Shown here one piece after another: positions 1 through 64,000 of a DNA stretch of 64,000 nucleotides (positions are counted from its first letter, which is position 1; every line of letters begins with the position of its first letter). The position numbers and the translations under genes are program-made. The notes under the pieces were generated by a model. The model did no database searches and had not been told where the DNA came from. It saw only the letters and a list, made by a program, of their open reading frames with translations. The DNA is from Candidatus Omnitrophota bacterium (GTDB taxonomy: Bacteria > Omnitrophota > Gorgyraeia > Gygaellales > Profunditerraquicolaceae). The stretch is taken from the NCBI GenBank assembly GCA_003598025.1, contig QZKH01000003.1, positions 503,221 through 567,220 of the forward strand, given 5' to 3'.

Positions 1-279
1 CACCGGCTTGGCATCACGCTTCTCATAATTCGGCGCTTTTGCAAGCCTCCAGAGGCTTTCATGTTTTCCGCAATTATCACAAATACCTTTCTCTTTAAAT
101 TGCCATACCTCTACCGCATAACTGGTAAATATGAATTTATCAACCCAGAAAAATATCGCCCCTCCTATCAGATTTGCGATAACCGTGGACCAGATACCTG
201 TGCCAAGGCGGCGGACAACTAACCAAAGAATAGGCGTGCTCAACTGCCATCTTAATAAATAAAGTAAAAACCTTCTCAT
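1..279 (-). CDS. GtrA-family membrane protein (C-terminus runs off the window edge)
   Basis: Reverse translation from ATG (revcomp of cat at 277-279) gives MRRFLLYLLRWQLSTPILWLVVRRLGTGIWSTVIANLIGGAIFFWVDKFIF..., which carries the GtrA-like hydrophobic WVDKFIF motif. A strong AAGGAGG RBS lies 6 nt upstream. Not in the ORF track (edge-truncated). Confidence 0.45.
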   Translation of the reverse strand, partial: MRRFLLYLLRWQLSTPILWLVVRRLGTGIWSTVIANLIGGAIFFWVDKFIFTSYAVEVWQFKEKGICDNCGKHESLWRLAKAPNYEKRDAKPV

Positions 280-472
280 AGCATTCCTCCTTACAGAGTT
301 TATGGTTATAATTTATGATTTATTTTGCGATTATTAGATAATTAACAACGAACGGCTGGATTTTGCTGTTTTATAAATATTAATACAATTCATGATTTAG
401 TCAATAAAAAATAAACGCGCACGTTTTAAAAATATTTTTATTTATAAACACAGTAATGACAGGAAAAATCTG

Positions 473-1498
473 TCAACGTATATGGCAGGAAGGCTTCAAC
501 CCGTGCTTTTTATAATAATCCTGATGGTAATCTTCAGCCGGATAGAATTCTAGTGCTTTCACGATCTGGGTAACAACCGGGTTCTTAAACTTTTTCGATT
601 TATCCAGTTTCTCCCTGGATTCCAATGCAAGCATTTCCTGTCCTTTTGTATGGAAAAATATTGCTGAGCGGTACTGCGTTCCAACATCAGGGCCTTGTCT
701 GTTAAGAGCAGTAGGGTCATGTATATCCCAAAAGATATCAAGTAACCCGGAATAAGATATTTTGGCGGGATCATAAACTATCTCAACTGCCTCAGCATGG
801 CCGGTCTTACCGGAACAGACATCTTCATAAGTCGGGTTCTTGAAATGCCCGCCGGTATAACCTACCCTGGTAGAAATAACTCCTTTACCGATAAGCTGGC
901 GGAATGCAGCTTCGACACCCCAAAAACAGCCTGCGGCAAAAGTAGCTGTCTCTGTTTGTACTTTGGCAGGTATAATTGCAAGCTTCAAAGCCAAGGTATT
1001 TATACAATAACGCTTGCCTGTAGGAGGCGGGCCGTCATCAAAAACATGCCCCAAATGCGCATCGCACCTTGCACAAACAACTTCTAAACGCTGGATTCCG
1101 AAACTATTGTCGGGTTTTATCCGGACGTTCAACTCTGATACAGGCTCCCAAAAACTCGGCCAACCTGTCCCAGAATCAAATTTTGTTTTGTATATAAAGA
1201 GGTCTGTTCCGCAGCCAACGCATTGATAGATACCTTCTTCTCCCTTTGACGGAATAGGGCAAACTTTGCTGAACGGAGATTCTGTACCCTTTAACCTTGT
1301 GACTTCAAATTGCTCAGGAGTAAGGATTTTCTTCCATTCCTGGTCAGTTTTGTAGATTTTAGCCACTATTTCAACTTTACCGGTTATGGCATTATAAATT
1401 TTTATCTTTTCATTCCTGAGATTAGAATCCATAGCATTACCTAAGGGTAAAAGAAGTAGAAATAATATTAAAGATAATAAAAGAATACGTTTGTTCAT
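473..1498 (-). CDS. Bifunctional peptide methionine sulfoxide reductase (MsrB domain then MsrA domain), secreted
   Basis: N-terminal signal peptide. MsrB hallmarks: two CxxC pairs and RYCINT. MsrA hallmark: GCFWG active site. 341 aa. Confidence 0.85.
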
Positions 1499-1544
1499 AG
1501 TTCATTGTTAGTTCACGGTTCACAGCTCATAGTTCACGGTATAG

Positions 1545-1952
1545 CTAAAGATCAATGCCGGTGACTTTAGAACGTAATGATTTCTTTTGAGAATGCCTGC
1601 GCTTAGCTTCCAATATTTTTATCTTTGCTCTGCGTGACCTTCTGCGTTTCTGCCTCCGGATCTTTTCAATGCGCTTTTGCTCTTCTGAAAGTTTGCCAAG
1701 AATCCTGTTCTCTATTTTTTTTAAAAGAATTCTCCTGGCGCGATAGCGGTTTAAAACCTGAGAGCGCTCCTCCTGGCACTTGACTTCAATACCTGTAGGT
1801 ATGTGGCGAAGGTACACGCAGGTTGCAACTTTATTTATATTCTGCCCGCCCGGACCTTGAGCACGAATAAATCTCTCAACGATGTCGGCTTCTTTAACAC
1901 CAAGGCGCAGCATAGCTTCTTTTAATATCTTTTCTTTTTCTAAAGATACCAT
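1545..1952 (-). CDS. arfB: Alternative ribosome rescue factor ArfB (GGQ peptidyl-tRNA hydrolase)
   Basis: [12 protein letters not shown] motif, about 135 aa, highly basic C-terminal tail ([14 protein letters not shown]). Start chosen at the internal Met (MVSLEKEK); the track ORF extends to 2000. Confidence 0.75.
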
Positions 1953-2014
1953 TTCAATACGCTTTCTTTTAATTATATTCCTCTTAAAGGCAACCAGCAA
2001 TAAATAAAACGAAG

Positions 2015-2788
2015 CTAAGCGATACTCCCGGATTCGATAATCTGCCTTAAGGTCTTGATGCGCTCATCTATATAAGGATGCGTCCTTAAATAAATAGGTA
2101 TTTCAGGCCCCGGGCTCTGGCCCTGCTTAATTTTTTCCAGGGCAGATATGGCCGCATTAGGATTAAACCCGGCTCTGGAGGAATACCTGACCCCTAATCT
2201 ATCCGCTTCATATTCATCTTTACGGCTATAGCTTAATGATATCAGATTAAATAAGATATCTATCTGTTCGGCAATATAGCTTGCCTTTGCGCTGCCTTTA
2301 TCTCCGGCTGCCGTAAATGCCACGGTAAGAAGTATCTGGTAAGAAACATGCGACTGGATTTTCTTTATGACATGCCTGGCAGCCACATGGCCTATCTCAT
2401 GGCCGATGACAGAAGCAAGCTCATCGTCATTCAATTTCTCCATTAACCCCTGGTTAACATAAATAAATCCGCCTGGAAGAGTCATGGCATTTAGCTCTTT
2501 ATCTTCCAATACCTGAAATTCATATTCTATATCCTGGCGGTCTGACACTTTGGCTAACCTAGCGCCAATCCTGCGTGCCCTTTCCTGAAGATTGCGGCTC
2601 TTTGCAAGTGGCTGCGTCTTGACTAGTTCGGCTGCCATATTCCTGCCGATAGCCGCCTCTGTGGGGCTGTTTATAAGAATAAATTCTCTTCTGTCTGTGG
2701 CCGGGTTATAAATAGTAACACAGCCGGAGAAAAACAAAGACATTCCGGCAATCGCGTATATAAATAACTTTCTTACCATATGTTGCAT
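2015..2788 (-). CDS. M48-family Zn metallopeptidase lipoprotein
   Basis: Signal peptide with lipobox (FFSGC), [10 protein letters not shown] HExxH motif, downstream E(Y)EADRLG motif typical of M48/BepA-like peptidases. Confidence 0.8.
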
Positions 2789-2807
2789 GTCTATTATAGG
2801 TATGCGG

Positions 2808-3554
2808 TTATTTACCCTTAAGCATATCCTCTAGCATCATGCGGTGAAACAATAATTCCTTATACATAGGGTCATTTTTATCCAGGTATTTCTCTGCTTC
2901 CAATAAATATGAAATGGCCTGCTCATAATCTCCCATGTTTGTATAAACCGAACCTAAATTAGCCCAGGACCGCCAGCTATTAGGTATGATCTCCAGGCAC
3001 TTCTTTGTATACTCAATAGATAATTTATAATAACTATCGTCCTTATTCTGGTTATAAGGCTCAATCCCTTTTTCAAGGTAATTAGCTCCCAGGCTATAAT
3101 AAATCTGTGCCATAGTAAACTTGTCATCCGTTTTTGATAAAGCCATCTTGCCTAATTCTATAGCCTTGTCAAAATCATGGCTGGCATAGTAATAATTAAT
3201 TTTCTTCAGAATCTCTTCTATGGAAGAGTCGGCTCTTATTTCTATATTCTCTTTTGGATCAGGGGGTTTGGTATATTCCGAATTTAAAACCTCTACCTTG
3301 GCAGATTTCTTGTCCGGTTCGGCCTGGGTACCAGTAGTGTCAACGACATCTTTTCGTATGGCCATTACTTCATCCTTAAAATAAGTAAGCGGTGTGCCAT
3401 TAAAATCGATCTTCACATAAGTATCCGTATCCTCCAATATCTTGCCTTCTACAGTCTTACCATTCTTCAGAACTACCATTTCTGCAAAAGCCGGACAGAT
3501 CAACAAAAGAGCAACAAGACAACCGACAATCAGCTTTCTCATCACTTCCTCCAT
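2808..3554 (-). CDS. Secreted TPR-repeat protein
   Basis: Signal peptide. C-terminal half has TPR-like repeats (YYSLGANYLEKG, ANLGSVYTNMGDYEQAISYL). Confidence 0.55.
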   Translation of the reverse strand: MEEVMRKLIVGCLVALLLICPAFAEMVVLKNGKTVEGKILEDTDTYVKIDFNGTPLTYFKDEVMAIRKDVVDTTGTQAEPDKKSAKVEVLNSEYTKPPDPKENIEIRADSSIEEILKKINYYYASHDFDKAIELGKMALSKTDDKFTMAQIYYSLGANYLEKGIEPYNQNKDDSYYKLSIEYTKKCLEIIPNSWRSWANLGSVYTNMGDYEQAISYLLEAEKYLDKNDPMYKELLFHRMMLEDMLKGK

Positions 3555-3656
3555 TTGTTAAAGCATCGAATAAGGACCGTTTCCCTCTAACCCACTGTAA
3601 CGCATTCAGATATGAGTGAAGTGTCCCCATCTGAACTTTTTAATAACCGATAATAA

Positions 3657-4094
3657 TTATACTCCGATATCCTCGCTCCAGAGCCTTGGGTTATCCTTGA
3701 TAAATCTCTTCATCAACGAAATACAGGTTTCATCCTGCAACACTTCCAGGCTAACCCCCCTGGAACGCAAAAGCTCTTCTTCTCCCTTAAATGTCTTATT
3801 CTCTCCGATAACAACATGAGGGATCTTATAAAGGAGTATTGCCCCTGAGCACATAGGACACGGAGAGAGAGTTGTGTAAAGCGTACATTTTTTATATTCG
3901 GACGCCTCCATACGTCCTGCGTCTTCTAATGCGGCTATTTCGGCATGTAAAATCGCGCTGCGATTCTGGATGCGCCTATTGTGCCCGCGGCCGATTATCT
4001 TACCGTTACAAACGATAACCGAGCCTATTGGTATGCCGCCTTCTTTTAACCCTGCCTTTGCTTCTTCTATTGCAGCCTTAAGATACTCATTCAT
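3657..4094 (-). CDS. tadA: tRNA-specific adenosine deaminase TadA
   Basis: CDA-fold zinc motifs HAEIAAL and PCPMCSGAI; 145 aa. Confidence 0.85.
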   Translation of the reverse strand: MNEYLKAAIEEAKAGLKEGGIPIGSVIVCNGKIIGRGHNRRIQNRSAILHAEIAALEDAGRMEASEYKKCTLYTTLSPCPMCSGAILLYKIPHVVIGENKTFKGEEELLRSRGVSLEVLQDETCISLMKRFIKDNPRLWSEDIGV

Positions 4095-4275
4095 TTAAAA
4101 AGGGACACCTCTATATTTTCCATAAGACCCGAAAACATAGCAGCATCCCCCTTTCATTCCCAAGTTTAGATTAAAATTATAAATGCTTTTATCTAACTAT
4201 GGAATGTATTATAGTTCTGAATATATTTTATATCAAGAAATTTAATTTTAGATAATCTACGGCGATTGGCAAGGC

Positions 4276-5529
4276 TTAAAAACGGCGGAATTTATTTCTT
4301 TTTGGGTTATGGCGGCGCGAGTCCTTGCTGGGGGCCTTTTGCCCTGACTCAATAAAATCTTCATGGGCAATTTCAGGGTGTTTTGACAAAGGAAGGGTGT
4401 GCCTGATGATTTTTTCTATTTCTTTTACGTCGCGGCGCTGCTCAGGGGTAGCAAATGATATAGCATGCCCTTTAGCCCCTGCCCTGGCGGTACGTCCGAT
4501 ACGGTGCACATAATTTTCAGCGTCTTCCGGCAAATCATAGTTGATAACCAGCTCTATCCCGCTTACGTCTATGCCTCTTGCGGCTATATCTGTAGCGACA
4601 AGCACCTTGTATTTCCCCGACTTAAAGCCTTCAAGTGCCTCACGGCGCTGGGATAGATTGCGGTTTGAGTGCATCTCTGCAGCGCTATAGCCCATATTCC
4701 TTATTGATATCTTGATCTTGCGCGCGTTATGTTTGGTGCGCGAAAACAAAAGCACCGGGCCATGATACTGCGCAAGCAATTTACTTAATAATTTAAGCTT
4801 AGTCTCTTTCTTGACTATGAACAATTCCTGCGTTACAAGCTCTGCCGTGGTACCTGAAGGGGCAATTTCAACAGAAACAGGTAATTTCATATGCTTTGCC
4901 GCAATCTCAACGATCTCTTTAGGCATAGTCGCCGAGAATAACATAGTCTGCCTGTTTTTCGGTATGAAATGAAGGATCTTGGTTATCTGCGGAGCAAATC
5001 CCATATCCAGCATACGGTCAGCTTCATCGAGTACAAGCATGATAACATTGTCAGTCATAAAATTCCACTGGCTCATATGATCAAGCAGCCTGCCGGGAGT
5101 AGCAATAACTATGCGCGGGTTCTTACGCAGAGCTTGCACTTGAGCGCCCATTGGCGCGCCTCCGATTAAACAGGCGGTTTTTAGCCCAAATGGATGCACC
5201 AAACTGTAAAAAGCTTCGTCTATCTGTATAGCAAGTTCTCGCGTAGGCGCAAGCACCAGCCCCACCCCGTCCATCCTGGCAAGGCGCTGGACCATAGGAA
5301 TAGCAAAAGCATGGGTTTTGCCGGTTCCGGTCTGCGCGATACCGATTACATCCTTGCCTTCAATTGCAACAGGTATGGTCTTAAATTGTATTGGTGTAGG
5401 CACCTTAAATTTTATGCGCTCCAGGGTCTCAATTATCTTAGGCGCGATACCCAGGCCATAAAAACTCTTCTGTGCCGGGTCAAGCTCTCGATATAGAGCA
5501 TTCTCGGTGATATTCTTGTTAAATGTCAT
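4276..5529 (-). CDS. DEAD-box ATP-dependent RNA helicase
   Basis: Q-motif region, AQTGTGKT (motif I), DEAD (II), SAT (III), HRIGRTARAG (VI); basic C-terminal tail. Confidence 0.9.
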   Translation of the reverse strand: MTFNKNITENALYRELDPAQKSFYGLGIAPKIIETLERIKFKVPTPIQFKTIPVAIEGKDVIGIAQTGTGKTHAFAIPMVQRLARMDGVGLVLAPTRELAIQIDEAFYSLVHPFGLKTACLIGGAPMGAQVQALRKNPRIVIATPGRLLDHMSQWNFMTDNVIMLVLDEADRMLDMGFAPQITKILHFIPKNRQTMLFSATMPKEIVEIAAKHMKLPVSVEIAPSGTTAELVTQELFIVKKETKLKLLSKLLAQYHGPVLLFSRTKHNARKIKISIRNMGYSAAEMHSNRNLSQRREALEGFKSGKYKVLVATDIAARGIDVSGIELVINYDLPEDAENYVHRIGRTARAGAKGHAISFATPEQRRDVKEIEKIIRHTLPLSKHPEIAHEDFIESGQKAPSKDSRRHNPKRNKFRRF

Positions 5530-5704
5530 TATTTAGCAGTCCTTTGTTTGGGAAGAAAATCAAGCTGGCGAAGATGTATGTGGCAGTATTCTCCGTGATT
5601 GTAAATACTCAGAATATGTTTACATAAGGGGACCTTGCATTTTCTACCTTTGCTAGAAATCTTTACTTTTTTGATTTCAGAGCTCCTTTTTTGCCTTCAA
5701 ATGT

Positions 5705-5749
5705 CAAAAAAAGAAAAGCCGTAAAGGTTAGTTGCCCGCCCTTTACGGC
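5705..5749 (-). terminator. Rho-independent terminator (10-bp GC stem gccgtaaagg/cctttacggc flanked by A/T runs)
   Basis: Perfect hairpin at 5718-5749. On the minus strand it is followed by a T-run (revcomp of aaaaaaagaaaa at 5705-5716), downstream of the minus-strand ORF ending at 5851. Confidence 0.5.
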
Positions 5750-5850
5750 TGCCGATCTCTAATCTTTAATTGTTAGATTATTATACCACCTTAAGCTGTT
5801 TTGTCAAACACAATCTTTTCCGGATATTTAAAGCGGCGATAAAGGCAAGA

Positions 5851-6081
5851 TCAAACAGATACTTTTTTTGCTTCGTTAGTCACATTTTTATTCAGGATTT
5901 CTTTGCATTTTAAACATACTATCATTCGTTCTCTTTTATCTTTTTGCATAGTAAATACCGGCACCAGATAATTATGTGACATTTTCTGCCCGCATCTCAT
6001 ACAGCTATTCATTTGACACCTCACTTTTGATTTTTTGCTTTTAAGAACAACCAGACAATGCAAGCGTAAAAAAAACCGCAA
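5851..6081 (-). CDS. Hypothetical Cys-rich small protein (true start probably internal)
   Basis: ORF only; several Cys pairs (CMRCGQK, CLKCKE) suggest a zinc ribbon. The N-terminal extension overlaps a terminator hairpin. Confidence 0.3.
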   Translation of the reverse strand: MRFFLRLHCLVVLKSKKSKVRCQMNSCMRCGQKMSHNYLVPVFTMQKDKRERMIVCLKCKEILNKNVTNEAKKVSV

Positions 6082-6108
6082 GGCAAAGTATGCTGTCCTT
6101 GCGGTTTG
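6067..6108 (-). terminator. Rho-independent terminator hairpin (accgcaagg / ccttgcggt)
   Basis: 9-bp stem at 6075-6083 / 6097-6105. A-run upstream and T-rich downstream suggest it is bidirectional. It lies downstream of the 6153..6350 minus-strand gene. Confidence 0.5.
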
Positions 6109-6152
6109 AATCTCCGTCTTATATTATGATTATCGTATCGGCTTGCTGGAAG

Positions 6153-6350
6153 TTAACGGCCTTCGTTCTTGCGCTTTGAATAACAATCTTTGCAATATAT
6201 CGGGCGGTCTTCTCTTGGTTTAAACGGGACTTCGCACTCTTTTTTACATTCTGAGCATACTGCCTTATGCATTTCCCTTGGTCCGCCGAATCTACCACCA
6301 TCTTGATACCCCATTTTTCCTCCGTTGGTTTTTTGCTGATGTTTCAGCAT
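6153..6350 (-). CDS. Small zinc-ribbon protein (CxxC-x17-CxxC)
   Basis: CSECKKECEVPFKPREDRPIYCKDCY: two CxxC pairs 17 residues apart; 65 aa, basic. Confidence 0.5.
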   Translation of the reverse strand: MLKHQQKTNGGKMGYQDGGRFGGPREMHKAVCSECKKECEVPFKPREDRPIYCKDCYSKRKNEGR

Positions 6351-6398
6351 TGACTTGTGATTATAGAGCTATTAAGAAAATAAAGCAAGGGTTATTTA

Positions 6399-6581
6399 CT
6401 ATAAAGATGGGTTATCACCGGTAACTTGATTATGCCCGTCTCTTGAGCCATCCGGTAAATCAGCCAGCGGGACGTTCTCCATCGCCTTTTTATTCAATTT
6501 CTTTTGCTTTTTTTCTTCTGCCTTCTTCTTTCTTGCTAGCTCCTTCTGATACTTTTGAAATGAATAATTATCTCTACCCAA
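6399..6581 (-). CDS. Small basic hypothetical protein
   Basis: 60-aa ORF, Lys-rich (KKKAEEKKQKKLNKK); no recognisable motif. Confidence 0.3.
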   Translation of the reverse strand: MGRDNYSFQKYQKELARKKKAEEKKQKKLNKKAMENVPLADLPDGSRDGHNQVTGDNPSL

Positions 6582-6677
6582 GATATTCTCCTTACTGCGC
6601 CTTTAATAGTACGCAATAAAGATTCTACTCTAAAACCTGCGCTATGCAAACTATTTATAACAAAACGGCTATTTATC

Positions 6678-7478
6678 TTAAAGTTTATCAATAAATTCTT
6701 TTATTGCCTTTTTATATTCTGGAAAGGAAATTAAAAAACTTTCATTATGCGGGCCGTTTATAGAAACGATTTTCTTCGGGAAAGAACTAACTCCGTAAAG
6801 TTTTTGAGCAAGTCGGTAAGGCACTATCTCATCCTCTCTGCTGTGTATGAATAATTTAGGCATTTTGGCGCCTCTTACCTTTGCCAGAGAATTATAGCTA
6901 TTTGAGAAAATTATCCTCGGCAGAAATGGATAGATTTCTTTTGCCATATCTTTACCGGAAGAAAAAGCGCCTTCTAAGATAAGCGCCTTTACCTTATTCT
7001 TAGAAGCAAGGTCCACGGCTACGGCTGTTCCCAGCGATTCACCGTATAGAATAACCTCATCGGCTGCAATATTGCGTTTATTTACCAGAAAATGATAGCT
7101 GGCACTTGCGTCTTTATAAAGCCCGGACTCACTGGGCTTTCCTTCACTTTTGCCAAATCCCCGGTAATCAATAATTAAAATGTTCAGGCCAAGCTCATAA
7201 AGCATCCCTATTTTATCAATCCTATCTCCAATATTACCGGCATTTCCATGCAAGAATAAAAGCGTGTATTTGGCTTTAGGGTTTTGCAAGAACCAGCCGT
7301 TTATTTTTAAATTGTCTTCTGTGGTTATCATTATATCTTCGAAAGGAATCCCGGAAGACGAAGGATACGCCAATATATCTTTGGAAGGATAAAATATTCC
7401 TTTATATTCAACATATTTAACGTAAACAAAAACTAAACAAAAAACTGCCAGTATAATTACTAATATTTTATAAAACAT
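6678..7478 (-). CDS. Alpha/beta-hydrolase fold protein (S33/BAAT-like), membrane-anchored
   Basis: N-terminal TM helix, GESLG nucleophile elbow (GxSxG), HG oxyanion-hole motif (FLHGNAG); 266 aa. Confidence 0.75.
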   Translation of the reverse strand: MFYKILVIILAVFCLVFVYVKYVEYKGIFYPSKDILAYPSSSGIPFEDIMITTEDNLKINGWFLQNPKAKYTLLFLHGNAGNIGDRIDKIGMLYELGLNILIIDYRGFGKSEGKPSESGLYKDASASYHFLVNKRNIAADEVILYGESLGTAVAVDLASKNKVKALILEGAFSSGKDMAKEIYPFLPRIIFSNSYNSLAKVRGAKMPKLFIHSREDEIVPYRLAQKLYGVSSFPKKIVSINGPHNESFLISFPEYKKAIKEFIDKL

Positions 7479-7504
7479 ATTAATTAAAGCAATGTCTCCG
7501 CAAC

Positions 7505-8176
7505 CTATCTTACTTTGACTTTACTTATCTTAGCCGGTAGTATAACGATCTCTACCCTTCTATTCTTCTGTTTATTCTCAGGAGAATCGTTAGCAGCCAC
7601 AGGATGAAATTCTCCGTAACCATTTGCTGATAACCTTTGCGGCTCAAGATTGCATTCATCTACAAGATAATGAAGGACCGCAAGAGCGCGGGCAGACGAT
7701 AATTCCCAATTCGTCTTCCACACAGAAAATTTTATTGGATCATTATCAGTATGGCCTTCTATCGCCACGGCAGAATCAGGAACATTCCTATTCAGGACTT
7801 CGGCAACTTTGTTAAGCGTATCTTTGCCATTATCTTTCACCTTGTCTTTACCGGAATCAAAAAATATTTCGGAAACAAAAGTTATTACAAGCCCCCGTTC
7901 GGTCATCTCCAGCTTAGCTTTATAATCACCTATTTCTTTCCTTAGCGCATCCTCTAATTCAAGGTTAGCCTTCTCAAGCTCAGAAAGTTCCTTCTCTTTT
8001 TGTTTGACGACACTCTCAACTTCCCTTGTTTTTTCCTTTTGGAGTTGCGCAATATGAGCCCGTAAATTCTGGTTTTCAATCTCAAGTTCATCAGTCCTCT
8101 TGATTTTCTGAATATAGGCACACCCTGACATGGTAAATATTGCCAAAAACATAATAACCACAAATTTTGCCTTCAT
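7505..8176 (-). CDS. OmpA/MotB-family lipoprotein with coiled-coil linker
   Basis: Lipobox (MSGC), coiled-coil segment, OmpA C-terminal domain signature (EGHTDNDP...NRRVEIVIL). Confidence 0.75.
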   Translation of the reverse strand: MKAKFVVIMFLAIFTMSGCAYIQKIKRTDELEIENQNLRAHIAQLQKEKTREVESVVKQKEKELSELEKANLELEDALRKEIGDYKAKLEMTERGLVITFVSEIFFDSGKDKVKDNGKDTLNKVAEVLNRNVPDSAVAIEGHTDNDPIKFSVWKTNWELSSARALAVLHYLVDECNLEPQRLSANGYGEFHPVAANDSPENKQKNRRVEIVILPAKISKVKVR

Positions 8177-8180
8177 ATGT

Positions 8181-8921
8181 TTAGGCCTCCTTTTCTAAAA
8201 GCAACTCATTTATCGTCACAAACTGATACCCTTTTCCCTGTAAGGTTTCGATAATTATCGGTAATGCTTTCACGATTTGACTTCGATCCGTATTGTTGGA
8301 CAAACGATTGCCATCATGGAGCAATATAATTGATCCATTCCGGACATTGCCCACAACCCTATGCGCAATTTTTCTAGAATGGCTATCCTGCCTGCCGTTT
8401 AAGCCGCTCACTGACCATTTAATAATGGTATAGCCGGAATTCTCTGCCTCTTGTAACACTACATTGTTATCAACACCATAGGGCGGTCTAAAAAGATACG
8501 GTTTTATTCCTGTTGCATCAATAATCGCTTTTTCAGTTTTTCGTATTTGCTGCTTTATCTGCCTCTGATTCTGCAACCTAAGATCCGGATGGTCATAGGT
8601 GTGATTTCCAATTATATGCCCCTCATCCCTAATTCTTTTCGCCAGCTCCGGTAGAACCTCCACATTCTTACCAATCAAGAAAAATGTTGCCCTTATATTG
8701 TATTTCTTGAGAATGTCTAATATCTGTGGCGTATAAATGCTCTGAGGACCATCATCAAAGGTCAAGGCGATCTTGTTTCGAGTTGAATCTCCATGCCAAT
8801 AAACAACACCCTTCCTATTCTTCTTATTATGAAGATTGGCTTCGGCAGTACCCAACATCGCCAAGGAAACAAAACACACACCTAAGAAAATAAAGGTTTT
8901 ACTTAACTGTTTCGCTATCAT
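8181..8921 (-). CDS. Polysaccharide deacetylase (NodB-homology domain), secreted
   Basis: Signal peptide; TFDDGP and HTYDHP catalytic motifs of carbohydrate esterase family 4. Confidence 0.8.
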   Translation of the reverse strand: MIAKQLSKTFIFLGVCFVSLAMLGTAEANLHNKKNRKGVVYWHGDSTRNKIALTFDDGPQSIYTPQILDILKKYNIRATFFLIGKNVEVLPELAKRIRDEGHIIGNHTYDHPDLRLQNQRQIKQQIRKTEKAIIDATGIKPYLFRPPYGVDNNVVLQEAENSGYTIIKWSVSGLNGRQDSHSRKIAHRVVGNVRNGSIILLHDGNRLSNNTDRSQIVKALPIIIETLQGKGYQFVTINELLLEKEA

Positions 8922-8932
8922 TGAATTAATTA

Positions 8933-9880
8933 TTATTTTAAGTTTACCTTATAATTATTTAATTGTTCGAAATATTTATATGCCTGTAATGATATTCTTG
9001 CGATGAATTCTTTGGAAGGAGCGCTGTTCGCATCAGCATGCTTGGTTAATACCACAATGATAAAATCACCGCTGCAAGTAAATACTATGCCCGTATCATG
9101 ACAGACGCCTTTTTCAAGACCGGTTTTATGCGCGACAGTTATCTCAGGTGGCAAATATTTGGGAATACGGTCGTTCATTCGAGCAAGTTTTAAAATACGC
9201 AGACAGCGATCCGAAACTGATTTATTCCCGAGAGCCCTTCTGTATATCTTTTCTAACAATAAGACCATATCTTCAGCTGTAGTATAATTCTCGAGTCCTT
9301 TGTCACGCGAACGATAATCCGCTATTTTGCGGGACAAAAAGGTATTTTGTAGACCAAAGTCCTGAAATGTTTTATTCAAATAGTCAATGCCAAGCAGATC
9401 GGTGAGGATATTGGTGGCAGTATTATCACTGTCATATATCATAAACCCGATAAGCCTGTCAACGCTGAACGACTTGCCCGCAGGCAGATCTTTCAGCATG
9501 CCCGAACCAGTAAGCTTATCAGTAGATTTTAAAGATATATCACGGTTCAACTTGATCAAATTTTGTTCGGCTGCCAAGAAACACCCAGCCATAATAGGGA
9601 TCTTAGCCAGGCTTGCCGAAGGGAACAATTTGGATTTCTGATATGACAACTCCCATCCGGCATGCAAATCTTTTATGACTATTCCCGCTTCACCCTTGAA
9701 TTGGTCTATCTCAGATTTCAAATGCCGCCCTAACTCTTGCCAAGCAGCTCTTCTAACCTGCCGTAAATAAAATTCCTGCCTGGTCTTTTCGGATCTTTCA
9801 AGGTATCGCCTGACTGAATATCCGGCACTCGCCGATAAGATCACAATTGATATTACAAGAATTGTGTTTTTTATTCTCAT
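8933..9880 (-). CDS. Class-A beta-lactamase-related serine hydrolase
   Basis: SxxK (SLAK), SDN (YDSDNTATN) and KTG (HKTGLEKG) motifs in the canonical order; N-terminal TM/signal. Confidence 0.6.
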   Translation of the reverse strand: MRIKNTILVISIVILSASAGYSVRRYLERSEKTRQEFYLRQVRRAAWQELGRHLKSEIDQFKGEAGIVIKDLHAGWELSYQKSKLFPSASLAKIPIMAGCFLAAEQNLIKLNRDISLKSTDKLTGSGMLKDLPAGKSFSVDRLIGFMIYDSDNTATNILTDLLGIDYLNKTFQDFGLQNTFLSRKIADYRSRDKGLENYTTAEDMVLLLEKIYRRALGNKSVSDRCLRILKLARMNDRIPKYLPPEITVAHKTGLEKGVCHDTGIVFTCSGDFIIVVLTKHADANSAPSKEFIARISLQAYKYFEQLNNYKVNLK

Positions 9881-9882
9881 TC

Positions 9883-10281
9883 TTACCGGGATAAATATCT
9901 GTTTAACGCAGCAGAAGTCTTTTTACCAACTATCCCATCGGCTTTCAGCCCTTTGGCTTTTTGAAATTCAATAATGGCTGCCTTGGTTTTAGGCCCGATT
10001 TTTCCGTCAATAGGCCCTTTATAGTAACCGGCATTCTGCAAAGCCCTTTGTATCTGCTTCGAAGTTAATTGCACATTAGAATCCCTATCGGTCTTGCTTG
10101 CTGATTTTTCATAACTACCGACTGACCAGGAATTATCGTAATCATATACTCCCTGCTGATATGACCCCTGGCTGCTGCCGGATGAGACCACCTGTGATGA
10201 ACCATTCTGTTTCTTGGATACGGTGGCACATCCTGCTAAAGCATAAACTAAGAAAAACAATAATATTGGCCTTACCGGCAT
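9883..10281 (-). CDS. Lipoprotein with peptidoglycan-binding domain (PG_binding_1)
   Basis: Lipobox (LAGCAT); LQNAGYYKGPIDGKIGPKTKAAIIEFQKAKGLKADGIVGKKT is a typical PGBD repeat. Confidence 0.7.
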   Translation of the reverse strand: MPVRPILLFFLVYALAGCATVSKKQNGSSQVVSSGSSQGSYQQGVYDYDNSWSVGSYEKSASKTDRDSNVQLTSKQIQRALQNAGYYKGPIDGKIGPKTKAAIIEFQKAKGLKADGIVGKKTSAALNRYLSR

Positions 10282-10392
10282 CTTTTCTCCTCCTTTTTGT
10301 TATCCATACAATCTCCCAAAGATACTACGATCAATTTTGTTTATTGCGCATAGAAAGCACTTCACTAGTTTCTCGAACTTGTTCAGATACAT

Positions 10393-11055
10393 CTAATCAA
10401 AAAGAAATTTATTCAGCTCTGCCCAGGTTTTCGGGCCCACTACACCATCTACTTTAATTTTATTTGCCTTCTGAAAAGCCCTTATAGCAGTTTTGGTCCT
10501 TGGGCCGATCCTTCCGTCTACCTCCCCTTTATAGAATCCGGTGTTTTTAAGGGCTATTTGAATTTGCTTTGATCTGTTATTTGATTCAGGGTTATGGCTT
10601 TTAACCGCTTCCCGTGATTCAATTTTATCAACTGTATGGCTACCCCCTTCATTCGCTGACGCGCTTTTATCCTTTAAAGCGGTTAGTGGTACTTCGATTT
10701 TTATTATAGGTATATTATTGCCTGATTCCTTTTCTCTGGTTAATGCCAGATGCGTGGCTGCATCGATCCTGCCAGTAGGCTTCAATTTTTTGTCTTTCTG
10801 AAAATTCCTGATTGCCAGCCTGGTTTGAGCACCCATAGTTCCGTCTATAACACCGGGGTCAAAGCCGGCCTCTTTTAAGACCTTTTGAATTTCAACCACC
10901 CGCGGGTTATATCCTGATACTTTCCCGATTATCTGATATTCAGGCTCTCCCCACTTATCCCGGTACAATAAATGATTAATATAGCCCCTCACAGGAGCAA
11001 AAAATATCGTGAATATAAATAAGCAGGTTAGAATATAAAGAAATAACTTAACCAT
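10393..11055 (-). CDS. Membrane-anchored protein with two peptidoglycan-binding domains
   Basis: N-terminal TM; two PGBD-like segments (LKEAGFDPGVIDGTMGAQTRLAIRNFQKDKKLKPTGRID and LKNTGFYKGEVDGRIGPRTKTAIRAFQKANKIKVDGVVGPKT). Confidence 0.7.
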   Translation of the reverse strand: MVKLFLYILTCLFIFTIFFAPVRGYINHLLYRDKWGEPEYQIIGKVSGYNPRVVEIQKVLKEAGFDPGVIDGTMGAQTRLAIRNFQKDKKLKPTGRIDAATHLALTREKESGNNIPIIKIEVPLTALKDKSASANEGGSHTVDKIESREAVKSHNPESNNRSKQIQIALKNTGFYKGEVDGRIGPRTKTAIRAFQKANKIKVDGVVGPKTWAELNKFLFD

Positions 11056-11058
11056 AGA

Positions 11059-11808
11059 TCACCGGTTCTTTTTCAATTCTGCTATAATACTATTGAATGG
11101 GAAACTTTCACCGGGACACTCAGTAGCCTTTCCCTCTATATCCTTATGCCTCCTTATGTTCTGCATGGATATGCCGTACTGTTCCCGTAAAACACTCACC
11201 AACTTAATCAACGCATCATGTTGCGATCTGCTAGCTTTTTCTTCATTAAAGTTACCTACAAGGCATATCTGAATATCAGCGGGACGATTTACCGCTTCCT
11301 GTTTTTTCCAGCGCCAGCCAACTTCGATTTCCCCATCTCCGGAGAGCGTGCCATTACCGATGACGAAATGATAAAAAAGACCGCCCATCCTGCGGCTACG
11401 GTGATTACGGTCAAAGGTAACAGCATTACCTTCATGAGTAGCACTATGATGTAATGTAATGTAATGCCAATCAGATGAGCTGGATTTTAGGCCCACCAAT
11501 TTCTTTATGGCTTCCCGGGGGATAGACTTATATGGTTCTATAGGCACCGGCAAGCGGACTCCCGGTATAAATATCCTTTGGCCAATGTCGATCTGCGTCG
11601 GATCTATGATTTTATTTAATCTCATGACCTGGTTAATATCAACATTATAACTTTTTGATATTCTATAAAGCGTCTGGCCTCTCTCAACGATATGATAAAT
11701 ACCGTAAGTTTGCCGCATGGACGGCTGAGTGGAAATGGTCACGCATCCGGAAGCTAGTATCGTTAGAAAGATAGAGCCTATTATTAACTTAAGGTCTGAA
11801 ATTTTCAT
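11059..11808 (-). CDS. LysM domain + N-acetylmuramoyl-L-alanine amidase (amidase_2/PGRP-like) lipoprotein
   Basis: Lipobox (ASGC); LysM (YHIVERGQTLYRISKSYNVDINQVMRLN); amidase_2-type motifs (HHSAT, HFVIGNG, CPG) in the C-terminal half. Confidence 0.75.
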   Translation of the reverse strand: MKISDLKLIIGSIFLTILASGCVTISTQPSMRQTYGIYHIVERGQTLYRISKSYNVDINQVMRLNKIIDPTQIDIGQRIFIPGVRLPVPIEPYKSIPREAIKKLVGLKSSSSDWHYITLHHSATHEGNAVTFDRNHRSRRMGGLFYHFVIGNGTLSGDGEIEVGWRWKKQEAVNRPADIQICLVGNFNEEKASRSQHDALIKLVSVLREQYGISMQNIRRHKDIEGKATECPGESFPFNSIIAELKKNR

Positions 11809-11810
11809 AT

Positions 11811-12017
11811 TTACTTAATAGGATTTGGGATTTCTCTTGGCCCGTAAATTTCTCTCTGCTTCTCGGAGATTTGATGCAAATGTTCGCTGCCTCGCTGCTC
11901 ATCTATGCCATAATACCTTATTCTATCCCCGTCCTTCACAATAAAAACACAGCCATTTAATATAATTGCTACTATCACGAACAGAACAAACCTTACGATA
12001 AATCTTCTCTTTTTCAT
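11811..12017 (-). CDS. Small hypothetical lipoprotein
   Basis: 68-aa ORF with N-terminal hydrophobic segment and Cys; 3-nt spacing to the amidase gene suggests co-transcription. Confidence 0.3.
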   Translation of the reverse strand: MKKRRFIVRFVLFVIVAIILNGCVFIVKDGDRIRYYGIDEQRGSEHLHQISEKQREIYGPREIPNPIK

Positions 12018-12127
12018 AACCCCTGCCCTCGCTATCTCAATACTCTTATAGAGCCTATCGGCTACTATTTGATAAATTAGTTTTTCTGATTCTTAAATAA
12101 CAGCAGCCGAACCTCCATCCCGGCATG

Positions 12128-12538
12128 CTAAAAAAACTCTTCATCAGTATTATGTTTTTCTTCCTCCTGCCGTAGAGTCCTTAAGCGGCCAATTATCGGC
12201 TTAATCTCATTCCATGTTTTATCCGGAAGATACCGCTCGAGGGTCGCCAACTGGATTTTGCTTTCTAGCTCTTTAATATTCTGTTCAATTTCGGACAGAA
12301 GCTTCTTGTTTTCAGCGCAATCTTTCTTATGGCGTATCAGCTCTGCCTGTAATTCCTCGTTCCTTTTTTCATAGAAAACATACCTTTCATGCATACCTAT
12401 CAACTCTTTACGCGCAGAAAATAAACAAAAACCCAGAATACCAGCACATACTACCAACAAAACAATAATTGTTAGCTTCATAATAATTAACCTGACCAAC
12501 AAAATCGTAAAATACAAATAAAAAAAGCCATCTCGCAC
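12128..12538 (-). CDS. Single-pass membrane protein with coiled coil (FtsB/DivIC-like architecture)
   Basis: TM helix (LTIIVLLVVCAGILGFCLF) followed by a heptad-rich helix (NEELQAELIRHKKDCAENKKLLSEIEQNIKELESK). Architecture only; the true start is probably the internal MKLTII. Confidence 0.35.
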   Translation of the reverse strand: MRDGFFYLYFTILLVRLIIMKLTIIVLLVVCAGILGFCLFSARKELIGMHERYVFYEKRNEELQAELIRHKKDCAENKKLLSEIEQNIKELESKIQLATLERYLPDKTWNEIKPIIGRLRTLRQEEEKHNTDEEFF

Positions 12539-12864
12539 TCATGTGCAAGATGGCGGCCCGACCATCAAAAACCTCCAGAAAATTATTCTCTGGACCCTGA
12601 ATATAATTATTGTTATGTAATCATCGCCTTATTGGTTCATATTATAACTTATTTTCTAAAATAAGCAACTTAAAAGGTAACGGTTTTATTTTTCCTGCCT
12701 TGGCTGCCTTCCCGTTTTAGGAAACATAGCCGTCCGCTTTATCCCAAATTGGATATTCAAAATGATTCTATAAAACATCATGAGATGACAAGGGACGCTT
12801 CATTGTGCACTGCTCCAAATTTTTAAAAGCCTATCCTCTAAGAATATACCCCTTAATTTTATCT

Positions 12865-13551
12865 CTATTCTTTAGCCTGGTTTATAACGCGATAAACAAC
12901 AGCACCGATTACAGCGCCAATGATCGGAGCTACCCAAAACAGCCAAAGCTGAGAAACTGCCCAACCGCCAGCCAATAAAGCAACGCCTGTGCTGCGCGCG
13001 GGGTTAACTGAGGTATTGGTAACGGGAATACTGATCAAATGTATCAGGGTAAGACAAAGGCCGATGGCTATCGGAGCAAAACCCTGAGGCGCCTTCTTGT
13101 CAGTTACTCCCATAATTACAAACAGGAAAAACATCGTCATTACTATTTCAGTGGCAAACCCTGCCAATAATGAGTAGCCGCCGGGTGAATGCGGGCCGTA
13201 GCCATTAGAAGCGAAAGTTGAGTATATAAACCCGTCTTTACCGGTTGCTATAAGAAAAAGGACCCAGCCGGCAGCGATAGCACCTAAAACCTGCGCGAGA
13301 ATATAAGGAGTTAATTTCTTTGCCGGAAAACGTCCGCCTGCCCATAGCCCGATTGAAACAGCAGGGTTAAGATGGCACCCTGAAATATGCCCGATAGCAT
13401 AAGCCATGGTTAATACAGTTAAGCCGAATGCCAAAGATACGCCAAGCAAGCCTATACCTAAACCGGGAAATGCCGCGGCAAGCACTGCGCTTCCGCATCC
13501 TCCAAGCACAAGCCAGAATGTCCCGCAAAATTCAGCAAAAAATGCTTTCAT
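12865..13551 (-). CDS. aqpZ: Aquaporin Z (MIP-family water channel)
   Basis: Two NPA boxes ([10 protein letters not shown] and NPARS), 6-TM topology, 228 aa. Confidence 0.9.
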
Positions 13552-13585
13552 GCATTCCTCCTTTGCTTAAACTGCTTGATCTTTT

Positions 13586-14050
13586 TTATTTGCCCCATTG
13601 CTTATTCAAACCTTTTGAAGCCTTATCAAGCTCTCCCTTTACTTTCTTGCTTTCTTTTTCCGCTTTTTCTTTAGCCTTTTTTGCCTTTTTCTCTGCGTCT
13701 TCCTTTGCCTTTTGTGCGGATTCCTTGGCCTTCTTTTTTGCTTCTTCAAGCTGTACCTTGCGTTCCTTTGCTGCTGCCTGTACTCTGGCGGCAAGCTCTT
13801 TACCCTTTAACCCTTCGATTTTAGCCTGATGCGCAGCCTGGGCGACAACACTCTTTGCTTCCTTTGCGCTAGCGCCGCTATCAACGAGTGTTTTAACCGA
13901 AGAACTTACGCTTGAAGCATCTGCTGCTGCGATAGTCCCGGAATCCTGCAGTTCTTTAGTTACTTGTTTAGCGACTTCCGAACTGCTCTGCGCATAAACA
14001 AACGTCATAAGGCCCATTACTAACCCAAATGCTAATATAATTCTTTTCAT
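13586..14050 (-). CDS. Secreted Ala/Lys-rich helical protein
   Basis: Signal peptide. Low-complexity helical Lys/Glu/Ala-rich C-terminus (KKAKESAQKAKEDAEKKAKKAKEKAEKESKK). Confidence 0.4.
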   Translation of the reverse strand: MKRIILAFGLVMGLMTFVYAQSSSEVAKQVTKELQDSGTIAAADASSVSSSVKTLVDSGASAKEAKSVVAQAAHQAKIEGLKGKELAARVQAAAKERKVQLEEAKKKAKESAQKAKEDAEKKAKKAKEKAEKESKKVKGELDKASKGLNKQWGK

Positions 14051-14064
14051 ATCTTCCCCTTTTT

Positions 14065-14775
14065 TTAATTTGAAAACGTGCTTTTTAAATCTTCTTTTGC
14101 CTTTTCCAGGAACCCGCCGACAGCCTCCTCTGCCTCTTTTTTCATCTGGCTACCCACAGACTTGACGTCAAAATTTGCCAGGCCACCTATGCCTATACGG
14201 TTAAGGATCCTCTTTAAGACATCCCCTGCGACCCTGGAAGGATTGGTTACATCGTGGAATGTTTCATCTATATCAATATTAAATTCTTTGGACTTTGCGC
14301 CCACCGCGGGAAAATAGCCTTTATAGACGACCTTGCCGATCTTAAGCCGCAATTCGTCTATCTTTACTTCCGGAGGTTTTTCTCCTTGCGACTTGGGCAA
14401 CAACAACGCCAGAGAGTTTACATTGAGTTTTCCTTTTTCGTTCAGAATAATATGACACTCGGTAATATCAATCTTCAGCTTGCGCAGGTGCACCTTGCTT
14501 TTAAATAAACCTAACAAATCAAAATCAACATAGACTTCCGGAATATCGGCTAAGAGCCTGTCGCTAAAATCGCCGGGATTATAAATCTTTAGCCCGGTTA
14601 CTGAAATACCAGAACCCACCAATCCTATATTAATGCCTTTAACATCAACAGCCATCCCCGTGGCGGACTTGACTCCTTTTATAATAGCTATTCTTGCCAG
14701 TATGTTTCTGCCGATAACTAAACCGATAACTATGATTAAAACTATTGCTGCGATAATTATAATAAGCTTCTTCAT
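14065..14775 (-). CDS. Membrane-anchored hypothetical protein
   Basis: N-terminal TM helix. No catalytic motif recognised. 11-nt gap to the downstream gene. Confidence 0.4.
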   Translation of the reverse strand: MKKLIIIIAAIVLIIVIGLVIGRNILARIAIIKGVKSATGMAVDVKGINIGLVGSGISVTGLKIYNPGDFSDRLLADIPEVYVDFDLLGLFKSKVHLRKLKIDITECHIILNEKGKLNVNSLALLLPKSQGEKPPEVKIDELRLKIGKVVYKGYFPAVGAKSKEFNIDIDETFHDVTNPSRVAGDVLKRILNRIGIGGLANFDVKSVGSQMKKEAEEAVGGFLEKAKEDLKSTFSN

Positions 14776-14919
14776 CTTTCCTCCCTTCTCTTCTTAGCAA
14801 TATAAGGGAATGGCCCTAATTCCCCTGCCTTGCTGCCCACTCTATTCTATCTCTTTTTTATCTTATAAAGCAATAAAAAATAGTAAAAATATAACCGTAA
14901 CCTTTATTTCTGAATTTTG

Positions 14920-16143
14920 CTACCCCATGGCGCATGTGCCGCCGCCAAGTTTTGTCTTATACAATTTTTTATTATAAGGCAATTTCATTAGCAGCATACC
15001 CATAAGGCAGTTATCAGTCAATCCGGAAAAAACAAGTCCGCAGCTGACAAATACTGCAATAAAAATAAACGCCCAATGCACAAGCCATGATAAGAGTATG
15101 CCTGCCAAAACCAGACTGCCAGCAATAAGCCTGACCTGGCGCTCTAATGATATCCCGCCTTCGCCTTTAATAACAGAAAGCCCTTCTTTCTGCCAGCGCA
15201 ACATGCCTCCTTGCATTACCTTTACGCCGTGAATACCTGATTGTATCAACATATCAGCAGCCATAGGGGAACGGTTGCCCGTGCGGCATAGAACAATAAA
15301 ACTTTGCTTAGATTGGCTTAGCTCATTGATTTTAGCAGTAAGCATGTCTATGGGGATATTGATTGAATCCTTAATGTGCACCTGGCTGAATTCTAAAGCC
15401 GAGCGCACATCCAGCAATTTGACCTGCGGATCTTTTCCCGAAAGAGTTAAAGCATCTTTTGGAGAGATCATCTCCAATGCAGCAGCCTCTCCTCTTTGGT
15501 TTAAACGCACAATATTATCAATATTAAAAGGTTTAGGGATGACTTTTGCCCGCATATTCCTGGCAAATACCTCTTTATCTGTTTCTTTTAAGAAGGGATT
15601 TTCTTCCTTTTGTTTAGCTAAAGTGGATGAACGTTTTTCATGGTAGTCATGGCCGGGAAAAATGACAGTTTCTCCCGGAAGGTTTTTGAGGTTTTGTAAT
15701 GTATCAAACATGGATTCAGGAGAACCGTTCTGGAAATCCGTGCGGCCGACACTGCCTATCAAAAGCACATCACCGGTAAATAACCTGTTTTCACCGTATA
15801 AACTTATAGCGTCATCCGTATGCCCGGGGGTATATATTACTTTAAGAGTGCTTGAACCTACGGAAACCTGGTCCCCATTTTTAAGGCGCTTGTCTGCCAC
15901 TTCGGATATTGCTTTTTCATGCATCAATACCTGCGCGCCGGATTTCTTCTTAAAAACCGCGGCTAAGGAAAAATGGTCGGCATGCGTATGTGTGTCTATA
16001 ATAAATTTGAGTTTGAGCTTATTTTTCCTTAAATACTGGCCATACTCATCCAACAAGCTTATGTGAGGGTCAATTATTAATGCCTCTTCTTTAGAGCTTA
16101 TAACATATGAATAGCAGCTTCCGGCAATAAATTGTTTAAACAT
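14920..16143 (-). CDS. MBL-fold metallo-hydrolase (persulfide-dioxygenase-like) fused to rhodanese domain and C-terminal membrane segment
   Basis: HTHADH metal-binding motif; rhodanese active-site loop CRTGNRS; C-terminal two-TM region (DUF2892-like). Start set at the internal Met MFKQF, which has an AAGGAG RBS 9 nt upstream; the track ORF extends to 16257. Confidence 0.8.
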   Translation of the reverse strand: MFKQFIAGSCYSYVISSKEEALIIDPHISLLDEYGQYLRKNKLKLKFIIDTHTHADHFSLAAVFKKKSGAQVLMHEKAISEVADKRLKNGDQVSVGSSTLKVIYTPGHTDDAISLYGENRLFTGDVLLIGSVGRTDFQNGSPESMFDTLQNLKNLPGETVIFPGHDYHEKRSSTLAKQKEENPFLKETDKEVFARNMRAKVIPKPFNIDNIVRLNQRGEAAALEMISPKDALTLSGKDPQVKLLDVRSALEFSQVHIKDSINIPIDMLTAKINELSQSKQSFIVLCRTGNRSPMAADMLIQSGIHGVKVMQGGMLRWQKEGLSVIKGEGGISLERQVRLIAGSLVLAGILLSWLVHWAFIFIAVFVSCGLVFSGLTDNCLMGMLLMKLPYNKKLYKTKLGGGTCAMG

Positions 16144-16326
16144 ACTATTTCTCCTTGATAAAAATGTGACCGCCCCCTTTATTCGACACAGAAGGTGTCG
16201 CACTTGGCTTTCCAATAGGCCAATGTGCATTTTATGCCGTAGTAAGCAAGCCTTCAATCATCTAATAAGCCCCTACGGGGCGGGATGCCCCGACTCTTGC
16301 GGGCAGTGCTTCAAAACTAAACCTTT

Positions 16327-16395
16327 GGCGGGGCGCGGCCCCCACCCCGCGCCCCGCCTAGCGCTATCTTTTCAAAAAACTGGCGAAAATTTTAG
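16327..16395. repeat. Left copy of a 69-bp inverted repeat containing a 12-bp GC hairpin (IR-L)
   Basis: ggcggggcgcgg-cccccacc-ccgcgccccgcc hairpin plus the AT-rich arm tagcgctatcttttcaaaaaactggcgaaaattttag. Its reverse complement occurs at 23159-23227 with one indel. It abuts the stop codon of the OLD-like gene and probably also acts as its terminator. Confidence 0.8.
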
Positions 16396-18362
16396 GGATC
16401 GGCTAAACTTACAATTCTGCTTATAATATCAGTTAAGGTTTTGCTCCCTGCTTTTTGGCTTTTTGCGCACTCCATTAATTGATACAAAAAATACGGTTGT
16501 TTTTCGCCGATTTTTAGAGATTCTACTTCGGCTTTGCATATTTTATAAATTTCTTCGGACAACTCTTTTTTTAATTGTGCTGGCAAGTTTTCTTCAAAAC
16601 ATGCAAAAAGTTTTTCTACTCTAGTAGTAGGAAAATCTTCTTCTGTGACACCACCCAATTTTAAAAGAGCTCTATTATATTTGGTATTGCAATCTTTACT
16701 ACTGCTTTCGCATTTTTTATCTCCATCAAATAAAAAATATACTGGAATATCGAGTTCACGAAATATAAGGACACACCTATCAATATTCGTTTTGCCTCCA
16801 ATAGGTATTACGGTAATCCCTTTCCCTTCTAGGTCACCTGGATTTTTCAAGGTTCCAAATAAAACTGCTTTATCGGCTTCGCCTTCGACTATTACAACTG
16901 CATCTGCAAAAAAACCTTCATTAACATAAGGGGTCAAAAGTGAGATTAACCGCGCTTTTAATGATGCGGCGGTAAAACCTTCTTTCTGTTTTCCAAATAT
17001 TTCTTCCAACTCTTTGGTTATTTTATCTAAATTCATCTTTTTGACTTTTGTTTCTGGAATTGCCCCTCCTGCAATATTCTTTCTGGCCCTTCTTATTTTT
17101 TCTACCCTATCTAAACCAATAAAATGAGGAGAGTGTGTTGAATAAATAATCTGCATCTCATAATCTCGCTCAGGAGAAGGTTGCGCTAGCTCCAACAATA
17201 CTCTGGATATATGCCTTTGTCTAACTGGATGTTGATATAATTCTGGCTCTTCTATGGCGAGTATAAAATTAGGCCTTATTTCAACTATTTCTCCCTTTCG
17301 CTCTCCTTCTTCGTCTTTGGCTTCTTCTTCGGCTTGTTCTTTTTGCGAATCATCAACATGCCGAGCTATACTTAAATGTTGCAGCAACGTCATTATAAAG
17401 GCTCTTTGCAAACCATGCCCCTTTTTTGAAATATCTCCCTCAAAATTATCCTCAATCAATTTTACATATGCTTGCGGAAGCGGTATTTCTAAGTCTTCTT
17501 TTTCTTGCCAGTTTAATACTACGCCAGCTGATTGAACAAACTTTCTTAAAGTATCATTCAGTTCTTTCTGTAATTTTGGTAGTTCTGGTAATTTCTCAGG
17601 ATTAGTTAATTCTTTATACTTTTTTATGGTCTCTTCCTTAAATGCTAATAGCTCGGGTTTTCGCTCAATTTCTTTCTTAACGACTAACTGTAAGAGCTCA
17701 GTTATTATATTCCCTTTGGTCTCGGTTGCATCTAAATTTGCATCTCTTACAGCTGGTATAAAAATGAACCTAGTAAATCTTTCAAGCTTTCCAACACCTA
17801 CATTCCGAAAACCAAAAAATTGTCCATCATCTTTTATGCGCCTTAGCTTATCCAAATGCTCTTTTTCCCAAGCTGCCAAATTCGCCTCAATCCCATCTGC
17901 ACTTGATACCGTTGGCAAAGTATTGAATTCAGGCGTACTTCTTAACTCATTATATTTGGTCCTTTTGTCTGATTTCTGAATAGCTGTTCTTATTTCTTGA
18001 AAGTCAGGATACTGTAGTTTTGATCCGTAATATCTTTCTTGTGAAGTAACTCCATTAAACCCAATCTCTTTTTCGATCGTCAAAGTTCCTCTATCAATAT
18101 ATGGCGCAAACTCCTCAAGCTCATATTCTGTTAATTTATAAAACTTAATTATAATTCTTATTGGTTTGCTTGTGTCTTTATTGTAAAAATCTTCCTCATT
18201 AACTGTTAACGACTTCACCGTGTTATAAAATAGGTTGAGGGCTTGCAAAAATGTTGATTTTCCCGAGCCATTCGGACCTATCAGAATAGTTAAATCCTCA
18301 AAAGTAAGTGTTTCCTCCCTTATAGATCTGTAATTTAATACTGAGATTTCTTCAATAATCAT
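16392..18362 (-). CDS. OLD-family (overcoming lysogenization defect-like) ABC-type ATPase + Toprim nuclease-domain protein
   Basis: N-terminal Walker A GPNGSGKST; ABC signature-like GHGLQR; Walker B/D-loop ILAIEEPELYQHP; H-loop YSTHSP. C-terminal Toprim motifs: VIVEGEADK (ExxD) and YFLFDGDKK (DxD). 656 aa. Confidence 0.8.
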   Translation of the reverse strand: MIIEEISVLNYRSIREETLTFEDLTILIGPNGSGKSTFLQALNLFYNTVKSLTVNEEDFYNKDTSKPIRIIIKFYKLTEYELEEFAPYIDRGTLTIEKEIGFNGVTSQERYYGSKLQYPDFQEIRTAIQKSDKRTKYNELRSTPEFNTLPTVSSADGIEANLAAWEKEHLDKLRRIKDDGQFFGFRNVGVGKLERFTRFIFIPAVRDANLDATETKGNIITELLQLVVKKEIERKPELLAFKEETIKKYKELTNPEKLPELPKLQKELNDTLRKFVQSAGVVLNWQEKEDLEIPLPQAYVKLIEDNFEGDISKKGHGLQRAFIMTLLQHLSIARHVDDSQKEQAEEEAKDEEGERKGEIVEIRPNFILAIEEPELYQHPVRQRHISRVLLELAQPSPERDYEMQIIYSTHSPHFIGLDRVEKIRRARKNIAGGAIPETKVKKMNLDKITKELEEIFGKQKEGFTAASLKARLISLLTPYVNEGFFADAVVIVEGEADKAVLFGTLKNPGDLEGKGITVIPIGGKTNIDRCVLIFRELDIPVYFLFDGDKKCESSSKDCNTKYNRALLKLGGVTEEDFPTTRVEKLFACFEENLPAQLKKELSEEIYKICKAEVESLKIGEKQPYFLYQLMECAKSQKAGSKTLTDIISRIVSLADP

Positions 18363-18409
18363 TTAGTTCCTTTATCCATAAAATCCTTTAACTGCCAATT
18401 TCTTAGTTT

Positions 18410-19171
18410 TTAACAATAACCTTCTGTTTCTTTTATCGCTTTGCTATATAAACAATAATCACAGTCTTTGCTATGTCCAGGCACCTTAGGGTTCATCAGG
18501 CATTTATGCATTTCAACTATTACAGGATCAATCCAAGAGCTATTTCCTTCATAAGAAATAATTTTAATGTTAAACTCAAGCTTTGCATCAAAACTTTCCT
18601 TGTTGGTATTTCCATTACAATATACAAAGTAACCGGTAGAAGAAACATTAAAATCGTTTTTCCTGAATAACCACTGATATATTTCCATTTGTCTTTTATA
18701 AGATACCTGCCAATCTGCATCTAAGTTTACCTCTTCCTCTTTGGACGTGCTCTTATAATCTACGATAAAAAGTTGGCCTTCTGATCCGGCCCAGACATCA
18801 TCCACGGCTCCTGAAAGCAAAAGATTAGTTTGCGGATGTAAATATTCTATTCCGCCACGAAGAGCATCTCGCCAGAGATTTAACTTTTCATGTTGAAAAG
18901 GAACAGCCTTTATTCCATAGGTTTGCATAAGGGGGTGGGGCGTTTGTTTACTTCTATGCAAATCGAATTCTTTCTTAAGTAATTTATCCACCGCAGAATT
19001 CAAAGCAAAGGGAAATCCTGGAGGCTGCCCCACTCCTAGTCTTCTATCAAGATAAAAACAGCGTGGACAGTTAATAAATAGCTCGATTTTAGAACGGCTT
19101 ATCTTGAATGGTAATTTATTAAGCGGATCAAATAGATTCCGCGTTCTTCTTCCAGAATAGTATTTTGACAT
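18410..19171 (-). CDS. Cas4/RecB-like PD-(D/E)xK nuclease with 4-Cys (Fe-S) cluster
   Basis: Motifs GAVDDVWA and LFIVDYKST (motif II/III: D...hhDYK), QMEIY (RecB-family QxxxY), one N-terminal Cys (CPRC) and C-terminal CDYC: the Cas4/AddB-type Fe-S arrangement. 253 aa; 48-nt gap to the OLD-like gene. Confidence 0.75.
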   Translation of the reverse strand: MSKYYSGRRTRNLFDPLNKLPFKISRSKIELFINCPRCFYLDRRLGVGQPPGFPFALNSAVDKLLKKEFDLHRSKQTPHPLMQTYGIKAVPFQHEKLNLWRDALRGGIEYLHPQTNLLLSGAVDDVWAGSEGQLFIVDYKSTSKEEEVNLDADWQVSYKRQMEIYQWLFRKNDFNVSSTGYFVYCNGNTNKESFDAKLEFNIKIISYEGNSSWIDPVIVEMHKCLMNPKVPGHSKDCDYCLYSKAIKETEGYC

Positions 19172-19209
19172 TTTAAGCCTTTGAATAACCTATGAAACAA
19201 ACTCGGCTG

Positions 19210-19422
19210 CTAACAAATCCTATTTTGTCTATAAACCTTATAAATATTTCTGCTGGCATAACTGCCCTTTGAATTAGCGGAACACAGCGCATCGTAGATA
19301 TGTTGGGGTACGTTAAAATACTCATAAAGTGAACCGTCTTTAAACTCTATTTGCAAGATTGCACTATCAGAATCATATCCTATAGAAGCTAAAGTTGAGG
19401 AATTAACAGAAATCATATCCAC
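19210..19422 (-). CDS. KTSC-domain small protein
   Basis: 70 aa; STLASIGYD...ILQIEFKDGSLYEYFNVPQHIYDAL matches the KTSC (lysyl-tRNA synthetase C-terminal-like) fold pattern. 38-nt gap to the downstream nuclease gene. Confidence 0.55.
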   Translation of the reverse strand: MDMISVNSSTLASIGYDSDSAILQIEFKDGSLYEYFNVPQHIYDALCSANSKGSYASRNIYKVYRQNRIC

Positions 19423-19517
19423 CTTTCTTTCTCCTTTTTGATATGTTTTTCCTCTATGAGAACTGCTGCCATGAAACTATTTCTACTTTTTAAGAATTAG
19501 AAATATCTATGTATTAA

Positions 19518-20339
19518 TTATTCCTTTTGAAAATCATTTACTATTGTAAAAATTAAAGCCACGGTTGCAGAAGCAGTAGCCTTAGAAATAGTGTATTTTT
19601 TACTCTTTTCTGCAGCTAAATGTACCGAGTTTCTAAATCGTCTAATTGCTGAAGCCAAATTACTGATCTCTTCTTTTAAAAAACCTTTTTTTTGACATAT
19701 TTCAATTAGTTCTTCAAATCTTTTATTCTTCACATTTTCATTTTTATTATCTAGGAATAATCTTAGCAATTCCTCTATCACTCCACCAGCCAAAATTACA
19801 GCTGGTTTATTAAAATCATTTCTGGCTAAAAAATAGGCTTGTTCAACGTCTCTAAAAATAATTTCTCTTCTAAATTGGCTTTTAACAAAGTTAATATTTT
19901 TCCCAAATACACGCTTGCTTATTCCAAAGTCTTTTTTTATTCCATCCCAATAATTCTTATTTTCGGCTTGTTTCTTTTTTCTTGAAGATCGGGCATGCAG
20001 CCATGAAGAGCTCTCGGGTTGTGGGCCATCTTCACAATACCAACCTTCACTATAATCTAGATATTCTGAAGGACAATCAAGCCGATCAGTTATTGCTACT
20101 CGAAAGGAAATAGCATCTAAGTCTTTGTAACGCGCTGGGCTAAAATCAGAAACCCTACCTTCCCAACAGCCTTCTATCTTTCGAGTTTCACGATTTCTTT
20201 TTATAAATACCGTATTGGTATTGGCTACTAATTTCCCCTCATTCATAGGGTGACGGAACATTGATTTAGTAAAAAACGCTCTGTTATCTGGTAGCTGATC
20301 CCAATGACCCCGCCAATTTGTTACCATTATGTATTTCAT
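19518..20339 (-). CDS. Hypothetical protein with possible C-terminal HEPN-like domain
   Basis: 273 aa. The C-terminal helical region contains AIRRFRNSVHLAAE, compatible with the HEPN Rx4-6H motif. The N-terminal domain is unrecognised. First gene of the minus-strand operon. Confidence 0.35.
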   Translation of the reverse strand: MKYIMVTNWRGHWDQLPDNRAFFTKSMFRHPMNEGKLVANTNTVFIKRNRETRKIEGCWEGRVSDFSPARYKDLDAISFRVAITDRLDCPSEYLDYSEGWYCEDGPQPESSSWLHARSSRKKKQAENKNYWDGIKKDFGISKRVFGKNINFVKSQFRREIIFRDVEQAYFLARNDFNKPAVILAGGVIEELLRLFLDNKNENVKNKRFEELIEICQKKGFLKEEISNLASAIRRFRNSVHLAAEKSKKYTISKATASATVALIFTIVNDFQKE

Positions 20340-20559
20340 ATTGGCCCCTTCTTAAAATTAATCTTAATATAAATTAAGGCAACCTCCTATTCTAGAGAAT
20401 CGCCTTATGTTTTAGTATTCAAACCCCCATTCCCCACCTCTTTGTGCTGGGAATTATTATACTACCATTCTAAGCAATATTAAGCTTTTTTCTTAGAAAT
20501 TTATGTTAGATTTTGCCATTTATTGCGTCTATTACATTAAAGGTAGATAAACAATTTTC

Positions 20560-20593
20560 TTGACCTTTTTTACATTTCGTAGTACAATCGAAA
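20560..20593 (+). promoter_or_regulatory. Sigma70-like promoter (TTGACC-17-TACAAT) overlapped by an imperfect palindrome, upstream of the lexA-methyltransferase fusion
   Basis: TTGACC at 20560-20565, 17-nt spacer, TACAAT at 20583-20588. Palindrome TTTCGTAGTACAATCGAAA at 20575-20593 (TTCG...CGAA arms) overlaps the -10 and could be a LexA-type operator. ATG at 20618. Confidence 0.4.
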
Positions 20594-20617
20594 AAGAATC
20601 GAAAGTAGAGACTAGAT

Positions 20618-22150
20618 ATGCTTACAAAACGCAAAAAACAAATATTAGACTTCCTGAAAGACTATATAAATAAACATCGCTATTCGCCCTCCCTAGAAGA
20701 AATAAAAAAACATTTCCGATTATCTTCTGTAGCCACGATTCATTACCATATACGCCAATTACAAGAGATGGGGTATTTAGACAAAATGAATAACCATCCT
20801 AGAACAATAGATGTCTCAATGGAACAAAAGTTAATACGAATTCCGATTCTTGGTACTATTGCGGCCGGGCAACCCATTGAGGTAATTGAAAACAAAGAAA
20901 GCATCGCCATCCCCCAAAGCAAAATTAATTCTAACGATGAATATTTTGCATTACGAGTAATTGGAAATAGCATGATAGATGAAAATATAAATGAAGGGGA
21001 TATTATCTTAGTAAGAAGACAATCAGTAGCTGAAAATGGACAAAAGATAGTTGCGCTTATTGATAATTATAAAGCGACTCTAAAAAAATTCTATAAAGAA
21101 AGAGGACATATTAGACTTCAGCCTGCAAATAAATTCCTTGAGCCAATTATTATAGATAAGAAGAGCGAATTTGTTATACAAGGCGCAGTAGTTGATGTTA
21201 TAAAGAATACTGCCTCCGAACCCCTAACTATTACACCTCCAATTAAAGATAAGCCCAAAAAACATGATAAATTGCCCTTAAACAAAATTATTTGTGGGGA
21301 TGCCCTTGAAGAGATTAGAAAGATTCCGGATGAATCCTGTCATGTTATTATTGCTGATCCTCCTTATAATATTGGTAAAGATTTCGGCAATAACCTAGAT
21401 AAAAGAGATTTGGGAGAATATATTGCATGGTGTAAAACTTGGATTAATGAATGCGCCAGAATAATGAAACCCCGCGCTACAATGTTTATCTATGGATTCA
21501 GCGAAATCTTAGCTTATTTATCTGTTGAGATTCCCCTAAACCGGAGATGGCTAATTTGGCATTATACTAATAAAAACGTGGCCTCTCTCCAATTCTGGCA
21601 AAGGAGCCATGAAGCAATTATCTCTTGCTGGAAAGATGATCCTGTTTTCAATAGGGATGATGTACGAGAACCTTATACTGAAGGATTCTTAAATGGAGCG
21701 GCTGGCAAAGTTAGGGCAGGAACCGCAGGACGATTTAGCCGAAATGGAAAAGAAACTATTTATAAAGCGCATGAAGCGGGAGCGTTGCCTAGAGATGTTA
21801 TTAAAATCCCTGCATTAGCCGGAGGCGCTGGCATGACCGAACGATGGTTTTTATGCAAAACCTGTGATAACGTTTTTAAGCCAGATGCCCTTAAGAAACA
21901 TATTAACCATGATATAATAAAACACCCAACACAAAAACCTTTGGAGCTCTCGGGAAAGCTAATTAAGTCATCGATACCTAAGAATGGCGGCATAGTATTG
22001 GCTCCTTTTGCCGGGGTAGGCTCGGAATGCGTAGCAGCTAAACAACTTGGACTAGCTTACATCGGAATTGAGCTTAATCCTGAGTATATTAGGATTGCAA
22101 ATAAAAGGTTGGATAGTATTGAAGTGCAGGATACCCTCAAATTATTCTAA
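20618..22150 (+). CDS. Full-length LexA repressor (wHTH + S24 peptidase) fused to a beta-class N6-adenine/N4-cytosine DNA methyltransferase
   Basis: Residues 1-200 align to LexA throughout: the HTH region, the AAGQP Ala-Gly cleavage site (E. coli VAAGEP), Ser in RVIGNSM and Lys in YKATLKKF. Residues 210-510 carry the N6_N4_Mtase signatures DPPY (motif IV), then HPTQKP and LAPFAGVGSE (motif I) in the beta-class order. Confidence 0.8.
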   Translation: MLTKRKKQILDFLKDYINKHRYSPSLEEIKKHFRLSSVATIHYHIRQLQEMGYLDKMNNHPRTIDVSMEQKLIRIPILGTIAAGQPIEVIENKESIAIPQSKINSNDEYFALRVIGNSMIDENINEGDIILVRRQSVAENGQKIVALIDNYKATLKKFYKERGHIRLQPANKFLEPIIIDKKSEFVIQGAVVDVIKNTASEPLTITPPIKDKPKKHDKLPLNKIICGDALEEIRKIPDESCHVIIADPPYNIGKDFGNNLDKRDLGEYIAWCKTWINECARIMKPRATMFIYGFSEILAYLSVEIPLNRRWLIWHYTNKNVASLQFWQRSHEAIISCWKDDPVFNRDDVREPYTEGFLNGAAGKVRAGTAGRFSRNGKETIYKAHEAGALPRDVIKIPALAGGAGMTERWFLCKTCDNVFKPDALKKHINHDIIKHPTQKPLELSGKLIKSSIPKNGGIVLAPFAGVGSECVAAKQLGLAYIGIELNPEYIRIANKRLDSIEVQDTLKLF

Positions 22151-22848
22151 TCGTAAAGCGCCTTCTCTTCTTCAAAAATTGTTGGCGTAAAAACTGTAAA
22201 ACCATTTTTTAGAATCTTGATCTTCCCTGTATCTAACCAATCAGCCTTAAACTCACTATAAGCCTTTTTAAACCCACCCTTCTTTTTATTAGGATCTAGA
22301 AGCATGTCAAAATTTGGAACTTTGTAGACGATTTTAATAAATTTTCCATAAAGTTGCTTTTTGGGCTTCTTTTCCGCCCTTACCTCTCTGCTAAAAGTCT
22401 CTTTTTTAACCTGGTAATTCAACTTTTTCCCTTTATAAGTAACTCTAAAGTCAGCTCCTTGATGATCTAATTCTGAAGACATCTCTACAGATTTTTCTCC
22501 AAAAACCGCTTCGGCTACGTAACCAGCATGAATTTGAGTAATAATACTCGCCCAAGTACGGTAAATCCTCGCAGGCAGACCTTTATAAAAACAGGTTTTG
22601 CACATTTGGGTCTTATTACGAAACAATTCTAGATTCTTACGGTATAGTTTCCTATATTCTTCATAGAACTGCTCGTAAGAGATAACCTTTCTTTTATCCC
22701 AATATATCTTATAAAGCAAATCTAATGCCTGGATTTCTCTAGGTAAATCCATTTCAACTATTTTAATGGGCATGAATTTCTTACGATAGTTGCCCAAATC
22801 AACAATCTCTAAAAACTTTTCAAATTGCTCGTTGTCCATTTTAGCCAT
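22147..22848 (-). CDS. Putative Type II restriction endonuclease (partner of the methyltransferase)
   Basis: No family signature. Inferred from position (directly downstream of a C-protein gene, convergent with and overlapping the MTase 3' end by 4 nt) and a possible PD-(D/E)xK-like ELDHQGADF...YQVKK segment. Confidence 0.4.
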   Translation of the reverse strand: MAKMDNEQFEKFLEIVDLGNYRKKFMPIKIVEMDLPREIQALDLLYKIYWDKRKVISYEQFYEEYRKLYRKNLELFRNKTQMCKTCFYKGLPARIYRTWASIITQIHAGYVAEAVFGEKSVEMSSELDHQGADFRVTYKGKKLNYQVKKETFSREVRAEKKPKKQLYGKFIKIVYKVPNFDMLLDPNKKKGGFKKAYSEFKADWLDTGKIKILKNGFTVFTPTIFEEEKALYD

Positions 22849-22857
22849 ATTTTCTCA

Positions 22858-23067
22858 CTATAATAATTCTTTTACAGAAACATTAAGCGCTTTTGCAAGC
22901 TTAGCGATATTCTTAAGCGCAACGTTTCTTTTCCCGCATTCAATCTGTCCAATATATGTCCGGTGTAAATCGGCTAATTCCGCAAGTTTCTCTTGGGAGA
23001 GATTCTTCTTGAGGCGATATTTACGCACCTTAGCACCAAATTGTTCTAGAATTAATGCCATATTCAT
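22858..23067 (-). CDS. R-M controller (C) protein, XRE-family HTH
   Basis: 69 aa; LSQEKLAELADLHRTYIGQIECGKRNVALKNIAKLAKALNV is a canonical XRE/Cro-C1 HTH of C-protein size. Located immediately upstream of the putative REase gene on the same strand. Confidence 0.65.
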   Translation of the reverse strand: MNMALILEQFGAKVRKYRLKKNLSQEKLAELADLHRTYIGQIECGKRNVALKNIAKLAKALNVSVKELL

Positions 23068-23158
23068 CTTTCCTTTATTGACAATATTATATAATTATGT
23101 TATATTTAAGTCTACAGAATCCGAGTAACATTATTATAAACAAAAAATGTTCCCTCCC

Positions 23159-23227
23159 CTAAAATTTTCGCCAGTTTTTTGAAAAGATAGCGCCAGGCGG
23201 GGCGCGGGGTGGGGGCCGCGCCCCGCC
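23159..23227. repeat. Right copy of the 69-bp inverted repeat (IR-R)
   Basis: Reverse complement of 16327-16395 with a single indel (cagg vs ctagg). Weaker similarity extends about 60 bp further outward on both copies. Confidence 0.8.
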
Positions 23228-23716
23228 CAAGCATTTTCTGAAGCACTGAACGCAAGAGGCGGGGCAAAGCGCCGTCCGTATAGTTTTAGCTTGTATCAGG
23301 CGCTGCGGCCGAGCTTCTTCCTAAAAAAATTTTGTTTTTAAGGGCTAAATTGAGCTAAAGCGAGGACGCACGCCGCGACCCTGGATTTTTTTATTGTTGT
23401 AGCGACGAGCCACGCCGAACACGCACTGCATTACCACGAAGCGAGCGGCCCAGCGAGCGCCATTGCCCGCTCAATGTGGGAGCGCCCCCCCAGGGCGCGG
23501 TGCATTTAAGCTGTTTCCTTAGAGGCCGGCTTTACCCCGGTATTAGAAAACAAAAACGGCAAGAGGCGGGGCAGAGTTTAGATATAGCAGCTGAGGTTCT
23601 TTCCGGGAAAATTTTGTTTGCAGGGCGCGGGGATAAGGAGATGTTTCAGGGCTTTACCCCGGGATGCACCTTGCCCAAAAGGATGGGCAAGTGCCCGGCT
23701 TTCTGCCGGGAGTTTC
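23160..23716. repeat. GC-rich repetitive non-coding spacer
   Basis: About 560 bp of more than 60 % GC in an AT-rich genome. Contains recurring motifs gggcgcgg, ctttaccccgg and caagaggcggggca, each present 2-3 times, and a perfect hairpin ggacccca-tttctaaa-tggggtcc at about 23752-23777 just inside the recombinase 3' end. The ORFs here (e.g. 23476..23781) look spurious. Confidence 0.5.
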
Positions 23717-25594
23717 TCAGGGACGAAAATGCTTTCGATCTATCGGATACAAGGACCCCATTTCTAAATGGGGTCCCATAAGTTCCCCTGTGCGAACACC
23801 TAGATTGCTATAATACTTTTTACCTGAACCGGCTAACGGAACCCCGTCGCACGAGGAAGTTTCTCTTTTCTTATAAGCTTTTGTTCCAAACTTGCCACTA
23901 ATCTCTTCTAAAGCTTTATTATTATAACACTCATCGGCTATTTTTTGTAACGTTTTATTCCATATTTCAGCATTTTGACCTCTACTAAAAGGACGACCGA
24001 ATAACCCGATCTTGAGCTTGCCAATCCCTTTTTTCTTGTCAGCGATTTCGCAGATAACCGAATTAATTATTCTTGGTAAAATTGCCTGAATACGCTCCCT
24101 ATTATTTTTATTCATCATATAAAAATCTTCAAATAACTGTAATGTCATAATGTAGTCATGAGCTGTCCCGGCCTGTACCTTTTCTGCTTGAATTTCTGAT
24201 TTCAGTCTGTTTTCTTCTAAAACTAGCTCAGACTCATCTTGATTTAAAGTCCCTAGTTTCTCCTTAACCATATCGATTCCTGCCAGCCCTTTATCTGTGA
24301 GTATATCCACTAAATTTGCAATTTTTGTACGAATATCTTTTAGGCTTGCCTGAACTCTATCCAAATCTTCTTCCAAAATTCCTATTGTTGATGCAGTTGC
24401 CTGGTTTGCTTTTTTTACGATTTCGGCGATATTCTCCGGATCTAAATGTAAATTCCGCAGCACCTCGATGATTGCATCGTCTACAGCATCTGCAGCCAAA
24501 AGATTAACTTCTCCACAATCAATACCATTAGTCTTAAATGCTTTCATGCACATATAATAGGGATAATATTTACCGCCTTTACCGGTAGCCGGCCTTGTAA
24601 TCATGGTCGACCCGCAATTACTACATTTAAGCAGGCTTTTGGTAAGGTAAACGTAATTACGATTTGAGCCATTGGGACCGTGATTGGTTGTTCTGTTTCT
24701 TTTTAAGACCGCTTGGATTGTTTTATGAACATCCTCACTCCTTATGGGTTCCCAGTTCCCGGTATAAATCTGACCATTGTGCTCCTGCTTTGCAATATAG
24801 CGAATATTCTGAAGAATACGCGATACTTGAGGTTTTGAATATGTTTTCCCATGTTTAGATTTATAACCTTTTTGGTGCAAAATATCAACAACCTTACCTG
24901 CACTTTTCACTCTCAGGTATAATTGATCAATAAATTCAACATGCTTTCTATAAACAGGATCGGGCACATAGGTAGTCTTACCATTAATATCTTTATTTGT
25001 TCGATAACCTAATGGTGGCGGACCTATTGGCCGGCCCTGATTAAGATGTCTTATAACAGTTTCTAAACTATATTGCGATATCCGTTCTGCTTGCCATTGG
25101 GCAAGATTAGCGTGATTACGCATAATCATCTGCCCGTCAGGCGTTGATGTATCTATATCAAGATCTAGACAGACAAGCGCAACCTCATTCTCGTTAAATT
25201 CAGCTGAAATATCTATATAGTCTCTTGTGTTTCTTGCTATACGATCCAGTTTTGTTACTACAACAACATCAATAAGCCTTAATTTAGCAAGTTCAAGGGC
25301 TTTAGCTAATCCTCTTCTGCCTTCACGCTTTGTTGCAGTGCGCCCTTTTCTCTGTCCGTCCGGGCCTTCGTTTTCTACGAATATATCGATAAGCTCCCAT
25401 TTTTGAGGCGCATGCAGACTTGATTTAGACTTCACCCAATTCTTAAGGACTTCTTTCTGATGATCTAATGATTCGCCTATCTTCTGCGCCTGCTTGTCTG
25501 TTGAAACGCGGGCAATGCCAAAAACACGGACAACCTTTGCATCCTTAAAGCTATAAACAGTTGTAACTCTTCTCCAAGATATCTTTTCAGCCAT
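23717..25594 (-). CDS. Large serine recombinase (resolvase/invertase N-terminal domain + recombinase domain + zinc ribbon + coiled coil)
   Basis: Catalytic-Ser region GIARVSTDKQ near the N-terminus, recombinase domain, zinc ribbon CSNCGS...YYPYYMC, long C-terminal coiled coil; 625 aa. Confidence 0.85.
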   Translation of the reverse strand: MAEKISWRRVTTVYSFKDAKVVRVFGIARVSTDKQAQKIGESLDHQKEVLKNWVKSKSSLHAPQKWELIDIFVENEGPDGQRKGRTATKREGRRGLAKALELAKLRLIDVVVVTKLDRIARNTRDYIDISAEFNENEVALVCLDLDIDTSTPDGQMIMRNHANLAQWQAERISQYSLETVIRHLNQGRPIGPPPLGYRTNKDINGKTTYVPDPVYRKHVEFIDQLYLRVKSAGKVVDILHQKGYKSKHGKTYSKPQVSRILQNIRYIAKQEHNGQIYTGNWEPIRSEDVHKTIQAVLKRNRTTNHGPNGSNRNYVYLTKSLLKCSNCGSTMITRPATGKGGKYYPYYMCMKAFKTNGIDCGEVNLLAADAVDDAIIEVLRNLHLDPENIAEIVKKANQATASTIGILEEDLDRVQASLKDIRTKIANLVDILTDKGLAGIDMVKEKLGTLNQDESELVLEENRLKSEIQAEKVQAGTAHDYIMTLQLFEDFYMMNKNNRERIQAILPRIINSVICEIADKKKGIGKLKIGLFGRPFSRGQNAEIWNKTLQKIADECYNNKALEEISGKFGTKAYKKRETSSCDGVPLAGSGKKYYSNLGVRTGELMGPHLEMGSLYPIDRKHFRP

Positions 25595-25636
25595 AACCTC
25601 CCCTACTTTCGTTTGGGTAACATTATAGCATTTATT

Positions 25637-25891
25637 CTATTCATTGCAATCTTTTTTATTTCCATAAATATCTCTGCTGGTTTCCCGACATGACTCTGCC
25701 CAAAGCAATCCAAAGATTTCATTAAAATCTCTTATCCTGTCTTCGTCTGATAATTGCGTATAGGGATTACTTGGATTAACATACAGTTCAGGAGCAGAGC
25801 TGGCGTCACAGATTTCAATCTTAAAAGACCGAATCACTTTTCCAGCATGTTTTTTTTGTTTTATCTTATCAGACTTATCCACAGAATTCAC
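25637..25891 (-). CDS. Hypothetical small protein
   Basis: 84-aa ORF between the recombinase and the replication-organizer-like gene; no motif. Confidence 0.3.
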   Translation of the reverse strand: MNSVDKSDKIKQKKHAGKVIRSFKIEICDASSAPELYVNPSNPYTQLSDEDRIRDFNEIFGLLWAESCRETSRDIYGNKKDCNE

Positions 25892-25943
25892 AGCCTCATT
25901 TCTTTACTACTATTTCTTTAATATTTTCTTTAAAAGCTTTACA

Positions 25944-26006
25944 GGGGTTAGTTGACCCCCAAAAATAGGGGCTAATTCACCCCTTATGTGGGGGTAATTT
26001 GGCCCC
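25944..26006. repeat. Three iteron-like GGGG-N8/9-CCCC hairpin units
   Basis: ggggttagttgacccc (25944-25959), ggggctaattcacccc (25968-25983) and gggggtaatttggcccc (25990-26006), spaced about 22-24 bp apart and overlapping the 3' end of the replication-organizer-like gene. Confidence 0.45.
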
Positions 26007-26393
26007 TTCGATATTACGAGTTTTCCACAGCTGCCAGGTTGTGTGATTCGGATTTAAAGCAAGTCTGTTTTTACGGCCATCCTTGCTTTTGATAATGACC
26101 TTGGACTGAATAAGCAGATTGATCGTTCTTCTGACATTGCGCTTGTTGAGATTTGTCTCTTTTGCGATATAGCCGTAACTAAGAAGCTTGTTTTCTTTAT
26201 GCCAGCCGCTGGTCATCCGGATTACAAAAATAATAACCCGGATCTCTGTGCCATTGAAAGGCGACCTGTAAATAGCGCGCAAAACATTATTAGAGATCTT
26301 TGTGTAGCCCCCAATATTCTGAAATAAAGTTTCTGTCATAGTAAAAGGCAACAAAAAAGGGGCTGGCATTCCTGAGAGTTTCCTCAGAAACAC
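25977..26393 (-). CDS. Winged-helix DNA-binding protein resembling the phage replisome-organizer / replication-initiator N-terminal domain
   Basis: The pattern ISNNVLRAIYRSPFNGTEIRVIIFVIRMTSGW...LSYGYIAKETNLNKRNVRRTINLLIQSKVI is typical of Phage_rep_org_N-type wHTH domains. The true start is probably the internal MTETLFQN. Confidence 0.45.
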   Translation of the reverse strand: MFLRKLSGMPAPFLLPFTMTETLFQNIGGYTKISNNVLRAIYRSPFNGTEIRVIIFVIRMTSGWHKENKLLSYGYIAKETNLNKRNVRRTINLLIQSKVIIKSKDGRKNRLALNPNHTTWQLWKTRNIEGAKLPPHKG

Positions 26394-26545
26394 CAGCCCC
26401 TTGGTTCTTCAATAGGACTGTCTTACATTACTACCGAATTGTCAGATCCTGCTTCTTAAAAAATTATACACTATACTTCGATATTGTCAAGATTTTTTAG
26501 GAACAAGTCTAACAAGTTTAAATGCAGAAATCTTTTTATAATAAA

Positions 26546-26725
26546 TTACTCGGCGTTAAATGAATCTTTCCTCCGGATTCTCCGTATCTCTTCCTTAAAG
26601 GGTGCAACATCTACGGCTTTCTCTTCTTTGATTAATACCGGGACTCCATCTTCAAAGTTTATTTTGATAGAGCCAAAAAAGCGCCCCTTAACCAATGAAT
26701 CCAAATAATTATTTAATTTCTCCAT
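26546..26725 (-). CDS. Small protein (59 aa), DUF2292/YezD-like pattern
   Basis: Reverse-strand ORF MEKLNNYLDSLVKGRFFGSIKINFEDGVPVLIKEEKAVDVAPFKEEIRRIRRKDSFNAE; below the ORF-track size cut-off. It overlaps the plus-strand ORF 26484..26708, which I consider spurious. Confidence 0.3.
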   Translation of the reverse strand: MEKLNNYLDSLVKGRFFGSIKINFEDGVPVLIKEEKAVDVAPFKEEIRRIRRKDSFNAE

Positions 26726-26882
26726 TTATTTAGCCAAATCCTTCATAACCTCTTCTTCTGCTTTATATTAACCAATGTGCGGTTTTGCTACATAACGTTG
26801 TAATTCCGCACATTTTATGGTATACTTTAAGTAGAAATAAGTCAGAAAAAGGTTTAAGTCGATAATAGCAAACCATTCGAAA

Positions 26883-27012
26883 GAATGGGGCGCAAAGCTA
26901 TAGAGCCTAACTTCCGGGGGATACCCGGGATAAGGCAGTCAGTTGCCGAAGTTAAACTTTTTTTCTTTTGTGCCCCATTCTTCTGAAAAGAGAAGCAGAA
27001 TGGGGCGTTTTT
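26883..27012 (+). promoter_or_regulatory. Leader with terminator/anti-terminator alternative pairing upstream of a response-regulator gene
   Basis: gccccattcttc (26972-26983) pairs with gaagcagaatggggc (26991-27006), followed by TTTTT (27008-27012): an intrinsic terminator about 25 nt before the RBS. An upstream copy of gaatggggcg (26883-26892) could pair with the same gccccattc arm instead. A palindrome atgtgcgg-N23-ccgcacat and a TATACT -10-like hexamer lie at 26780-26830. Confidence 0.4.
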
Positions 27013-27037
27013 GTCTTTAGTATCAGAAGGAGCTCTA

Positions 27038-27613
27038 ATGAAACCTAAGTATGGAGTACTCATAGTCGATGATGATACGGCGCTTGCCCAGGATGCCAAG
27101 GAAAACCTTGAGCATGCAACAGAGGTTGATCTTGAGGTGGATATCTGTCCTGACAGCACCCAGGTAATCCCCTGCCTGAGCAAGAAAAGCAAACACTATG
27201 ACGTAGTGCTCTTAGATATCAAAATGCCTAAATTAACCGGCGCAGAAGTTCTCCAGCTCATCAAAAAGAAATTCCCCGATATCCATGTTATTATCATTTC
27301 AGCTTACATGGATGAATACAACCAAGATGAATTCATCCGCCTGGGCGCTTATCATGTGTTTCAAAAACCATGCGACTTTCACAAAGTAAAAGAATTTATT
27401 AAACGCGCAATCGATGACATTGAAATAACCACTGTAAGAGTAAAGGGCCTTGACCTAAGAAGAGCTCTGTACCAGGTCTCTAAAGAAATTATCTTTAAAG
27501 CATTAAGGCGCAATGACTGGCACGTGGAGAAAACCTCAAAGGATCTTAATATCACGCGCTGGTGCCTGGACCGCTGGATGAAGAAACTCTATATCAAAAA
27601 ACCGGCTCTTTAA
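27038..27613 (+). CDS. Response regulator: receiver domain + Fis-type HTH, no AAA+ domain
   Basis: Start at the ATG with an AGAAGGAG RBS; the track ORF begins at a TTG at 27011. Receiver motifs (LIVDDD, LLDIKMPKLTG); C-terminal NtrC/Fis-like HTH (ALRRNDWHVEKTSKDLNITRWCLDRWMKK). Confidence 0.75.
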   Translation: MKPKYGVLIVDDDTALAQDAKENLEHATEVDLEVDICPDSTQVIPCLSKKSKHYDVVLLDIKMPKLTGAEVLQLIKKKFPDIHVIIISAYMDEYNQDEFIRLGAYHVFQKPCDFHKVKEFIKRAIDDIEITTVRVKGLDLRRALYQVSKEIIFKALRRNDWHVEKTSKDLNITRWCLDRWMKKLYIKKPAL

Positions 27614-27837
27614 AACTTTTGATATAGTATAACATGGGTTTTTGGTTTAAACTGATTTCGAGGAAAAACAGCAAAAATGCCTATGTGCGAAAATGCTACA
27701 AAGAAAGCGCTTTTTGAGCGAAAACGCACATTGCCTATGTTTAACGAGTTTGAGTTATGTAGCACTTTCGCACATTTTGATTTTTTAAAAAAAGATTAAA
27801 AATTATCTTGACAGGTTTTTAAAACCAGAGGTGAACC

Positions 27838-28122
27838 ATGGAAGAGATTGATTTCAATAACATTAAACTGGACGATACCGATAAGAAGACTTTTGACGAG
27901 ATAGAAAGGCTAACTGAGGCTAACAGTATAGGCGAAGCGCTAAGGTGTATTAACCACGCTGTAAACGGATATCTGCACAGGGCACTATTGGCGCTCGAGA
28001 ATCTTCAGAATGGGATTTTGGATACTGAGGAAAAGCGTAAGGAAGCCTTTACGAAAGTCATTCAGAATTCTCTTAAGGCGTCACTTGCGGCCAAAGAACT
28101 AAGAAAGTTCTACAATCTCTAA
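27838..28122 (+). CDS. Hypothetical helical small protein
   Basis: 94-aa ORF followed by a terminator hairpin; no motif. Confidence 0.35.
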   Translation: MEEIDFNNIKLDDTDKKTFDEIERLTEANSIGEALRCINHAVNGYLHRALLALENLQNGILDTEEKRKEAFTKVIQNSLKASLAAKELRKFYNL

Positions 28123-28157
28123 GTTGATTATAGCTTGATAAAACATATATAAAAAGC

Positions 28158-28195
28158 AGTCCCGGAAGAGATTAATCCTCCGGGACTTTTACCGG
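28158..28195 (+). terminator. Rho-independent terminator (gtcccggaag...ctccgggac + TTTT)
   Basis: 8-9-bp stem followed by ttttacc, directly after the 27838..28122 ORF. Confidence 0.5.
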
Positions 28196-28238
28196 ATGTT
28201 GGCACCGGTCTCCCTCCGTGGCTGGTGGGAGTTTTATT

Positions 28239-28610
28239 CTATATGATCGCCGCTCTATTTACTAACTTATCAAGTTCATTAATATCCGGGGGTTTATTGA
28301 CATAGTGGAAAATGTTTAAGGTTTTCGTTTTCTGTTCTACTTCCTTATCAAATGGATCAGCGCTCATCATTATGACTGTTAATTCCTGATTGAACTCCCG
28401 TATTTTTTGCAAAAGCTCCATTCCATTCATTTCCGGCATCCTTCTGTCAAGCAACATGATTTTAAAAGCTCCTTCTTTTATCATCGTAAGAGCCTGACTT
28501 CCAGATGAGACAACTGATACATCATAACCAAGATCATCATAATGGAATCGCATGAACTCTCGAACGCCTTCATTGTCATCAACCACTAAAAGCTTAGTTT
28601 TCTTATTCAT
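28239..28610 (-). CDS. Stand-alone CheY-like receiver protein
   Basis: LLVVDDNEGVREFM, LLDRRMPEMNGMELL and K in YVNKP; 123 aa. Confidence 0.8.
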   Translation of the reverse strand: MNKKTKLLVVDDNEGVREFMRFHYDDLGYDVSVVSSGSQALTMIKEGAFKIMLLDRRMPEMNGMELLQKIREFNQELTVIMMSADPFDKEVEQKTKTLNIFHYVNKPPDINELDKLVNRAAII

Positions 28611-28656
28611 TTAATTACCTCTTTTAGCTCAAACGCTATATCTGTCTCCCTTCTCT

Positions 28657-28896
28657 TTATTTTATCCTTGCATTCATATCCAACAATAAGTCTACCACCT
28701 CGGCAGCCACGGTGAATATAAAGAAATAAATTGCTCCCACTATAAGTGTAACCAACCCCATCCAACGCGGTGTTTCAGGTGTAGCCATACCAGCAAAGAT
28801 GATCAAGGCGCTGATCACACCTAATACTAAACCTATCCAAGCTAATGTTTTAAAAACCTTTGGCGCTATTGATAATACTTTGTAATCTCCGTACAT
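28657..28896 (-). CDS. Small two-TM membrane protein
   Basis: 79 aa; two hydrophobic helices. Confidence 0.4.
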   Translation of the reverse strand: MYGDYKVLSIAPKVFKTLAWIGLVLGVISALIIFAGMATPETPRWMGLVTLIVGAIYFFIFTVAAEVVDLLLDMNARIK

Positions 28897-28916
28897 TTTA
28901 CTGCCTCCTTTTCTGG

Positions 28917-30182
28917 TTAAAGCTTACTTAATAACACTCTCTCTGTTTTATCTATAACAGCTAAGCTCTGCATATTCTGCTCAGAGAAACGAACAGGAGT
29001 AATTGCCGGAAGGCTCCGCGCAAGCATTATGGTAGACAGATTATCCCGAGTATTAACGCCACTTGTTACGCTCAGCTCGTTCTTTGCATATTGCAGAGGC
29101 CTTTCGACATTTCTCGGCATAAGCAGATCACAGGTATATAACAGACTATCTTTGCTCGTTTCTTCTGCAGGGCTGCTGGAAATTTCTGTCAGCCGGATAT
29201 CTCTTAAATCTACTCCCCCACTAAAATAATGCCTTGTGGTAATGATCATACCAAAAGGACTGCCGAAGGCTTCGGTTTCGCTGAATGAATACTGACCTTC
29301 TTTAATGGATTTAAGGTAGCTTTGGTAAATCTCATTAGGAGTTGAGGCATAATCGGTTTCTGTATCATCGAGTACTTTATAATTCACCGTTTGAAGGAGA
29401 GAATTATAGCCTGAACCGAACTTCCCCTTATACCAATGGGCCAAGATTAAAGCGTTATACACATCTCTTAAATCGGCGTAGCCATAGGCTTCATTAATGC
29501 GCTTATTCAGCTGTGGTAAGACTAATTCTTCCATAAGCTCTGAGGTAAAATCTTGCAGTTCTTTTTCTCTATTGTTCTTAAAAGTTATTCTCTGCGATAT
29601 ATAAGCCGGTTCAAGTTGTACTCTAAGGCTGCTTTTTGTAATGTAGAGTTGGTTTTGTTTCTCATAAACCTGGGCTAAATTGGGTACAATCCAGAGCCTT
29701 GTAACCAAAGGTATCTTATCTGCGGCGCCTAGTTCTTCTGCTTTTTGATATAACCTGCGCCAAAATTCCCTGCCCACTTGAGAGGATTGCGGATTTATGA
29801 TATTGGCCACATCCTCTTTCAGCCTGTAATCGGCATTAAGCATAATCCTGCCTAAATCAGTGTCAGCCAAGCTCGCATTTATGATCCTGTCCGGCTCGTC
29901 AGGATTAAGATTAACCCAAAAAGCATCATCGTGCATGGTTAAAGCGATAAACAGATGCTCTAAGGATTTTTGTGCTGCCTTATTGATATCCACAATGCCT
30001 TCAAAATTACCGGCCCTCTTAGCTTTAATGGTCATCCGTAAATGATTAACTCCGCTTGAGGTATCAACCACCATAGAAGTAAGCTGCACTGCGCTTATTG
30101 CCTCCTGGTCTGTCTCCCCTTTAGAGACACTGGAAAACAGCGATAGGCCAGTTATTATCATCATAACAATTATCCTTTTCAC
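28917..30182 (-). CDS. Secreted hypothetical protein co-transcribed with the giant gene
   Basis: Signal peptide. Starts 2 nt after the giant ORF stop. No motif recognised. Confidence 0.5.
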   Translation of the reverse strand: MKRIIVMMIITGLSLFSSVSKGETDQEAISAVQLTSMVVDTSSGVNHLRMTIKAKRAGNFEGIVDINKAAQKSLEHLFIALTMHDDAFWVNLNPDEPDRIINASLADTDLGRIMLNADYRLKEDVANIINPQSSQVGREFWRRLYQKAEELGAADKIPLVTRLWIVPNLAQVYEKQNQLYITKSSLRVQLEPAYISQRITFKNNREKELQDFTSELMEELVLPQLNKRINEAYGYADLRDVYNALILAHWYKGKFGSGYNSLLQTVNYKVLDDTETDYASTPNEIYQSYLKSIKEGQYSFSETEAFGSPFGMIITTRHYFSGGVDLRDIRLTEISSSPAEETSKDSLLYTCDLLMPRNVERPLQYAKNELSVTSGVNTRDNLSTIMLARSLPAITPVRFSEQNMQSLAVIDKTERVLLSKL

Positions 30183-30183
30183 C

Positions 30184-33100
30184 TTACACCATGCCTTCTA
30201 ATTCTTTATTGGCTTTATCTAACTTGTCAAGGTACTGCGTATCAACCTTTGATTTTTCGATAGGCTTAAAGATAAGCTGCTTAATCTTGCCTTCATCATC
30301 CAGCTGGACTTTACCGGTTTCATCGGTCTTGGCAACAATATATTCCTTTAATTCCTTAGGCAGCTGCTCGTAGAATTTCGGCTCTTTGGCAAGACCGGCA
30401 ACAATCAGGCCTAAGCTAGAGAGGGTTTTGGTTTCTTCTCCGCGCTTGACTAAGACATCAACCTTTTTGCCCCAATACCTGATATTATCTTCAAAGATAA
30501 TCCTGATTGAGCCAGCTATTAGATACGGCTCAAGGCTCTTAATAATATAGTCCTGGGGGATATCCGGTATGGTAACTAAGCTCTTAAGCAAATCATCAGT
30601 TAAGCCTAAAATTTTGACAATCTTATCCCTATTCAAAGCTGGATCGATATTGATAAGTCTGACGCGTATGTTCTCTGGAATCTGTTTCTTTTCCTGCGCC
30701 TGATACAATGAAGCAAGCGCTTCTCTAAAGCCAAGTCCTTTTAGCTGAGGCGTGCCTTTTGAGGTATCGATAAGAGTATCGACATCAATTTCTAGCGTCA
30801 TTCCGTCATAACCAATACAAAGCATATTAATAGCCTGAATTGCGCTGTTGCTTAAGACTAAATCATTATTCTCATTAACACTAAACAAGGCTCCAGCGAA
30901 AGGATCAGCCGTCTTTATTTTTAGCTTCTCTGTATTTTCCCTGTTAAATTTATCCTCAAGGACTTTTATGGCATCGCTGACTGCCTGGTTATCCGGTTCT
31001 TTCTCAAAGAGCAGCCTTAAAAACGGCAAGGCTTCAACAGCGCCAAATTTTGCTAAAGCAATGGCTGCATTATTTCTTATTTCCCGACTCGGGCTATATA
31101 AGGAATTGATAAGCTTAGAATCTACTTCTCTTAATAACATGACCAAGTCAGCATCGTTTAGCCTGATTTGCTGTTCTTGCTCAATAGACCTTGCTTTCTT
31201 GCTTGCCCAATCAACCCTGGGAAGATTACCCAGGTTAATAGTAGTGTTGATAGTACGGAATTCTTGCTCAATGCCCGGAGGCAAAGTCACGGAAGTCTTA
31301 AATAATAATCCCATAAACAGCCGTTCCAGCTCCTGATCTGCCGGATGAGAAAGCTTATAGAACGCTGAACCGACCTCATGAACGATAATCCTGAATAAGG
31401 CTACCAAAATCTGCTTATCTCTGTTTTTTATGCCCTGGTTTATCTCTTCAACAGTAACCGGCCTTCCCAATAAATCCTCAAGACAGGACCGCTGAATATA
31501 AAAGGTATTACCGCTAAGAGTCGCACCAAAGGTTGAACGTCCGTTGTCAATAATGTATATATTTAAAGTCCTGAGGTAATCTATCAGTTCGTTAGCGTGG
31601 TTGGGAAATATGCGCGAGAAAAATACTGTGAGTGCAACAAGAAAATCAGGATCCAGCGGCATACCCTTAATTTTTCCCAATTCATAAGATTCTTTTATTT
31701 CTCGTGCCATAGGAGGCGGAAAATCTCCAAACTTAGCCGGAAGATTAGTCGTATCTCTGAACATGTTGTCAAAGAATAATTTTCTTAAGCCCTCTATAAC
31801 ACTGTCTCTTGTATCAGGAAAATCAAGGCTAAAATTATTATTAGGCGCCTGGGGCTTCTTTTCTTGAGGCTTAGGCTGAGGAATAGGTTGAGGCGACGGG
31901 GTAACCGGCTTGGGTCTTTCCAGTTCTGGCTCATAGACCGGCGGTTCTTCTATTATAGGCCTTACTTGTTTTAGTTTTGGCTTATTAAAATCTAAAATCT
32001 CTTCTATTCTTTCATCAAAACGGCTTCCCTTGCCTTTTTCGCTTTTTCCAACAATTTTGATTTCATATTCTTCAGCTAAGCGGGAAACATCCTTAGCCAA
32101 CTGCTCTGTCCACGGGATCCCTTTTCTTGCAGCGAGTTTCTTCGCTCCTAGAAGAATTGCCTCGTGGGCAAGCAGGACTGCGACTTCAAAAGTATAGAGC
32201 TGCTCGTAGGTAAGCTGGTCTATGTAGATTGAATTATTAGAAAGTCCGTTGTGAGCTATCTGATAGGCATTTTCATTGTTTACCAATAAGCCGGGAGGAG
32301 AATTATTGTGCGGTACTATCAAGACAATATTTGCTATCGAAAGTATCTCCGGAATATCAACTCTGCCTAATCTTGGAATTTGCACAGAAGGATATCTTTT
32401 TAACGACGAGATTACCCAGGCAATATCCTGTGCGTATTTTGCGCAGTTATCTTTCCAGCCGGATGCATCGCCCCAGATAAGGCTGCCCCTTCCTTCTCTT
32501 TGCGCTGCTGTAATAACCTCATTGACATCCATGTGTTCATCCGGGCTGAACATACCTTTTCCTTTAGCTGCGCCTGCAAAGTCAGACTTAATTCTATTGG
32601 CAAGCAGGTGTAAAGTTCGTTGCCAGCCATGCTCTCCGCCCTGATCGTAAAACTCTACTTCTTCAGGGATATTATGTTTTGCGCCAACGGAATAAACTTT
32701 TGCCCCGGGGATAATCATCCTGCGGTCTAATCCTGAAGGCCCGAAGTCGTCTCCCACAATAAGGATCTGTCGTGGTTGTATGTCCTGCGGAAGATAATTC
32801 CTGAACATTCCTACTGCCGCAGCTTTATCCACTCCTTTAGAAACTATATGTATAGTCCCTCCTCCAGAGACCAGTATATCTAACTGCCAGCTGCCGGGGA
32901 TTCTGCGTTTAATTCTTTCTATTAATTCTTTTTTCTGATCCGCTGAAGTGCTTTCTTTGATGCCCAGAGTCAATGAAATATCCCTGTTATGAATAAAGGT
33001 AACACCCGGATCCTGGGTTAGAATGGGGCCTAAGACTGGAATATTGCCTTTTGGATTAACCACTTCTTTTATTGCGCTTCTTATGATTTCCTGCAATTCT

Positions 33101-36100
33101 TTTCTGTGCGCCTCTGTATCAAAAGGCGCTCTTCCCATGGTAGCGTCATCCAAAAGCACTGCCTTGAACTGCCCCTGTGTATAGAACTGCCATAGCTGGC
33201 TGCCTTCTGAAGGGCCGATATACAGGCTGCTCAACAGCTCTTCTGAATCTCCTGAGTTCTTAAGCAGGCTGCGCAGCGGTTCTATTAGATATGTTTTTGT
33301 CTCTTCCGTGCTTTGCGCGGTGATAATTGCAATCTTTATTTTTGCCTTTAAGAAACCTCTAAGCTGCTCAAGGATCTCCGGCGGTACAGTGCGCAGGGTG
33401 CGTGAAAGTGTCTTATCCAAATCGAATATCATTGCCTTCGGCAAGCCGGATGTGTTTGGAGCCTTTGGAATAATATCGTCTATCCCGCAGGAATATTTAA
33501 GCATTAAACCAATCCACAAATCTACGTGGTCAATAAGATTTTTTACCTTAACCTTCTCATGGGAATGATTACCCTCGTATGGAGAACGAATATGTAAACC
33601 AGCATTTGCATGATTTGGAAAATGGACAAAGTCACCCATACCTAAACCTTCTCTTGTCAGCTCTATTTTTCTACCTTTACTAACGGCAATTTCCCGAACC
33701 GTATTTATTATGTCACTGTAGGGCTTCTTCTGGCTGTCCTGACCAGACACTACAACAACGAACGAATTATCCGGATCAGGGATTGCATAATCTAACGGAC
33801 CATCGGAAGTCAGCGAGAATAACACATTCTTAAACAACTCAGGATGACTTTCACCCAAGTGTCTCGCTCCTTCAAAAGGCGTTTCTTCTTCAGCAGTAAT
33901 AATGAAAACAATTCTTCTGCGGTCTGCGCCTTTATCCCAATAGTTTGTCTTTATGAATCTTAATGCTTCAAACAACACCGTAAGTCCCGCTTTATCATCT
34001 GCTCCGAAAGAACGATCTTGCTTATGATAAAAACCCTTTATCTGATCAGAAATATTCATATCTTCTGGAGTTGAAGAGGGGATTGTATCCATATGAGCAT
34101 TGATGATAAATCCCGGCTCTTTAGAGAACCTTCCTGTCCCGGGAAATTCTACAACCAGGTTCTTTGGTGTATCCGAGCTGCCGCACTGCGGGCCGCATTC
34201 AAGAACAACTCTTGCACCCATGGCTGTAAGGGCATCTTTTAACTGCTGCCTGATTGCCTCTTCGCTTCCTGTGGGACTTCTCTGACGGATCAGGCTGACA
34301 AAAGTATCTACGCTTTGGCTTCTGGCTTTTTCATGCAAATAGAGTGAACTTACTTCTTTAGAAATTGCCCTTGCCTTGGCTAACAAGGTGTCTGCCACCG
34401 GCTTTATTTCTTCGGCCTTTTTCAGCACTTCTATTTCTTTCTTTAGCTGCGCCTCTTCTTCTTTAAGCTCGGTTATGGTTTCCTGCAAAAGCCCTCTTTG
34501 CACATCTAAACCGCGAAGTACAAGCAAGAGCCTCTCGCGTTCTTCATTAAGCTTGGCTGCAGCAGCATTAATACCGTCTAATTCCTGACGTGCTTTATCC
34601 CTTTCAGCAACAAGACTGTCCAACTCAGCTTTTACCCCTGCTTTTTCCTGTTCAAGCCTTGAGAGCTCGGCTGCATGCTCTTGTTTCTTTCTAGCGAATT
34701 CTTCATCCAGGGCGTTGATCTGGGCTTGGATATCTTGTCTTTGAGCATCAAGCTGTTCCTGCAGCCTCTTCTGTTCTTCGCTTAGAACCTGCTGCTTTTG
34801 CTGCGCCTGAGCTTGAGTGGCTTCTTGTGTTTCTTGAACATGGCGCCTTGCTTCCTCAAGTTCTTGTTGTGTTCTATCAACATTTTCTTTTAACGCTGCC
34901 CTTTGAGCCTCTAAGCCGCGGATTTCTTCCTGAAGATTTTGTTTTTCTTTTCCAAGGCTTAATAATTCCTGCTTTTTGCTTTCTACATCCTGCTGAACTC
35001 CCTTTAAGCCTGTGGTTTCGGCCTTAAGCTTTTCTCTTTCTTCTCTTAAGCTGGTCAGCTCCTGAGTAAGATTTGTTATTTCTTCTTTTATAACTCTTGC
35101 TTTTTCCTCTGCCTCGCTTATAGATAACGACAGTTCTTTTTGTTTAGCCTTAATCTCATTTTGCAGCGCAGTTGTCTGTTGGGAGAGTTCATCTTTCTGT
35201 CGGATTAAACTTTCTATCTGCTGATCTAGCTGTGTTGTTTTAATTTGAGCTGCGCGCTCGGTTTCCTGTCTGGCCAAAGCGTCTTTTTCTGTTTCAAGGC
35301 TAGTAATAGCTTGCGTTAATTCCTGCATTTTTTGATTCAAGGCTGCTATTTCTTTCTGAAGACCATCTTTCCTAGTCTGAAAACTTGCAGCATCTTCTTC
35401 AAGCTGTTTTTTCTGTGCATTAAGAGCAGTTGTTTCTTCTTTTACTTTTCTTAAGTTTTCTTCTGCTTCCTGCAATTGCTTATTTAATGCCTCTATCTGA
35501 GCCTTAGCAGCTGAAGTATCCTGCAGAGCTGTTAACTCCTGGCGTGCTTTTTCTTTCTGCTGCTCCAAGACCTTCAGTTCTTCCTGATAAGCATCAATTT
35601 TTTGCTTTAAGCCCTGGATCGCCTGTTCATAATTAGTTCTTTCTTCTTTGAATCTGGCTGTTGCCTCTTCCTCCTGAGCTGCTGCCAAAGACAAACTCTG
35701 CCTCTTTGCTTCCAAATCTTTCTCAAGCTGGATAATTTCCTGTGTTAGTTTTTCTTTCTGCTGAGTTAATTCTTGAATCTGCTGTCCAGCTTGCGCGGAC
35801 TTCTGGCTTCTTTCTTCTTCAAGCGCAGCAATTGTCTTTTCAAGACCTGCTATTTCTTCTTTAAGACTGGATACCTTTGTCTGTAATTGCGGAATAACTG
35901 CTGCATCCTGCGGCTCAACTGCTACTACATCGTCCGGTTTTTCTCCTGCACCCTCAAGTGCCTCAATAGGAAATGGAGTCTTTGGCAAAGGATAGTCTTG
36001 TTTGTTATATTCAATTTGTCCTTGCAGGACCTCGGGTTTCACTGCGTAAAGCTCAAATCCTTCAGGAGTAGTTTTTGTGCTAAGAAGATTAATGACTTTT

Positions 36101-39100
36101 AAATCCAAAATTGTGATGACTTCCTTAATCTTAGAGAGCCTGTATTTGGTTTGGGTGACATTATGGAACTTCTGGAAACGGGCCCATTCATAACGCTGGA
36201 TAAAATCTATTGAGCGGGGAGTGTAGTTTATCGGTTCGCCCGGAAGATTAAAAGTATGGAGCAATTGATACCAGTCATTATCCCTTAAGAGCCAGGATAT
36301 CCTCAAGCCATAGATATCATAAAGATGGCTTACTACAGAGAGCTTTTCTTCGCTAGTTAGTTCCTGCCATTCAGGATGTTTTATAATCTGCGTTAATTCT
36401 TTTTTGGCAAAACCTCTTTTTGAAGATGCGAGATTTGTCACTGTTAACGGTAATCCTAAGCCTTCCAGAAAAGCCTTCTGATTCCGCAAGGTATCAGGAT
36501 TGCGTAACAATAAACTTCTGCCATGTCCATTTACGATATCAAGCCCCAGTTCATCATGCAGGAAACGGATTCTATCTTTTACATTGATTTTTTCAGAGCG
36601 AAGCAGACGCTGCATTTCTTTGGAAGGAAGCGCTTTTAAGAATTCAACTGACTTATCTATATCTGCATCGCTAATCTTTACTGTCTGAGTCTCGGGCCTT
36701 GGTGTGGTGGTAATAGTTTCGGCTTGGGAAGATAGAGTGGCGGATTCTTGTTCTTTCTGTGAAACTTGCGACTTTAATTCTACAATCCTTGCGTCCAGCT
36801 CTTCTATGATGTTATTTTTGACCTCTTTTGCCTGAACAAGCTCATCTTGAACTCTTTGGTGTTCTTCTCTTAAACGCCCTAATTCATCGGTTATCTTCTT
36901 TAACTCGTCTTCCTGTTTCTTGCTACCTGCTTCTAAATCAGCGGCCTGCGTTTTCTTCTGTTCAATTTCAGCAGCTAAATCTTCTTTTTCTTTTCGTTGA
37001 GAAGAAAGCTGCCTTTCTAAGTCATCTGCCTGCTGCTGCAATCCTTTAACCCTGTCAGAAAGATTCTTAAATCTTGACCATCTTCTCCATAAGATGATCC
37101 CGCCTGCTAATATTCCTATGCCGGTTAAGCCAAGCAGGATTATTCCTAATTTCCCCTGCCAGGGAAGACTAATCCAGATATTCTTTAATGTAGGTTCGGA
37201 TTTTATTTTAGCCTCATCTAAAACTGTCTTTGCCTCGCTTATCTGTTGCCTTAAGCCTGATAAATTCTGCTGTAGTTTATCCTTATCCTGCGTTAACTGG
37301 TTAACGTTATTCTCAAGGACGCTCTTTTGAGACTGCAACTGCGTTAAATTTTGCTCCCCTTGTTTTTTCTGTGTCTCAAGCTGCCTGACTTCACCTTGAA
37401 GATTATCAATTTTCTGCTGGATGCGCGGGGGCTGGCTTTGTAAATGCTTTACTTCTTGGGCGGCTTTTTCTTTTTCAGCAAGAATTCTGTTTAATTCTTC
37501 CTGCGCTTGTTGCTGCTGCGCTTCAAGGGTAGCAATTTGACGTTCATAGTCAGCTTTCTTCTCTTGAAGCTGAGTAACTTCTTCAGGAAGTTTTTGTGTT
37601 TCCTTTAACTGCTGCAGTTGTTTTTGGGCACCGGCAAGCTGGGCTTTCAGATCAGATACTTCTATTTTAAGATTTGAATCTGTCTGGCGTATTTTATCCA
37701 GTTCAGCCTGTATAGATTTTATTTGCTCGCTGATCTGAGTTATAATCTGCTGTGTATCTGGAGCATTATCTTGAGCTTGGTCTACCTGCGCCGGTTTAGG
37801 TTTAGCCTCTTCTCTAGCCGGTGCTTTTTCTTGCGAAACAGCATCTTTGCCGGTTTCTTCCACAGAAACCTTTCCGCTTAAATCTAACGGTTTTTGTCCT
37901 TCAGGTACATCACTTAAACCAACCTTGGGATTAACCTGTGCAGTAGCAGGGCCAAGCCTGACCTTAGCTTCCGTTGCAAGCTCAACTCCTTCAGTATCAC
38001 TTTTATTCTGTTTAACTTTTTCTCCCAAAGATGCCTTGGCAGATAAACTTATTGGGGCTTCTTCCTGAGGAACATCACTTAAGCCCACCTTCGGACTTAT
38101 ATCTCCAGTTAGAGGGCCTACACGCATGTTGCCTTGACTCCTGAGCTCAACTCCTTTGGGTGCCTTTTTAACTTCTGGTGTCTTGGCTGTTTCCTGTTTC
38201 TTTGCCTTCTCGCCTAATTCGATATTCCCGGAAACGCTTAACGACGCTTCATGTGGTTTAGGCTGGCTAAGAGCAACCTCTGTTCTACTGTGTATAGTCA
38301 GAGGTCCTATCCTTGAATTAAATGCAGTGGCGCAGCCACTGGAAAGCAGCAATGCAGCAGCCAATAGAAAGCCGGTGCAGAAGTTCCGGAAAGAATGCCC
38401 TTGCTTAGGAGTATTTTTCTTAACCGGCTGTGAATTTGCTTGAACTGGACTGCTTACAGGATTATTTTCCTGCGCGGGGGCTGGCTTCTCTAAAACCGTA
38501 CCCTCTCCTGAATCAACGGGCTGTATTTCTTGTGTTTCTTTTGGTGTATTTCTTTGCCAGATATTCCTTAATAATAAGGTTTGTCTTGGATTATTTGGAT
38601 CAACTCTTTTTAAAGAATAGTTCCAATGCGGGCTAAAAGTCTCCAGGTATTCATTGCGCGCTGCATAATTATCCCACAGGCCTAAAGCCTTTAAATGTTC
38701 AAAGCCGGTTGTCTTTTCTATTTCCTGTGCTGTAGCAGGATATTTCTGGTCAAAATGGTCGTGTATGGCATTGAAATTGGAAATAAAACTGCTCATTAAA
38801 ACTTGGCTGAATCCTTGTGAGCTGGCATATTCAACTACCTTCTCTAATACTTTATCCGAAATCTCCTTTACTGAAACCGGCCAAGATCTTCCCCAAACAG
38901 GAAGCTGTATTGCATCAACAATTAGAACAGGTTCGCTATCTTTCTCGCCAACAATTGTATAAACATTACCTACCCATTTGTCATCCTGGATAACCCTAAA
39001 GACCAATAATCCGGGGTCAAACATAAACTGTGGGATAGTATTGTAGAAAGCCGAGCCGTTTATGGAAGTACAGTCTCCACTTGCCACACCTCTTAAAATA

Positions 39101-42100
39101 TCATCAGCCGTTCTCTCAGAAAGCCTCAGTTCAAACTGGATGTCTTTTGCCTCGCGGATAACCTGCTGCTTGTTTGCCTGGAACGAAGTGCAGCGGTTAA
39201 ACTGCCAGCGGATATCTTCAATCTCTTTTTGCAAAACCCTGTTCAAGGCATCTTTTAAGCTTGCATTCTCTTCAAGGGAAATAGTCTCCCCGCCGATATC
39301 TATGCGGAAAAATTCCTCAAGGACACTTAAGGCGCCAAGGTAGTTTTTCTCAGATAAGAGATCATTGACCTCGTCGAGTTTGGCTTTGCTTTGCAAAGAA
39401 ACATAAGATAAAAGCAGTTGATAATATGTGTATAGATCAGTCGGCGTTGCGCCTTTATACAGTTCTTTCCTTAACAGGCGCGACCTTTCCTGATGTATTC
39501 TTTCTAATAACTCATCAGCAGTGCCTATTTGTGTCCTTCTAATCCTATTTAAATACTGCCCGATAAACTCCTCGGCGCGCCTGTCTTCTTCATAACGAAT
39601 CTTCTCTTTAGGAACACTAAAAAAGTAGCTCTTGTTTTGAGGCTGATCAAAGTCATCCGTCAAGCTCAATTCTTTCGCTCTTTGCTTAAAGTTATGATAG
39701 AAGCTCTTATCCTTAAAGAAATCTATGATGGAACCATGTTTAATAAGACTAGAGTAAAGCAGGCCTAATGCTTTAACAGCCTGATTTCTTGAAATGCCTA
39801 CTTCAAAAGGAATTCTGATATCGATATTCTTTGGAACAAGCTCACTGGATTCTGCAGATATCTTGGACAAGACTTGAGCAAGTTGTGTCCTTAAATCCTC
39901 CGGTAATTTATATTCTTGAAGAACGGGTCTTGGTAAATATTCGGTTTCATAGTATGAATCGCGGTCCGGTTTATGCGGGAAGAGTTTGTAAAAAATGTAA
40001 CAAACTAATCCGATAAATCCAGCAACACCTGCTACAAATACTAAAGGCGTAAGCGGATTATAGAGCCAATCACCAGAAGAAAAATCCTGCGCCTGGGCTT
40101 TATTTGCAAAGAGAAGGCTTGAGAATATTCCTAAAGGAATAAAGGATGCTAATCTTACGCCCAAAGCAGGACTAGATCCCCTGCCGGTACCAAGACCTAA
40201 TTCAACGCCTATATGCCCAAGCTCGTCCTTCTTCTCCCTAATCTTCATTCTTAATTCGCCCAACTCATATTCTATCTTTTGGGCTTCTGCGGTTTTCTGA
40301 TCAGAAGCTTCTTTTAAAGCTAAAGCTACAGCATTTTTGCCTGAGTTGGCTGCTTCCTGGCCTCTTCTATTTAACTGAGTTAACTCTTCTCGCCTCTCTT
40401 TGGAAAGGCTGGCAAGGCGGGTTTCCTCGCTGGACATCTCGCCTAAGAGTTTTTCCAAATAATCCAAATCTTTCTGTCTCTGCTGAATTACTTGAGGAGT
40501 AGTTTTATCTAACTCAATCCTATAGCCAGAGACATCCTGGAAATCATTAGAGATAGAATTTCCATTTATTGTCTGGACAAATTCTTCGCTTACTCCTGCC
40601 TCGGAAAAGAATTCTGTCCCCCCTAATTTCTTAAGCTTAAATACCGCCGTTTCATTTTGGCCACTTTTTTCTCTCGCAGCTTTACGTAAGGCATCTTTTA
40701 TTCCCCGCTGAGCCGGATCAGAGCTTATCAGCAAATAATCAAATCCCTGCGAACCCAGATAGTTCATAAATTCACGAACAAATCTTGCTGCAAATTCTTT
40801 TCTTATCTCTTCTTTCCCTTCTCCATTTGTCACTAAAAGGTGGCTTTCGTTAAGTTGAAACATATCTAAGAAGAGATAGAATTTACCGTTTTTGTCTTTA
40901 AACGCGAAAGTATAAATATTACCTACCCATCTATTCTCTTCAATCACTTTAAAAAGAAAACAAGCGGGATCCATAACAAAAGCTTGGGTGTCCAAGAAAT
41001 GCGGATAGTCACCATCGGTATTTTTTGTGCAATCTTGGCTCACAAATCCTTTGAAGAAATCAGCTAAGGTCCCTCCGGATAAATGGAACTGCAATATCTG
41101 TTTTCCTTTCTCATCGAGTTTATTGTTTATCGTAGACTTCTTTTGTTCAATAAATTTTGATACAGAAGAATAAAACTTGGACTTTTCCTGTAACCATTTA
41201 TTCTTTAAAATCAGTTCGCGAACACGTTGCCAATATTGCACAACTGTCCTTAGCTTGTTAAAGTCATCGGTTGCACTGTTTATCTGCGCCCTTAACTCGG
41301 CTGTCTCAGAAAAAGCAAGGATTTCCATTATTTTTAAAGTAAATACTGCCCGCTGCTGTTCGGAAAACTGCTGCCAATTTTGCACTTTGCCTAACAGTTG
41401 TTGAGCCATCTTTGAAACTGTATCTGAAGTGACAAACTCCTCTAGAGGTCTACCCTTAATTAATTCCCTTTTTGGCTCAATAAAGTTATCATAGAGATTA
41501 GGCCATTCCATGCGTAGATATTGAATGAGCTGCCTTAACGCCTGAACGGTATCGCTTATAGGCATTACCTGCGCTTCTTCTTCCCTAGACCACTTTACTA
41601 TCTCACCTATACAGGATACCCTGAATTTCTCTCCTGGCTGATTGAACCCCGGCTTTAATCCCGTTGCCTCATCAAGAAAACGCCTATAATACGCAGGCTT
41701 TTGGCTTTCCGCGTAGCTGTAAACACCATCCCTCCCCATCTTCTCCATAGCTTTTCTTACAGGAGAAAATTCTTGGATAAAGCTTCTAATTGTATCCTCC
41801 CCGCCTACGGCCCTGATCAGCTCATCAAAACTTACAGCGTCTCTTAAACCTGCGAGGTTAGATGGCGCGCCTAATTTAACAATTTTCTGGCCAACAATAT
41901 ACTGGTAGGCTTTCTCAACGCGCTTATCTGTATCTATTGATGAATCAGTTAAAATATCCAAAAGGTCTGGTGTAATCAAAACCAGCTGACGATAAGCTTT
42001 GTAATATTGATTCAGAACCGCGGGAAGATGATTAAAGTCCCTATCCTTTCCTTTGCTCTTGTAATAATCAAATGTTGTAGCAATATCACGGCAGAAAACC

Positions 42101-45100
42101 TCTAATACCTCAGGCTTAAGTTCAGAAAGACTCCCAATCCAGAAAACAAATTCTCTTGGATTAATAGCGACATTAGCAATCTTATCTATAGTATTATTAA
42201 GCAAACTAATAGTGGCTGGCTTTGTAAAATTAGCAGTTTTATCTAAATTATCCCAAACAGCAGTTAATCTTTGCTGTTCTTCTGGATTGGTAGTAAATCT
42301 TGCAGATAGTTCACGCCTCTTTACTATGTAGTTCTTGAGTTCTTGGTATCCGGACAAAACCTGTTTTGTTCCTGCAGCCCACGTCTGTGCCTCAAAATTA
42401 ACGCACATAGTAAGCCACCATACAAAGTCATTCTTCCTGTAAGGCTGATTGGCAAGTGTGTCAATGTCCTTTAGAATTTCCAAGATTACATCTTTTATTA
42501 AGCCGGCGCAGCTCGGTCTTTTTTCTTCTAACTTTGCCTTTAAGGAATCAATAATCCTGCCAAGATCATCTTTCTCCTGCTGGTTAGTACAGAGTTTATC
42601 AAGAGCCATTTCTTTGGCTTGCTTAAAACCAGCTAAGTCATTGAAATTATTGATTACCGCTTGAGCTCCTCCACCCCAAACACTAGCATTAAGTCCTATT
42701 AATTCGGTTAACCAATAGATAAATTCTTCTTTTGACCTGCACGTTTTGGTTAATTCCGACAGAATATTCTTAAGTAAATCTGAACTATTGCTATCTTCAA
42801 GCATACCTGGAAGATGGCGAATACTTTTTTGTGAAAGTTGGTTTTTCAGATTATCGATATCTGAGAGGAATTTCTGGCGGCTTGAATCATCCTGGGTAAA
42901 CTTAGCTGCAGCATTTTCTTTTGCTTGCTTAAAGCCAGCTTGAACAATGATTACATTTAGCGCCCCTGCCGGCCCATAGCCATTAACGCCTTTCCAGAAA
43001 TTATCATCGAATGCCTTAAGGAAATTTATATATTCAAAGAATTCTGTTAGGTTACGAGAAACTTCAGTAACCTTAGGAATAATAGTCATAAGTATATAAA
43101 CATCTGCAGTAACACCTCTTCTTTTTAATTCTTGCCGCAAGCTGTCAACTGTCTGGAACAGTTGGGATGTTTCTTGGGAATTATGGCAAAACTTTCCTGA
43201 AGCTTCCTCTTTAGCACGCACATAAGCAATTAGATTCTGTAATAGCCTAAGAAATTCTCCTGAAGACCATGACTGTTTTTCAAACTGCATAACTTCATTT
43301 ATCCAGAATAAAAATTCATCTAAATTGCGTGAGGCTTTGTTAATTTCGGCTAATGCTTTTTTGAGGATGCCGGGATAATTTAATCCGTCTCTTTCCAGTT
43401 TCTGTATAAGGCCGTTTATAGCAGCTCTGGCTCTTGCAGCTGCTTCTTGGTTAGTACCGAACTTATTTAATGATTCCTCTTGAGCACAGTCAAATTCTCT
43501 TAGATCGGTAAAGACTGCTAAAACCTGCCTTTGCCCTTGGTCTAAGATATTCTTAGGCAAACTTACAACTAAAGTTAGCCAATGCCAAAACTCATCCCTA
43601 TTTCTGGATTGCTCAGTGATTTGCGGAAGGATATCTTTAATTAAACCTACAGCATTGTTTGCGCCTTTCTGGGTAAGTTTTTCTTTTTCTCTATCAATAC
43701 CGTCAAAAATAACCTTTTGCTCCTGGGCAGTGGTGGCAAATTTTGTTGCAGCAACGCGCGATACCCTTTTATATTCTCCGATATCTCCGTAAATCCGTGT
43801 CTTCTCGGACTTCCAGTTACCGAATTTGAATAGCCGGGCAATCTTTTCTTCTTGTCCTGCTTCCATCCAAGAGCGAAAGATCTTCTCCAGGTATTCCTTG
43901 GACATGCGCGCGTATACGGGGGCCACGCTGCTTATGTCTCTATCTGAGAGCTCATCCGAAAGCAAGAGATTAACTTTTTGCAGTTTTCGGTAAGTAAGAG
44001 GGAATGTTAAGAAACGGTAGACAGTTTTTACCACACTGGTAACCTTTTCGCTTACCCAAACACCTGCGACACTTAAACCAGCACCCAGAAGTGGAGCAAC
44101 TACTATTTCCCCAATCCAAACTACATATCCTAAGGTTGCTGGCTTGTCAGACGTACCTAGCTCCCAATGATGACCGTAGGGAACGTAATATAGGAATATA
44201 CCTCCTAAGATCCAAGCAACCACGGCGCCTAACCAGGCAACCGCAGTCAAATTGTCGTCATAAGAAAGCTGCCCTATCCAGCCACGTTCTTTCTCAATCT
44301 TTAAGGATTCGCTTAATGTCTTAGCATATTCTAGGTCCTGCGGTCTTTGAGATTTAGAGATGTTTCCTGTTTGCTGCAGAATTGCATTTAATTCTTCCGT
44401 AACTGAAGAGTCTGGCTTTATTTCCTGGGCACGCTGGAATGCCCTTACCGCTTCTAACAACTGTCCCTTCTTATGCAAGGATCTGCCTAAGTTAGCCAAA
44501 ACTATCTGGTCATTTGCATCAAGCTCGAGTGAACGCTTATAGCTTTCAATGGCTTTTACATCATCGCCCTTTTCAACATAAACCACACCTAAATTATTAT
44601 AGGTGGTGCTGTTATTTGGCGTTATTTCCAGGGATTTTCTGTAAGATGTTATAGCGTCATCAAAGCGCCTCTTCTTTCTTTGGCATTCAGCTAAAAGATT
44701 GTAATCAACCGCGTTCTTGGAGTTTAGTTTTATGGCCTGATTAATTAAACTTATAGCCTCATCAATATTGCCTTTCTTAAACTCTGAATTTGCTCTCCAA
44801 TACAACCTTTCATGGGAAATCCCTTTGCCAACTTTGCCGCCAAGAATTCCGCTGACAATTGAAACCGGCCAGGCGATAAGCAGGGTTGCCAGGATCGGCC
44901 AGTCTGCCTCTTTAGGATTGGTAAAGACCTCCTGAATCTTTGGGGTCAAATTAACAAAGTAGGCATAATAGCCTGCAACTAATGAACCAACGGCCGCGGT
45001 CATACCCAAGGTTTTACCGGCCGTTGTGTTAAACCATTTGTTGAGAATTTTCTTGGTAATATAAAGAGGGGGACCGAATAATACCGTAAATACTGCAACC

Positions 45101-48100
45101 ACTCCTATGGAAAGCGGATCCAAGGCGTATAAGGTTGTTCCACCGGTCTCACCTAATTCCCTGCGCAATGAGTTAATCTGTTCTTCGTATCTTGCTTTCT
45201 CCTGCTCAAGACGGCCAAGCTTTTCTTTAACTTTCCTAAGTTTTGAAGTTAAACCGTCTACTGCCGGCTGCAAGGCTTCGATAACAATCCTATCGTTCTG
45301 TCTTTTTGCCTCTTCCAGGCCCTCACTTAATTCCCTAAGATCGGTTTGAACCTTAGCAATTGTTCCTTCCTGTTCTCTGAATTTAACCAAGAATTGGTTA
45401 TAATCATCAGTCAAGGCCTTAAGCCTTGCCCTCTTGCTTTCTGCTTCTCCCATATTAGGAGCGGGCAGCGCTCTTGCTTGCGGTGCCGGAGGCAGTTCAG
45501 AGATGCTTTCTTCTTCTGTAACGACAACCTGACCCTCTATGACATCTTCCGGCAAGTTCCTGGCTAATTCTGCCTGGATTTCTCTTCTTACATCGCCTTC
45601 GGTTACTTCTATATCTTGAGAGGCTTTTTTTGCCAGATATAAAAGCACGCGCCTGGCTATTTCAGGATTTAGGTATAATGATTTGTTTAGGGCAACTTTG
45701 GAATATCCGGTCATCATCTCAGGGAATGCCGGTATCTGCGACATACGGCGTTCTATAGTATTTATCCATTCCTGTACTAAAGGATCATTCTCAATTTGAG
45801 GATTATTGGTAAGAATCCACTTTAAATAACGAGGCAATCGCCCATATCTTTCGTTTATCTCTTCGCTAACATAAAGAGTCTGTTCTTCCGTACTTGGAGC
45901 ATGAAAGCGGATCATGTGCTGAATTTGATTTTCAATAATACGCTGGAATTCTCTTTCCAGTTCTGCTATATAGCCATCCGTTAAGAGCCGGTAAAGCGCC
46001 TCATCAGAAAGTCCTTCGTATTGATCCAGCGCTTGCTCGGTAACCCTATCTCGGGCATTGTCAATAGCCCGTTCAAAATCACGCAAAACTTTTTCATCCG
46101 TGCCATCCATCATCCGCTGCATATTTTCTAATATATGGATTACCTTATCTCTATCTGAGGTATCCTGATTAAGCATGGATAGGGGCATGGGTAAAGGCAG
46201 TTCACCAGGACCCACAGGCCTAAAGCTCCTGGCTAAAGCGTCCTTTGAGCCTTGAGCAATGGAACCGCTTAACTGCTGGATGCGGTTTTCTAACTCTTGG
46301 CGCATGGTAACGGGCAAATTATGATTCGGCTGTATACCTTGAGGGTTGCTGATTATGCTTGCCACCGGCCTTGCAACTTGAGGCCTGCTGAAAGTTGTTA
46401 CTATGGTAGGCTCAATTACAACCGGAGCCACTTCCTGAACAGGAGTCTTTCCCTTCGAAGAAATCTTCTTAATGATGCGATAGGCAAAATATCCAATTGT
46501 GCCTGCTATCGCTAAGAAAATAGTCACGCCATGGGTAAATACATCGCTAAATGAGGCGAATATCTTAGAAGACGCAGAATTATCTTGGCCTAAAGCTGTT
46601 GTAGAAAAATACAAACTTAGCGTAAAAACACTTATCGCTGTTAAGAAAGGCCGTAAATTTATCTTAATCTTGGGTATCGCAAAGCGAGGGATACTAGCTT
46701 TAATTTCAGGCTTTGCTTTTATTGCAGCGGGCTTTTCTTGCGCCGCAGGCGCAGAAAAAGTTACTGTTGGCTCCTGTTTGCCTCCTGCTATTCTCTGTTC
46801 TATGAACTTTGCTTCCTTGGCTTTTGGTTTTAAAGATGCAGCAAAGCTTGCGAATTTCTCTAACAGCGTTCCGGAATTTCCGGCTGCCTTTGGCTTAATC
46901 TCTGCTCCAGTGAGCACCGCGTTAAAAGCTTCTGCAATATCGATTCCCTGGGCTAAGAATCTTAAAAACTTCCAGGAATTTTCTTTATTATTTGTTTTTA
47001 CAGACAGCCCATAGGCTACGCAGCCTATAACTTTGCCGTATTTGTAATTCTCAAGACCTGACTTGTATTCAGCCATCAAGTCAGCTATCCCCGGCGTATC
47101 CTGCGGCCTTGCGCCTGATTTTAAAGCTGCTGCCAGTTCTTCCGCTTTATCCGCGGTGTCCTTTGCGTTGGCAGCAAGGAATTGTTCAGGATTAGTTTGC
47201 AGTTCAAGTAGCCTTAGGAAACCAACTGCGCTAGCAAGATAAGCGCCTTCACCGTCATTTATATATCTGCCGTAGCTTCTAAGGTAATGAGTGGTTTCGT
47301 GTGCGATTATTTCTTTAAGATAATCATCTGAAAGATGTTCTCTTAAGGCGACAACTATCTTTTTATATTCCGGTTCAACGGAACCGCCGTGCTGATAATC
47401 CAATGTTTGAGAGTGATATAAAGATTTGCTTGAGAAATGGTTTAGAAGCTTGCCGCCCACAGCGTAAAACAATAACGGGCCAAAGGTGCCAAGCTGGATA
47501 AATACTTTCGCTACAGATGGATCGAATGCTCCGGTAAAGAAATACCATACCACCATTTCTAATAAGCAGGCAAATCCGAAGAACGCAGGGATACCTGACA
47601 AGGCAAGCAGCATATTTCTATTTGCTGTTTTGACCCAGCCGCGTATCTCTTCCTGTGTGTATTTTCTGAAAGGAATGGTATTACTGACTATCTCATCAAC
47701 CTTATGCTGCGAGATCTCCGGGACCATCCTTCTAGAAACATAGGAAACCTCTTCTTTAATCATATTCCTTTGAGCGGCACTAAACTCAAAAGATACTATT
47801 TTGTTCTCGCTTCCTTTATCAAACGAAGAGGCAGCTAAAGGCGAATAAAGATAGAGCGCTACAGCAACTATCCCTGTGGAAATATTCTTGATATTTACTA
47901 CGCTCTTTATCTTCCCTGTCATAGATAATATAAGCTGAGCAAATCTCTCAACCAAACCAGGGCCTTGCTGGATAGTCGGGGCTTGTTTTATAGGATTCTC
48001 CTGCTTTGGTATAGTGGCAGGTACTGTTTCTTCTAGCTGGACAGGTTTATTAATAGGCGAGATTTCCTCTAAGGCGAGGCTTACTGCTTTCTGATCTTCC

Positions 48101-49809
48101 TCAGATAACTGTAATCTATCTAACTGCGTCTGGAGCTCTTTAACCGAATAATATCTGGATGCCCTGGCAATCCAGTAATTCACCAAGAGTCTCCGAGCTT
48201 CCGGATCAGAAATACTGTTTATAATCTGCAAGGTATCAGGATCATTTAAGATATCCTGAAGCGGGAGCCTCTTATCCTTAAGAAGGGCAAAGTAGGTATT
48301 TTCCTTCTCCTGGCTTGATTTGATGCTAGGCGCAACCACAACATAAGAGATATCTTTTTCTTTTAGGATTGAAGTGAGGCCTTGGGTATGGAAACCACCG
48401 GCAACTATAATGACTGAATTTGAGCTGTAATCGCGGTTTAGACGGTTTAAAGAATTGCTGACTATGGCATTATCCCTGTCGTGGGCAAGACTGTAGAATT
48501 TGTCTAATGAGGCTATCTCGCTGTCCCCGGGAAGTGAATTTACGGCAGAGGAATTTGTATATCTTCTTAAAAGACTAGCTATGGCCTTAGAATTAAAAAC
48601 CTCACGGTTACCTTTAAAGTATTCATAATCCTTAGGCGATAAGTTTATATTTGAAAGCCCTTTTATGATCCTGATTATTGAAGAAAGTTGCTCTATATCC
48701 CTTTCTGCTGAGGTAGCAGTAAGCTTATCTTTTACTGCTTCAGCGAAAGCATCAATTTCTTCAAAGACCTTGGAATTATCCAGGTTCTCAGAAACGGATA
48801 AATACTTAATATAGGTAAAGAGATTATTATAGGTGCTTACCGGAATACCTGCTTCTTTGGTTAGTTTCTCAAGGTAGGAATAATATTCAACCGGTGTGAC
48901 TTTATTTGCCTTAAAATCAAGGCTGTTTTTAACCAGCTCTTCAAGGTCTTGCTTGGAAAGCGCCTTAGTGAGTGAATCAATTAAATCCTGGCGCTCGGCT
49001 TCAGCTTTATCAAAGTTAATTTTATGCTCAAGTTCTTGGAGATTAATGATTCGGGAAAGATTAGGAAATTTTGATAAATCAACGTTTTGTATTATAGACG
49101 CTATATTAAGGTAAGAGATATATTCCTCTAAAGAGATTCTCCCCAGCCTGAAATCTTCAGTTCTGCCGGTAAATTCCCTCAAGTCCTTGGAGTAATATTT
49201 ATTTTTTAAGGTATCAATTACATCCTCAACTACCTTTAACGACCGGCCGAGCGAATCTGAAAAACTCTGGTTCTCCTTAAAGGTGTTTAAGTGGCTGGCG
49301 TAAAGCTCTCTATCCTCTGCGCCGAATACCTTCGGCGGTTCATTCTCGGTAATTAAAAGATAGTCTGTCCCTGAAATAAAGGATTTGGAGAGGAAATATT
49401 TGGCGATTTTTTCCCTTACCTTTTTGTCTTTAGGGAAAGACCTGAAAAAATCAGCGTCAAAATCCCCAAAACCGCCTTCAACTGAAACTAGATTAATTTT
49501 GTATTTGTCTTTTAGGTATTTTACGAGGCTTGCTTCATTAGTCTGCGCTTCCACATTTGCGTGGGCATCCTGGATATGGATAACCAGCTTATGCGGATTG
49601 TATTTTGAGGTATAGGATTCTTTGATTACACCGAGCTCTTGGGGGATTTCAACGGAAGGAGAATCTTGCGAGGCGCGCTTGTTCTTGTTGCTGAAGACCT
49701 CTCCTGCGCCTGCCCAGGTTAGGTCATAAGAAAAGAATGTAACTATCAAGACAATACAAATTGTCCTGATAAATATTCTTAATTTAGTATGCTTCTGCCA
49801 GTCCAACAT
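30184..49809 (-). CDS. Giant multidomain surface/membrane protein (6,541 aa)
   Basis: Single uninterrupted 19.6-kb ORF. N-terminal signal/TM and several TM clusters; HETTH (HExxH) motif; TPR block; about 65-aa internal repeats (SRNxxEFxxW); duplicated about 150-aa domain; tandem about 40-aa repeats; about 900 aa of coiled coil; M20/M28/M42-like zinc peptidase motifs (AHMD, DDKAG, TAEEET); HAD motifs (FDLDKTL, VGDD); Pro-rich linker. The plus-strand ORFs inside it are antisense artefacts. Confidence 0.85.
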   Translation of the reverse strand: MLDWQKHTKLRIFIRTICIVLIVTFFSYDLTWAGAGEVFSNKNKRASQDSPSVEIPQELGVIKESYTSKYNPHKLVIHIQDAHANVEAQTNEASLVKYLKDKYKINLVSVEGGFGDFDADFFRSFPKDKKVREKIAKYFLSKSFISGTDYLLITENEPPKVFGAEDRELYASHLNTFKENQSFSDSLGRSLKVVEDVIDTLKNKYYSKDLREFTGRTEDFRLGRISLEEYISYLNIASIIQNVDLSKFPNLSRIINLQELEHKINFDKAEAERQDLIDSLTKALSKQDLEELVKNSLDFKANKVTPVEYYSYLEKLTKEAGIPVSTYNNLFTYIKYLSVSENLDNSKVFEEIDAFAEAVKDKLTATSAERDIEQLSSIIRIIKGLSNINLSPKDYEYFKGNREVFNSKAIASLLRRYTNSSAVNSLPGDSEIASLDKFYSLAHDRDNAIVSNSLNRLNRDYSSNSVIIVAGGFHTQGLTSILKEKDISYVVVAPSIKSSQEKENTYFALLKDKRLPLQDILNDPDTLQIINSISDPEARRLLVNYWIARASRYYSVKELQTQLDRLQLSEEDQKAVSLALEEISPINKPVQLEETVPATIPKQENPIKQAPTIQQGPGLVERFAQLILSMTGKIKSVVNIKNISTGIVAVALYLYSPLAASSFDKGSENKIVSFEFSAAQRNMIKEEVSYVSRRMVPEISQHKVDEIVSNTIPFRKYTQEEIRGWVKTANRNMLLALSGIPAFFGFACLLEMVVWYFFTGAFDPSVAKVFIQLGTFGPLLFYAVGGKLLNHFSSKSLYHSQTLDYQHGGSVEPEYKKIVVALREHLSDDYLKEIIAHETTHYLRSYGRYINDGEGAYLASAVGFLRLLELQTNPEQFLAANAKDTADKAEELAAALKSGARPQDTPGIADLMAEYKSGLENYKYGKVIGCVAYGLSVKTNNKENSWKFLRFLAQGIDIAEAFNAVLTGAEIKPKAAGNSGTLLEKFASFAASLKPKAKEAKFIEQRIAGGKQEPTVTFSAPAAQEKPAAIKAKPEIKASIPRFAIPKIKINLRPFLTAISVFTLSLYFSTTALGQDNSASSKIFASFSDVFTHGVTIFLAIAGTIGYFAYRIIKKISSKGKTPVQEVAPVVIEPTIVTTFSRPQVARPVASIISNPQGIQPNHNLPVTMRQELENRIQQLSGSIAQGSKDALARSFRPVGPGELPLPMPLSMLNQDTSDRDKVIHILENMQRMMDGTDEKVLRDFERAIDNARDRVTEQALDQYEGLSDEALYRLLTDGYIAELEREFQRIIENQIQHMIRFHAPSTEEQTLYVSEEINERYGRLPRYLKWILTNNPQIENDPLVQEWINTIERRMSQIPAFPEMMTGYSKVALNKSLYLNPEIARRVLLYLAKKASQDIEVTEGDVRREIQAELARNLPEDVIEGQVVVTEEESISELPPAPQARALPAPNMGEAESKRARLKALTDDYNQFLVKFREQEGTIAKVQTDLRELSEGLEEAKRQNDRIVIEALQPAVDGLTSKLRKVKEKLGRLEQEKARYEEQINSLRRELGETGGTTLYALDPLSIGVVAVFTVLFGPPLYITKKILNKWFNTTAGKTLGMTAAVGSLVAGYYAYFVNLTPKIQEVFTNPKEADWPILATLLIAWPVSIVSGILGGKVGKGISHERLYWRANSEFKKGNIDEAISLINQAIKLNSKNAVDYNLLAECQRKKRRFDDAITSYRKSLEITPNNSTTYNNLGVVYVEKGDDVKAIESYKRSLELDANDQIVLANLGRSLHKKGQLLEAVRAFQRAQEIKPDSSVTEELNAILQQTGNISKSQRPQDLEYAKTLSESLKIEKERGWIGQLSYDDNLTAVAWLGAVVAWILGGIFLYYVPYGHHWELGTSDKPATLGYVVWIGEIVVAPLLGAGLSVAGVWVSEKVTSVVKTVYRFLTFPLTYRKLQKVNLLLSDELSDRDISSVAPVYARMSKEYLEKIFRSWMEAGQEEKIARLFKFGNWKSEKTRIYGDIGEYKRVSRVAATKFATTAQEQKVIFDGIDREKEKLTQKGANNAVGLIKDILPQITEQSRNRDEFWHWLTLVVSLPKNILDQGQRQVLAVFTDLREFDCAQEESLNKFGTNQEAAARARAAINGLIQKLERDGLNYPGILKKALAEINKASRNLDEFLFWINEVMQFEKQSWSSGEFLRLLQNLIAYVRAKEEASGKFCHNSQETSQLFQTVDSLRQELKRRGVTADVYILMTIIPKVTEVSRNLTEFFEYINFLKAFDDNFWKGVNGYGPAGALNVIIVQAGFKQAKENAAAKFTQDDSSRQKFLSDIDNLKNQLSQKSIRHLPGMLEDSNSSDLLKNILSELTKTCRSKEEFIYWLTELIGLNASVWGGGAQAVINNFNDLAGFKQAKEMALDKLCTNQQEKDDLGRIIDSLKAKLEEKRPSCAGLIKDVILEILKDIDTLANQPYRKNDFVWWLTMCVNFEAQTWAAGTKQVLSGYQELKNYIVKRRELSARFTTNPEEQQRLTAVWDNLDKTANFTKPATISLLNNTIDKIANVAINPREFVFWIGSLSELKPEVLEVFCRDIATTFDYYKSKGKDRDFNHLPAVLNQYYKAYRQLVLITPDLLDILTDSSIDTDKRVEKAYQYIVGQKIVKLGAPSNLAGLRDAVSFDELIRAVGGEDTIRSFIQEFSPVRKAMEKMGRDGVYSYAESQKPAYYRRFLDEATGLKPGFNQPGEKFRVSCIGEIVKWSREEEAQVMPISDTVQALRQLIQYLRMEWPNLYDNFIEPKRELIKGRPLEEFVTSDTVSKMAQQLLGKVQNWQQFSEQQRAVFTLKIMEILAFSETAELRAQINSATDDFNKLRTVVQYWQRVRELILKNKWLQEKSKFYSSVSKFIEQKKSTINNKLDEKGKQILQFHLSGGTLADFFKGFVSQDCTKNTDGDYPHFLDTQAFVMDPACFLFKVIEENRWVGNIYTFAFKDKNGKFYLFLDMFQLNESHLLVTNGEGKEEIRKEFAARFVREFMNYLGSQGFDYLLISSDPAQRGIKDALRKAAREKSGQNETAVFKLKKLGGTEFFSEAGVSEEFVQTINGNSISNDFQDVSGYRIELDKTTPQVIQQRQKDLDYLEKLLGEMSSEETRLASLSKERREELTQLNRRGQEAANSGKNAVALALKEASDQKTAEAQKIEYELGELRMKIREKKDELGHIGVELGLGTGRGSSPALGVRLASFIPLGIFSSLLFANKAQAQDFSSGDWLYNPLTPLVFVAGVAGFIGLVCYIFYKLFPHKPDRDSYYETEYLPRPVLQEYKLPEDLRTQLAQVLSKISAESSELVPKNIDIRIPFEVGISRNQAVKALGLLYSSLIKHGSIIDFFKDKSFYHNFKQRAKELSLTDDFDQPQNKSYFFSVPKEKIRYEEDRRAEEFIGQYLNRIRRTQIGTADELLERIHQERSRLLRKELYKGATPTDLYTYYQLLLSYVSLQSKAKLDEVNDLLSEKNYLGALSVLEEFFRIDIGGETISLEENASLKDALNRVLQKEIEDIRWQFNRCTSFQANKQQVIREAKDIQFELRLSERTADDILRGVASGDCTSINGSAFYNTIPQFMFDPGLLVFRVIQDDKWVGNVYTIVGEKDSEPVLIVDAIQLPVWGRSWPVSVKEISDKVLEKVVEYASSQGFSQVLMSSFISNFNAIHDHFDQKYPATAQEIEKTTGFEHLKALGLWDNYAARNEYLETFSPHWNYSLKRVDPNNPRQTLLLRNIWQRNTPKETQEIQPVDSGEGTVLEKPAPAQENNPVSSPVQANSQPVKKNTPKQGHSFRNFCTGFLLAAALLLSSGCATAFNSRIGPLTIHSRTEVALSQPKPHEASLSVSGNIELGEKAKKQETAKTPEVKKAPKGVELRSQGNMRVGPLTGDISPKVGLSDVPQEEAPISLSAKASLGEKVKQNKSDTEGVELATEAKVRLGPATAQVNPKVGLSDVPEGQKPLDLSGKVSVEETGKDAVSQEKAPAREEAKPKPAQVDQAQDNAPDTQQIITQISEQIKSIQAELDKIRQTDSNLKIEVSDLKAQLAGAQKQLQQLKETQKLPEEVTQLQEKKADYERQIATLEAQQQQAQEELNRILAEKEKAAQEVKHLQSQPPRIQQKIDNLQGEVRQLETQKKQGEQNLTQLQSQKSVLENNVNQLTQDKDKLQQNLSGLRQQISEAKTVLDEAKIKSEPTLKNIWISLPWQGKLGIILLGLTGIGILAGGIILWRRWSRFKNLSDRVKGLQQQADDLERQLSSQRKEKEDLAAEIEQKKTQAADLEAGSKKQEDELKKITDELGRLREEHQRVQDELVQAKEVKNNIIEELDARIVELKSQVSQKEQESATLSSQAETITTTPRPETQTVKISDADIDKSVEFLKALPSKEMQRLLRSEKINVKDRIRFLHDELGLDIVNGHGRSLLLRNPDTLRNQKAFLEGLGLPLTVTNLASSKRGFAKKELTQIIKHPEWQELTSEEKLSVVSHLYDIYGLRISWLLRDNDWYQLLHTFNLPGEPINYTPRSIDFIQRYEWARFQKFHNVTQTKYRLSKIKEVITILDLKVINLLSTKTTPEGFELYAVKPEVLQGQIEYNKQDYPLPKTPFPIEALEGAGEKPDDVVAVEPQDAAVIPQLQTKVSSLKEEIAGLEKTIAALEEERSQKSAQAGQQIQELTQQKEKLTQEIIQLEKDLEAKRQSLSLAAAQEEEATARFKEERTNYEQAIQGLKQKIDAYQEELKVLEQQKEKARQELTALQDTSAAKAQIEALNKQLQEAEENLRKVKEETTALNAQKKQLEEDAASFQTRKDGLQKEIAALNQKMQELTQAITSLETEKDALARQETERAAQIKTTQLDQQIESLIRQKDELSQQTTALQNEIKAKQKELSLSISEAEEKARVIKEEITNLTQELTSLREEREKLKAETTGLKGVQQDVESKKQELLSLGKEKQNLQEEIRGLEAQRAALKENVDRTQQELEEARRHVQETQEATQAQAQQKQQVLSEEQKRLQEQLDAQRQDIQAQINALDEEFARKKQEHAAELSRLEQEKAGVKAELDSLVAERDKARQELDGINAAAAKLNEERERLLLVLRGLDVQRGLLQETITELKEEEAQLKKEIEVLKKAEEIKPVADTLLAKARAISKEVSSLYLHEKARSQSVDTFVSLIRQRSPTGSEEAIRQQLKDALTAMGARVVLECGPQCGSSDTPKNLVVEFPGTGRFSKEPGFIINAHMDTIPSSTPEDMNISDQIKGFYHKQDRSFGADDKAGLTVLFEALRFIKTNYWDKGADRRRIVFIITAEEETPFEGARHLGESHPELFKNVLFSLTSDGPLDYAIPDPDNSFVVVVSGQDSQKKPYSDIINTVREIAVSKGRKIELTREGLGMGDFVHFPNHANAGLHIRSPYEGNHSHEKVKVKNLIDHVDLWIGLMLKYSCGIDDIIPKAPNTSGLPKAMIFDLDKTLSRTLRTVPPEILEQLRGFLKAKIKIAIITAQSTEETKTYLIEPLRSLLKNSGDSEELLSSLYIGPSEGSQLWQFYTQGQFKAVLLDDATMGRAPFDTEAHRKELQEIIRSAIKEVVNPKGNIPVLGPILTQDPGVTFIHNRDISLTLGIKESTSADQKKELIERIKRRIPGSWQLDILVSGGGTIHIVSKGVDKAAAVGMFRNYLPQDIQPRQILIVGDDFGPSGLDRRMIIPGAKVYSVGAKHNIPEEVEFYDQGGEHGWQRTLHLLANRIKSDFAGAAKGKGMFSPDEHMDVNEVITAAQREGRGSLIWGDASGWKDNCAKYAQDIAWVISSLKRYPSVQIPRLGRVDIPEILSIANIVLIVPHNNSPPGLLVNNENAYQIAHNGLSNNSIYIDQLTYEQLYTFEVAVLLAHEAILLGAKKLAARKGIPWTEQLAKDVSRLAEEYEIKIVGKSEKGKGSRFDERIEEILDFNKPKLKQVRPIIEEPPVYEPELERPKPVTPSPQPIPQPKPQEKKPQAPNNNFSLDFPDTRDSVIEGLRKLFFDNMFRDTTNLPAKFGDFPPPMAREIKESYELGKIKGMPLDPDFLVALTVFFSRIFPNHANELIDYLRTLNIYIIDNGRSTFGATLSGNTFYIQRSCLEDLLGRPVTVEEINQGIKNRDKQILVALFRIIVHEVGSAFYKLSHPADQELERLFMGLLFKTSVTLPPGIEQEFRTINTTINLGNLPRVDWASKKARSIEQEQQIRLNDADLVMLLREVDSKLINSLYSPSREIRNNAAIALAKFGAVEALPFLRLLFEKEPDNQAVSDAIKVLEDKFNRENTEKLKIKTADPFAGALFSVNENNDLVLSNSAIQAINMLCIGYDGMTLEIDVDTLIDTSKGTPQLKGLGFREALASLYQAQEKKQIPENIRVRLINIDPALNRDKIVKILGLTDDLLKSLVTIPDIPQDYIIKSLEPYLIAGSIRIIFEDNIRYWGKKVDVLVKRGEETKTLSSLGLIVAGLAKEPKFYEQLPKELKEYIVAKTDETGKVQLDDEGKIKQLIFKPIEKSKVDTQYLDKLDKANKELEGMV

Positions 49810-50011
49810 CCTTTTAGTCTCATTTTTTCACTCTCGCAGGATTTGGACTTTGTTAAAGTGCTTAAGAACTGCTCAAATAAAAAGCCGAACTGATCCGACC
49901 CAAGACCTTTCGTTTCAGTCCGGCACATTCCTTATTTTAAGGAATCCGTGGCAATGCCGTAACTCTTGAAAAATTGTTAAGCAGGTCCTCCTCCCGCTTA
50001 ACAAGAAAAAT

Positions 50012-50731
50012 CTATGTTTCTTTCTTCGCAAGCGAAGATAATTTTTGCACTATATCAACAAGCCGCTCTTTATGTTTTAAGACCGCTTTTAAGATATCCG
50101 TTGTTTCGGCGAGGCGTTCTTTCTCACTCTTCTTTTTATTTAGGCCTTCCTCTTCATCAAGTGTGTAGAGTTCGCATTTATTGATGATATCGCTTGAAAT
50201 ATTTGAGAGATCATGAGCAAGGCGCCTTAAAGAAGTATCTTCTCCCGGCTCCTTAGACATTATTACTTCGAATTTGACTGCCTTTGGATAACTGCGCTCT
50301 AATACTTTTTTAATAAGAACTTCCAGCGTATGAATATCTACCGGCTTATGTACAAAATCTACTATACCTAAATCAGCTATATCCTGCATTTCTTGTTCAG
50401 ACAGGACTGCGCCTGTGACCATGGCTACTTTTGTGTCTTTATCGGTTTCACGCAAGATTCGTAAGACATCCTTACCCTCTAGGTTGCCCTCAAGCTTCAT
50501 GTCCAAAATAACCAAATCGGGTTTATTCTCTTTAATTAATCTAAGCGCTTCCTCTCCGGTACTCGCGGCAGAAACCGTAAAGTTACGCCGCGAAAAATGA
50601 TTAACCAAAGACTCGCGTATATCAACTTCATCATCCACAACTAATAATTTTGGCTTTTCTTCCATCTCGCCTTTTATTATACTGCATTTTCTCATAATTG
50701 GAACTGATTTTGACTTTAAGTCCATGGGCAA
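50012..50731 (-). CDS. Receiver domain protein with C-terminal helical region containing a HisKA-like H-box (RRLAHDLSNISSDI)
   Basis: Receiver motifs (LLVVDDEVDIRESL, ILDMKLEGNLEGKDVL); the likely true start is MEEKPK at about 50665. The C-terminal region carries AHDLSN, resembling a phosphotransfer H-box, but no ATPase domain. Confidence 0.65.
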   Translation of the reverse strand: MPMDLKSKSVPIMRKCSIIKGEMEEKPKLLVVDDEVDIRESLVNHFSRRNFTVSAASTGEEALRLIKENKPDLVILDMKLEGNLEGKDVLRILRETDKDTKVAMVTGAVLSEQEMQDIADLGIVDFVHKPVDIHTLEVLIKKVLERSYPKAVKFEVIMSKEPGEDTSLRRLAHDLSNISSDIINKCELYTLDEEEGLNKKKSEKERLAETTDILKAVLKHKERLVDIVQKLSSLAKKET

Positions 50732-50893
50732 ATAAGCTTATGATTAATAATCTTGCAAAAACGGAATATGCTGCATAAGCCGCAGTGCTGCGGCACAACA
50801 GTATTTTTTAATTGCCGGGTATAATGCGAATTCACCTGGACAACCAAAGTGTCGAATTCCTCTTTTGAATGGTTTTCTTTTTTAATCAGGGCT

Positions 50894-51082
50894 TCAATTA
50901 TTTCCATAATTTATAAGGTTAGAGAAGTTAAATAAATCTAAGATGCTGCGGTCCACCGTTGTGATCCTGTCTTCTCTTTTCTCGCGAATCACTCTAAAGC
51001 TCCCTCCGCATTCGCACTTCAATACTTTTGGCGCCGCGGTATAACCCTCTTCGCCACAGATTTTGCATTTGACTTTTACCAT
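50894..51082 (-). CDS. Small zinc-ribbon protein
   Basis: CKICGE...CECGG: two Cys pairs; 62 aa. Confidence 0.4.
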   Translation of the reverse strand: MVKVKCKICGEEGYTAAPKVLKCECGGSFRVIREKREDRITTVDRSILDLFNFSNLINYGNN

Positions 51083-51299
51083 CGCATCTTTCCTTTCTCC
51101 GTGGCAAAAAGAAAAATTTAAAGCGACCTAGAGGCTCCTGCGAGAGATTAGGGAATTTAATATCTCTTTTGGCAAGATATTATCCCCTGGTACATCCCCC
51201 AGGTCGCCAATTTGCTCGCGCGAATTCTGCTTAGGCATAATCCTTATGGAACCGGCCAAACCGATTAAGAAAGGAAGATGCTTTGTAGCTTCGCATGTA

Positions 51300-51764
51300 T
51301 CATGAATCAATTTGTGTATGTCCATCTTTCTCCTTGTTTGTTATTTTCGCCAACATTGAGTCAAGGGCGCTAAGAGGAACAGGTTTTTGCATAAACTCTG
51401 AAATATTTAATCCACTGAATTGCGGATCCTTTTGAATATCTAAAGGGTAACCGGATATCATAATAACTTTAACCGATGTATTAAACTGCCTGACTATTTT
51501 CAATAGATCTGCTCCGCTCATGCCAGGCAAGTTCATGTCTAGAATCATTAGATCTGGATTCTGTTCTTTAATAACAGTGATTGCTTCTTCCGGAGCATTT
51601 GCGACCAAAGCATCGTAGCCTTTACGTTTTAAATGAGAAGCGGTGTATTCGCAGACTTCTTTCTCATCATCCACAATTAAAAGTTTTAATTTAGCTTGAT
51701 CCATTTTGGCTCCTTTAAGTACCTTTTTTAACTTACAGCAGAAGTATAACACACACTTTATCAT
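51300..51764 (-). CDS. Stand-alone CheY-like receiver protein
   Basis: LLIVDDEKEV and ILDMNLPGMSGADLL; likely start at the internal MDQAKLK (about 51704). Confidence 0.8.
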   Translation of the reverse strand: MIKCVLYFCCKLKKVLKGAKMDQAKLKLLIVDDEKEVCEYTASHLKRKGYDALVANAPEEAITVIKEQNPDLMILDMNLPGMSGADLLKIVRQFNTSVKVIMISGYPLDIQKDPQFSGLNISEFMQKPVPLSALDSMLAKITNKEKDGHTQIDS

Positions 51765-51886
51765 TTGTCAAGGTTTACTGATAAATATGATAAATAGATA
51801 TAAATATCTGCTATACATAGTGTTATAAGATAATACTACAAAAGGTGCAAATATTATTTAACATATATTTTATCTTTATACAATAA

Positions 51887-52507
51887 ATGATAAAATTTCT
51901 CTTGACAAAACAGGTTCTTAAAGATAGAATTAAATTGGAGGATTTAAAGGTGAAAATTCACGAAAAGATAAGATTATTGATTGATGAAAATAGGCTAAAC
52001 CTTGCTGTCTTGCATAGAAAGGTTAAAGAGTTATTTGGAGACGAAGCCATTACGTATTTAACTCTTTACAGGACTGTGCATGGACTCACAAAAATAAGGG
52101 AATCCTCTCTCTTCCAAATCGCCGCTTCTTTGGACATAGCTCCTATAGAAATAAAAAAAGGAACTGATGAGGATATTGAAGTTGACCGCTATGAGTATTC
52201 CAAAAATGCCTATTTTGATGTCTTGACTAAAGACGTGGATTTCCTGCCCATAAAGTTAGTGTTACATCCTAAAGCAAAAACGCTTACTGAGCAGGATCCA
52301 ATTGAGAAAGGGAATTTTATAAAATGGGTTTACCCGCAGCGCGGAGAGATTACCTGCGTAATTACTACTGAAAACGGGATAGAAAGACACGAACTCCAGA
52401 AAACCTCCAAGCCTTTCTGGTTCAAAAGCACCTACCCTCACTATTTTGAAAATACTTCAAAAAGAAAATCAACCTGCCTGGTTATACAGTCTCCTAAATA
52501 CAGATAG
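51887..52507 (+). CDS. Putative HTH (XRE-like) + cupin-like domain regulator
   Basis: One of the few plus-strand genes. The N-terminal helix-turn-helix-like segment (LNLAVLHRKVKELFG...YLTLYRTVHGL) and a beta-rich C-terminus are compatible with an XRE-cupin architecture. Weak. Confidence 0.35.
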   Translation: MIKFLLTKQVLKDRIKLEDLKVKIHEKIRLLIDENRLNLAVLHRKVKELFGDEAITYLTLYRTVHGLTKIRESSLFQIAASLDIAPIEIKKGTDEDIEVDRYEYSKNAYFDVLTKDVDFLPIKLVLHPKAKTLTEQDPIEKGNFIKWVYPQRGEITCVITTENGIERHELQKTSKPFWFKSTYPHYFENTSKRKSTCLVIQSPKYR

Positions 52508-52525
52508 CATTATATAGGTAAGGAT

Positions 52526-52918
52526 TTAAGGCACTACCGGATGGTATTTGTTTATGGCTTTAAGCTTCTCCTGGATTTTCGCCATGAGTAACTTTAAAGC
52601 AAGTGGTTTGGGAATATATTCGGCACCTAAGTCCTGGATTTCTTTTGAAACTTCGGCACTATCCCACTTTGTGATCACAAAAACAATCACATCTGGAACT
52701 ATTTTTTTTGCTTCTTTCAAAACTTCTAAGCCTGAAATCCCTGGCATCTTATAATCCAAAAGCATAAGGTCGCAGCCATTTTCTTTTAGATGCGTCAAGG
52801 CCTCGTAACCGTTGGAAGCCTCATAAAGCTCACAATGGAGCCTTTCTGAGATAAATTTATTCAGGGTTTGACGCAATCCATCTTCATCATCTGCAATAAT
52901 AATCTTTGGTATATTCAT
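52526..52918 (-). CDS. Stand-alone CheY-like receiver protein
   Basis: IIIADDEDGL, LLDYKMPGISGLEVL and K in YIPKP. Confidence 0.8.
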   Translation of the reverse strand: MNIPKIIIADDEDGLRQTLNKFISERLHCELYEASNGYEALTHLKENGCDLMLLDYKMPGISGLEVLKEAKKIVPDVIVFVITKWDSAEVSKEIQDLGAEYIPKPLALKLLMAKIQEKLKAINKYHPVVP

Positions 52919-52940
52919 AACATCCTCCGGCTTATCAAAC

Positions 52941-53300
52941 TTACTTATAAATCAGCTTAGCCACCACTCCCTCAAGCTCAAGCATATTAAAAGGTTTCTT
53001 GATATAATTATTTGCTCCGAGATCCTGCGCTTCCTTACGCGTCGATTCATCGCCAAGAGCAGTGAACATTACCACAGGCGTTTGCTTGTCATTTTCTCTT
53101 ATGCGCTTTAGCACTTCTAAGCCGTTTATGCCAGGAAGTTTGATATCCAAAAGTACGACATCCGGCTTGTCCTTTTCAAAACTTACAAGGCCGTCTTCTC
53201 CGGTAAAACTGGCCAAAATATGACAGCCTCTTGTCTTGAAGAAACCTTTCAAATAAACAACCGTCTCTCTATCATCATCAATAATCAACAATTTTGCCAT
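52941..53300 (-). CDS. Stand-alone CheY-like receiver protein
   Basis: LLIIDDDRETV, LLDIKLPGINGLEVL, YIKKP. Confidence 0.8.
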   Translation of the reverse strand: MAKLLIIDDDRETVVYLKGFFKTRGCHILASFTGEDGLVSFEKDKPDVVLLDIKLPGINGLEVLKRIRENDKQTPVVMFTALGDESTRKEAQDLGANNYIKKPFNMLELEGVVAKLIYK

Positions 53301-53302
53301 AG

Positions 53303-53554
53303 TTATTGAATCTTCCTTTTAATCAAGTAGTCAAGGATATCGGAAACTTTCCTTATTTTTTCTGCATCCTCATCGGGTATCTCGATTCCGTACGCCTCTT
53401 CCAAAGCCATAACCAACTCTACGCTGTCTAAGCTATCCATCCCGAGTTCTTCGGTTAAATCAGAATCGATTTTAACCTTGTCCTTATCCACCCCTAATTG
53501 CTCGGAGATAATGGAACTTACCTTAAGAAATGTAGTTTCGTTATATGGGCTCAT
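53303..53554 (-). CDS. Acyl carrier protein
   Basis: 83 aa; LGMDSLDSVELVMALEEAYGIEIPDE is the phosphopantetheine-attachment DSL motif. It overlaps the upstream gene by 4 nt (operon). Confidence 0.75.
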   Translation of the reverse strand: MSPYNETTFLKVSSIISEQLGVDKDKVKIDSDLTEELGMDSLDSVELVMALEEAYGIEIPDEDAEKIRKVSDILDYLIKRKIQ

Positions 53555-54435
53555 TTTGCAAAAAGTTTGTTTTCAATACAAGTTTCGATAATCCTGGCTT
53601 TTAATTTCTCTATGTGCCTACGCCTGCCCTGGGGGCTGAAATCATCAAGCTGCATTTCCGGCACATCCTTCATCTCTTCATAAAGCTGATCCAGTTTATC
53701 CTTGTGTTCCTGCTCTAAGACATCCCTTCTTGAATGGACAATGAGAGCCTTGACTATGCCCTTTCCCTGTAACTCTAAAATCTCATCAGAAAGATCAAAT
53801 GTACCTGAACCTAATTCATCAGTCTTTTTTAGTGGTACAACCATAGCCAGAATCACTATATCCGGCTTAAATTCTTTGATATTCTCCCTTGCCTCTTCCT
53901 GGGTGTAAATGAAACGCGTTTCAAGCTGCGCCTTGCCAGTCTGGATTAAATCATCCAAAGGGACAAGCGGCAAAGAAGGCTTAGAGTCTTCTATAAAAAG
54001 GATCCTAGCTTTAATAACATGGCCTCCTATTTCTTCGGCTTTTGCCCTCCATGACCAAGAAGGCGGCCTTTTTACCTCTAGAAGCTCTCTCATCCGCTTG
54101 ATAATCGCATCTAAGCGCACTGGTTTTACAAAAAAACCGTCTACTCCCAATTCTTTAGCCCTTTGCAAGAATGTATCCGCATAACCAGTAATAACCATGA
54201 TCCTGGTTTTGGGGCTATGCTGTTTTATAGCCTTGATTACTTCTATACCGTCAACCTTAGGCATCCTCATATCCAAAAGCACAAGGTCGATATTGTTCTC
54301 TTTAATTATCTTAATCGCTTCATCGCCGTCAAATGCAGAAAACATCTGGTGGCCCCTATTTGTTAATACTTCGCTTAAGGTCTCGTTTATTTCCTTCTCA
54401 TCGTCTACTACTAAAATCTTCCTTGTTTCAGCCAT
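53551..54435 (-). CDS. Tandem receiver protein (canonical REC + pseudo-receiver lacking the phospho-Asp)
   Basis: First domain: ILVVDDEKEI, LLDMRMPKVDG. Second domain: ILFIEDSKPS...IVILAMVVP, with Ala at the phospho-acceptor position. Confidence 0.7.
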   Translation of the reverse strand: MAETRKILVVDDEKEINETLSEVLTNRGHQMFSAFDGDEAIKIIKENNIDLVLLDMRMPKVDGIEVIKAIKQHSPKTRIMVITGYADTFLQRAKELGVDGFFVKPVRLDAIIKRMRELLEVKRPPSWSWRAKAEEIGGHVIKARILFIEDSKPSLPLVPLDDLIQTGKAQLETRFIYTQEEARENIKEFKPDIVILAMVVPLKKTDELGSGTFDLSDEILELQGKGIVKALIVHSRRDVLEQEHKDKLDQLYEEMKDVPEMQLDDFSPQGRRRHIEKLKARIIETCIENKLFAK

Positions 54436-54452
54436 CCTTACTCCTTTCCATC

Positions 54453-54698
54453 CTAAAGGTATTGATTCCTCGACTGTAATGTCTCTTTTATTTTATTTAA
54501 TTCACCAGCGGCCTCCTGCGCTTTGGTTTCAATAATCTTCAGACCTTTTGTAAACTCATCTTTCAAATTTCCTGGTAGATCCGTACGGTCTTTAATTATA
54601 TCTAGTAAATATCCAGACACAGCGCAAACGCCATTAAGCTGGTTTGCAGCTTCATGGTTCAAATCAGGAATCTTACGAACCTCTTTATTCTCTTCCAT
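54453..54698 (-). CDS. Hypothetical helical small protein in the phosphorelay operon
   Basis: 81 aa; all-helical; an HEAANQLNG segment is only vaguely Hpt-like. Confidence 0.3.
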   Translation of the reverse strand: MEENKEVRKIPDLNHEAANQLNGVCAVSGYLLDIIKDRTDLPGNLKDEFTKGLKIIETKAQEAAGELNKIKETLQSRNQYL

Positions 54699-54704
54699 TA
54701 TACC

Positions 54705-54896
54705 TTATTTCATTACCGACCATATCAAAGATACAACCCAGCCTAAGCCGGTCCACCCTAAAAGAAAATTCAGTAAAAACACTGCAAGTTTATTCTTATG
54801 GTTTCTTAATACCGCAACTAAAGTCGGTAGAAAGTATAACACAATAGCCAAAATAATCAGCGATAGTTCCGGCAAACCAAAGCTTTGAAATAACAT
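54705..54896 (-). CDS. Superinfection-immunity-like small membrane protein (Imm_superinfect pattern)
   Basis: YFLPTLVAVLRNHKNKLAVFLLNFLLGWTGLGWVVSLIW matches the conserved PT.VA..R.H.N...I...N.LLGWT..GW..ALIW pattern. Confidence 0.5.
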   Translation of the reverse strand: MLFQSFGLPELSLIILAIVLYFLPTLVAVLRNHKNKLAVFLLNFLLGWTGLGWVVSLIWSVMK

Positions 54897-54898
54897 AT

Positions 54899-55783
54899 TT
54901 AGATCTCTCTGTATAGCTTATGTTTTATACAAGCTCTCTTTAATGAGTCGCTTAATTTTTCTAAGATCTCTTTATCCGGAAGCATATATTTAGGATCCAG
55001 GGGCGTAGCTACATATGCAAGTCCCCTTTTAATCAAGTTATCCGCCTCCTCCCATTTCATGGCTGGATCGCCAAAAAGGATAATTTCTTTGGGCGGATAA
55101 GGAAAATCCATTAGGCTTGCCGCAAATTCTCCGAAAAGCCCCACGAGGGCAACGTCAAAAAGAATAATGTCCGGCTGAAAATGATGAATGGAATCAAGAT
55201 GTTTGGCGTCTTCAACCATGCCAAACCATTTTATTTCGTATTCCGCCTGGGTACATTCCTTGTTTGAGAAATATTCCTCCAGTAAACCAACCAGCATTTC
55301 CCTGGGTTCGATAAGCAGTATTTTTGCCTTAGGGATAATTTTGTCTTCCGGGAGATCCTTTTCGTTTACTACCGGTTCTTTATCTAGGGTAGCTGTAGTC
55401 TTAGACCCTATGGTCGGGGCTGCGCCTTTACTGAACAGCGCTTCAATCTTTTCTTTAATGTCACTGACCAGAACTGGCTTTACAAAGAAACCGTCTGAGC
55501 CTATCTGATCTACTTTTTTCTTATATTGCGAGTCATAGCCAGTAGTTACCACGACAAACATACCAGGGTAATCTTTACGGATGGTTTTTAATACCTCTAA
55601 ACCGTCTATGCCGGGAAGCTTCATATCAAGAAGTACAAGATCAGGAGCAGAATCCTTGAGTCGTGCGAGTGCGGTCTCCCCGTCAAAAGCCTGTAAAACC
55701 TGGTATCCTCTTAATTGCAGCATACCCGCCAAGGTTTCGGTAACAAGCTTCTCATCGTCAACAATTAATATCTTTTTAGGCAT
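54899..55783 (-). CDS. Tandem receiver protein (REC + second receiver-like domain)
   Basis: ILIVDDEKLV, LLDMKLPGIDGLEVL; C-terminal ILLIEPREML...IILFDVAL second domain. Confidence 0.7.
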   Translation of the reverse strand: MPKKILIVDDEKLVTETLAGMLQLRGYQVLQAFDGETALARLKDSAPDLVLLDMKLPGIDGLEVLKTIRKDYPGMFVVVTTGYDSQYKKKVDQIGSDGFFVKPVLVSDIKEKIEALFSKGAAPTIGSKTTATLDKEPVVNEKDLPEDKIIPKAKILLIEPREMLVGLLEEYFSNKECTQAEYEIKWFGMVEDAKHLDSIHHFQPDIILFDVALVGLFGEFAASLMDFPYPPKEIILFGDPAMKWEEADNLIKRGLAYVATPLDPKYMLPDKEILEKLSDSLKRACIKHKLYREI

Positions 55784-55788
55784 AGTTT

Positions 55789-56151
55789 TTAATCTTTAAG
55801 GTTATTTTCAACCACCTCATCAAGCGTGCTCATTGTAAGAGGCTTGTTCAGAAAAGTTTCTACTCCCATGGTAATTGCTTCTTCTTTAACTTTATCCTCA
55901 AGCGCACCTGTTGAGATAATCACCTTAACAGTAGAGCCAGATTCTCTAATCTTTTTTAAAACATCGAGGCCGGTCATCGGGCCTTCTAACTTATAATCAA
56001 GAAGCGCTAAGTCCGGCTGCTTCTCCAACAATAATTTTACCGCTTCTTCTCCCGAAGAACAAGAATATACTTCCAGGCCCCTTCTTTGAAAATGGCTTTT
56101 GAGAACCTCTGTTACTTCTGCTTCATCATCAACAATGAATAATTTTTTCAT
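55789..56151 (-). CDS. Stand-alone CheY-like receiver protein
   Basis: LFIVDDEAEV, LLDYKLEGPMTGLDVL. Confidence 0.8.
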   Translation of the reverse strand: MKKLFIVDDEAEVTEVLKSHFQRRGLEVYSCSSGEEAVKLLLEKQPDLALLDYKLEGPMTGLDVLKKIRESGSTVKVIISTGALEDKVKEEAITMGVETFLNKPLTMSTLDEVVENNLKD

Positions 56152-56525
56152 TGTCTGTTGTTGGAGACAGTTTTTGCTGCTTGAGCAATAAACTCTTTTA
56201 GTTTGGCCAAAGGAATCGGCTTTACCAGAAAATAATCCGCCCCTTGTTGAAAAGATTTTTCCTTAGTCGTTTCCACGTCAAATCCGGTTAATACAATCAC
56301 GCATATTTTTGGATTAAATGCTTTCGCTTCTCTTAATACCTGTAGACCTGACATATCTTTTAAATTAAGGTCTAAGATGATAATCTGCGGATTTTGTTCC
56401 TTAATTAGATCTATTGCCGCTTGCCCTGTCGCTGCCTTTAACACCGCATAGCCCTGATTAGCCAAGTTATCAGCCATTTCATTCAAAATAAGCTCGTAAT
56501 CTTCTACGATCAAGAGTTTAAGCAT
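56148..56525 (-). CDS. Stand-alone CheY-like receiver protein
   Basis: LLIVEDYELI, ILDLNLKDMSGLQVL; 4-nt overlap with the next gene and 8-nt overlap with the kinase gene. Confidence 0.8.
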   Translation of the reverse strand: MLKLLIVEDYELILNEMADNLANQGYAVLKAATGQAAIDLIKEQNPQIIILDLNLKDMSGLQVLREAKAFNPKICVIVLTGFDVETTKEKSFQQGADYFLVKPIPLAKLKEFIAQAAKTVSNNRQ

Positions 56526-58779
56526 TATTTTTGCTTTCCTTAGTTTTTAATAAAGGTAACTCTATGGTAAAAGTTGTTCCTTGTCCGTATTCAGAGGCAA
56601 AATCAATCTTCCCCTTATGGGCAAGAATAAATTTCTTTACAACAAATAGACCAACGCCATGACCTCCTTTGCCGTACCCTTGTAGCCCTGTGGGTTTGCT
56701 ACTGTAATAACCGGCGAATATCTTTCTTTTGTCTTCCTCTTTTATACCTATGCCATTGTCAGTAATGCTTATGATAAGATAGTTATCTTTTACAAAGGCT
56801 TTTAATTCTATATGGGGAGCATAGGAATCGTTTTCAGGCCATTTAAGTTCAGGATTTCTCACTCTGATTTTGTCAATCTTTTCATATACAGCATCAAAAG
56901 AGTTATCTACCAAGTTGAATACGCAGTCTCTTATTTGGGCGTCTGAGCCAAATACCGAAGGCAAGTTTTTATCAATTTGACAGGAAATATCAACTGGTGG
57001 ACGTTTGCCTTCGATTTTATCCTGAGAGTGTTTCATTTCTACAAGCTCGAGGCTTGAATTAATAATTGAAGATGGATCGAATTCCTCAAAGTTCGGTGGC
57101 GTAGTTCCGGTCAGACTCATTATTCCTTTGGTTATCTCGCCTCCATACTGACACTCATCGGAGATTTTTTTAAGCTTAGGAAGAGATTTCTGCAGGATCT
57201 GCTTTGCTTCCGCATCTGAAAGATCGCAAACATTCCTCTCTCCGAGCATATCGAAAATACCGTCACAGGTCATAGATATGGCATAGAGCCGGTTGTTAAA
57301 CTGGTGCCCGGCGCCGAAGGATACGTCCGAAACAGCCTGTTCTCTGGAAGATTCAACTATTCTGTCTTCTTCCCCTTGCCAGAATGAAGCATTCTCGATA
57401 GCAAGCGCTGCCTGATTGGAAAGTACTTGAAGCACGTTAATTTCTTCCTTGGTGAAGGTTTCATCGTTTCTTGATCCGCCAAGAATAAGAAAACCAACCA
57501 ATTCAAGACGAAGAAGGATGGGAATAACAATATTGGCTTTAAATTTTATCAATTCGTTTTCGAGAGGCACAAGGGCATGGTTTGTTGTTGAAACGATCTT
57601 ATGCTTAATTTCTCCATATTCAATCGCTATTTTTTCTGTAAAGAGCTTATCAGCTAAGACAGAATCAAAGGGAATATTTTTAGGTAAACCATCTATTTTC
57701 GGAACAGCATAATAGGAAACCAGATTGAACTGTTTACCTTTAAGAGGATCATTCTCTAGAAGATAAAAGGCAGCATGCTTTAATTGCAAGATTTTTAAAA
57801 CATTATGAACAATCAATCCCAGCAAGGTTCTAATCCTAGTAAAGCGCATCATGTAGGAAGAAAGCTCTCGGAGATTATCCTGACGTTTGCGTTTTTCTGC
57901 AAGAAGACGAGCTTCCACACGACTAGTTAAATATATAAAAATAAATGGTCCTACTGTAGCCAAAATAAAGAAAATAATTAAAGGACACCAGAACCAACTA
58001 TTTCCAAATAAACTTATTAGCACATTTTTCCCAAAACCCGTAATTGCAAAAGGTATGCCTAAAACCAATAGATAGACGGATATGAAAACTCCAATTCGAC
58101 TCAAAGCAACATTAGGATCTACCAAGCGATAACGAAATACAGCATATGCTACAATTCCTATATAGAAACTAATCATTATATTAAAATAAGGAGGCAGATG
58201 GATGCTATACCACATAGGCCAGTTTGTGGCGCCTCCAGCGAAACCGAGCATAGCCGATATAGTAAAATATTTAATTTGCGTTCGTTTAATATCAACGCTT
58301 TCCCGAAGTTTAACTATTAACCAATAGAATCCATATAAACATTGCCAAAACCAAAAAATCAAATAGAGATGAAAGAAAAAAGTTGGGGTTGGCCAAAAAC
58401 CAAGATTATAGCGAGGAGCAAGACCAGTGTATAATCTTGAGGTAAGATTTAATATAATAAAAAATATATTGATAAGAAGAAGCACTCGCAGAAGTTTTCT
58501 TTTTTCCTCAATTAACCCTAGAAAATAGAAAACAAAGTATAGGTAGGTAATATTTATTAAAATTATACCCACAAATAACACTTTAAACCATAATAAAGCC
58601 TGTGATTCTTCTTTAGCTAATTGCCAAAAGAAATAACCAAAACTATAAAGAGCAACACTTAAATTTAGGTTAAAGAAACTGCGATTCAGTGGGTTTTTTA
58701 TATTCTTAATAACGATAAGAATTGAAACCGCAAGACAGGTAATAAAGTTTATTGCCCCTGTAAATCCTAAAAATGACAT
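56518..58779 (-). CDS. Multi-TM sensor histidine kinase (polytopic membrane sensor, GAF-like region, HATPase_c)
   Basis: About 330-aa N-terminal region with about 10 TM helices; C-terminal ATP-binding boxes ITDNGIGI (G1) and GKGGHGVGL (G2); 753 aa. Confidence 0.8.
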   Translation of the reverse strand: MSFLGFTGAINFITCLAVSILIVIKNIKNPLNRSFFNLNLSVALYSFGYFFWQLAKEESQALLWFKVLFVGIILINITYLYFVFYFLGLIEEKRKLLRVLLLINIFFIILNLTSRLYTGLAPRYNLGFWPTPTFFFHLYLIFWFWQCLYGFYWLIVKLRESVDIKRTQIKYFTISAMLGFAGGATNWPMWYSIHLPPYFNIMISFYIGIVAYAVFRYRLVDPNVALSRIGVFISVYLLVLGIPFAITGFGKNVLISLFGNSWFWCPLIIFFILATVGPFIFIYLTSRVEARLLAEKRKRQDNLRELSSYMMRFTRIRTLLGLIVHNVLKILQLKHAAFYLLENDPLKGKQFNLVSYYAVPKIDGLPKNIPFDSVLADKLFTEKIAIEYGEIKHKIVSTTNHALVPLENELIKFKANIVIPILLRLELVGFLILGGSRNDETFTKEEINVLQVLSNQAALAIENASFWQGEEDRIVESSREQAVSDVSFGAGHQFNNRLYAISMTCDGIFDMLGERNVCDLSDAEAKQILQKSLPKLKKISDECQYGGEITKGIMSLTGTTPPNFEEFDPSSIINSSLELVEMKHSQDKIEGKRPPVDISCQIDKNLPSVFGSDAQIRDCVFNLVDNSFDAVYEKIDKIRVRNPELKWPENDSYAPHIELKAFVKDNYLIISITDNGIGIKEEDKRKIFAGYYSSKPTGLQGYGKGGHGVGLFVVKKFILAHKGKIDFASEYGQGTTFTIELPLLKTKESKNNA

Positions 58780-58783
58780 TATT

Positions 58784-60139
58784 TTAGACCTTTTGAATTG
58801 TTATAAATAATATTATATTACTTGGCTCTCTAGAAATCTTTATATCGAAACCATCTATCTCGCTTTTAACTATTAGATTTAACAGATGATTCTCTTCTCG
58901 CGGATAGAAACTCCAATCACACCACCAATCAGGCGGTAAAGGTTTATATTTGCTTACATCTTTATGTGCGATAATTAATCTACCCTTAGAATTTAACAAG
59001 TTAAAACAAAAGCTTATTAAATTTTTTAAAACTCTATCAGGGAGATAATCGGCTAATCCTATACTATAGATTAAATCATACTTACCTAAGATCTCAGAAT
59101 ACTTGCTATTTTGATTAATGTAATCTAATACGTTGTGCTGAAAAAAATGAAGGGGTACCTTGTTAACAACTTCGTTTAAGGACTCTTCTGAAAATTTTAG
59201 GGCTTCTTCATCTTGATCAACTAATGAAAAGGAAACATTGTTCTTGAGCAACAATTTTGAGTCAGATAGCACCTCCTTTATTTCTCGACAAGAACCACAA
59301 GCTATATTTAAAATTCTAATCTTTGGTAAATGTACTTCCTTAATGATAAAATCCCTTAATATTTTCCCCATTTCATTTTCTCGGTTTCTTACTGCTACAG
59401 CATAAGCATTACTTAATAAATATTTATCATAACAATATCCTAAAGCCGATGATAGAGGCTTGTTATCATAAATTATTTCTATTAATTTATAATCCCCAGG
59501 ATAGCCTCTGGGTTTCTCAAAAGCATGCTTAACGATCTCTGCCTTATAAACCCATGGCCCACAAATCTCCCTGAAAGCCTTCTTAACCTTCTTAATCAGT
59601 ATTTTATTATTTAACTGATTTTCTAATTCGTCCCCTTTTTGCACGATATTATCGTTAATAGTAACTATCTCCTTATAAATTTTCTCTTTGTCTTCACCCT
59701 GTTCTAAAGATTGTGCCATTTTGACTAATTTATTCATATAATCTTTAAAATCTACATTCCAGAAATTAGAAATCAAATCCTGAGTCTTTTTATCACCTAC
59801 CTTATTTAATAGCGATTTAAGACTATTTTTGATTAAAATGGTACGAAGGTTTTCTAAATCCTTCTCCTTTAGTCTTATAAAACATGCCCCATAAGTAAAT
59901 TTACCATCAGAAAGTAAATGCTTGTTCCATATTACCTTAAATTCCGTATCAATATATTCTTCTGCAGAAAGTTTTATTTTAGCCTTAGCCCTAGTTAAAA
60001 GTAATGGTTTTTGTAAAATGAATTTAAACCCGACCTCGCTTAAGTCAACAGTTGTACCAATAAATTCTGGACTTATTTGTATCGGAAGTTCTGCGTCAAT
60101 CCTAGGAAAAATCCTTTTTTCTGATTCTCTGTATTTCAT
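58784..60139 (-). CDS. PilZ-domain protein fused to a class-I SAM-dependent methyltransferase-like domain
   Basis: N-terminal RxxxR (EKRIFPR) and DLSEVGFKF (DxSxxG) PilZ motifs; C-terminal ILNIACGSCRE (motif I-like), DLIYSIGLADY and RLIIAHKD. Confidence 0.5.
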   Translation of the reverse strand: MKYRESEKRIFPRIDAELPIQISPEFIGTTVDLSEVGFKFILQKPLLLTRAKAKIKLSAEEYIDTEFKVIWNKHLLSDGKFTYGACFIRLKEKDLENLRTILIKNSLKSLLNKVGDKKTQDLISNFWNVDFKDYMNKLVKMAQSLEQGEDKEKIYKEIVTINDNIVQKGDELENQLNNKILIKKVKKAFREICGPWVYKAEIVKHAFEKPRGYPGDYKLIEIIYDNKPLSSALGYCYDKYLLSNAYAVAVRNRENEMGKILRDFIIKEVHLPKIRILNIACGSCREIKEVLSDSKLLLKNNVSFSLVDQDEEALKFSEESLNEVVNKVPLHFFQHNVLDYINQNSKYSEILGKYDLIYSIGLADYLPDRVLKNLISFCFNLLNSKGRLIIAHKDVSKYKPLPPDWWCDWSFYPREENHLLNLIVKSEIDGFDIKISREPSNIILFITIQKV

Positions 60140-60181
60140 TAGCTATCTCTCCTTCTATTTATAGTTTAAATGATTGCAGTA

Positions 60182-60400
60182 TTATCTTGAAACAACATCT
60201 GTTTTCCTGCGTCCTTTTTCATGGGTATAATACCTTTCCTTCTCGGCCATCCATTTATCAATCGAGTCTTTATTGAACCGCCATATCCTACCTACTTTTG
60301 CCGCTGGGATACGATGTTTAGAGAGAAGGACGTATACCATAGGTTTCGAAAGCTTAACATAACGACACACTTCCTCAAGAGTCATAAATTTTTCTTCCAT
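60182..60400 (-). CDS. Excisionase/AlpA-like HTH DNA-binding protein
   Basis: 72 aa; MTLEEVCRYVKLSKPMVYVLLSKHRIPAAKVGRIWRFNKDSIDKWM is a typical HTH_17/Xis-type motif. Confidence 0.55.
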   Translation of the reverse strand: MEEKFMTLEEVCRYVKLSKPMVYVLLSKHRIPAAKVGRIWRFNKDSIDKWMAEKERYYTHEKGRRKTDVVSR

Positions 60401-60500
60401 ATCTACCTCTCTTCTATCGGTAAAGATGCGTCATAATTCGATTATTACCGTATATCAGCAGATATAATATCAAACTATCTTAAATAAGTCAAAGAATTTC

Positions 60501-61747
60501 TCTTTCTTGCTATTATACGGCGAATTGCAACTCTAATTGCGACAAAATTTTAATTCCCGATCAAAGCTGTTACTTTGCAAGTACTCAGCAGCCACCTGCT
60601 TAGGCGTCTTATACGCCAGAATTTTTCTTGGATAAGCGTTCATCCAACCTTCTATGTCTTTAATCTGTGACTCCTTAAAGTCGGCGATATCCGTGCCTTT
60701 GGGGATAAATCTACGGATCATCCGGTTGTGATTCTCATTCGTGCCGCGTTCCCAAGAACTAAATGAATGAGCAAAGTAGATTGTTGTTCTGCGTCTTTTA
60801 TCAAAAATGCTGATTTCCAGCGATCTCCAGTCTAAAAATTCAGCACCATTATCAAAGGTTATAGACTTAAACTTACTTTTGAAGCCTTGGCTGTATTTAC
60901 GCTCCAGTTCATCAATCGCTGCTTTTATCGCCTCCTGCGAAGCCTGCGCCACTTTTATAATAATTTCTTCGCGGCTCTTTCGCTCGGTCAGCGTGATAAG
61001 GCTAGTTTTTGATCTCCTGGGCCCTTTTATCGTATCGCCTTCCCAATGCCCATAATCACGGCGCTTTTCAACCGCCAAGGGCCGCTTCTCGATGCTTCGA
61101 CACATCCGGTTCGTCCGACTCACCCTACCGACTGGACGATACTTTCGGCGTTTCTTGTTGCGCTTCTGCCATAAATCCTTATTGCTTATGCCCGAAAAAA
61201 TCCCTTTATCTATATAGTTATACAACGTCTTTGTGCAGATCATTCCGGTAAACTTTCGTCCGCTAACCTTAATCTCACCGATAACCGCGTCAGGAGAGAA
61301 TCGTTCATCTATCAGTTTCACCCGAATGTATTCTTCCAGTTCTTTATCTCTGCCGATCTTTAATGACCGTTCTTTGTTACGCCCTCGCTTTTCATACTCT
61401 GCCTGCCCTACATGAGCCCGATATGTTATTTTCTCTGACAAATCATACTGTAGCCGCGCTACTGCGCCTCGCCCGATCTCCCGGTATATCGTCGCTTTGT
61501 TCCGGCGAAGCAATTTTGCGATCTCTGCTACTTTTTTACGGTCTGCCAACAATACTTCAATCTTGTAACGCTCTGACTCCTTTAAATGCGCATACCTCTT
61601 CTTTGTGCTACAATAGTCTCGCTCCATAGATCTCCTGTTCTTTGTTTGTGTGAGAACTTACAAAGTAACAGTTTTTCTTTGATCTGTGGAGCTTTTTTTA
61701 ACTCTTCTTGTCGCACTTCAGTTTACAATCTTTATTCTTGCTATTAT
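60501..61747 (-). mobile_element. IS30-family insertion sequence (about 1.25 kb)
   Basis: Single transposase ORF. Imperfect 21-bp terminal inverted repeats (ttgcaactctaattgcgacaa at 60522-60542 vs ttgtcgcacttcagtttacaa at 61708-61728; 15/21 matches). A 15-bp direct repeat ttcttgctattatac sits immediately outside each end (60501-60515 and 61733-61747). Confidence 0.55.
60533..61627 (-). CDS. IS30-family DDE transposase
   Basis: N-terminal HTH, then HWEGDTI, ITFDNGAEF and RGTNENHNRMIRR motifs characteristic of IS30 transposases; 364 aa. Confidence 0.85.
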   Translation of the reverse strand: MERDYCSTKKRYAHLKESERYKIEVLLADRKKVAEIAKLLRRNKATIYREIGRGAVARLQYDLSEKITYRAHVGQAEYEKRGRNKERSLKIGRDKELEEYIRVKLIDERFSPDAVIGEIKVSGRKFTGMICTKTLYNYIDKGIFSGISNKDLWQKRNKKRRKYRPVGRVSRTNRMCRSIEKRPLAVEKRRDYGHWEGDTIKGPRRSKTSLITLTERKSREEIIIKVAQASQEAIKAAIDELERKYSQGFKSKFKSITFDNGAEFLDWRSLEISIFDKRRRTTIYFAHSFSSWERGTNENHNRMIRRFIPKGTDIADFKESQIKDIEGWMNAYPRKILAYKTPKQVAAEYLQSNSFDRELKFCRN

Positions 61748-61938
61748 ACTGAGCAATACTTTAAAATCTTTGACGGTTAATTCATCTGCTACCTTCAACC
61801 CGCAATCATATCGCAAAAAATGATGGAGTCTGATTATTCTTTTTGTTTCCGTAATCAAAGATTTTGGAACTTTTCTATATCTCATTGTGCCACCTCCTAA
61901 TATAACTGACGCAGAAAGTAGCCAAATCTAACAAGAAA

Positions 61939-62559
61939 TTATGCTATTTTATCTGCTTCCAATAGCTCCTTTCCCATAATAAAGCTAAACCCATACCCCA
62001 ATTCCATCTGACATAATATCTTCCCGTCAAACCAATGGCAGTCTTCTCCATCGCTTACAACTTTAATTTTATCTTTCAGGTAGTGCTTGGCTATAATCAG
62101 AAAAGTTATCACTGCTAGATCGTACGGCCGAAAAGCAGTTTTCGTACAGTCAAAATATCTGCCGTTTTTTGGTTCGCTGTAATCGGACAGGTTTAATATT
62201 CTATCAAATAGAAAAGTCTCGTAAGAACAATCCCCATCACAAACCCGCTTCTCTATCTCGGCTCCTGCAAACCAATGTCCTTTCTGCGCGTCTTCTATAA
62301 AAGGATTGGCGATTCCACCGGCATTCTTTGTGGGCCAGGGAATAGTAATTGCTTCATTCTTTGGGTGGCCGCACTTAGATAAGCCGTTAAACCATACCCT
62401 ATCATAATTAATTACCGGCTGACCCTCACCATGCCCGTTTGCTAAAATAACGCCTGCTTCCTGCATCTTAGGCAAAACTTTCCTGAAATCATCCACTATA
62501 TTAACAAAATCTTTCTGATCAATTTCCCTTTCCCTGTACCAATAATGAGTGTATCCCAT
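61939..62559 (-). CDS. Hypothetical protein
   Basis: 206-aa ORF, several Cys and Trp; no motif recognised. Confidence 0.35.
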   Translation of the reverse strand: MGYTHYWYREREIDQKDFVNIVDDFRKVLPKMQEAGVILANGHGEGQPVINYDRVWFNGLSKCGHPKNEAITIPWPTKNAGGIANPFIEDAQKGHWFAGAEIEKRVCDGDCSYETFLFDRILNLSDYSEPKNGRYFDCTKTAFRPYDLAVITFLIIAKHYLKDKIKVVSDGEDCHWFDGKILCQMELGYGFSFIMGKELLEADKIA

Positions 62560-62574
62560 TTGTCTTATCTCCTT

Positions 62575-62778
62575 TTACCTAATGCAGGAAAAATAGCAGT
62601 TCCTGCAATCATCATTGTTATTTTCGCTTGAGCATTTCTCGCAAACTGGCCTTTTATCCAAAGAAGCCATGGACCGTAACAGCAGCTTTTCAACTATCAC
62701 AGTCATTGGTTTTCCTTGCGATTGCTTTAACCTGTAAAGCGTCTTGATCATTGTCTCGCTTAACACCGGACTATACAT
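62575..62778 (-). CDS. Small protein with possible ribbon-helix-helix N-terminus and Cys-rich tail
   Basis: LSETMIKTLYRLKQSQGKPMTVIVEKLL fits a CopG/RHH beta-alpha-alpha pattern; C-terminal CEKC...CRNC. Confidence 0.3.
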   Translation of the reverse strand: MYSPVLSETMIKTLYRLKQSQGKPMTVIVEKLLLRSMASLDKRPVCEKCSSENNNDDCRNCYFSCIR

Positions 62779-62902
62779 TCTGCGCTCACCTCCTTCGGCT
62801 CGTCGGCAACCTCAACCCACAATACGCCGTCGATTACTATCCAATCCTGGACTTCGCTCCAAGTTATTTCTTTGGTTAATTTGTCTCTTTGTATCCACAT
62901 TT

Positions 62903-63109
62903 TTAGACCTCCTCGTTAGGGAACATCATCGTGATGACACCTCCCTCGTTTACTACCCAAACCTCTACCCCTGCAAACCAGAAAACCTGCAGGCGAAGTT
63001 GATTTGTATCATCTTCTTTTCTCGCGTCAACCTGCTGCCAGATTCTCTCGATCTGACCCATGGTCAACTTCTCGGTTACTTGATCTGTAATCTTTTTAAT
63101 TTCCTGCAT
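62903..63109 (-). CDS. Small hypothetical protein (tandem paralogue of an unlisted 47-aa ORF at about 62765-62905)
   Basis: 68 aa. The adjacent unlisted minus-strand ORF MWIQRDKLTKEITWSEVQDWIVIDGVLWVEVADEPKE... shares a W/V-rich pattern with it. Confidence 0.3.
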   Translation of the reverse strand: MQEIKKITDQVTEKLTMGQIERIWQQVDARKEDDTNQLRLQVFWFAGVEVWVVNEGGVITMMFPNEEV

Positions 63110-63402
63110 TAGAAATCACCTCCCTCGTCAAGCAAATCCTTATGCTTTTCAACAAAGGCTTCCAAGCTTTCAGAGCCGTTTGGCTTAATGCCTTTAGCCA
63201 TAAGCTTATAAACGTTCTTCATTAGATTTCTTTCTTCCCAGAGAGCGGATAGGCCAAATGCCTGCTCCGGAAGATCCTCTTGATACGTTCTGTATTGAGA
63301 ATTACGCGGCTTTGAATACCTTTCCATACAGGCATCCGCGCGCAGCACCCCATCCTCAAATTTTTCGTTTTTCTTTAATACTTCTTTTTTTACTTGGCTC
63401 AT
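63109..63402 (-). CDS. Hypothetical protein
   Basis: 97-aa ORF; start overlaps the downstream ORF by 1 nt; no motif. Confidence 0.3.
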   Translation of the reverse strand: MSQVKKEVLKKNEKFEDGVLRADACMERYSKPRNSQYRTYQEDLPEQAFGLSALWEERNLMKNVYKLMAKGIKPNGSESLEAFVEKHKDLLDEGGDF

Positions 63403-63825
63403 GTAAGCCTCCTTTCTTTTGACGCCTAAAAATCCAAGCCCAATGATTTGAAGTGATTTTTAAGGCAACCCAAAAAATCACGGTCTTTTGTCAAGAAAAC
63501 AGGTATGCCCGAAAGCAAACGACGCAAGGAGTGAGCTTTCCTGGGAGTCCTTGAGAAAAATTGAGACTCCCCGAAGGGGCAGAATACTTCTGATACCTTG
63601 CATCTTGAGGCAGACCACAAGTGCAAGGTAGAGGCGAATTATTCTCAAGGATTTTCTTGCACAAAAGTCAATCTTGGGCTATTTTTACGGCGGAGAAGAA
63701 GAAAGAGGCGTAACTTGAAGACAAGGAAAAACAGGAAGAAAATTTGAGGATGGACAAAAAGCGCGGAACCGTGGAAAAACTGAATTCCCAACTATCCGCT
63801 CTCTTCTTGAGCTTTGCTTTTATTT

Positions 63826-64000
63826 AGGCTGGTTTAAGATTTTCTTATTCTCAAACCCTTTTGCCCGGTATTCAATTATGTGGTAATGAATTGAGCCTTC
63901 CACATCAACGTACCCAAGCGTTATATCAGCCATTTTGATATCGCTGTCCAAAGCTAAATCATCGAAGTTTTTAATCTGCTTATGCAATTCTTTTAACCAG
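63826..64000 (-). CDS. C-terminal fragment of a gene running off the window end
   Basis: Reverse frame reads ...WLKELHKQIKNFDDLALDSDIKMADITLGYVDVEGSIHYHIIEYRAKGFENKKILNQPK*; unknown function. Confidence 0.3.

Follow-up and report, generated by a model that had tools for sequence, protein, structure and literature searches.

A minus-strand locus in the window (the whole stretch of 64,000 nucleotides of Candidatus Omnitrophota DNA that was analyzed) looks, from sequence comparisons, like a new variant within the OLD family, and the four-gene system proposed for it in an earlier note does not look like a new unit. The explanation that we prefer, with evenly balanced confidence, is that a class 1-like OLD module, comprising a KTSC accessory protein and a facultative Cas4-family nuclease, resides in a mosaic island.

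The locus and its defense island

Four minus-strand genes with 38-95-nt gaps had been described, and all of these ORFs were recovered, the A-B, B-C, and C-D gaps being 95, 38, and 47 nt, respectively. They belong to a region with a lower G+C content than its surroundings, best read as a mosaic defense island of about 10 kb that encodes a large serine recombinase as well as a RepO-like protein, and its contents are best read as three independent modules: a type II restriction-modification (R-M) system, the solitary gene A, and the KTSC-Cas4-like-OLD block. The features are:

16286..16397, unstranded: left arm of the 112-nt inverted repeat (repeat search; blastn 102/112 identities, E 1e-36)
16392-18362, minus: gene D, 656 aa, OLD-family ATP-dependent nuclease (ABC ATPase and Toprim), putatively class 1-like
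16409..19445, minus: three-gene KTSC-Cas4-like-OLD block, conserved (blastn match to locus L081)
18410-19171, minus: gene C, 253 aa, Cas4/Dna2/RecB-type PD-(D/E)xK nuclease with four invariant Cys (CX2C...CX2C)
19210-19422, minus: gene B, 70 aa, KTSC-domain protein, candidate OLD accessory subunit
19518-20339, minus: gene A, 273 aa, YTH/EVE/ASCH-like N-terminal and HEPN C-terminal domains, probably a separate R-M-associated module
20618..22150, plus: LexA (HTH and S24 peptidase)-N6/N4 DNA methyltransferase fusion (Pfam LexA_DNA_bind, Peptidase_S24, N6_N4_Mtase; TIGR00498 lexA 2.4e-53)
22147..22848, minus: TaqI-like type II restriction endonuclease (PF09573 4.5e-32; PADLOC REase_II)
22858..23067, minus: R-M controller (C) protein (HTH_3; PADLOC Control_protein 3.9e-25)
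23157..23266, unstranded: right arm of the inverted repeat (repeat search and blastn), terminator-like when read inward
23717..25594, minus: large serine recombinase of the island (Resolvase, Recombinase, Zn_ribbon_recom)
25977..26393, minus: Phage_rep_O-like HTH protein of the island, replication/initiator-like (PF04492 1.3e-15)

The R-M module comprises methyltransferase, restriction endonuclease, and C protein (N6_N4_Mtase, RE_TaqI, and Control_protein models), and would be a C-protein-controlled type II system with a LexA-methylase fusion. LexA-box-like operators were sought in the divergent intergenic region between gene A and the LexA-methyltransferase gene and in the A-B gap, where only AT-rich palindromes with inconsistent spacing were found. 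The earlier note had named an R-M module and a recombinase as neighbors, and both are present; its use of this setting to support the operon is not borne out, the R-M module, like gene A, being best read as a separate module of a mosaic island.

The OLD protein and its candidate KTSC partner

[quoted passage not shown] The sequence contains a Walker A motif, GPNGSGKS, and the Toprim motifs VEGEAD and DGD; invariant in 26 homologs are G29-S36 (Walker A), E371-E374, H410, E493/E495/D497, and D546/D548. The best solved match to a profile of these homologs is the class 1 OLD from Thermus scotoductus (6P74; E 9e-42, versus 3e-7 for GajA), and by sequence gene D is closest to class 1. A metagenome search with the OLD protein returned no relatives.

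As in class 1 (P2 Old, T. scotoductus OLD, and Vibrio cholerae OLD), the window locus lacks a helicase, retron, or split AriB partner. Class 1 OLDs by definition stand alone (PMC10568477), whereas 6 of the 13 loci of the window OLD clade carry KTSC upstream of OLD, the other seven OLDs being solitary, and the window protein is approximately 130 aa longer than the T. scotoductus enzyme. Class 2 was rejected because the neighbors are Cas4-like and MBL-rhodanese genes and no helicase is encoded in 12-26 kb; Gabija (GajA and UvrD-like GajB) likewise pairs an OLD-family ATPase-Toprim protein with a second DNA-processing protein, whereas the partners here are KTSC and a PD-(D/E)xK nuclease, and GajA models score far lower than 'Old' (~1e-28 versus 9e-62). 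Class 3 (retron) was rejected for the lack of an RT domain among the neighbors and of any Rfam match in 15.5-26.5 kb. Class 4, or PARIS (AriA ATPase and AriB Toprim/DUF4435), shares the AAA_15-type ABC ATPase, and the AriA model matches the ATPase part of gene D (3e-46); it was rejected because ATPase and Toprim are fused in a single 656-aa ORF, with no AriB.

In the PDB, the KTSC protein (PF13619, 2e-24, 85.4 bits versus a gathering cutoff of 25) matches 7X8C (1e-13) and, in HerA of the Paenibacillus SIR2-HerA system, the C-terminal residues 632-696 (8WIV, 2e-10). KTSC recurs with defense NTPases, being fused to HerA in 8WIV and following HerA as a gene of its own in L089, L199, and Sulfitobacter and Bradyrhizobium plasmids; HerA-KTSC-endoDNase variants have been mentioned (Iyer et al., 2022; PMC9503650). 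SIR2-HerA resembles the window locus as a defense NTPase with a fused or adjacent KTSC and sometimes a DNase; in L089, SIR2-HerA-KTSC is followed by the same Cas4-like gene. The two differ in that the window NTPase is an OLD ABC ATPase-Toprim protein, not a HerA hexameric translocase, and no sirtuin is present; HerA, found in the related loci L089, L199, L205, and L206, is absent from the window. No paper connecting KTSC and OLD was found in the literature.

In four loci (L165, L166, L184, and L187), KTSC lies 7-8 nt directly upstream of OLD, always between HmaA and HmaB and with no nuclease gene. These relatives are placed like the Hma-embedded candidates (HEC; Payne et al., 2024), which include the ATPase-Toprim fusion HEC-04, whereas the window copy lies outside any Hma system and KTSC occurs in no HEC or PADLOC model. 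One event may underlie all four pairs. In the viral contig L174, KTSC lies directly downstream of a 28%-identical OLD and overlaps its stop. Altogether, KTSC-linked OLDs occupy three separate branches of the tree, and KTSC occurs nowhere else in these loci. In four of the six clade loci with KTSC, this gene adjoins OLD; in the other two, the Cas4-like gene alone lies between them. Sample sizes are small; the KTSC alignment is too divergent for a pattern scan, and single-protein KTSC scans yielded few loci.

The Cas4-like nuclease and the nature of the module

Gene C encodes a protein with the D...(D/E)xK and QxxxY motifs and the Cys cluster of the RecB/Cas4/Dna2-type PD-(D/E)xK fold, and its catalytic residues, like those of OLD, are intact. 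The four-cysteine Fe-S Cas4 signature reported earlier survives in part: C35, C38, C237, and C240 are invariant in 166/166 sequences, but their CX2C...CX2C arrangement differs from the canonical Cas4 C...CX2CX5C. Sequence searches of the PDB with the protein and its profile gave chance-level matches only, and a fold comparison was needed. A CRISPR-associated Cas4 was rejected because the TIGR00372 score, 31.2 bits, falls short of the cutoff (65), no cas genes occur among the neighbors of Cas4-like genes in 162 loci, and the window contains neither cas genes nor a CRISPR array; these features, the cysteine pattern, and the mostly solitary housekeeping context also set the family apart from Cas4 and the Argonaute-associated Cas4-family enzyme ACE1. 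A phage recombination exonuclease was dropped because the family is nearly absent from viral contigs (2 loci).

The three-gene block (3.1 kb) recurs on another Omnitrophota contig as a 3088-nt blastn match with 83% identity (L081, 7681-10745), there flanked differently, by an IS240 transposase and an SLFN/AlbA_2 ATPase. The earlier note had recognized the OLD and Cas4-like pairing in no catalogued system, in agreement with PADLOC, which detects only 'Old' and weak Cas4 models. Whether the pairing recurs could be answered affirmatively: the 162 Cas4-like loci (1.67 Mb) contain only four OLD-family genes, in L081 and three Patescibacteria loci (L061, L038, and L079), all immediate same-strand neighbors of the Cas4-like gene, representing three OLD subfamilies and both gene orders. 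Adjacency by chance is expected at ~0.22 per gene, giving p ~0.002-0.01. The close spacing of OLD and the Cas4-like gene (-8 to +3 nt) was set aside as evidence, the housekeeping neighbors of the Cas4-like gene being commonly just as near; short gaps, normal in these compact genomes, are weak evidence. KTSC-Cas4-like adjacency was found in L082 and again in L089.

Against the preferred module stands the distribution of the nuclease. The family is very large (at least 8000 matches), with 60-90% identity among its Omnitrophota and Patescibacteria members; about 95% of its members are solitary among housekeeping genes, with neither OLD nor KTSC nearby, and the OLD-linked copies form no distinct clade. 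Apart from the window and L081 (2/13), none of the other 11 OLD loci of the clade carries the gene, and 7/13 lack KTSC. A defense-island sub-lineage was rejected because copies with and without a linked OLD are intermingled and an 82%-identical copy lies in a purely housekeeping context, between FTHFS and SUI1. The role of dedicated effector given to the nuclease by the earlier note is not supported, and KTSC is the commoner OLD partner in the clade (6/13 versus 2/13). The reservation that it might be an ordinary housekeeping enzyme with no recurrent linkage to OLD proved half justified: its homologs mostly are housekeeping genes, yet the linkage recurs.

It is accordingly possible, although we would not favor it, that KTSC and OLD form the whole unit, or that OLD acts alone as a class 1 nuclease, and that a housekeeping-type repair nuclease is present incidentally, either because defense genes often insert beside Cas4-like genes or through hitch-hiking into the island. 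The 136 different Pfam families among its immediate neighbors, mostly housekeeping, fit this explanation, as do the PeptM50-Cas4-like-beta-lactamase-MscS synteny of L090, L002, and L003, the hint of a repair role given by LexA within ~6 kb in 5/80 loci, and the nuclease-free Hma-embedded pairs. It sits poorly with the immediate OLD adjacency at four of four loci in three subfamilies, with the position of the window copy in a low-GC island between KTSC and OLD, in a block that moved together to a new context in L081, and with the KTSC-Cas4-like adjacency after SIR2-HerA. If the links are incidental, the locus is an ordinary defense island with a class 1 OLD.

In the preferred antiphage module, OLD would act as an ATP-dependent DNA nickase/exonuclease, and the 70-aa KTSC protein as an accessory subunit, perhaps a DNA-binding or assembly adaptor, a role that the KTSC domain at the HerA C-terminus may also play in SIR2-HerA. 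The nuclease, as a facultative third partner, may resect OLD-nicked DNA or, much as RecBCD loss or inhibition activates P2 Old, supply a RecB-family activity whose inhibition OLD monitors. Class 1 OLDs are the least understood class, not least in what triggers them (PMC10568477); a conserved KTSC partner, if real, would offer a handle on their targeting or regulation and, as the domain also occurs in the solved SIR2-HerA system, would link two defense families via a common accessory module. Coupling to a RecB/Cas4-type nuclease, sporadic yet not random, provides a minimal cassette in which the long-standing link between Old and RecBCD can be tested.

A bolder form of this model, which we consider rather unlikely, is that KTSC, nuclease, and OLD constitute a self-contained tripartite antiphage system and a further OLD class, with KTSC as a portable DNA-binding or assembly adaptor common to the unrelated NTPases OLD and HerA, and a RecB-family nuclease supplied in cis that cooperates with OLD or is guarded by it. 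If true, a trigger logic tied to RecBCD, as in P2 Old, would be transferable to hosts without RecBCD.

It is improbable that four unrelated single-gene elements merely piled up in a defense/mobile-element hotspot, with functionally meaningless adjacencies. The island is plainly mosaic (module boundaries, inverted repeats, recombinase, and IS elements in its relative) and class 1 OLDs are by definition stand-alone, but the KTSC-OLD, OLD-Cas4-like, and KTSC-Cas4-like links each recur independently, with the partners absent elsewhere in the same loci.

Gene A and the inverted repeat

Gene A was correctly described as HEPN-like in its C-terminal part, for which a HEPN fold is predicted (four-helix up-down bundle and Rx4-6H motif); its N-terminal YTH/EVE/ASCH-like domain had been missed. 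No PADLOC model matches gene A or the KTSC protein, and a viral-contig search with gene A found nothing. Its homologs are found next to R-M systems of types I and III but in no case beside KTSC, Cas4-like, or OLD genes, and by sequence it is most likely a separate R-M-system accessory, outside the module. One four-component operon of an ATPase sensor with nuclease and RNase effectors, as first proposed, is scarcely credible and largely refuted by the comparative data: despite the common strand and short gaps, the absence of terminator-like sites among the four genes in our scan, and strong minus-strand promoter-like sites only upstream of gene A (20483-20456), no gene A homolog occurs in ~200 loci with Cas4-like, OLD, or KTSC genes, L081 lacks it while carrying the other three, and blastn separates the A module (to 19480) from the block (from 19445), joined within ~35 nt.

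The 112-nt inverted repeat brackets a seven-gene cassette beside the serine recombinase. Its left arm includes a GC hairpin of 12 bp and shares the final codon and stop with OLD; it folds at -28 kcal/mol (z -2.4), and without an Rfam match in 15.5-26.5 kb this GC-rich region is not a known RNA. The inner 33 nt of the right arm recur where contig L192 ends, behind a different defense cassette.

A KTSC–nuclease–OLD block and the gene beside it

The four minus-strand open reading frames lie where the earlier note had placed them, and the gaps from gene A to the OLD gene are 95, 38 and 47 nt.

Minus-strand genes of the window
19518-20339, minus strand: gene A, with an N-terminal YTH/EVE/ASCH-like (modified-base reader-like) domain and a C-terminal HEPN domain
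19210-19422, minus strand: KTSC (gene B), KTSC profile match
18410-19171, minus strand: Cas4-like nuclease (gene C), PDDEXK_1; Cas4 models weak, under the curated cutoff
16392-18362, minus strand: OLD (gene D), AAA_15 and OLD-like_TOPRIM; top PADLOC model 'Old' (9e-62)

Profile searches upheld the identities proposed for the KTSC (KTSC), Cas4-like (PDDEXK_1), and OLD (AAA_15 and OLD-like_TOPRIM) proteins, and no catalogued Gabija, PARIS, or retron variant matches the locus. The four cysteines attributed to the Cas4-like protein exist, but their arrangement is non-canonical for Cas4; the HEPN-like assignment of gene A is correct for its C-terminus, but a second, N-terminal domain had been missed. 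With these two refinements the observation in the earlier note is upheld, and its interpretation is supported in part. We read the locus as an OLD module resembling class 1, in which KTSC would be a partner not reported before and the Cas4-family nuclease a facultative one, located in a mosaic mobile island.

The part of the interpretation that failed is the single four-gene operon or system. No gene A homolog was found in ~200 loci gathered around Cas4-like, OLD, or KTSC genes, and blastn placed a module edge between gene A, whose module stops at ~19480-19489, and the neighboring block, which starts at 19445. Membership of gene A in such a system was rejected, since its homologs track restriction-modification (R-M) systems and never the other three genes. 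Among ~430 homologs, the C-terminal HEPN domain, with an invariant FRNxVH, is the conserved part, and the N-termini vary, with many different fusions. Full-length relatives come after R-M systems: an 88%-identical one after a type III R-M system (L192 5025-5840), and a 67%-identical one after a type I R-M system with DarTG (L193 6001-6783). In the window, gene A lies divergently beside a C-protein/TaqI-like REase/MTase system. An accessory gene associated with R-M is therefore the best reading of gene A.

The remaining three genes recur as a single 3088-nt block in L081, a 97-kb Omnitrophota contig, with 83% nucleotide identity to the window and amino acid identities of 84% (KTSC), 90% (Cas4-like), and 87% (OLD). 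The flanks are unlike those in the window, with an IS240 transposase upstream and an SLFN/AlbA_2 ATPase downstream; therefore, the trio has been held together while its surroundings changed. The full trio was seen twice, in the window and in L081.

Candidate KTSC partnerships with OLD and HerA

The window OLD has relatives in many phyla, none of them above 47% identity. A profile built from 26 of them matches the class 1 OLD of T. scotoductus (6P74) at 9e-42, and GajA, class 2 Toprim domains, and Eco8 OLD weakly. Among 13 distinct loci with OLDs at least 36% identical, four (L165, L166, L184, and L187) carry a 70-aa KTSC gene 7-8 nt upstream of OLD, two (the window and L081) have the nuclease gene between KTSC and OLD, and seven contain neither KTSC nor a Cas4-like gene. 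All four KTSC-OLD pairs (at ~3.8-7.0 kb in each locus) are found downstream of HmaA (SNF2/NOV_C helicase), and HmaB (DUF1156 methylase) follows directly in three of them, with an IS21-type element at that position in L184. This placement matches candidate defenses embedded in the Hma defense system (Payne et al. preprint), and the pairs look like an uncatalogued Hma-embedded module. A HEC-01A-like ATPase is also present in L165.

On the viral contig L174, KTSC overlaps the stop codon of a 28%-identical OLD, and in a neighbor-joining tree KTSC-linked OLDs are held by three separate branches. No further KTSC gene was found in the examined OLD loci. Our literature search found no paper on the KTSC-OLD link, and PADLOC 2.0 contains no KTSC model.

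The window KTSC matches a solved 70-aa KTSC protein (7X8C, 1e-13) and also residues 632-696 of HerA from Paenibacillus SIR2-HerA (8WIV, 2e-10), a region within the 'C-terminal arm' stabilizing the split-spiral hexamer (PMC11472057). The authors of 8WIV do not name a KTSC domain at the HerA C-terminus. SIR2-HerA often has a separate KTSC gene immediately after HerA, as in four loci (L089 2811-6756, L199 914-4210, L205 1473-4710, and L206 1502-4710), two of which lie on a Sulfitobacter and a Bradyrhizobium plasmid. This standalone KTSC is the split form of the domain that is fused in 8WIV. In L089, a Cas4-like nuclease gene starts 6 nt past the KTSC stop codon; the KTSC-Cas4-like pair is also present in L082, and in L083 a HerA-like ATPase gene precedes the Cas4-like gene. 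An unpublished observation noted by Iyer et al. (2022; PMC9503650) concerns HerA-like ATPases that are coupled both to a DNA-binding protein of the KTSC type and to an endoDNase. On a Deinococcus aquaticus plasmid (L207), a KTSC gene overlaps a gene encoding a 309-aa hypothetical protein (4501-5642), and a convergent, Gabija-looking pair of UvrD-helicase and AAA ATPase genes lies 0.5 kb away (6177-9204).

The Cas4-like nuclease as partner or neighbor

Relatives of the Cas4-like protein gave at least 8000 matches, all significant and 60-90% identical, in Omnitrophota and Patescibacteria; neighborhoods were sampled at 162 loci. No conserved neighborhood was found, the commonest neighbor cluster occurring in 11 of 80 loci, and a Pfam census of 148 immediate neighbors returned 136 families, mostly housekeeping, including HtrA-like proteases, FtsW, glycosyltransferases, and EF-Tu-type GTPases. 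Three Omnitrophota loci have a PeptM50-Cas4-like-beta-lactamase-MscS synteny in common, and a copy 82% identical to that of the window sits between FTHFS and SUI1. In five of 80 genome loci (L027, L051, L055, L073, and L080), lexA is no more than ~6 kb from the Cas4-like gene, and three of these (L027, L051, and L080) have it within ~2.5 kb. A single-copy gene would be expected to turn up there somewhat less often, which hints that the nuclease family acts in DNA repair.

The refuting condition set in the earlier note, an ordinary housekeeping nuclease with no linkage to OLD, gave a divided answer: the contexts are mostly housekeeping, but when every ORF in 1.67 Mb of Cas4-like loci was searched with HMMs, exactly four OLD-family genes emerged, and all four are immediate same-strand neighbors of the Cas4-like gene.

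OLD-family genes adjoining Cas4-like genes
L081: Cas4-like gene, then OLD
L061: Old-type, 537 aa, 8-nt overlap with the Cas4-like start; preceded by a C-AlwI-MTase R-M system
L038: Old-type, 531 aa, 5 nt from the OLD stop codon to the Cas4-like start; EcoRI-type MTase and GmrSD/HNH before, AbiV after
L079: 600-aa ATPase-Toprim protein, 3-nt gap to the Cas4-like gene; after a ResIII helicase

The L061 and L038 OLDs, both of a CPR type, are 45% identical to each other, and each is 24-30% identical to the L079 and window OLDs. With chance adjacency of ~0.22 per gene (~2 neighbor slots among ~9 genes per locus), four adjacencies give p ~0.002, or ~0.01 with L061 and L038 taken as one event. The short gaps add little, because such gaps are common in these loci.

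The KTSC-OLD, OLD-Cas4-like, and KTSC-Cas4-like links each recur independently; together with the trio seen twice, they support a functional network in which KTSC-OLD is the more frequent core. In such a network, OLD would provide ATP-dependent nicking and exonuclease activity, after P2 Old and TsOLD, KTSC may serve as a DNA-binding or assembly adaptor, and the Cas4-family nuclease could extend degradation or represent a RecB-family activity monitored by OLD. The last option is raised because P2 Old kills recBC cells and is triggered by RecBCD inhibitors. The main rival reading, nearly as likely, sees the nuclease as a repair enzyme of the housekeeping kind, encoded beside a site where defense genes insert, since housekeeping genes surround it at the great majority of loci and the OLD-linked copies form no distinct clade.

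Architecture of the island

The defense genes occupy a low-GC stretch (0.33-0.36 vs. ~0.41), and all seven are bracketed exactly by the arms of an inverted repeat.

Island features of the window
16286-16397 and 23157-23266: arms of a 112-nt inverted repeat (102/112 identities, 91%; E 1e-36) containing a perfect 12-bp GC hairpin
20618-22150, plus strand: LexA-MTase fusion, in which a complete LexA, DNA-binding HTH and self-cleaving S24 peptidase (AAG site, GNSM serine motif), is joined to an N6/N4 DNA methyltransferase
23273-23716: GC-rich degenerate repeats, ~440 nt, between the right arm and the serine recombinase
23717-25594: large serine recombinase, beyond the right arm
Beyond the right arm: Phage_rep_O-like gene

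At the broken end of L192, after another defense cassette, the innermost part of the repeat (33 nt) occurs again, and L083 shares 51 nt with the GC-rich spacer; no Rfam family matches the inverted-repeat/GC-rich element. From these recurrences, the repeat and spacer look like a dispersed boundary element, which may serve as a recombination or boundary element of Omnitrophota defense cassettes. Between an 84-aa ORF and the Phage_rep_O-like gene, a 14-nt tandem repeat (25898-25933, 2.7 copies, ATTTCTTTAATACT) could represent iterons or an island origin.

The methyltransferase of the LexA-MTase fusion partners the TaqI-like REase and C protein, and a similar fusion occurs in L027 (31% identity over 531 aa); such a fusion could link the SOS response with the methylation or regulation of the R-M system. 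In both the window (20494-20539) and L081 (4664-4709), methyltransferase genes have a 46-nt element upstream, with 85% identity between the two copies. The R-M systems differ, yet the element may be a regulatory site common to both. A lone giant ORF of 6541 aa occupies 30184-49809 on the minus strand.

Follow-up and report, generated by a model that had tools for sequence, protein, structure and literature searches.

In SCCmec and composite SCC, the large serine recombinases (LSRs) CcrAB and CcrC act at the 3' end of rlmH, and in the Hin/Gin/Cin switches and the shufflons invertases of ~190 aa work on 26-bp sites with a Fis-dependent enhancer. LSRs normally use sites of ~50 bp with only 2 bp shared, and they recombine attP with attB, not identical sites; a shared identity block of 65 nt is more typical of elements integrating into RNA genes. 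Repeated integration into the 3' ends of RNA genes gives rise to tRNA/tmRNA islands, the tycheposons of Prochlorococcus (bioRxiv 10.1101/2020.12.28.424599) and products of CIME/ICE accretion, and defence cassettes are also carried by sedentary chromosomal integrons (bioRxiv 10.1101/2024.07.02.601686). Here we describe an Omnitrophota locus that resembles each of these in part, found in a window of 64 kb (the whole stretch of DNA that was analysed), in which two inverted repeat arms, IR-L and IR-R, bracket a block of defence genes. With moderate confidence, we favour the reading that these arms are the ends of two convergent copies of a structured element marking the junctions of a swap-prone hotspot for defence and toxin-antitoxin cassettes.

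A preliminary description of the window had pointed to a near-perfect inverted repeat of 69 bp with a single indel between its arms and weaker similarity further outward. The repeat is real and extends over 75 nt at 97% complementarity (16323-16397 and 23157-23231), and the outward similarity corresponds to a block of 38 nt that is 82% complementary (16279-16316 and 23236-23273); the supposed indel, by contrast, is one substitution (CCTAGCGC vs CCTGGCGC), the sole difference inside the 69-bp core. Both arms contain an exact copy of a 32-nt hairpin, GGCGGGGCGCGG-CCCCCACC-CCGCGCCCCGCC, with a 12-bp stem and an 8-nt loop, as well as an equally exact arm block of 37 nt, and neither hairpin nor arm block had any match in shuffled sequence. 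IR-L (16279..16397, plus strand) is the terminal unit of a short-form element and is made up of an outer extension, ext (16279-16326), the hairpin (16327-16358) and the arm block (16359-16397); IR-R (23157..23273, minus strand) ends a long element with the same succession of ext, hairpin (23196-23227) and arm block (23157-23195). A profile built from 49 copies of the family recovers only these two in the window (E 1e-21 and 8e-23; next match E 0.95). The two arms are 84.7% identical, but for each of them other genomes provide 9-14 closer relatives, so that each ranks only 10th-15th among the relatives of the other, and their ext alleles belong to different types (L034/L010/L068 for IR-L, L053/L035/L036 for IR-R). 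These different outer alleles and distant mutual ranks indicate that the two arms had separate origins. The inverted repeat is not a private duplication, each arm having closer kin in other genomes than its partner.

The genes enclosed by the arms are those that the preliminary description had named, as judged by Pfam and PADLOC searches, and they fall into two cassettes. Cassette 1, an OLD operon (16392..20339, minus strand) with a GC content of 33-37% vs ~41% in the flanks, encodes an OLD-family ATPase-nuclease with AAA_15 and TOPRIM domains (16392-18362), a Cas4-like PD-(D/E)XK nuclease (18410-19171), a KTSC protein (19210-19422) and a DUF4145-like protein (19518-20339), all on the minus strand. 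Cassette 2 is a type II restriction-modification module on mixed strands (20618..23067), comprising a LexA-S24-N6_N4 methyltransferase fusion (20618-22150, plus), a TaqI-like restriction enzyme (22147-22848, minus) and a C/HTH controller (22858-23067, minus). The C gene and its upstream region adjoin an arm in the same way at two other loci (L047 and L061; 83-84% nucleotide and 88-91% amino acid identity).

What do the arms terminate? IR-R is the end of a long conserved non-coding element, a candidate structured RNA (23157..23716, minus strand; ~560 nt, with ~450-560 nt across copies), in which modules D, C and B and a set of variable hairpins precede ext, hairpin and arm block. This element shares 75-87% identity with copies at many Omnitrophota loci, is present in only a minority of Omnitrophota genomes, and had no match in Rfam or in plasmids and phages. 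Compensatory changes affect 17 of its 41 predicted pairs; shuffles gave 7.8±1.4, with none of the 500 coming up to 17, and slid controls gave 2-6. This covariation supports the predicted helices and a folded molecule. The short form that ends in IR-L is ~230 nt long and lies divergently upstream of an MBL-rhodanese gene (likely start 16143); its 5' part (16165..16278, plus strand) is formed by a linker and a pair of module D hairpins, at about 16176-16192 and 16197-16228. The first hairpin shows compensatory changes when aligned with another short form (L005) and with L079 (CGACAC/GTGTCG vs CCCGC/GCGGG vs CCTGC/GCAGG), and a stem at 16204-16223 was also detected separately. Pairing is likewise kept in the stem of the terminal hairpin, through three independent double changes (GCGTG/CACGC and GTGG/CCAC).

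The position of the short form upstream of MBL-rhodanese is conserved in two orthologous loci: one of them (L079) has the unit there at the same position and in the same orientation, and the other (L077) has related modules. All three share the MBL-rhodanese flank while the neighbouring cassettes differ in each, so that the comparison with related genomes proposed in the preliminary description shows variable cassette content at an orthologous site.

Defined as the perfect 32-bp hairpin with its arm of ~45 nt, the unit occurs at more than 50 Omnitrophota loci, and 9 GTDB species of Omnitrophota and 39 stretches of metagenome contain it with loop and arm included, all comparison data being MAG and metagenome assemblies. 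As conserved ends it has ...TTTTTAGGGGGAGG and, for many half-copies, GGGACGTTTCTATTTTTCAAAAATTAGAAG. Each of the 9 GTDB genomes has it at one locus, and contigs of 647 kb and 357 kb have one cluster each; the REP-like genome-wide repeat that the preliminary description had considered as the opposing possibility does not, therefore, describe this family, and a dispersed REP/MITE repeat was also rejected on the two copies in 64 kb. Over the whole set of loci, neighbouring pairs are in the same orientation in 17 cases and in opposite orientation in 2. Direct arrays occur, for example, at L053 (4 copies), L073, L010 and L017, with a spacing of 0.7-2.7 kb, and they are composed of half-hairpin-plus-arm copies between which lie defence or toxin-antitoxin cassettes of 1-3 genes; cargo is rich in OLD/AAA_15 ATPases, HEPN/MNT pairs, Fic, UvrD and restriction-modification genes. 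In all 19 half-copies the similarity to the full site starts within about ±10 nt of the loop, and this break of homology at the hairpin centre argues for site-specific recombination there. An inverted repeat of 103 nt in L070, 100% identical, likewise ends exactly at the loop. Contigs often terminate at the unit, as would be expected if its neighbours vary within the population.

In the favoured reading, the terminal hairpin-plus-arm module of this lineage-specific element marks the junctions within a variable region of Omnitrophota cassettes. Cassettes might be inserted or removed by site-specific recombination, the crossover falling in or close to the 8-nt loop within the 32-bp palindrome, each incoming cassette carrying its own right half, i.e. 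loop, 3' stem and arm; such an event would regenerate a full site on one side and leave a half-hairpin-plus-arm copy on the other, and arrays would build up in this way. In the window, two facing sites, belonging to the short form on the left and the long form on the right, enclose two cassettes, the OLD operon and the C-controlled restriction-modification module. Some observations count against the cassette-junction reading: no excised, empty or double-arm products were seen, all full hairpins being flanked by ext on one side and by an arm on the other; the profile search found no additional site inside the block, where the OLD module gives way to the restriction-modification module; and the latter module has, beside IR-R, an orientation unusual for the family. 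The preliminary view of a mobile or invertible cassette, or of paired recombination sites, is partly supported as a whole: a site family, breakpoints at the hairpin centre and cassette turnover speak for it, but the inverted bracket proves to be a minority layout, with arms of separate origin, rather than the ends of one cassette.

A bolder version, in which the locus is an undescribed integron-like platform for cassette capture, with crossover at the terminal hairpin of a structured RNA or DNA element and an LSR (possibly the self-inverting one of type 2 beside tRNA-His) inserting, excising or inverting small cassettes that each carry loop, 3' stem and arm, perhaps aided by the conserved RNA, is tentative and in our view rather doubtful. 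The case for the favoured reading itself includes a recurrent link between the element and this second LSR type beside tRNA-His: type-2 LSRs border its 5' side in at least nine loci, one of which (L086) was picked by its protein alone, without regard to the unit. They have, however, their own long inverted repeats and tRNA-end junctions, unrelated to the hairpin, and their linkage to the element may thus only reflect their place of insertion. In a Pfam survey of 113 neighbouring ORFs, of limited sensitivity, no recombinase was seen in the cassettes themselves and Phage_integrase was not one of the top families; a tblastn search with XerD gave no hit in the window or in ~60 loci, the query being approximate and its sensitivity limited.

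The lack of a linked enzyme would suit a rival explanation, namely that the unit is just a conserved terminator or 3'-UTR module, REP-like, borne or duplicated with genes and with no role in recombination, and that the inverted pair merely reflects convergent transcription units. The hairpin is indeed terminator-like (it was called as such on the minus strand in IR-R), and in about 41 of 50 copies a convergent ORF ends no more than 150 nt from the arm, a geometry repeated in the window, where the OLD stop codon (16392-16394) abuts the arm end of IR-L. Yet half-copies, devoid of the 5' stem and so unable to form the terminator hairpin, keep loop, 3' stem and 45-nt arm almost unchanged; moreover, each genome has its copies at a single locus and not dispersed, their 90-100% conservation across species is greater than anything expected of a terminator, and cassettes turn over beside fixed flanks. 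We consider this explanation unlikely, in line with the earlier suggestion that the arms are not two independent terminators; both belong to a conserved family of sites at cassette junctions. The hairpin probably also terminates the element's transcript and the convergent cassette genes.

Could the adjacent LSR instead flip the 6.8-kb block as an invertible segment, so that the defence genes are under a phase-variation switch? In favour of this are the inverted orientation and near-identity of the sites and the serine recombinase gene ~440 nt away, and relatives show signs of inversion: the perfect inverted repeats of L070 end at the loop, loops are flipped relative to the arm in the hairpins of L014, L046 and L070, and LSR genes occur in both orientations. 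The preliminary description had placed the start of the LSR gene ~500 bp past IR-R; in fact the gene turns its 3' end towards IR-R, with the stop at 23717 and a distance of ~440 nt from the outer block. The 625-aa protein, with Recombinase and Zn_ribbon domains (23717-25594, minus), is the terminal product of a type-1 LSR mini-element of ~3 kb (23770..26800, minus strand) that also encodes an 84-aa ORF (25637-25891), a RepO-like protein (25977-26393) and a 56-aa ORF (26558-26727), all on the minus strand, and L081 has this module too (57 aa, RepO, 80 aa, LSR). Its right edge lies between 26728 and 26856, the chromosomal flank being marked by a c-di-GMP-I riboswitch (26857-26950). On the left, five other type-1 LSR loci are homologous only as far as 23769-23771, inside the LSR's own 3' end: the alignment runs up to ...GCGACCCC and continues into sequence resembling the tail in L070, L047 and L073 (junction GACCCC|A), such that the C-terminal tail of the window LSR is encoded by target-side DNA (23717..23769, minus), which is what remains, in degenerate form, of a type-2 LSR gene's 3' end. 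In other genomes, type-1 LSRs occupy unrelated targets, preceding FUR or thioredoxin genes, and lack a hairpin unit in their vicinity. The neighbouring LSR thus most likely belongs to a small mobile element of its own that inserted next to the hotspot and, having its own junction at ~23770, is probably not the enzyme for the hairpin sites. In addition, LSRs act on attP x attB and not on identical sites, the window arms show no homogenisation, and most of the family consists of direct repeats. Both cassettes have their own predicted promoters, so inversion would bring no obvious change of expression. Such a switch therefore seems highly improbable, even though inversion or excision of the 6.8-kb segment between inverted sites is in itself plausible. 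Likewise highly improbable is a discrete transposable or mobilisable defence element (16.3-23.3 kb) moving whole with the arms as its terminal inverted repeats, a model favoured by another inverted pair in L057 with matching geometry (5.05 kb apart, with restriction-modification genes inside) and by the uncommon AAAATTTT arm variant common to both window arms, but opposed by the absence of a transposase between the arms in the Pfam and PADLOC searches, by their different outer alleles and the lack of a flanking target duplication visible in the window (on which grounds a TIR transposon was rejected), by the conserved position of IR-L in orthologous loci with different cargo, by the contiguity of IR-R with a 560-nt element found elsewhere without an inverted partner, and by the missing arm-hairpin-arm and ext-hairpin-ext products.

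How, then, does the proposed cassette hotspot relate to the systems outlined above? With Hin/Gin/Cin it shares inverted sites around a segment beside a serine recombinase gene; a switch of this kind was rejected, for the 625-aa LSR, with its Recombinase and Zn_ribbon domains, belongs to another element, and most family sites are direct. REP, BIME and MITE sequences are comparable as GC-rich hairpins in an AT-rich genome, located at gene ends and sometimes in inverted pairs, but the present unit is not dispersed, has long asymmetric conserved flanks and is part of a larger structured element. SCC shares the serine-recombinase context, tandem accumulation at one site and direct as well as inverted boundary repeats; its units, however, measure 20-60 kb, contain ccr genes and have a repeat of ~15-20 bp, whereas those described here span ~1-7 kb and share a block of ~65 nt ending in a perfect 32-bp palindrome. 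Integrons are closer in having cassettes of 1-2 genes, each followed by a conserved palindromic repeat of ~70-130 nt, toxin-antitoxin and anti-phage cargo, and a recombinase gene at the edge of a non-coding platform. They differ in that neither IntI nor another tyrosine recombinase was detected here, the nearby recombinases being LSRs, that the attC core motifs RYYYAAC and GTTRRRY were not seen by eye at the unit ends of 49 copies, and that cassette genes point towards the platform, not away from it, and so could not be read from a platform promoter. Compared with RNA-gene islands, what is repeated here is neither tRNA nor tmRNA but an undescribed element of 230-560 nt, a candidate RNA whose folding is supported by covariation and whose hairpin is terminator-like; units contain only 1-3 genes, full sites occur in mid-array, sites may face each other, as in the window, and the LSRs near the element have their junctions elsewhere. 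What the two have in common is a full RNA-like gene with same-orientation partial 3' copies in a variable island, newer insertions that push older ones along, cargo-only units without an integrase, and tRNA-His and LSRs nearby.

The inverted repeat bracketing the OLD and restriction-modification cassettes, as reported in the preliminary description, is borne out: its left and right arms (IR-L and IR-R; 16323-16397 and 23157-23231) are 97% complementary over 75 nt, and a further block of 38 nt lies outward of them (16279-16316 and 23236-23273; 82% complementary). One detail has to be corrected, in that the single difference within the 69-bp core, given there as an indel, is one substitution (TAGCGC versus TGGCGC). 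The hairpin core comprises a perfect 12-bp stem and an 8-nt loop (GGCGGGGCGCGG-CCCCCACC-CCGCGCCCCGCC) and is directly followed by an AT-rich arm (TAGCGCTATCTTTTCAAAAAACTGGCGAAAATTTTAGGG); the hairpin and arm sub-blocks are each exact between IR-L and IR-R, and shuffled sequence gave 0 matches to either. Outer ‘ext’ block, hairpin and arm together are referred to here as the unit. An nhmmer profile of 49 family members retrieved the two arms from the window with E values of 1e-21 and 8e-23, the next match having an E value of 0.95, and neither this profile nor pattern searches revealed a further copy in the window; likewise, no third site or M1-type motif was found between the OLD and restriction-modification modules or at the right edge of the island.

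The gene list drawn up earlier was confirmed by Pfam and PADLOC searches. The arms enclose genes for an OLD-family ATPase/TOPRIM nuclease, a Cas4-like PD-(D/E)XK nuclease, a KTSC protein and a DUF4145-like protein, followed by the restriction-modification genes, i.e. a LexA-S24-N6_N4 methyltransferase fusion, a TaqI-like restriction enzyme and an HTH C protein; beyond them, after ~440 nt of non-coding DNA, come a large serine recombinase (LSR) of 625 aa (23717-25594), an 84-aa ORF and a RepO-like protein. The GC content of the island falls to 33-37%, both of its flanks are chromosomal (an MBL-fold/rhodanese protein and an aquaporin on the left; on the right, at the island's edge, a response-regulator gene preceded by a c-di-GMP-I riboswitch at 26857-26950 (+)), and a search of the window with ARAGORN yielded neither tRNA nor tmRNA. 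Left of the island there is an nhaA-I RNA motif (12548-12597 (-)). The methyltransferase (20618-22150 (+)) is fused to a complete LexA-like module, comprising the LexA DNA-binding domain and the S24 peptidase, which suggests DNA-damage-responsive self-cleavage or autoregulation of the methylase besides the separate C-protein controller. The control region of the C gene has two divergently oriented promoter-like sites (23078-23106 (+) and 23086-23114 (-)), and the plus-strand one (TTGACA-17-TATATT, 11/12 matches) is aimed into IR-R.

Do the two arms represent the terminal inverted repeats of one element? An exact scan with the stem pattern, covering one genome per species, identified one stretch in each of nine different Candidatus Omnitrophota MAGs, all nine of which share the loop, the arm (ending ...TTTTTAGGGGGAGG) and the ext block, and a metagenome scan with the arm pattern added 39 further stretches (loci compared with the window carry L numbers). 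Over the 122-nt unit, IR-L and IR-R are 84.7% identical, IR-L being nearer to L068, L034 and L072 (89-90%) and IR-R nearer to L053 (92%) than either is to its partner, which ranks just 10th-15th among the relatives of each. Because each arm is closer to other loci than to its counterpart, the near-identity of the inner 75 nt reflects conservation across the whole family and not recent duplication or homogenisation within the locus. The terminal-repeat reading is thus not supported, given these closer relatives and the make-up of the full hairpins, every one of which (41/41) has one ext side and one arm side. The same count led to rejection of the idea of a cassette moving as a two-arm circle into a target with two ext sides; neither empty sites nor double-arm products were seen among the full hairpins examined (n=41).

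Stem variants of the unit keep pairing by double changes. Three loci have the asymmetric loop of 8 nt in flipped orientation (GGTGGGGG) with respect to the arm (L014 139-170, L046 1602-1633, L070 3610-3641), and a different hairpin, GGGGCGGGCGTG-GTGCGG-CACGCCCGCCCC, occupies the same element position in L041 and L056, whose seemingly ‘5'-only’ copies are consequently not truncations. The unit was absent from scanned viral contigs and, by BLAST, from plasmid/phage collections, so that it does not correspond to any attP known from a phage or plasmid.

Each arm in turn belongs to something longer. IR-R forms the terminus of a conserved non-coding element, ~560 nt in the window (23157-23716 (-)), that is 75-87% identical to copies in many loci and holds variable-length hairpins with many compensatory changes. 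In a 19-sequence alignment of this long element, 41 predicted pairs are 96.9% paired, and 17 of the 41 show changes on both sides, versus 7.8±1.4 in shuffles (0/500 as high as observed) and 2-6 in slid controls. No Rfam family corresponded to it at gathering or E-value thresholds, and plasmid and phage collections contained no match to it. The short form that ends in IR-L is made up of a pair of ‘module D’ hairpins (16176-16228), a linker, ext, hairpin and arm; it resembles the short form of L005, and its hairpin D1 also carries compensatory changes. The 230-560-nt element (23157-23716 (-) and 16165-16397 (+)) is a candidate for a new structured RNA found in a subset of Omnitrophota only. It often adjoins tRNA-His, LSRs and defence genes; on its strand, the hairpin plus CGCUAUCUUUU is terminator-like, and the predicted transcript from the plus-strand promoter-like site at the C gene would be antisense to the long form.

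L079 has a unit positioned and oriented like IR-L, immediately upstream of its MBL-rhodanese orthologue (~80% nucleotide identity), and L077/L078 have related modules at the corresponding place, the adjacent cargo being different at each of the sites compared (window, L079, L077/L078). With the unit retained while the cargo varies, IR-L is a site resident in a chromosomal position that is conserved. In L077, from a related genome, an arm copy (11237-11275) immediately follows the MBL-rhodanese stop codon and long-element modules precede the gene, as if a housekeeping-type gene lay within a cassette array.

Elsewhere in the family, the usual layout is a direct array (L053, with four copies, L073, L010, L017 and L045), in which a full copy is followed, at spacings of 0.7-2.7 kb, by half-copies keeping just the inner stem or loop, the 3' stem and the arm. 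The similarity of half-copies to the full site starts within ~10 nt of the loop in 19/19 cases, and many of them have a left-hand motif in common (GGGACGTTTCTATTTTTCAAAAATTAGAAG). An ORF convergent with the arm ends within 150 nt of it in ~41 of 50 copies, a tally from which one of 42 counted was left out as a spurious ORF over the window's C gene. The intervening genes are predominantly of defence or toxin-antitoxin types, including AAA_15/OLD-like ATPases, HEPN/MNT pairs, Fic, DUF6036 nucleotidyltransferase, UvrD helicases, DUF4145 and both type I and type II restriction-modification genes. Certain cassettes recur in more than one array: a DUF6036 pair in L005 and L017, an MNT/HEPN pair in L035, L031 and L079, and the C-controlled restriction-modification module in the window, L047 and L061. 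Taken together, this arrangement points to a putative recombination junction at the hairpin centre and to likely cassette turnover; contigs often end at the unit, and the comparisons draw throughout on MAG and metagenome assemblies (many of the related loci being from sample Ga0265297), which may contain repeat-associated artefacts.

What, then, of facing sites like those in the window? Among neighbouring arm-bearing copies, 17 have the same orientation and two the opposite one, namely the window and L057, where sites 5.05 kb apart face each other in a window-like geometry with restriction-modification genes between them. In L070, a 103-nt, 100%-identical inverted repeat has its end exactly at the loop. 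The L057 and L070 cases and the three flipped loops imply that recombination between inverted hairpins seems to occur in the family. It is at the family level, and in part, that the earlier proposal of paired recombination sites or mobile cassette ends holds.

A further suggestion, that the arms are acted on by the adjacent LSR, finds no support. Homology at the DNA level to five other loci with this type of LSR (type 1; n=76 homologues found) ends at 23769-23771, inside the LSR 3' end, which argues that the gene is the terminal one of a ~3-kb mini-element, and the long element is for the same reason rejected as attP or platform of the window's own LSR; nothing links this LSR and the hairpins. 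The predicted mini integrative element (23717-26800) comprises a 56-aa ORF, the RepO-like protein, the 84-aa ORF and the LSR, its junction at ~23769-23771 falling between …GCGACCCC and A. Since the junction lies inside the LSR 3' end, the C-terminal tail would be encoded by target DNA and differ per insertion site. Such sites are found upstream of FUR (in L081 a module of 57 aa, RepO, 80 aa and LSR abuts the FUR operon, and in L080 five extra genes intervene), upstream of thioredoxin (the LSR 3' end overlaps that gene in L082-84) and in the tail of a second LSR type, as in L073, where the type-1 element lies inside the 3' end of a type-2 LSR. A degenerate remnant of such a tail persists in the window, implying that its type-1 LSR inserted at the long element's 5' edge.

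The type-2 LSR (~480-500 aa) occurs at this 5' edge in L070, L047, L049, L072, L046, L061, L074 and L086, the last picked via protein alone. Long inverted repeats (59-150 nt) border its genes (an example being L070 162-1673), one arm of each pair being the gene's own 3' coding end, with identities of 100% in L070 (1-75/1499-1573), L074 (98-189/1678-1769), L049 (12644-12731/14180-14267), L087 (47-196/1559-1708) and L088/L089 (L088 9774-9910/11304-11440), 98% in L072 (7919-7977/9467-9525) and 91% in L086 (9741-9875/11292-11426). The gene is found in both orientations, beside tRNA-His or tRNA-Arg, and the whole resembles a self-inverting or IS-like LSR unit, in which inversion would alter the C-terminal tail. 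This LSR may act on the hairpin sites as their recombinase, or may just be inserted next to them; its family is very large (7222 matches, E<1e-40) and includes members without the long element (L087, L088). tRNA-His also stands at the far, arm-side end of arrays (L034 5177-5255, L044 1322-1400) as well as at the 5' edge of the long element (L049 12572-12649, L086 9670-9746), and the hairpin loop plus 3'-stem start (CCACCCC) resemble the tRNA-His 3' end (GCCACCCCA), where type-2 LSR units abut.

What is the significance of such a unit? If it is a conserved terminator only, what the window contains is a defence island of the usual kind next to a small integrative element. If it serves as a junction for recombination, the Omnitrophota, a phylum with very small cells that is for the most part uncultured, would own a compact hotspot that shuffles anti-phage and toxin-antitoxin genes and is centred on a structured non-coding element, not on an integron integrase or a tRNA gene, and the few known cassette-exchange systems would gain a new architecture. 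The invariant 32-bp palindrome and arm would then provide a sequence handle for new defence genes in metagenomes and point to an undescribed structured RNA of about 0.25-0.55 kb, and the two LSR families with defined junctions would be possible genome-engineering tools to test. An integron, an invertase switch, a REP element and a transposon were each rejected, the hairpin system falling short of the tests that define all four, and no earlier description of it was found in the literature. Its closest analogues are islands accreting at RNA genes, such as tycheposons (10.1101/2020.12.28.424599), and sedentary integrons with defence cassettes (10.1101/2024.07.02.601686).

Follow-up and report, generated by a model that had tools for sequence, protein, structure and literature searches.

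A LexA-type repressor fused to the methyltransferase of a TaqI-family restriction-modification cassette, with a predicted operator at its own promoter

Introduction

How a type II restriction-modification (R-M) system spares its host while it becomes established, and during repair and recombination, is understood only in part, and to our knowledge damage-induced restriction alleviation is known for type I systems only. A locus in a Candidatus Omnitrophota genome raises the question of what a LexA repressor does on the N terminus of a DNA methyltransferase. We analysed a stretch of 64,000 nucleotides around this locus (GCA_003598025.1, QZKH01000003.1:503221-567220; hereafter the window). An initial annotation, made from the sequence alone, had read positions 20,560 to 23,067 as an R-M module whose methyltransferase carries a complete, cleavage-competent LexA, and had proposed that the fusion regulates its own transcription and answers to the SOS response.

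Results

The fusion gene and its domains

The gene is one unbroken ORF of 510 aa that encodes LexA, a linker and a beta-class DPPY methyltransferase (Table 1). Pfam places LexA_DNA_bind (PF01726) at aa 2-63 with 56.5 bits, Peptidase_S24 at aa 76-192 with 97.2 bits, and N6_N4_Mtase at aa 242-496 with 121.4 bits. The NCBIfam LexA equivalog TIGR00498 is covered from model position 4 to 202 of 203 at 180.8 bits, which exceeds the equivalog cutoff of 110.95 bits. The N terminus is thus a complete LexA, as the initial annotation had claimed, and the domain limits hold in profile and pairwise alignments. The closest solved LexA is that of Thermotoga (3k2z, E=7e-36); the E. coli LexA chains 7b5g and 1jhh also aligned. 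The AAG^QP of the fusion aligns with the Ala84-Gly85 cleavage site of E. coli LexA, and in the alignment to 7b5g, 1jhh and 3k2z the GNSM and TLKKF motifs match LexA Ser119 and Lys156. The scissile bond and the Ser/Lys dyad that had been read from the sequence are therefore present and intact, as Ala83-Gly84, Ser118 and Lys156.

In the methyltransferase part, motif IV DPPY (aa 247-250, 21356-21367) lies N-terminal to motif I FAGVG (aa 464-468, 22007-22021). This is the motif order of the beta class, and the earlier class assignment stands on it. The closest solved relatives in the PDB are M.MboIIA, M.RsrI and CcrM, and PADLOC labels the gene MTase_II. The AF2 model of the fusion is of moderate confidence (pLDDT 66.8) and consists of folded domains joined by floppy linkers, with a pLDDT of about 30 for linker residues 199-212. 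Residues 119-283 contain no Met; therefore, the methyltransferase would be producible solely as the fusion. No second LexA was found within the 64-kb window. On balance, we favor the reading that the gene product is bifunctional, acting both as a LexA-type autorepressor and as the modification methyltransferase of a TCGA-type (TaqI-family) type II R-M cassette.

Table 1. Features of the cassette and its surroundings; positions are counted from the first nucleotide of the window.
Feature	Position	Strand	Evidence or remark
Left arm of 75-nt inverted repeat bracketing a 6.9-kb defence island	16323..16397	.	Repeat search
Degenerate DnaA-box-like GGTAGATAA, 2 mismatches to TGTGGATAA	20542..20550	+	Weak in window
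Sigma-70-like promoter of the fusion: -35 TTGACC (20560-20565), 17-nt spacer, -10 TACAAT (20583-20588)	20560..20588	+	10/12 matches
Partial forward unit TTTCGTA (left arm of palindrome)	20575..20581	+	Not conserved in L005, L006
Predicted operator, direct repeat AATCGAAA x2 (20586-20593 and 20597-20604)	20586..20604	+	Repeat search, covariation
LexA-methyltransferase fusion gene	20618..22150	+	ORF call, Pfam, TIGR00498, database matches
LexA winged-HTH DNA-binding domain, aa 1-65	20618..20812	+	Pfam, alignment, AF2 pLDDT 77-86
Recognition helix, ~aa 36-48	20723-20761	+	Alignment to LexA
Specificity residue Tyr43 codon	20744-20746	+	Alignment, operator covariation
S24 / LexA C-terminal dimerisation and autoprotease domain, aa 76-192	20843..21193	+	Pfam, alignment
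Scissile Ala83-Gly84 codons	20864..20869	+	LexA alignment; invariant in relatives
Ser118 codon	20969-20971	+	LexA alignment
Lys156 codon	21083-21085	+	LexA alignment
Lys/Pro-rich inter-domain linker, aa 198-241	21209..21340	+	Low conservation; low pLDDT
Beta-class N6_N4 methyltransferase domain, aa 242-496	21341..22105	+	Pfam, PADLOC, PDB relatives
TaqI-family type II restriction endonuclease, 233 aa	22147..22848	-	Pfam RE_TaqI 4.5e-32, PADLOC REase_II
C (controller) protein, 69 aa	22858..23067	-	HTH_3, PADLOC Control_protein 3.9e-25
C/R operon promoter TAGACT-17-TATAAT (23114-23086)	23086..23130	-	Promoter search; conserved in L005, L024
C-box-like element ACTCGGATTCTGTAGAC over C/R promoter	23126-23110	-	Conserved in L005, L024
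Right arm of 75-nt inverted repeat, 97% complementary	23157..23231	.	Repeat search

Distribution and conservation of the family

The fusion is not rare. It forms a large family in metagenomes of CPR bacteria and Omnitrophota: the search of other genomes that the initial annotation had suggested returned hundreds of orthologues of about 507 aa, chiefly from Patescibacteria/CPR and some from Omnitrophota. The best 120 database matches share the three-domain architecture and the length of about 507 aa, at 65-94% identity. From species-representative genomes we recovered 44 fusion loci. The same LexA clade is joined to N6_N4, D12, Eco57I/gamma and C5 methyltransferases. This clade is distinct, with the closest ordinary stand-alone LexAs about 45% identical or less. 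Unfused members of the clade share an operon either with a gene for a DpnI-family endonuclease or with one for an N6_N4 methyltransferase, the latter with a convergent gene as well. At locus L056 the layout of the window is repeated with an unrelated methyltransferase (Eco57I type) and an unrelated endonuclease (AccI family). The cassette often adjoins tRNA genes in relatives. The best 80 IMG/VR matches gave no sign of phage carriage of the cassette; they were to the methyltransferase only, without LexA, R or C.

Across 44 divergent fusion clusters, which span four methyltransferase families, the scissile Ala-Gly, the Ser and the Lys do not vary; among the 120 close homologues they are kept in at least 99%. 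In the latter, the S24 domain is conserved at 0.84, as against 0.87 for the methyltransferase. The dN/dS ratios are 0.06-0.14 for the LexA domains and 0.10-0.14 for the S24 domain, and remain below 0.3 in every segment; the length of the linker is conserved among relatives. The S24 domain is lost in two of the approximately 44 loci (L039 and L040), which keep the winged-HTH-methyltransferase fusion; some lineages can therefore do without the protease.

Endonuclease, C protein and locus surroundings

The convergent gene, noted initially as a putative endonuclease, encodes a TaqI-family enzyme. Its 3' end overlaps that of the methyltransferase gene by 4 nt, and no terminator was found between the two. 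An orthologue is present in 35 of the 41 informative relatives; a sequence search of the PDB with the endonuclease gave no match. The palindrome TCGA is the most avoided of the 16 4-bp palindromes in CPR loci, with an observed/expected ratio of 0.48. In the window the ratio is 0.90, so that TCGA is not avoided there, which may reflect recent acquisition or an imperfect assignment of the specificity.

A separate C protein, also part of the initial reading, is encoded directly upstream of R. Its true start is likely the second ATG, at 23061, which gives 67 aa as in L005. A conserved C-box-like ACT...TGTAGAC overlaps the -35 of its promoter, and the protein has a PADLOC capH match as well. The C protein is optional in the family: many CPR cassettes lack it, and in 10 loci its place is taken by a different XRE protein of 72 aa. 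Near-restriction of a C gene to the lineage of the window was considered and rejected, since tblastn with the C protein of the window had missed these 10 XRE-type C genes. The constant part of the cassettes is the LexA-methyltransferase fusion.

The cassette lies in a defence island that holds an OLD-family nuclease (PADLOC) and adjoins a serine recombinase. The right arm of the inverted repeat bracketing the island looks terminator-like because it forms a GC-rich hairpin followed by a T-run.

Promoter, operator and recognition code

L005 and L006, the two closest relatives, share the spacing and sequence of the fusion promoter (TTGAC-N17-TAnAAT). The initial annotation had pointed to a TTTCG-N9-CGAAA palindrome (20575-20593) overlapping this promoter. 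Only its right arm is found in L005 and L006, where it falls within a conserved direct repeat; the left arm is not conserved in either, and the TTTCGTA unit that forms it in the window is probably non-functional. The palindrome was accordingly rejected as the operator in favor of the direct repeat. The predicted operator has a period of 11 bp and overlaps the last bases of the -10 as well as the probable start of transcription. Read on the other strand, its unit is TTTCGATT, the unit of those relatives with Tyr at the specificity position. The operator of the window is inverted and downstream of the -10, whereas in most relatives it lies between the -35 and the -10.

A direct repeat with an 11-bp period was the best repeat in 26 of 41 fusion promoters, compared to 1.5% of shuffles. 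Of the sequence TTCTA-N6-TTCTA, fusion promoters hold 27 copies; the rest of the 331 kb of relatives holds two, against 1.8 expected by chance. The only perfect copy of the operator in the 64-kb window is the one at the promoter of the fusion itself, and matches with at most two mismatches numbered 10 in the window against 9.95 expected, so that no wider regulon was detected there; in the 331 kb of relatives further copies likewise stayed at chance level. No operator was found at the C/R promoter of the window or upstream of R in relatives; R is therefore not directly controlled by the fusion.

The core of the repeat tracks one residue of the recognition helix across about 50 loci, counted without regard to kinship, in four main classes: F with TTCTA, Y with TTCGA, Q with TTCGG and E with TCGGG. 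The residue aligns with Glu45 of E. coli LexA and is Tyr43 in the window. Seven of seven loci fetched after the rule had been stated obey it (L053/L054, L055, L056, L057, L138, L139/L140 and L141). Judged from sequence comparison, repression by the fusion of its own promoter is well supported, because the predicted operator sits at that promoter and its core covaries with the helix; the proposal of autoregulation in the initial annotation has thereby gained strength.

Each AATCGAAA unit includes a TCGA site. We considered this site as a methylation sensor and rejected the idea for the family, as cassettes whose methyltransferase is of D12 or Eco57I type, with an endonuclease of the AccI family, also have the Y-class TTTCGA. 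The TCGA within the operator is probably incidental; in the cassette of the window it may still serve methylation sensing. At the position of the degenerate DnaA-box-like sequence of the window, CPR relatives have a perfect DnaA box, for example TGTGGATAAC in one CPR cassette promoter.

Discussion

We propose that a dimer formed through the S24 domain would bind the two operator units, one helical turn apart, over its own -10 and start site, and would thereby limit the level of the methyltransferase, a step with computational support. RecA-ssDNA filaments would trigger cleavage at Ala83-Gly84 and detach the DNA-binding domain; possible sources of such filaments are under-methylated DNA that the system itself restricts, repair synthesis, and a cassette that enters as ssDNA. 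The M promoter would then be derepressed and methyltransferase output would rise. Read-through from M may also damp R expression, because M and R converge without a terminator; control of the endonuclease itself would be separate, through a C protein and C-box of the conventional kind. Overall, a mobile type II R-M system would carry its own switch, independent of the host, for restriction alleviation and safe establishment. We infer the coupling to RecA and SOS through self-cleavage from the invariance of the catalytic residues and the purifying selection on the LexA domains; DNA binding, cleavage and RecA dependence of the fusion are likewise predictions.

Several other readings were weighed. 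An artefact, in which a sequencing or assembly frameshift joins two genes, is next to inconceivable: the same single ORF occurs in hundreds of independent assemblies (NCBI, JGI, ENA and Logan), and the shared architecture of the 120 best matches, the 44 loci, the conserved linker length and the low dN/dS in every segment refute it. The fusion could instead be the housekeeping LexA of these small-genome hosts, a general SOS repressor of recA and repair genes to which a methyltransferase has been added. The score above the TIGR00498 cutoff, the name "transcriptional repressor LexA" that NCBI gives to the orthologues, and the lack of another LexA in the 64-kb window would suit such a role. We nevertheless consider it highly improbable, since in the window and the 331 kb of relatives the operator is confined to the promoter of the fusion, and operator and helix specificities vary between cassettes. 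The gene moreover travels with an endonuclease, often by tRNA genes, and lies here in a defence island beside a serine recombinase; unfused members of the clade are R-M linked too, and ordinary stand-alone LexAs are distant.

Cleavage on damage might destabilise or inactivate the methyltransferase. Restriction would then kill a cell that is damaged or infected, in the manner of an abortive-infection or addiction switch. Cleavage at Ala83-Gly84 would spare the S24 domain and the methyltransferase body and strip only the DNA-binding domain, for which derepression is the predicted outcome; old methylation lasts until replication, which would make for a slow killer; and the operator is missing from the R/C promoter. 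This reading is therefore quite improbable, even though an OLD-family nuclease shares the defence island with the module and the cleaved fragment would end in ...IAA, resembling the latent signal for ClpX in E. coli LexA after cleavage. Alternatively, the LexA part may be a module for DNA binding and dimerisation only, an SsoII-like autoregulator in which self-cleavage is unused and SOS coupling absent. The two loci without the S24 domain, which keep their winged-HTH-methyltransferase beside a TaqI-like endonuclease, are what this would predict, and some characterised LexA-like proteins are unresponsive to DNA damage, Synechocystis LexA reportedly among them (PMC4759255). It is unlikely all the same, since the Ala-Gly and Ser/Lys are needless for dimerisation alone and yet invariant among the 44 clusters and the 120 homologues, the S24 domain is conserved much like the methyltransferase and has a dN/dS of 0.10-0.14, and its loss is rare.

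If the self-cleaving autorepressor is real, a methyltransferase with its own SOS-type sensor would directly answer the type II self-killing problem, and would explain a mobile cassette that reads DNA damage in hosts with differing LexA operators. The fusions and the unfused lexA-M and lexA-R operons may, more tentatively, make up an unrecognised and widespread class of R-M controllers: RecA-sensing, self-cleaving repressors whose private operators are reprogrammed by one helix residue (F/Y/Q/E), with a damage-triggered methylation boost and, in CPR, a DnaA input tying methylase synthesis to replication initiation. The family is a natural experiment in transcription-factor specificity, in which one helix position tracks the operator core over dozens of loci, and its code bears on the repeated switches of LexA between palindromic and direct-repeat operators. 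Among the proteins of CPR and Omnitrophota, hundreds that are named as LexA repressors are R-M methyltransferases, and reconstructions of SOS regulons in these phyla must allow for that. We found no description of a LexA-methyltransferase fusion in the literature covered, to which the Patescibacteria SOS paper (Sanchez-Osuna et al. 2017) does not belong, and LexA goes unmentioned in a 2025 review of R-M systems. The design is common among uncultured bacteria but seems to be undescribed so far.

Comparison with known systems

The SsoII-type methyltransferase-repressors resemble the fusion in having an N-terminal DNA-binding region, a flexible linker, and autoregulation of M through an operator in an R-M promoter. 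However, their HTH is short, about 70 aa, and the enzymes behind it are C5 methyltransferases, whereas here a complete 200-aa LexA with intact cleavage residues is found, in a clade with N6_N4, D12, gamma-class and C5 enzymes and an 11-bp direct-repeat operator. In SsoII-type systems the same operator also governs the R promoter; here M and R converge and the C/R promoter has no operator. The likeness is functional only, as the N-terminal domains are not homologous. With the SOS repressor LexA (TIGR00498; 1jhh, 3jso, 3k2z) the fusion shares the full-length architecture, the Ala-Gly, the Ser/Lys dyad and, as predicted, autoregulation at its own promoter. It differs in its C-terminal methyltransferase, its residence in mobile R-M cassettes, an operator only at its own promoter, and a specificity diversified between cassettes.

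In the CBASS pair CapH/CapP, the repressor is removed by proteolysis after DNA damage and expression of the defence operon is raised. There repressor and protease are separate proteins, unfused to the effector; in the fusion both are in cis on the methyltransferase. R-M systems of the C.PvuII and C.AhdI type share with the window a C gene that precedes R, with a C-box-like element over the -35; in the fusion family, by contrast, the C protein is an optional accessory.

LexA of Alphaproteobacteria binds GTTC-N7-GTTC, and a LexA motif of Patescibacteria is reportedly given by the 2017 study in Environ Microbiol (19:3465). The fusion resembles direct-repeat LexAs in using two direct half-sites about one helical turn apart, without a palindrome. 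Direct-repeat LexAs serve chromosomal SOS regulons, whereas the sites of the fusion lie in promoters of R-M cassettes. Direct-repeat LexA operators are documented in Balneolaeota and Patescibacteria (PMC7739468).

In type I restriction alleviation after DNA damage, ClpXP degrades HsdR (PMC4231737, PMC12707154). The proposed outcome for the fusion is similar, in that restriction would be temporarily down relative to modification upon damage or entry into a naive host. In type I systems a host protease degrades the restriction subunit, whereas here the switch would be self-cleavage of the repressor domain of a type II methyltransferase.

A complete LexA joined to a methyltransferase

The initial annotation had placed a whole LexA, with its scissile bond and Ser/Lys dyad, in front of a beta-class methyltransferase, and homology searches agreed. 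The N-terminus matched the NCBIfam LexA equivalog TIGR00498 over positions 4-202 of 203 with 180.8 bits (equivalog cutoff, 110.95 bits). In phmmer alignments against PDB sequences, which matched Thermotoga LexA (3k2z, E=7e-36) and also E. coli LexA, IAAG^QP of the fusion aligns with the VAAG^EP cleavage site, GNSM with the Ser119 motif, and TLKKF with Lys156. The methyltransferase is beta-class, DPPY (aa 247-250) preceding FAGVG (aa 464-468); its closest solved structures are M.MboIIA, M.RsrI, and CcrM. Because residues 119 to 283 contain no Met, it is not separately translatable. The AlphaFold2 model (mean pLDDT 66.8) has folded wHTH, S24, and methyltransferase domains, with low confidence at the cleavage loop (83-92) and linker (199-212).

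Features of the R-M module and its surroundings
Feature	Position	Strand	Basis or remark
Inverted repeat, 75 nt	16323-16397 and 23157-23231		97% complementary; brackets R-M module
Other genes of the 6.9-kb segment	16392-18362, 18410-19171, 19210-19422, 19518-20339	-	
Degenerate DnaA box	20542-20550		
Fusion promoter TTGACC-17-TACAAT	20560-20588		
Candidate operator, two AATCGAAA units	20586-20593 and 20597-20604		11 bp apart
LexA-methyltransferase fusion ORF	20618..22150	+	single reading frame, 510 aa
LexA_DNA_bind	aa 2-63 of fusion		Pfam
Peptidase_S24	aa 76-192 of fusion		Pfam
N6_N4_Mtase	aa 242-496 of fusion		Pfam
Ala83-Gly84, scissile pair	20864-20869		alignment to LexA
Ser118	20969-20971		alignment to LexA
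Lys156	21083-21085		alignment to LexA
C/R promoter TAGACT-17-TATAAT	23114-23086		promoter motif
Large serine recombinase	23717-25594	-	Resolvase + Recombinase + Zn_ribbon_recom; beside island
Phage replication protein O-like gene	25977-26393	-	beside island
c-di-GMP-I riboswitch	26857-26950	+	71 bits, E=1.2e-12
Response-regulator gene	27011-27613	+	downstream of riboswitch
Giant ORF	30184-49809	-	6541 aa

Distribution and conservation

The best 120 matches among 5.8 billion proteins all carry the same three Pfam domains (about 507 aa, 65-94% identity); they come from Omnitrophota and many Patescibacteria/CPR lineages, and NCBI names such homologues 'transcriptional repressor LexA'. At least 99% of these 120 retain the Ala-Gly, the Ser, and the Lys, and mean column conservation is about equal in S24 and methyltransferase (0.84 versus 0.87). 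A scan of species-representative genomes gave 44 fusion loci, nearly all CPR; of the 41 having downstream sequence, 35 have a convergent gene for a TaqI-like endonuclease. Among three Omnitrophota relatives, dN/dS was 0.06-0.09 for the wHTH, 0.10-0.14 for S24, and 0.04-0.07 for the methyltransferase (R gene, 0.07; C gene, 0.04). Such fusions form a family; this one is no accident.

The LexA module as a proposed portable regulator

The LexA part alone was searched against 1.84 billion cluster representatives. Its closest relatives (41-62% identity) are mostly long (348-890 aa) and carry the module at the N-terminus; ordinary LexAs of about 200 aa start near 45% identity. In the 44 long representatives, scissile bond and dyad are invariant, and the Pfam partner is N6_N4_Mtase in 30, Eco57I / N6_Mtase in seven, D12 in five, and C5 DNA_methylase in two. 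Related locus L056 repeats the layout of the window (LexA-methyltransferase, convergent endonuclease, C gene); there the methyltransferase is of Eco57I type and the endonuclease belongs to the AccI family. At L043 (4001-5443), where no TaqI-like endonuclease was found, the LexA module is 59% identical to that of the window but the methyltransferase only 34%. This combination gives direct evidence that modules have been shuffled.

R-M linkage extends to clade members that are not fused: P0122 (62% identical) has a DpnI-family endonuclease gene directly downstream, and P0190 has a separate N6_N4 methyltransferase 12 nt downstream, followed by a convergent gene. The LexA module would be a portable R-M regulator. 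Two loci, L039 (3557-4696) and L040 (4001-5194), lost S24 independently, with different deletion junctions, joining the wHTH directly to the methyltransferase in an SsoII-like architecture. On viral contigs (IMG/VR; L058-L137), some labelled giant-virus MAGs (GVMAG), methyltransferases standing alone, with 46-60% identity to the domain in the window, are common; each of the best 80 viral relatives consists of the methyltransferase alone and lacks the LexA module.

Operator and recognition helix

The two AATCGAAA units overlie the end of the -10 and the start region. The palindrome proposed earlier, TTTCG-N9-CGAAA at 20575-20593, survives in one arm, which is the first unit; its upstream TTTCG is not conserved. 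The pair is the sole perfect copy in the 64-kb window, where weaker matches occur at chance level. An 11-bp-period direct repeat was the best repeat in 26 of 41 fusion promoters versus 1.5% of shuffles. The remainder mostly have TTCTA-N6-TTCTA, slightly below the length cutoff. Fusion promoters hold 27 copies of this pattern, against two elsewhere in 331 kb (1.8 expected by chance).

Glu45 of E. coli LexA contacts bases in the LexA-DNA structure. The repeat core co-varies, without correction for phylogeny, with the helix residue aligned to it: F with TTCTA, Q with TTCGG, E with (C/T)TCGG, and Y with TTCGA (window, L005, L006). All seven loci fetched after this rule was stated obeyed it. Helix alpha-3 is the recognition helix of LexA (PMC4807011), and recognition of direct repeats by LexA proteins is documented, the cited cases including Patescibacteria (PMC7739468). 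That the fusion would repress its own promoter is well supported by these sequence patterns, the covariation being uncorrected for phylogeny.

Helix residue, repeat units, and associated gene at the seven loci fetched after the rule was stated
Locus	Helix residue	Repeat units	Associated gene
L053 / L054	Q	ATGTTCGGTA x2	DpnI-family endonuclease (unfused)
L055	Y	TTTCGA x2	D12 fusion
L056	Y	TTTCGA x2	gamma-class fusion
L057	E	CTTTCGGGT x2	N6_N4 fusion
L138	F	TTTCTATT x2	none on 901-nt contig
L139 / L140	H	TTTCGAT + TTTCTAT	separate N6_N4 methyltransferase
L141	E	TTTCGGC + TTACGGT	none on 1.3-kb contig

A perfect DnaA-box 9-mer (TGTGGATAA / TTATCCACA) occurs in 31 of 42 fusion loci (39 allowing one mismatch), just upstream of the -35 and 49-86 nt before the ATG (L004, L007-L047), with only three further perfect copies in 331 kb. 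The 9-mer also flanks the unfused lexA-DpnI operon's promoter at L053 (1040-1048 and 1106-1114). These boxes suggest a DnaA input on the cassette promoter.

Endonuclease, C protein, and genomic setting

Both expected partner genes are present: a convergent 233-aa endonuclease (RE_TaqI 4.5e-32, PADLOC REase_II) whose gene overlaps that of the fusion by 4 nt, and an adjoining 67-69-aa C protein (PADLOC Control_protein 3.9e-25). We found no terminator between the convergent genes, so methyltransferase read-through could interfere with the endonuclease. The C/R promoter has no detectable LexA-type operator; a conserved C-box-like ACT...TGTAGAC element, common to the window, L005, and L024, overlaps it. 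The C protein is optional: these three loci share one type, ten loci including L006 have a different 72-aa XRE-type protein, and many CPR cassettes have no C gene and adjoin tRNA genes. At L004, L008, L015, L017, L020, L039, L040, L041, and L047, tRNA genes of varied identity lie immediately past the endonuclease gene, a pattern compatible with insertion into hotspots near tRNA genes. No 4-bp palindrome is avoided more strongly than TCGA in the CPR loci (observed/expected 0.48); the window, at 0.90, shows no such avoidance, which fits recent acquisition there.

The 75-nt inverted repeat encloses 6.9 kb and occurs nowhere else in the window; its GC-rich, self-palindromic core is terminator-like. 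The repeats could be an insulating terminator pair, mobile-element ends, or invertible-segment sites near the serine recombinase. The recombinase and phage O-like gene suggest an integrated mobile element. The enclosed cargo includes, in the order of the coordinates tabulated, an OLD-family ATPase/TOPRIM nuclease (PADLOC Old 9e-62), a Cas4-like PD-(D/E)XK nuclease, a KTSC-domain protein, and a 273-aa protein with a weak DUF4145 match. The stretch 23232-23716, which separates the C promoter from the recombinase gene, is non-coding and GC-rich (0.55), with internal direct repeats (D1, D2, D7) and no match to Rfam families.

Proposed mechanism and known systems

The data support a model in which an S24-mediated dimer would repress the fusion's own promoter. 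From the invariant catalytic chemistry and purifying selection we infer that activated RecA would stimulate self-cleavage at Ala83-Gly84; the DNA-binding domain would be lost and the methyltransferase derepressed. The outcome may be a methylation boost triggered by damage or establishment.

That S24 serves dimerisation only is the most serious competitor, though an improbable one; the same invariant residues speak against it. A suicide switch is distinctly unlikely, and a housekeeping SOS repressor, the role the database name evokes, slightly more so; the only perfect operator pair in the window is at the fusion's own promoter. An artefact is scarcely credible for an architecture shared by all of the best 120 homologues.

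The proteins themselves are already public, named LexA. A LexA-methyltransferase fusion is not described in the full-text literature covered, which did not extend to a 2017 Patescibacteria SOS paper. Nor is LexA mentioned in a 2025 review of R-M biology, which has a section on dual-function methyltransferase repressors, namely SsoII, Ecl18kI, and EcoRII. We classify the fusion within this known kind, the methyltransferase-repressor fusion; the proposed methylation boost would be analogous to type I restriction alleviation.
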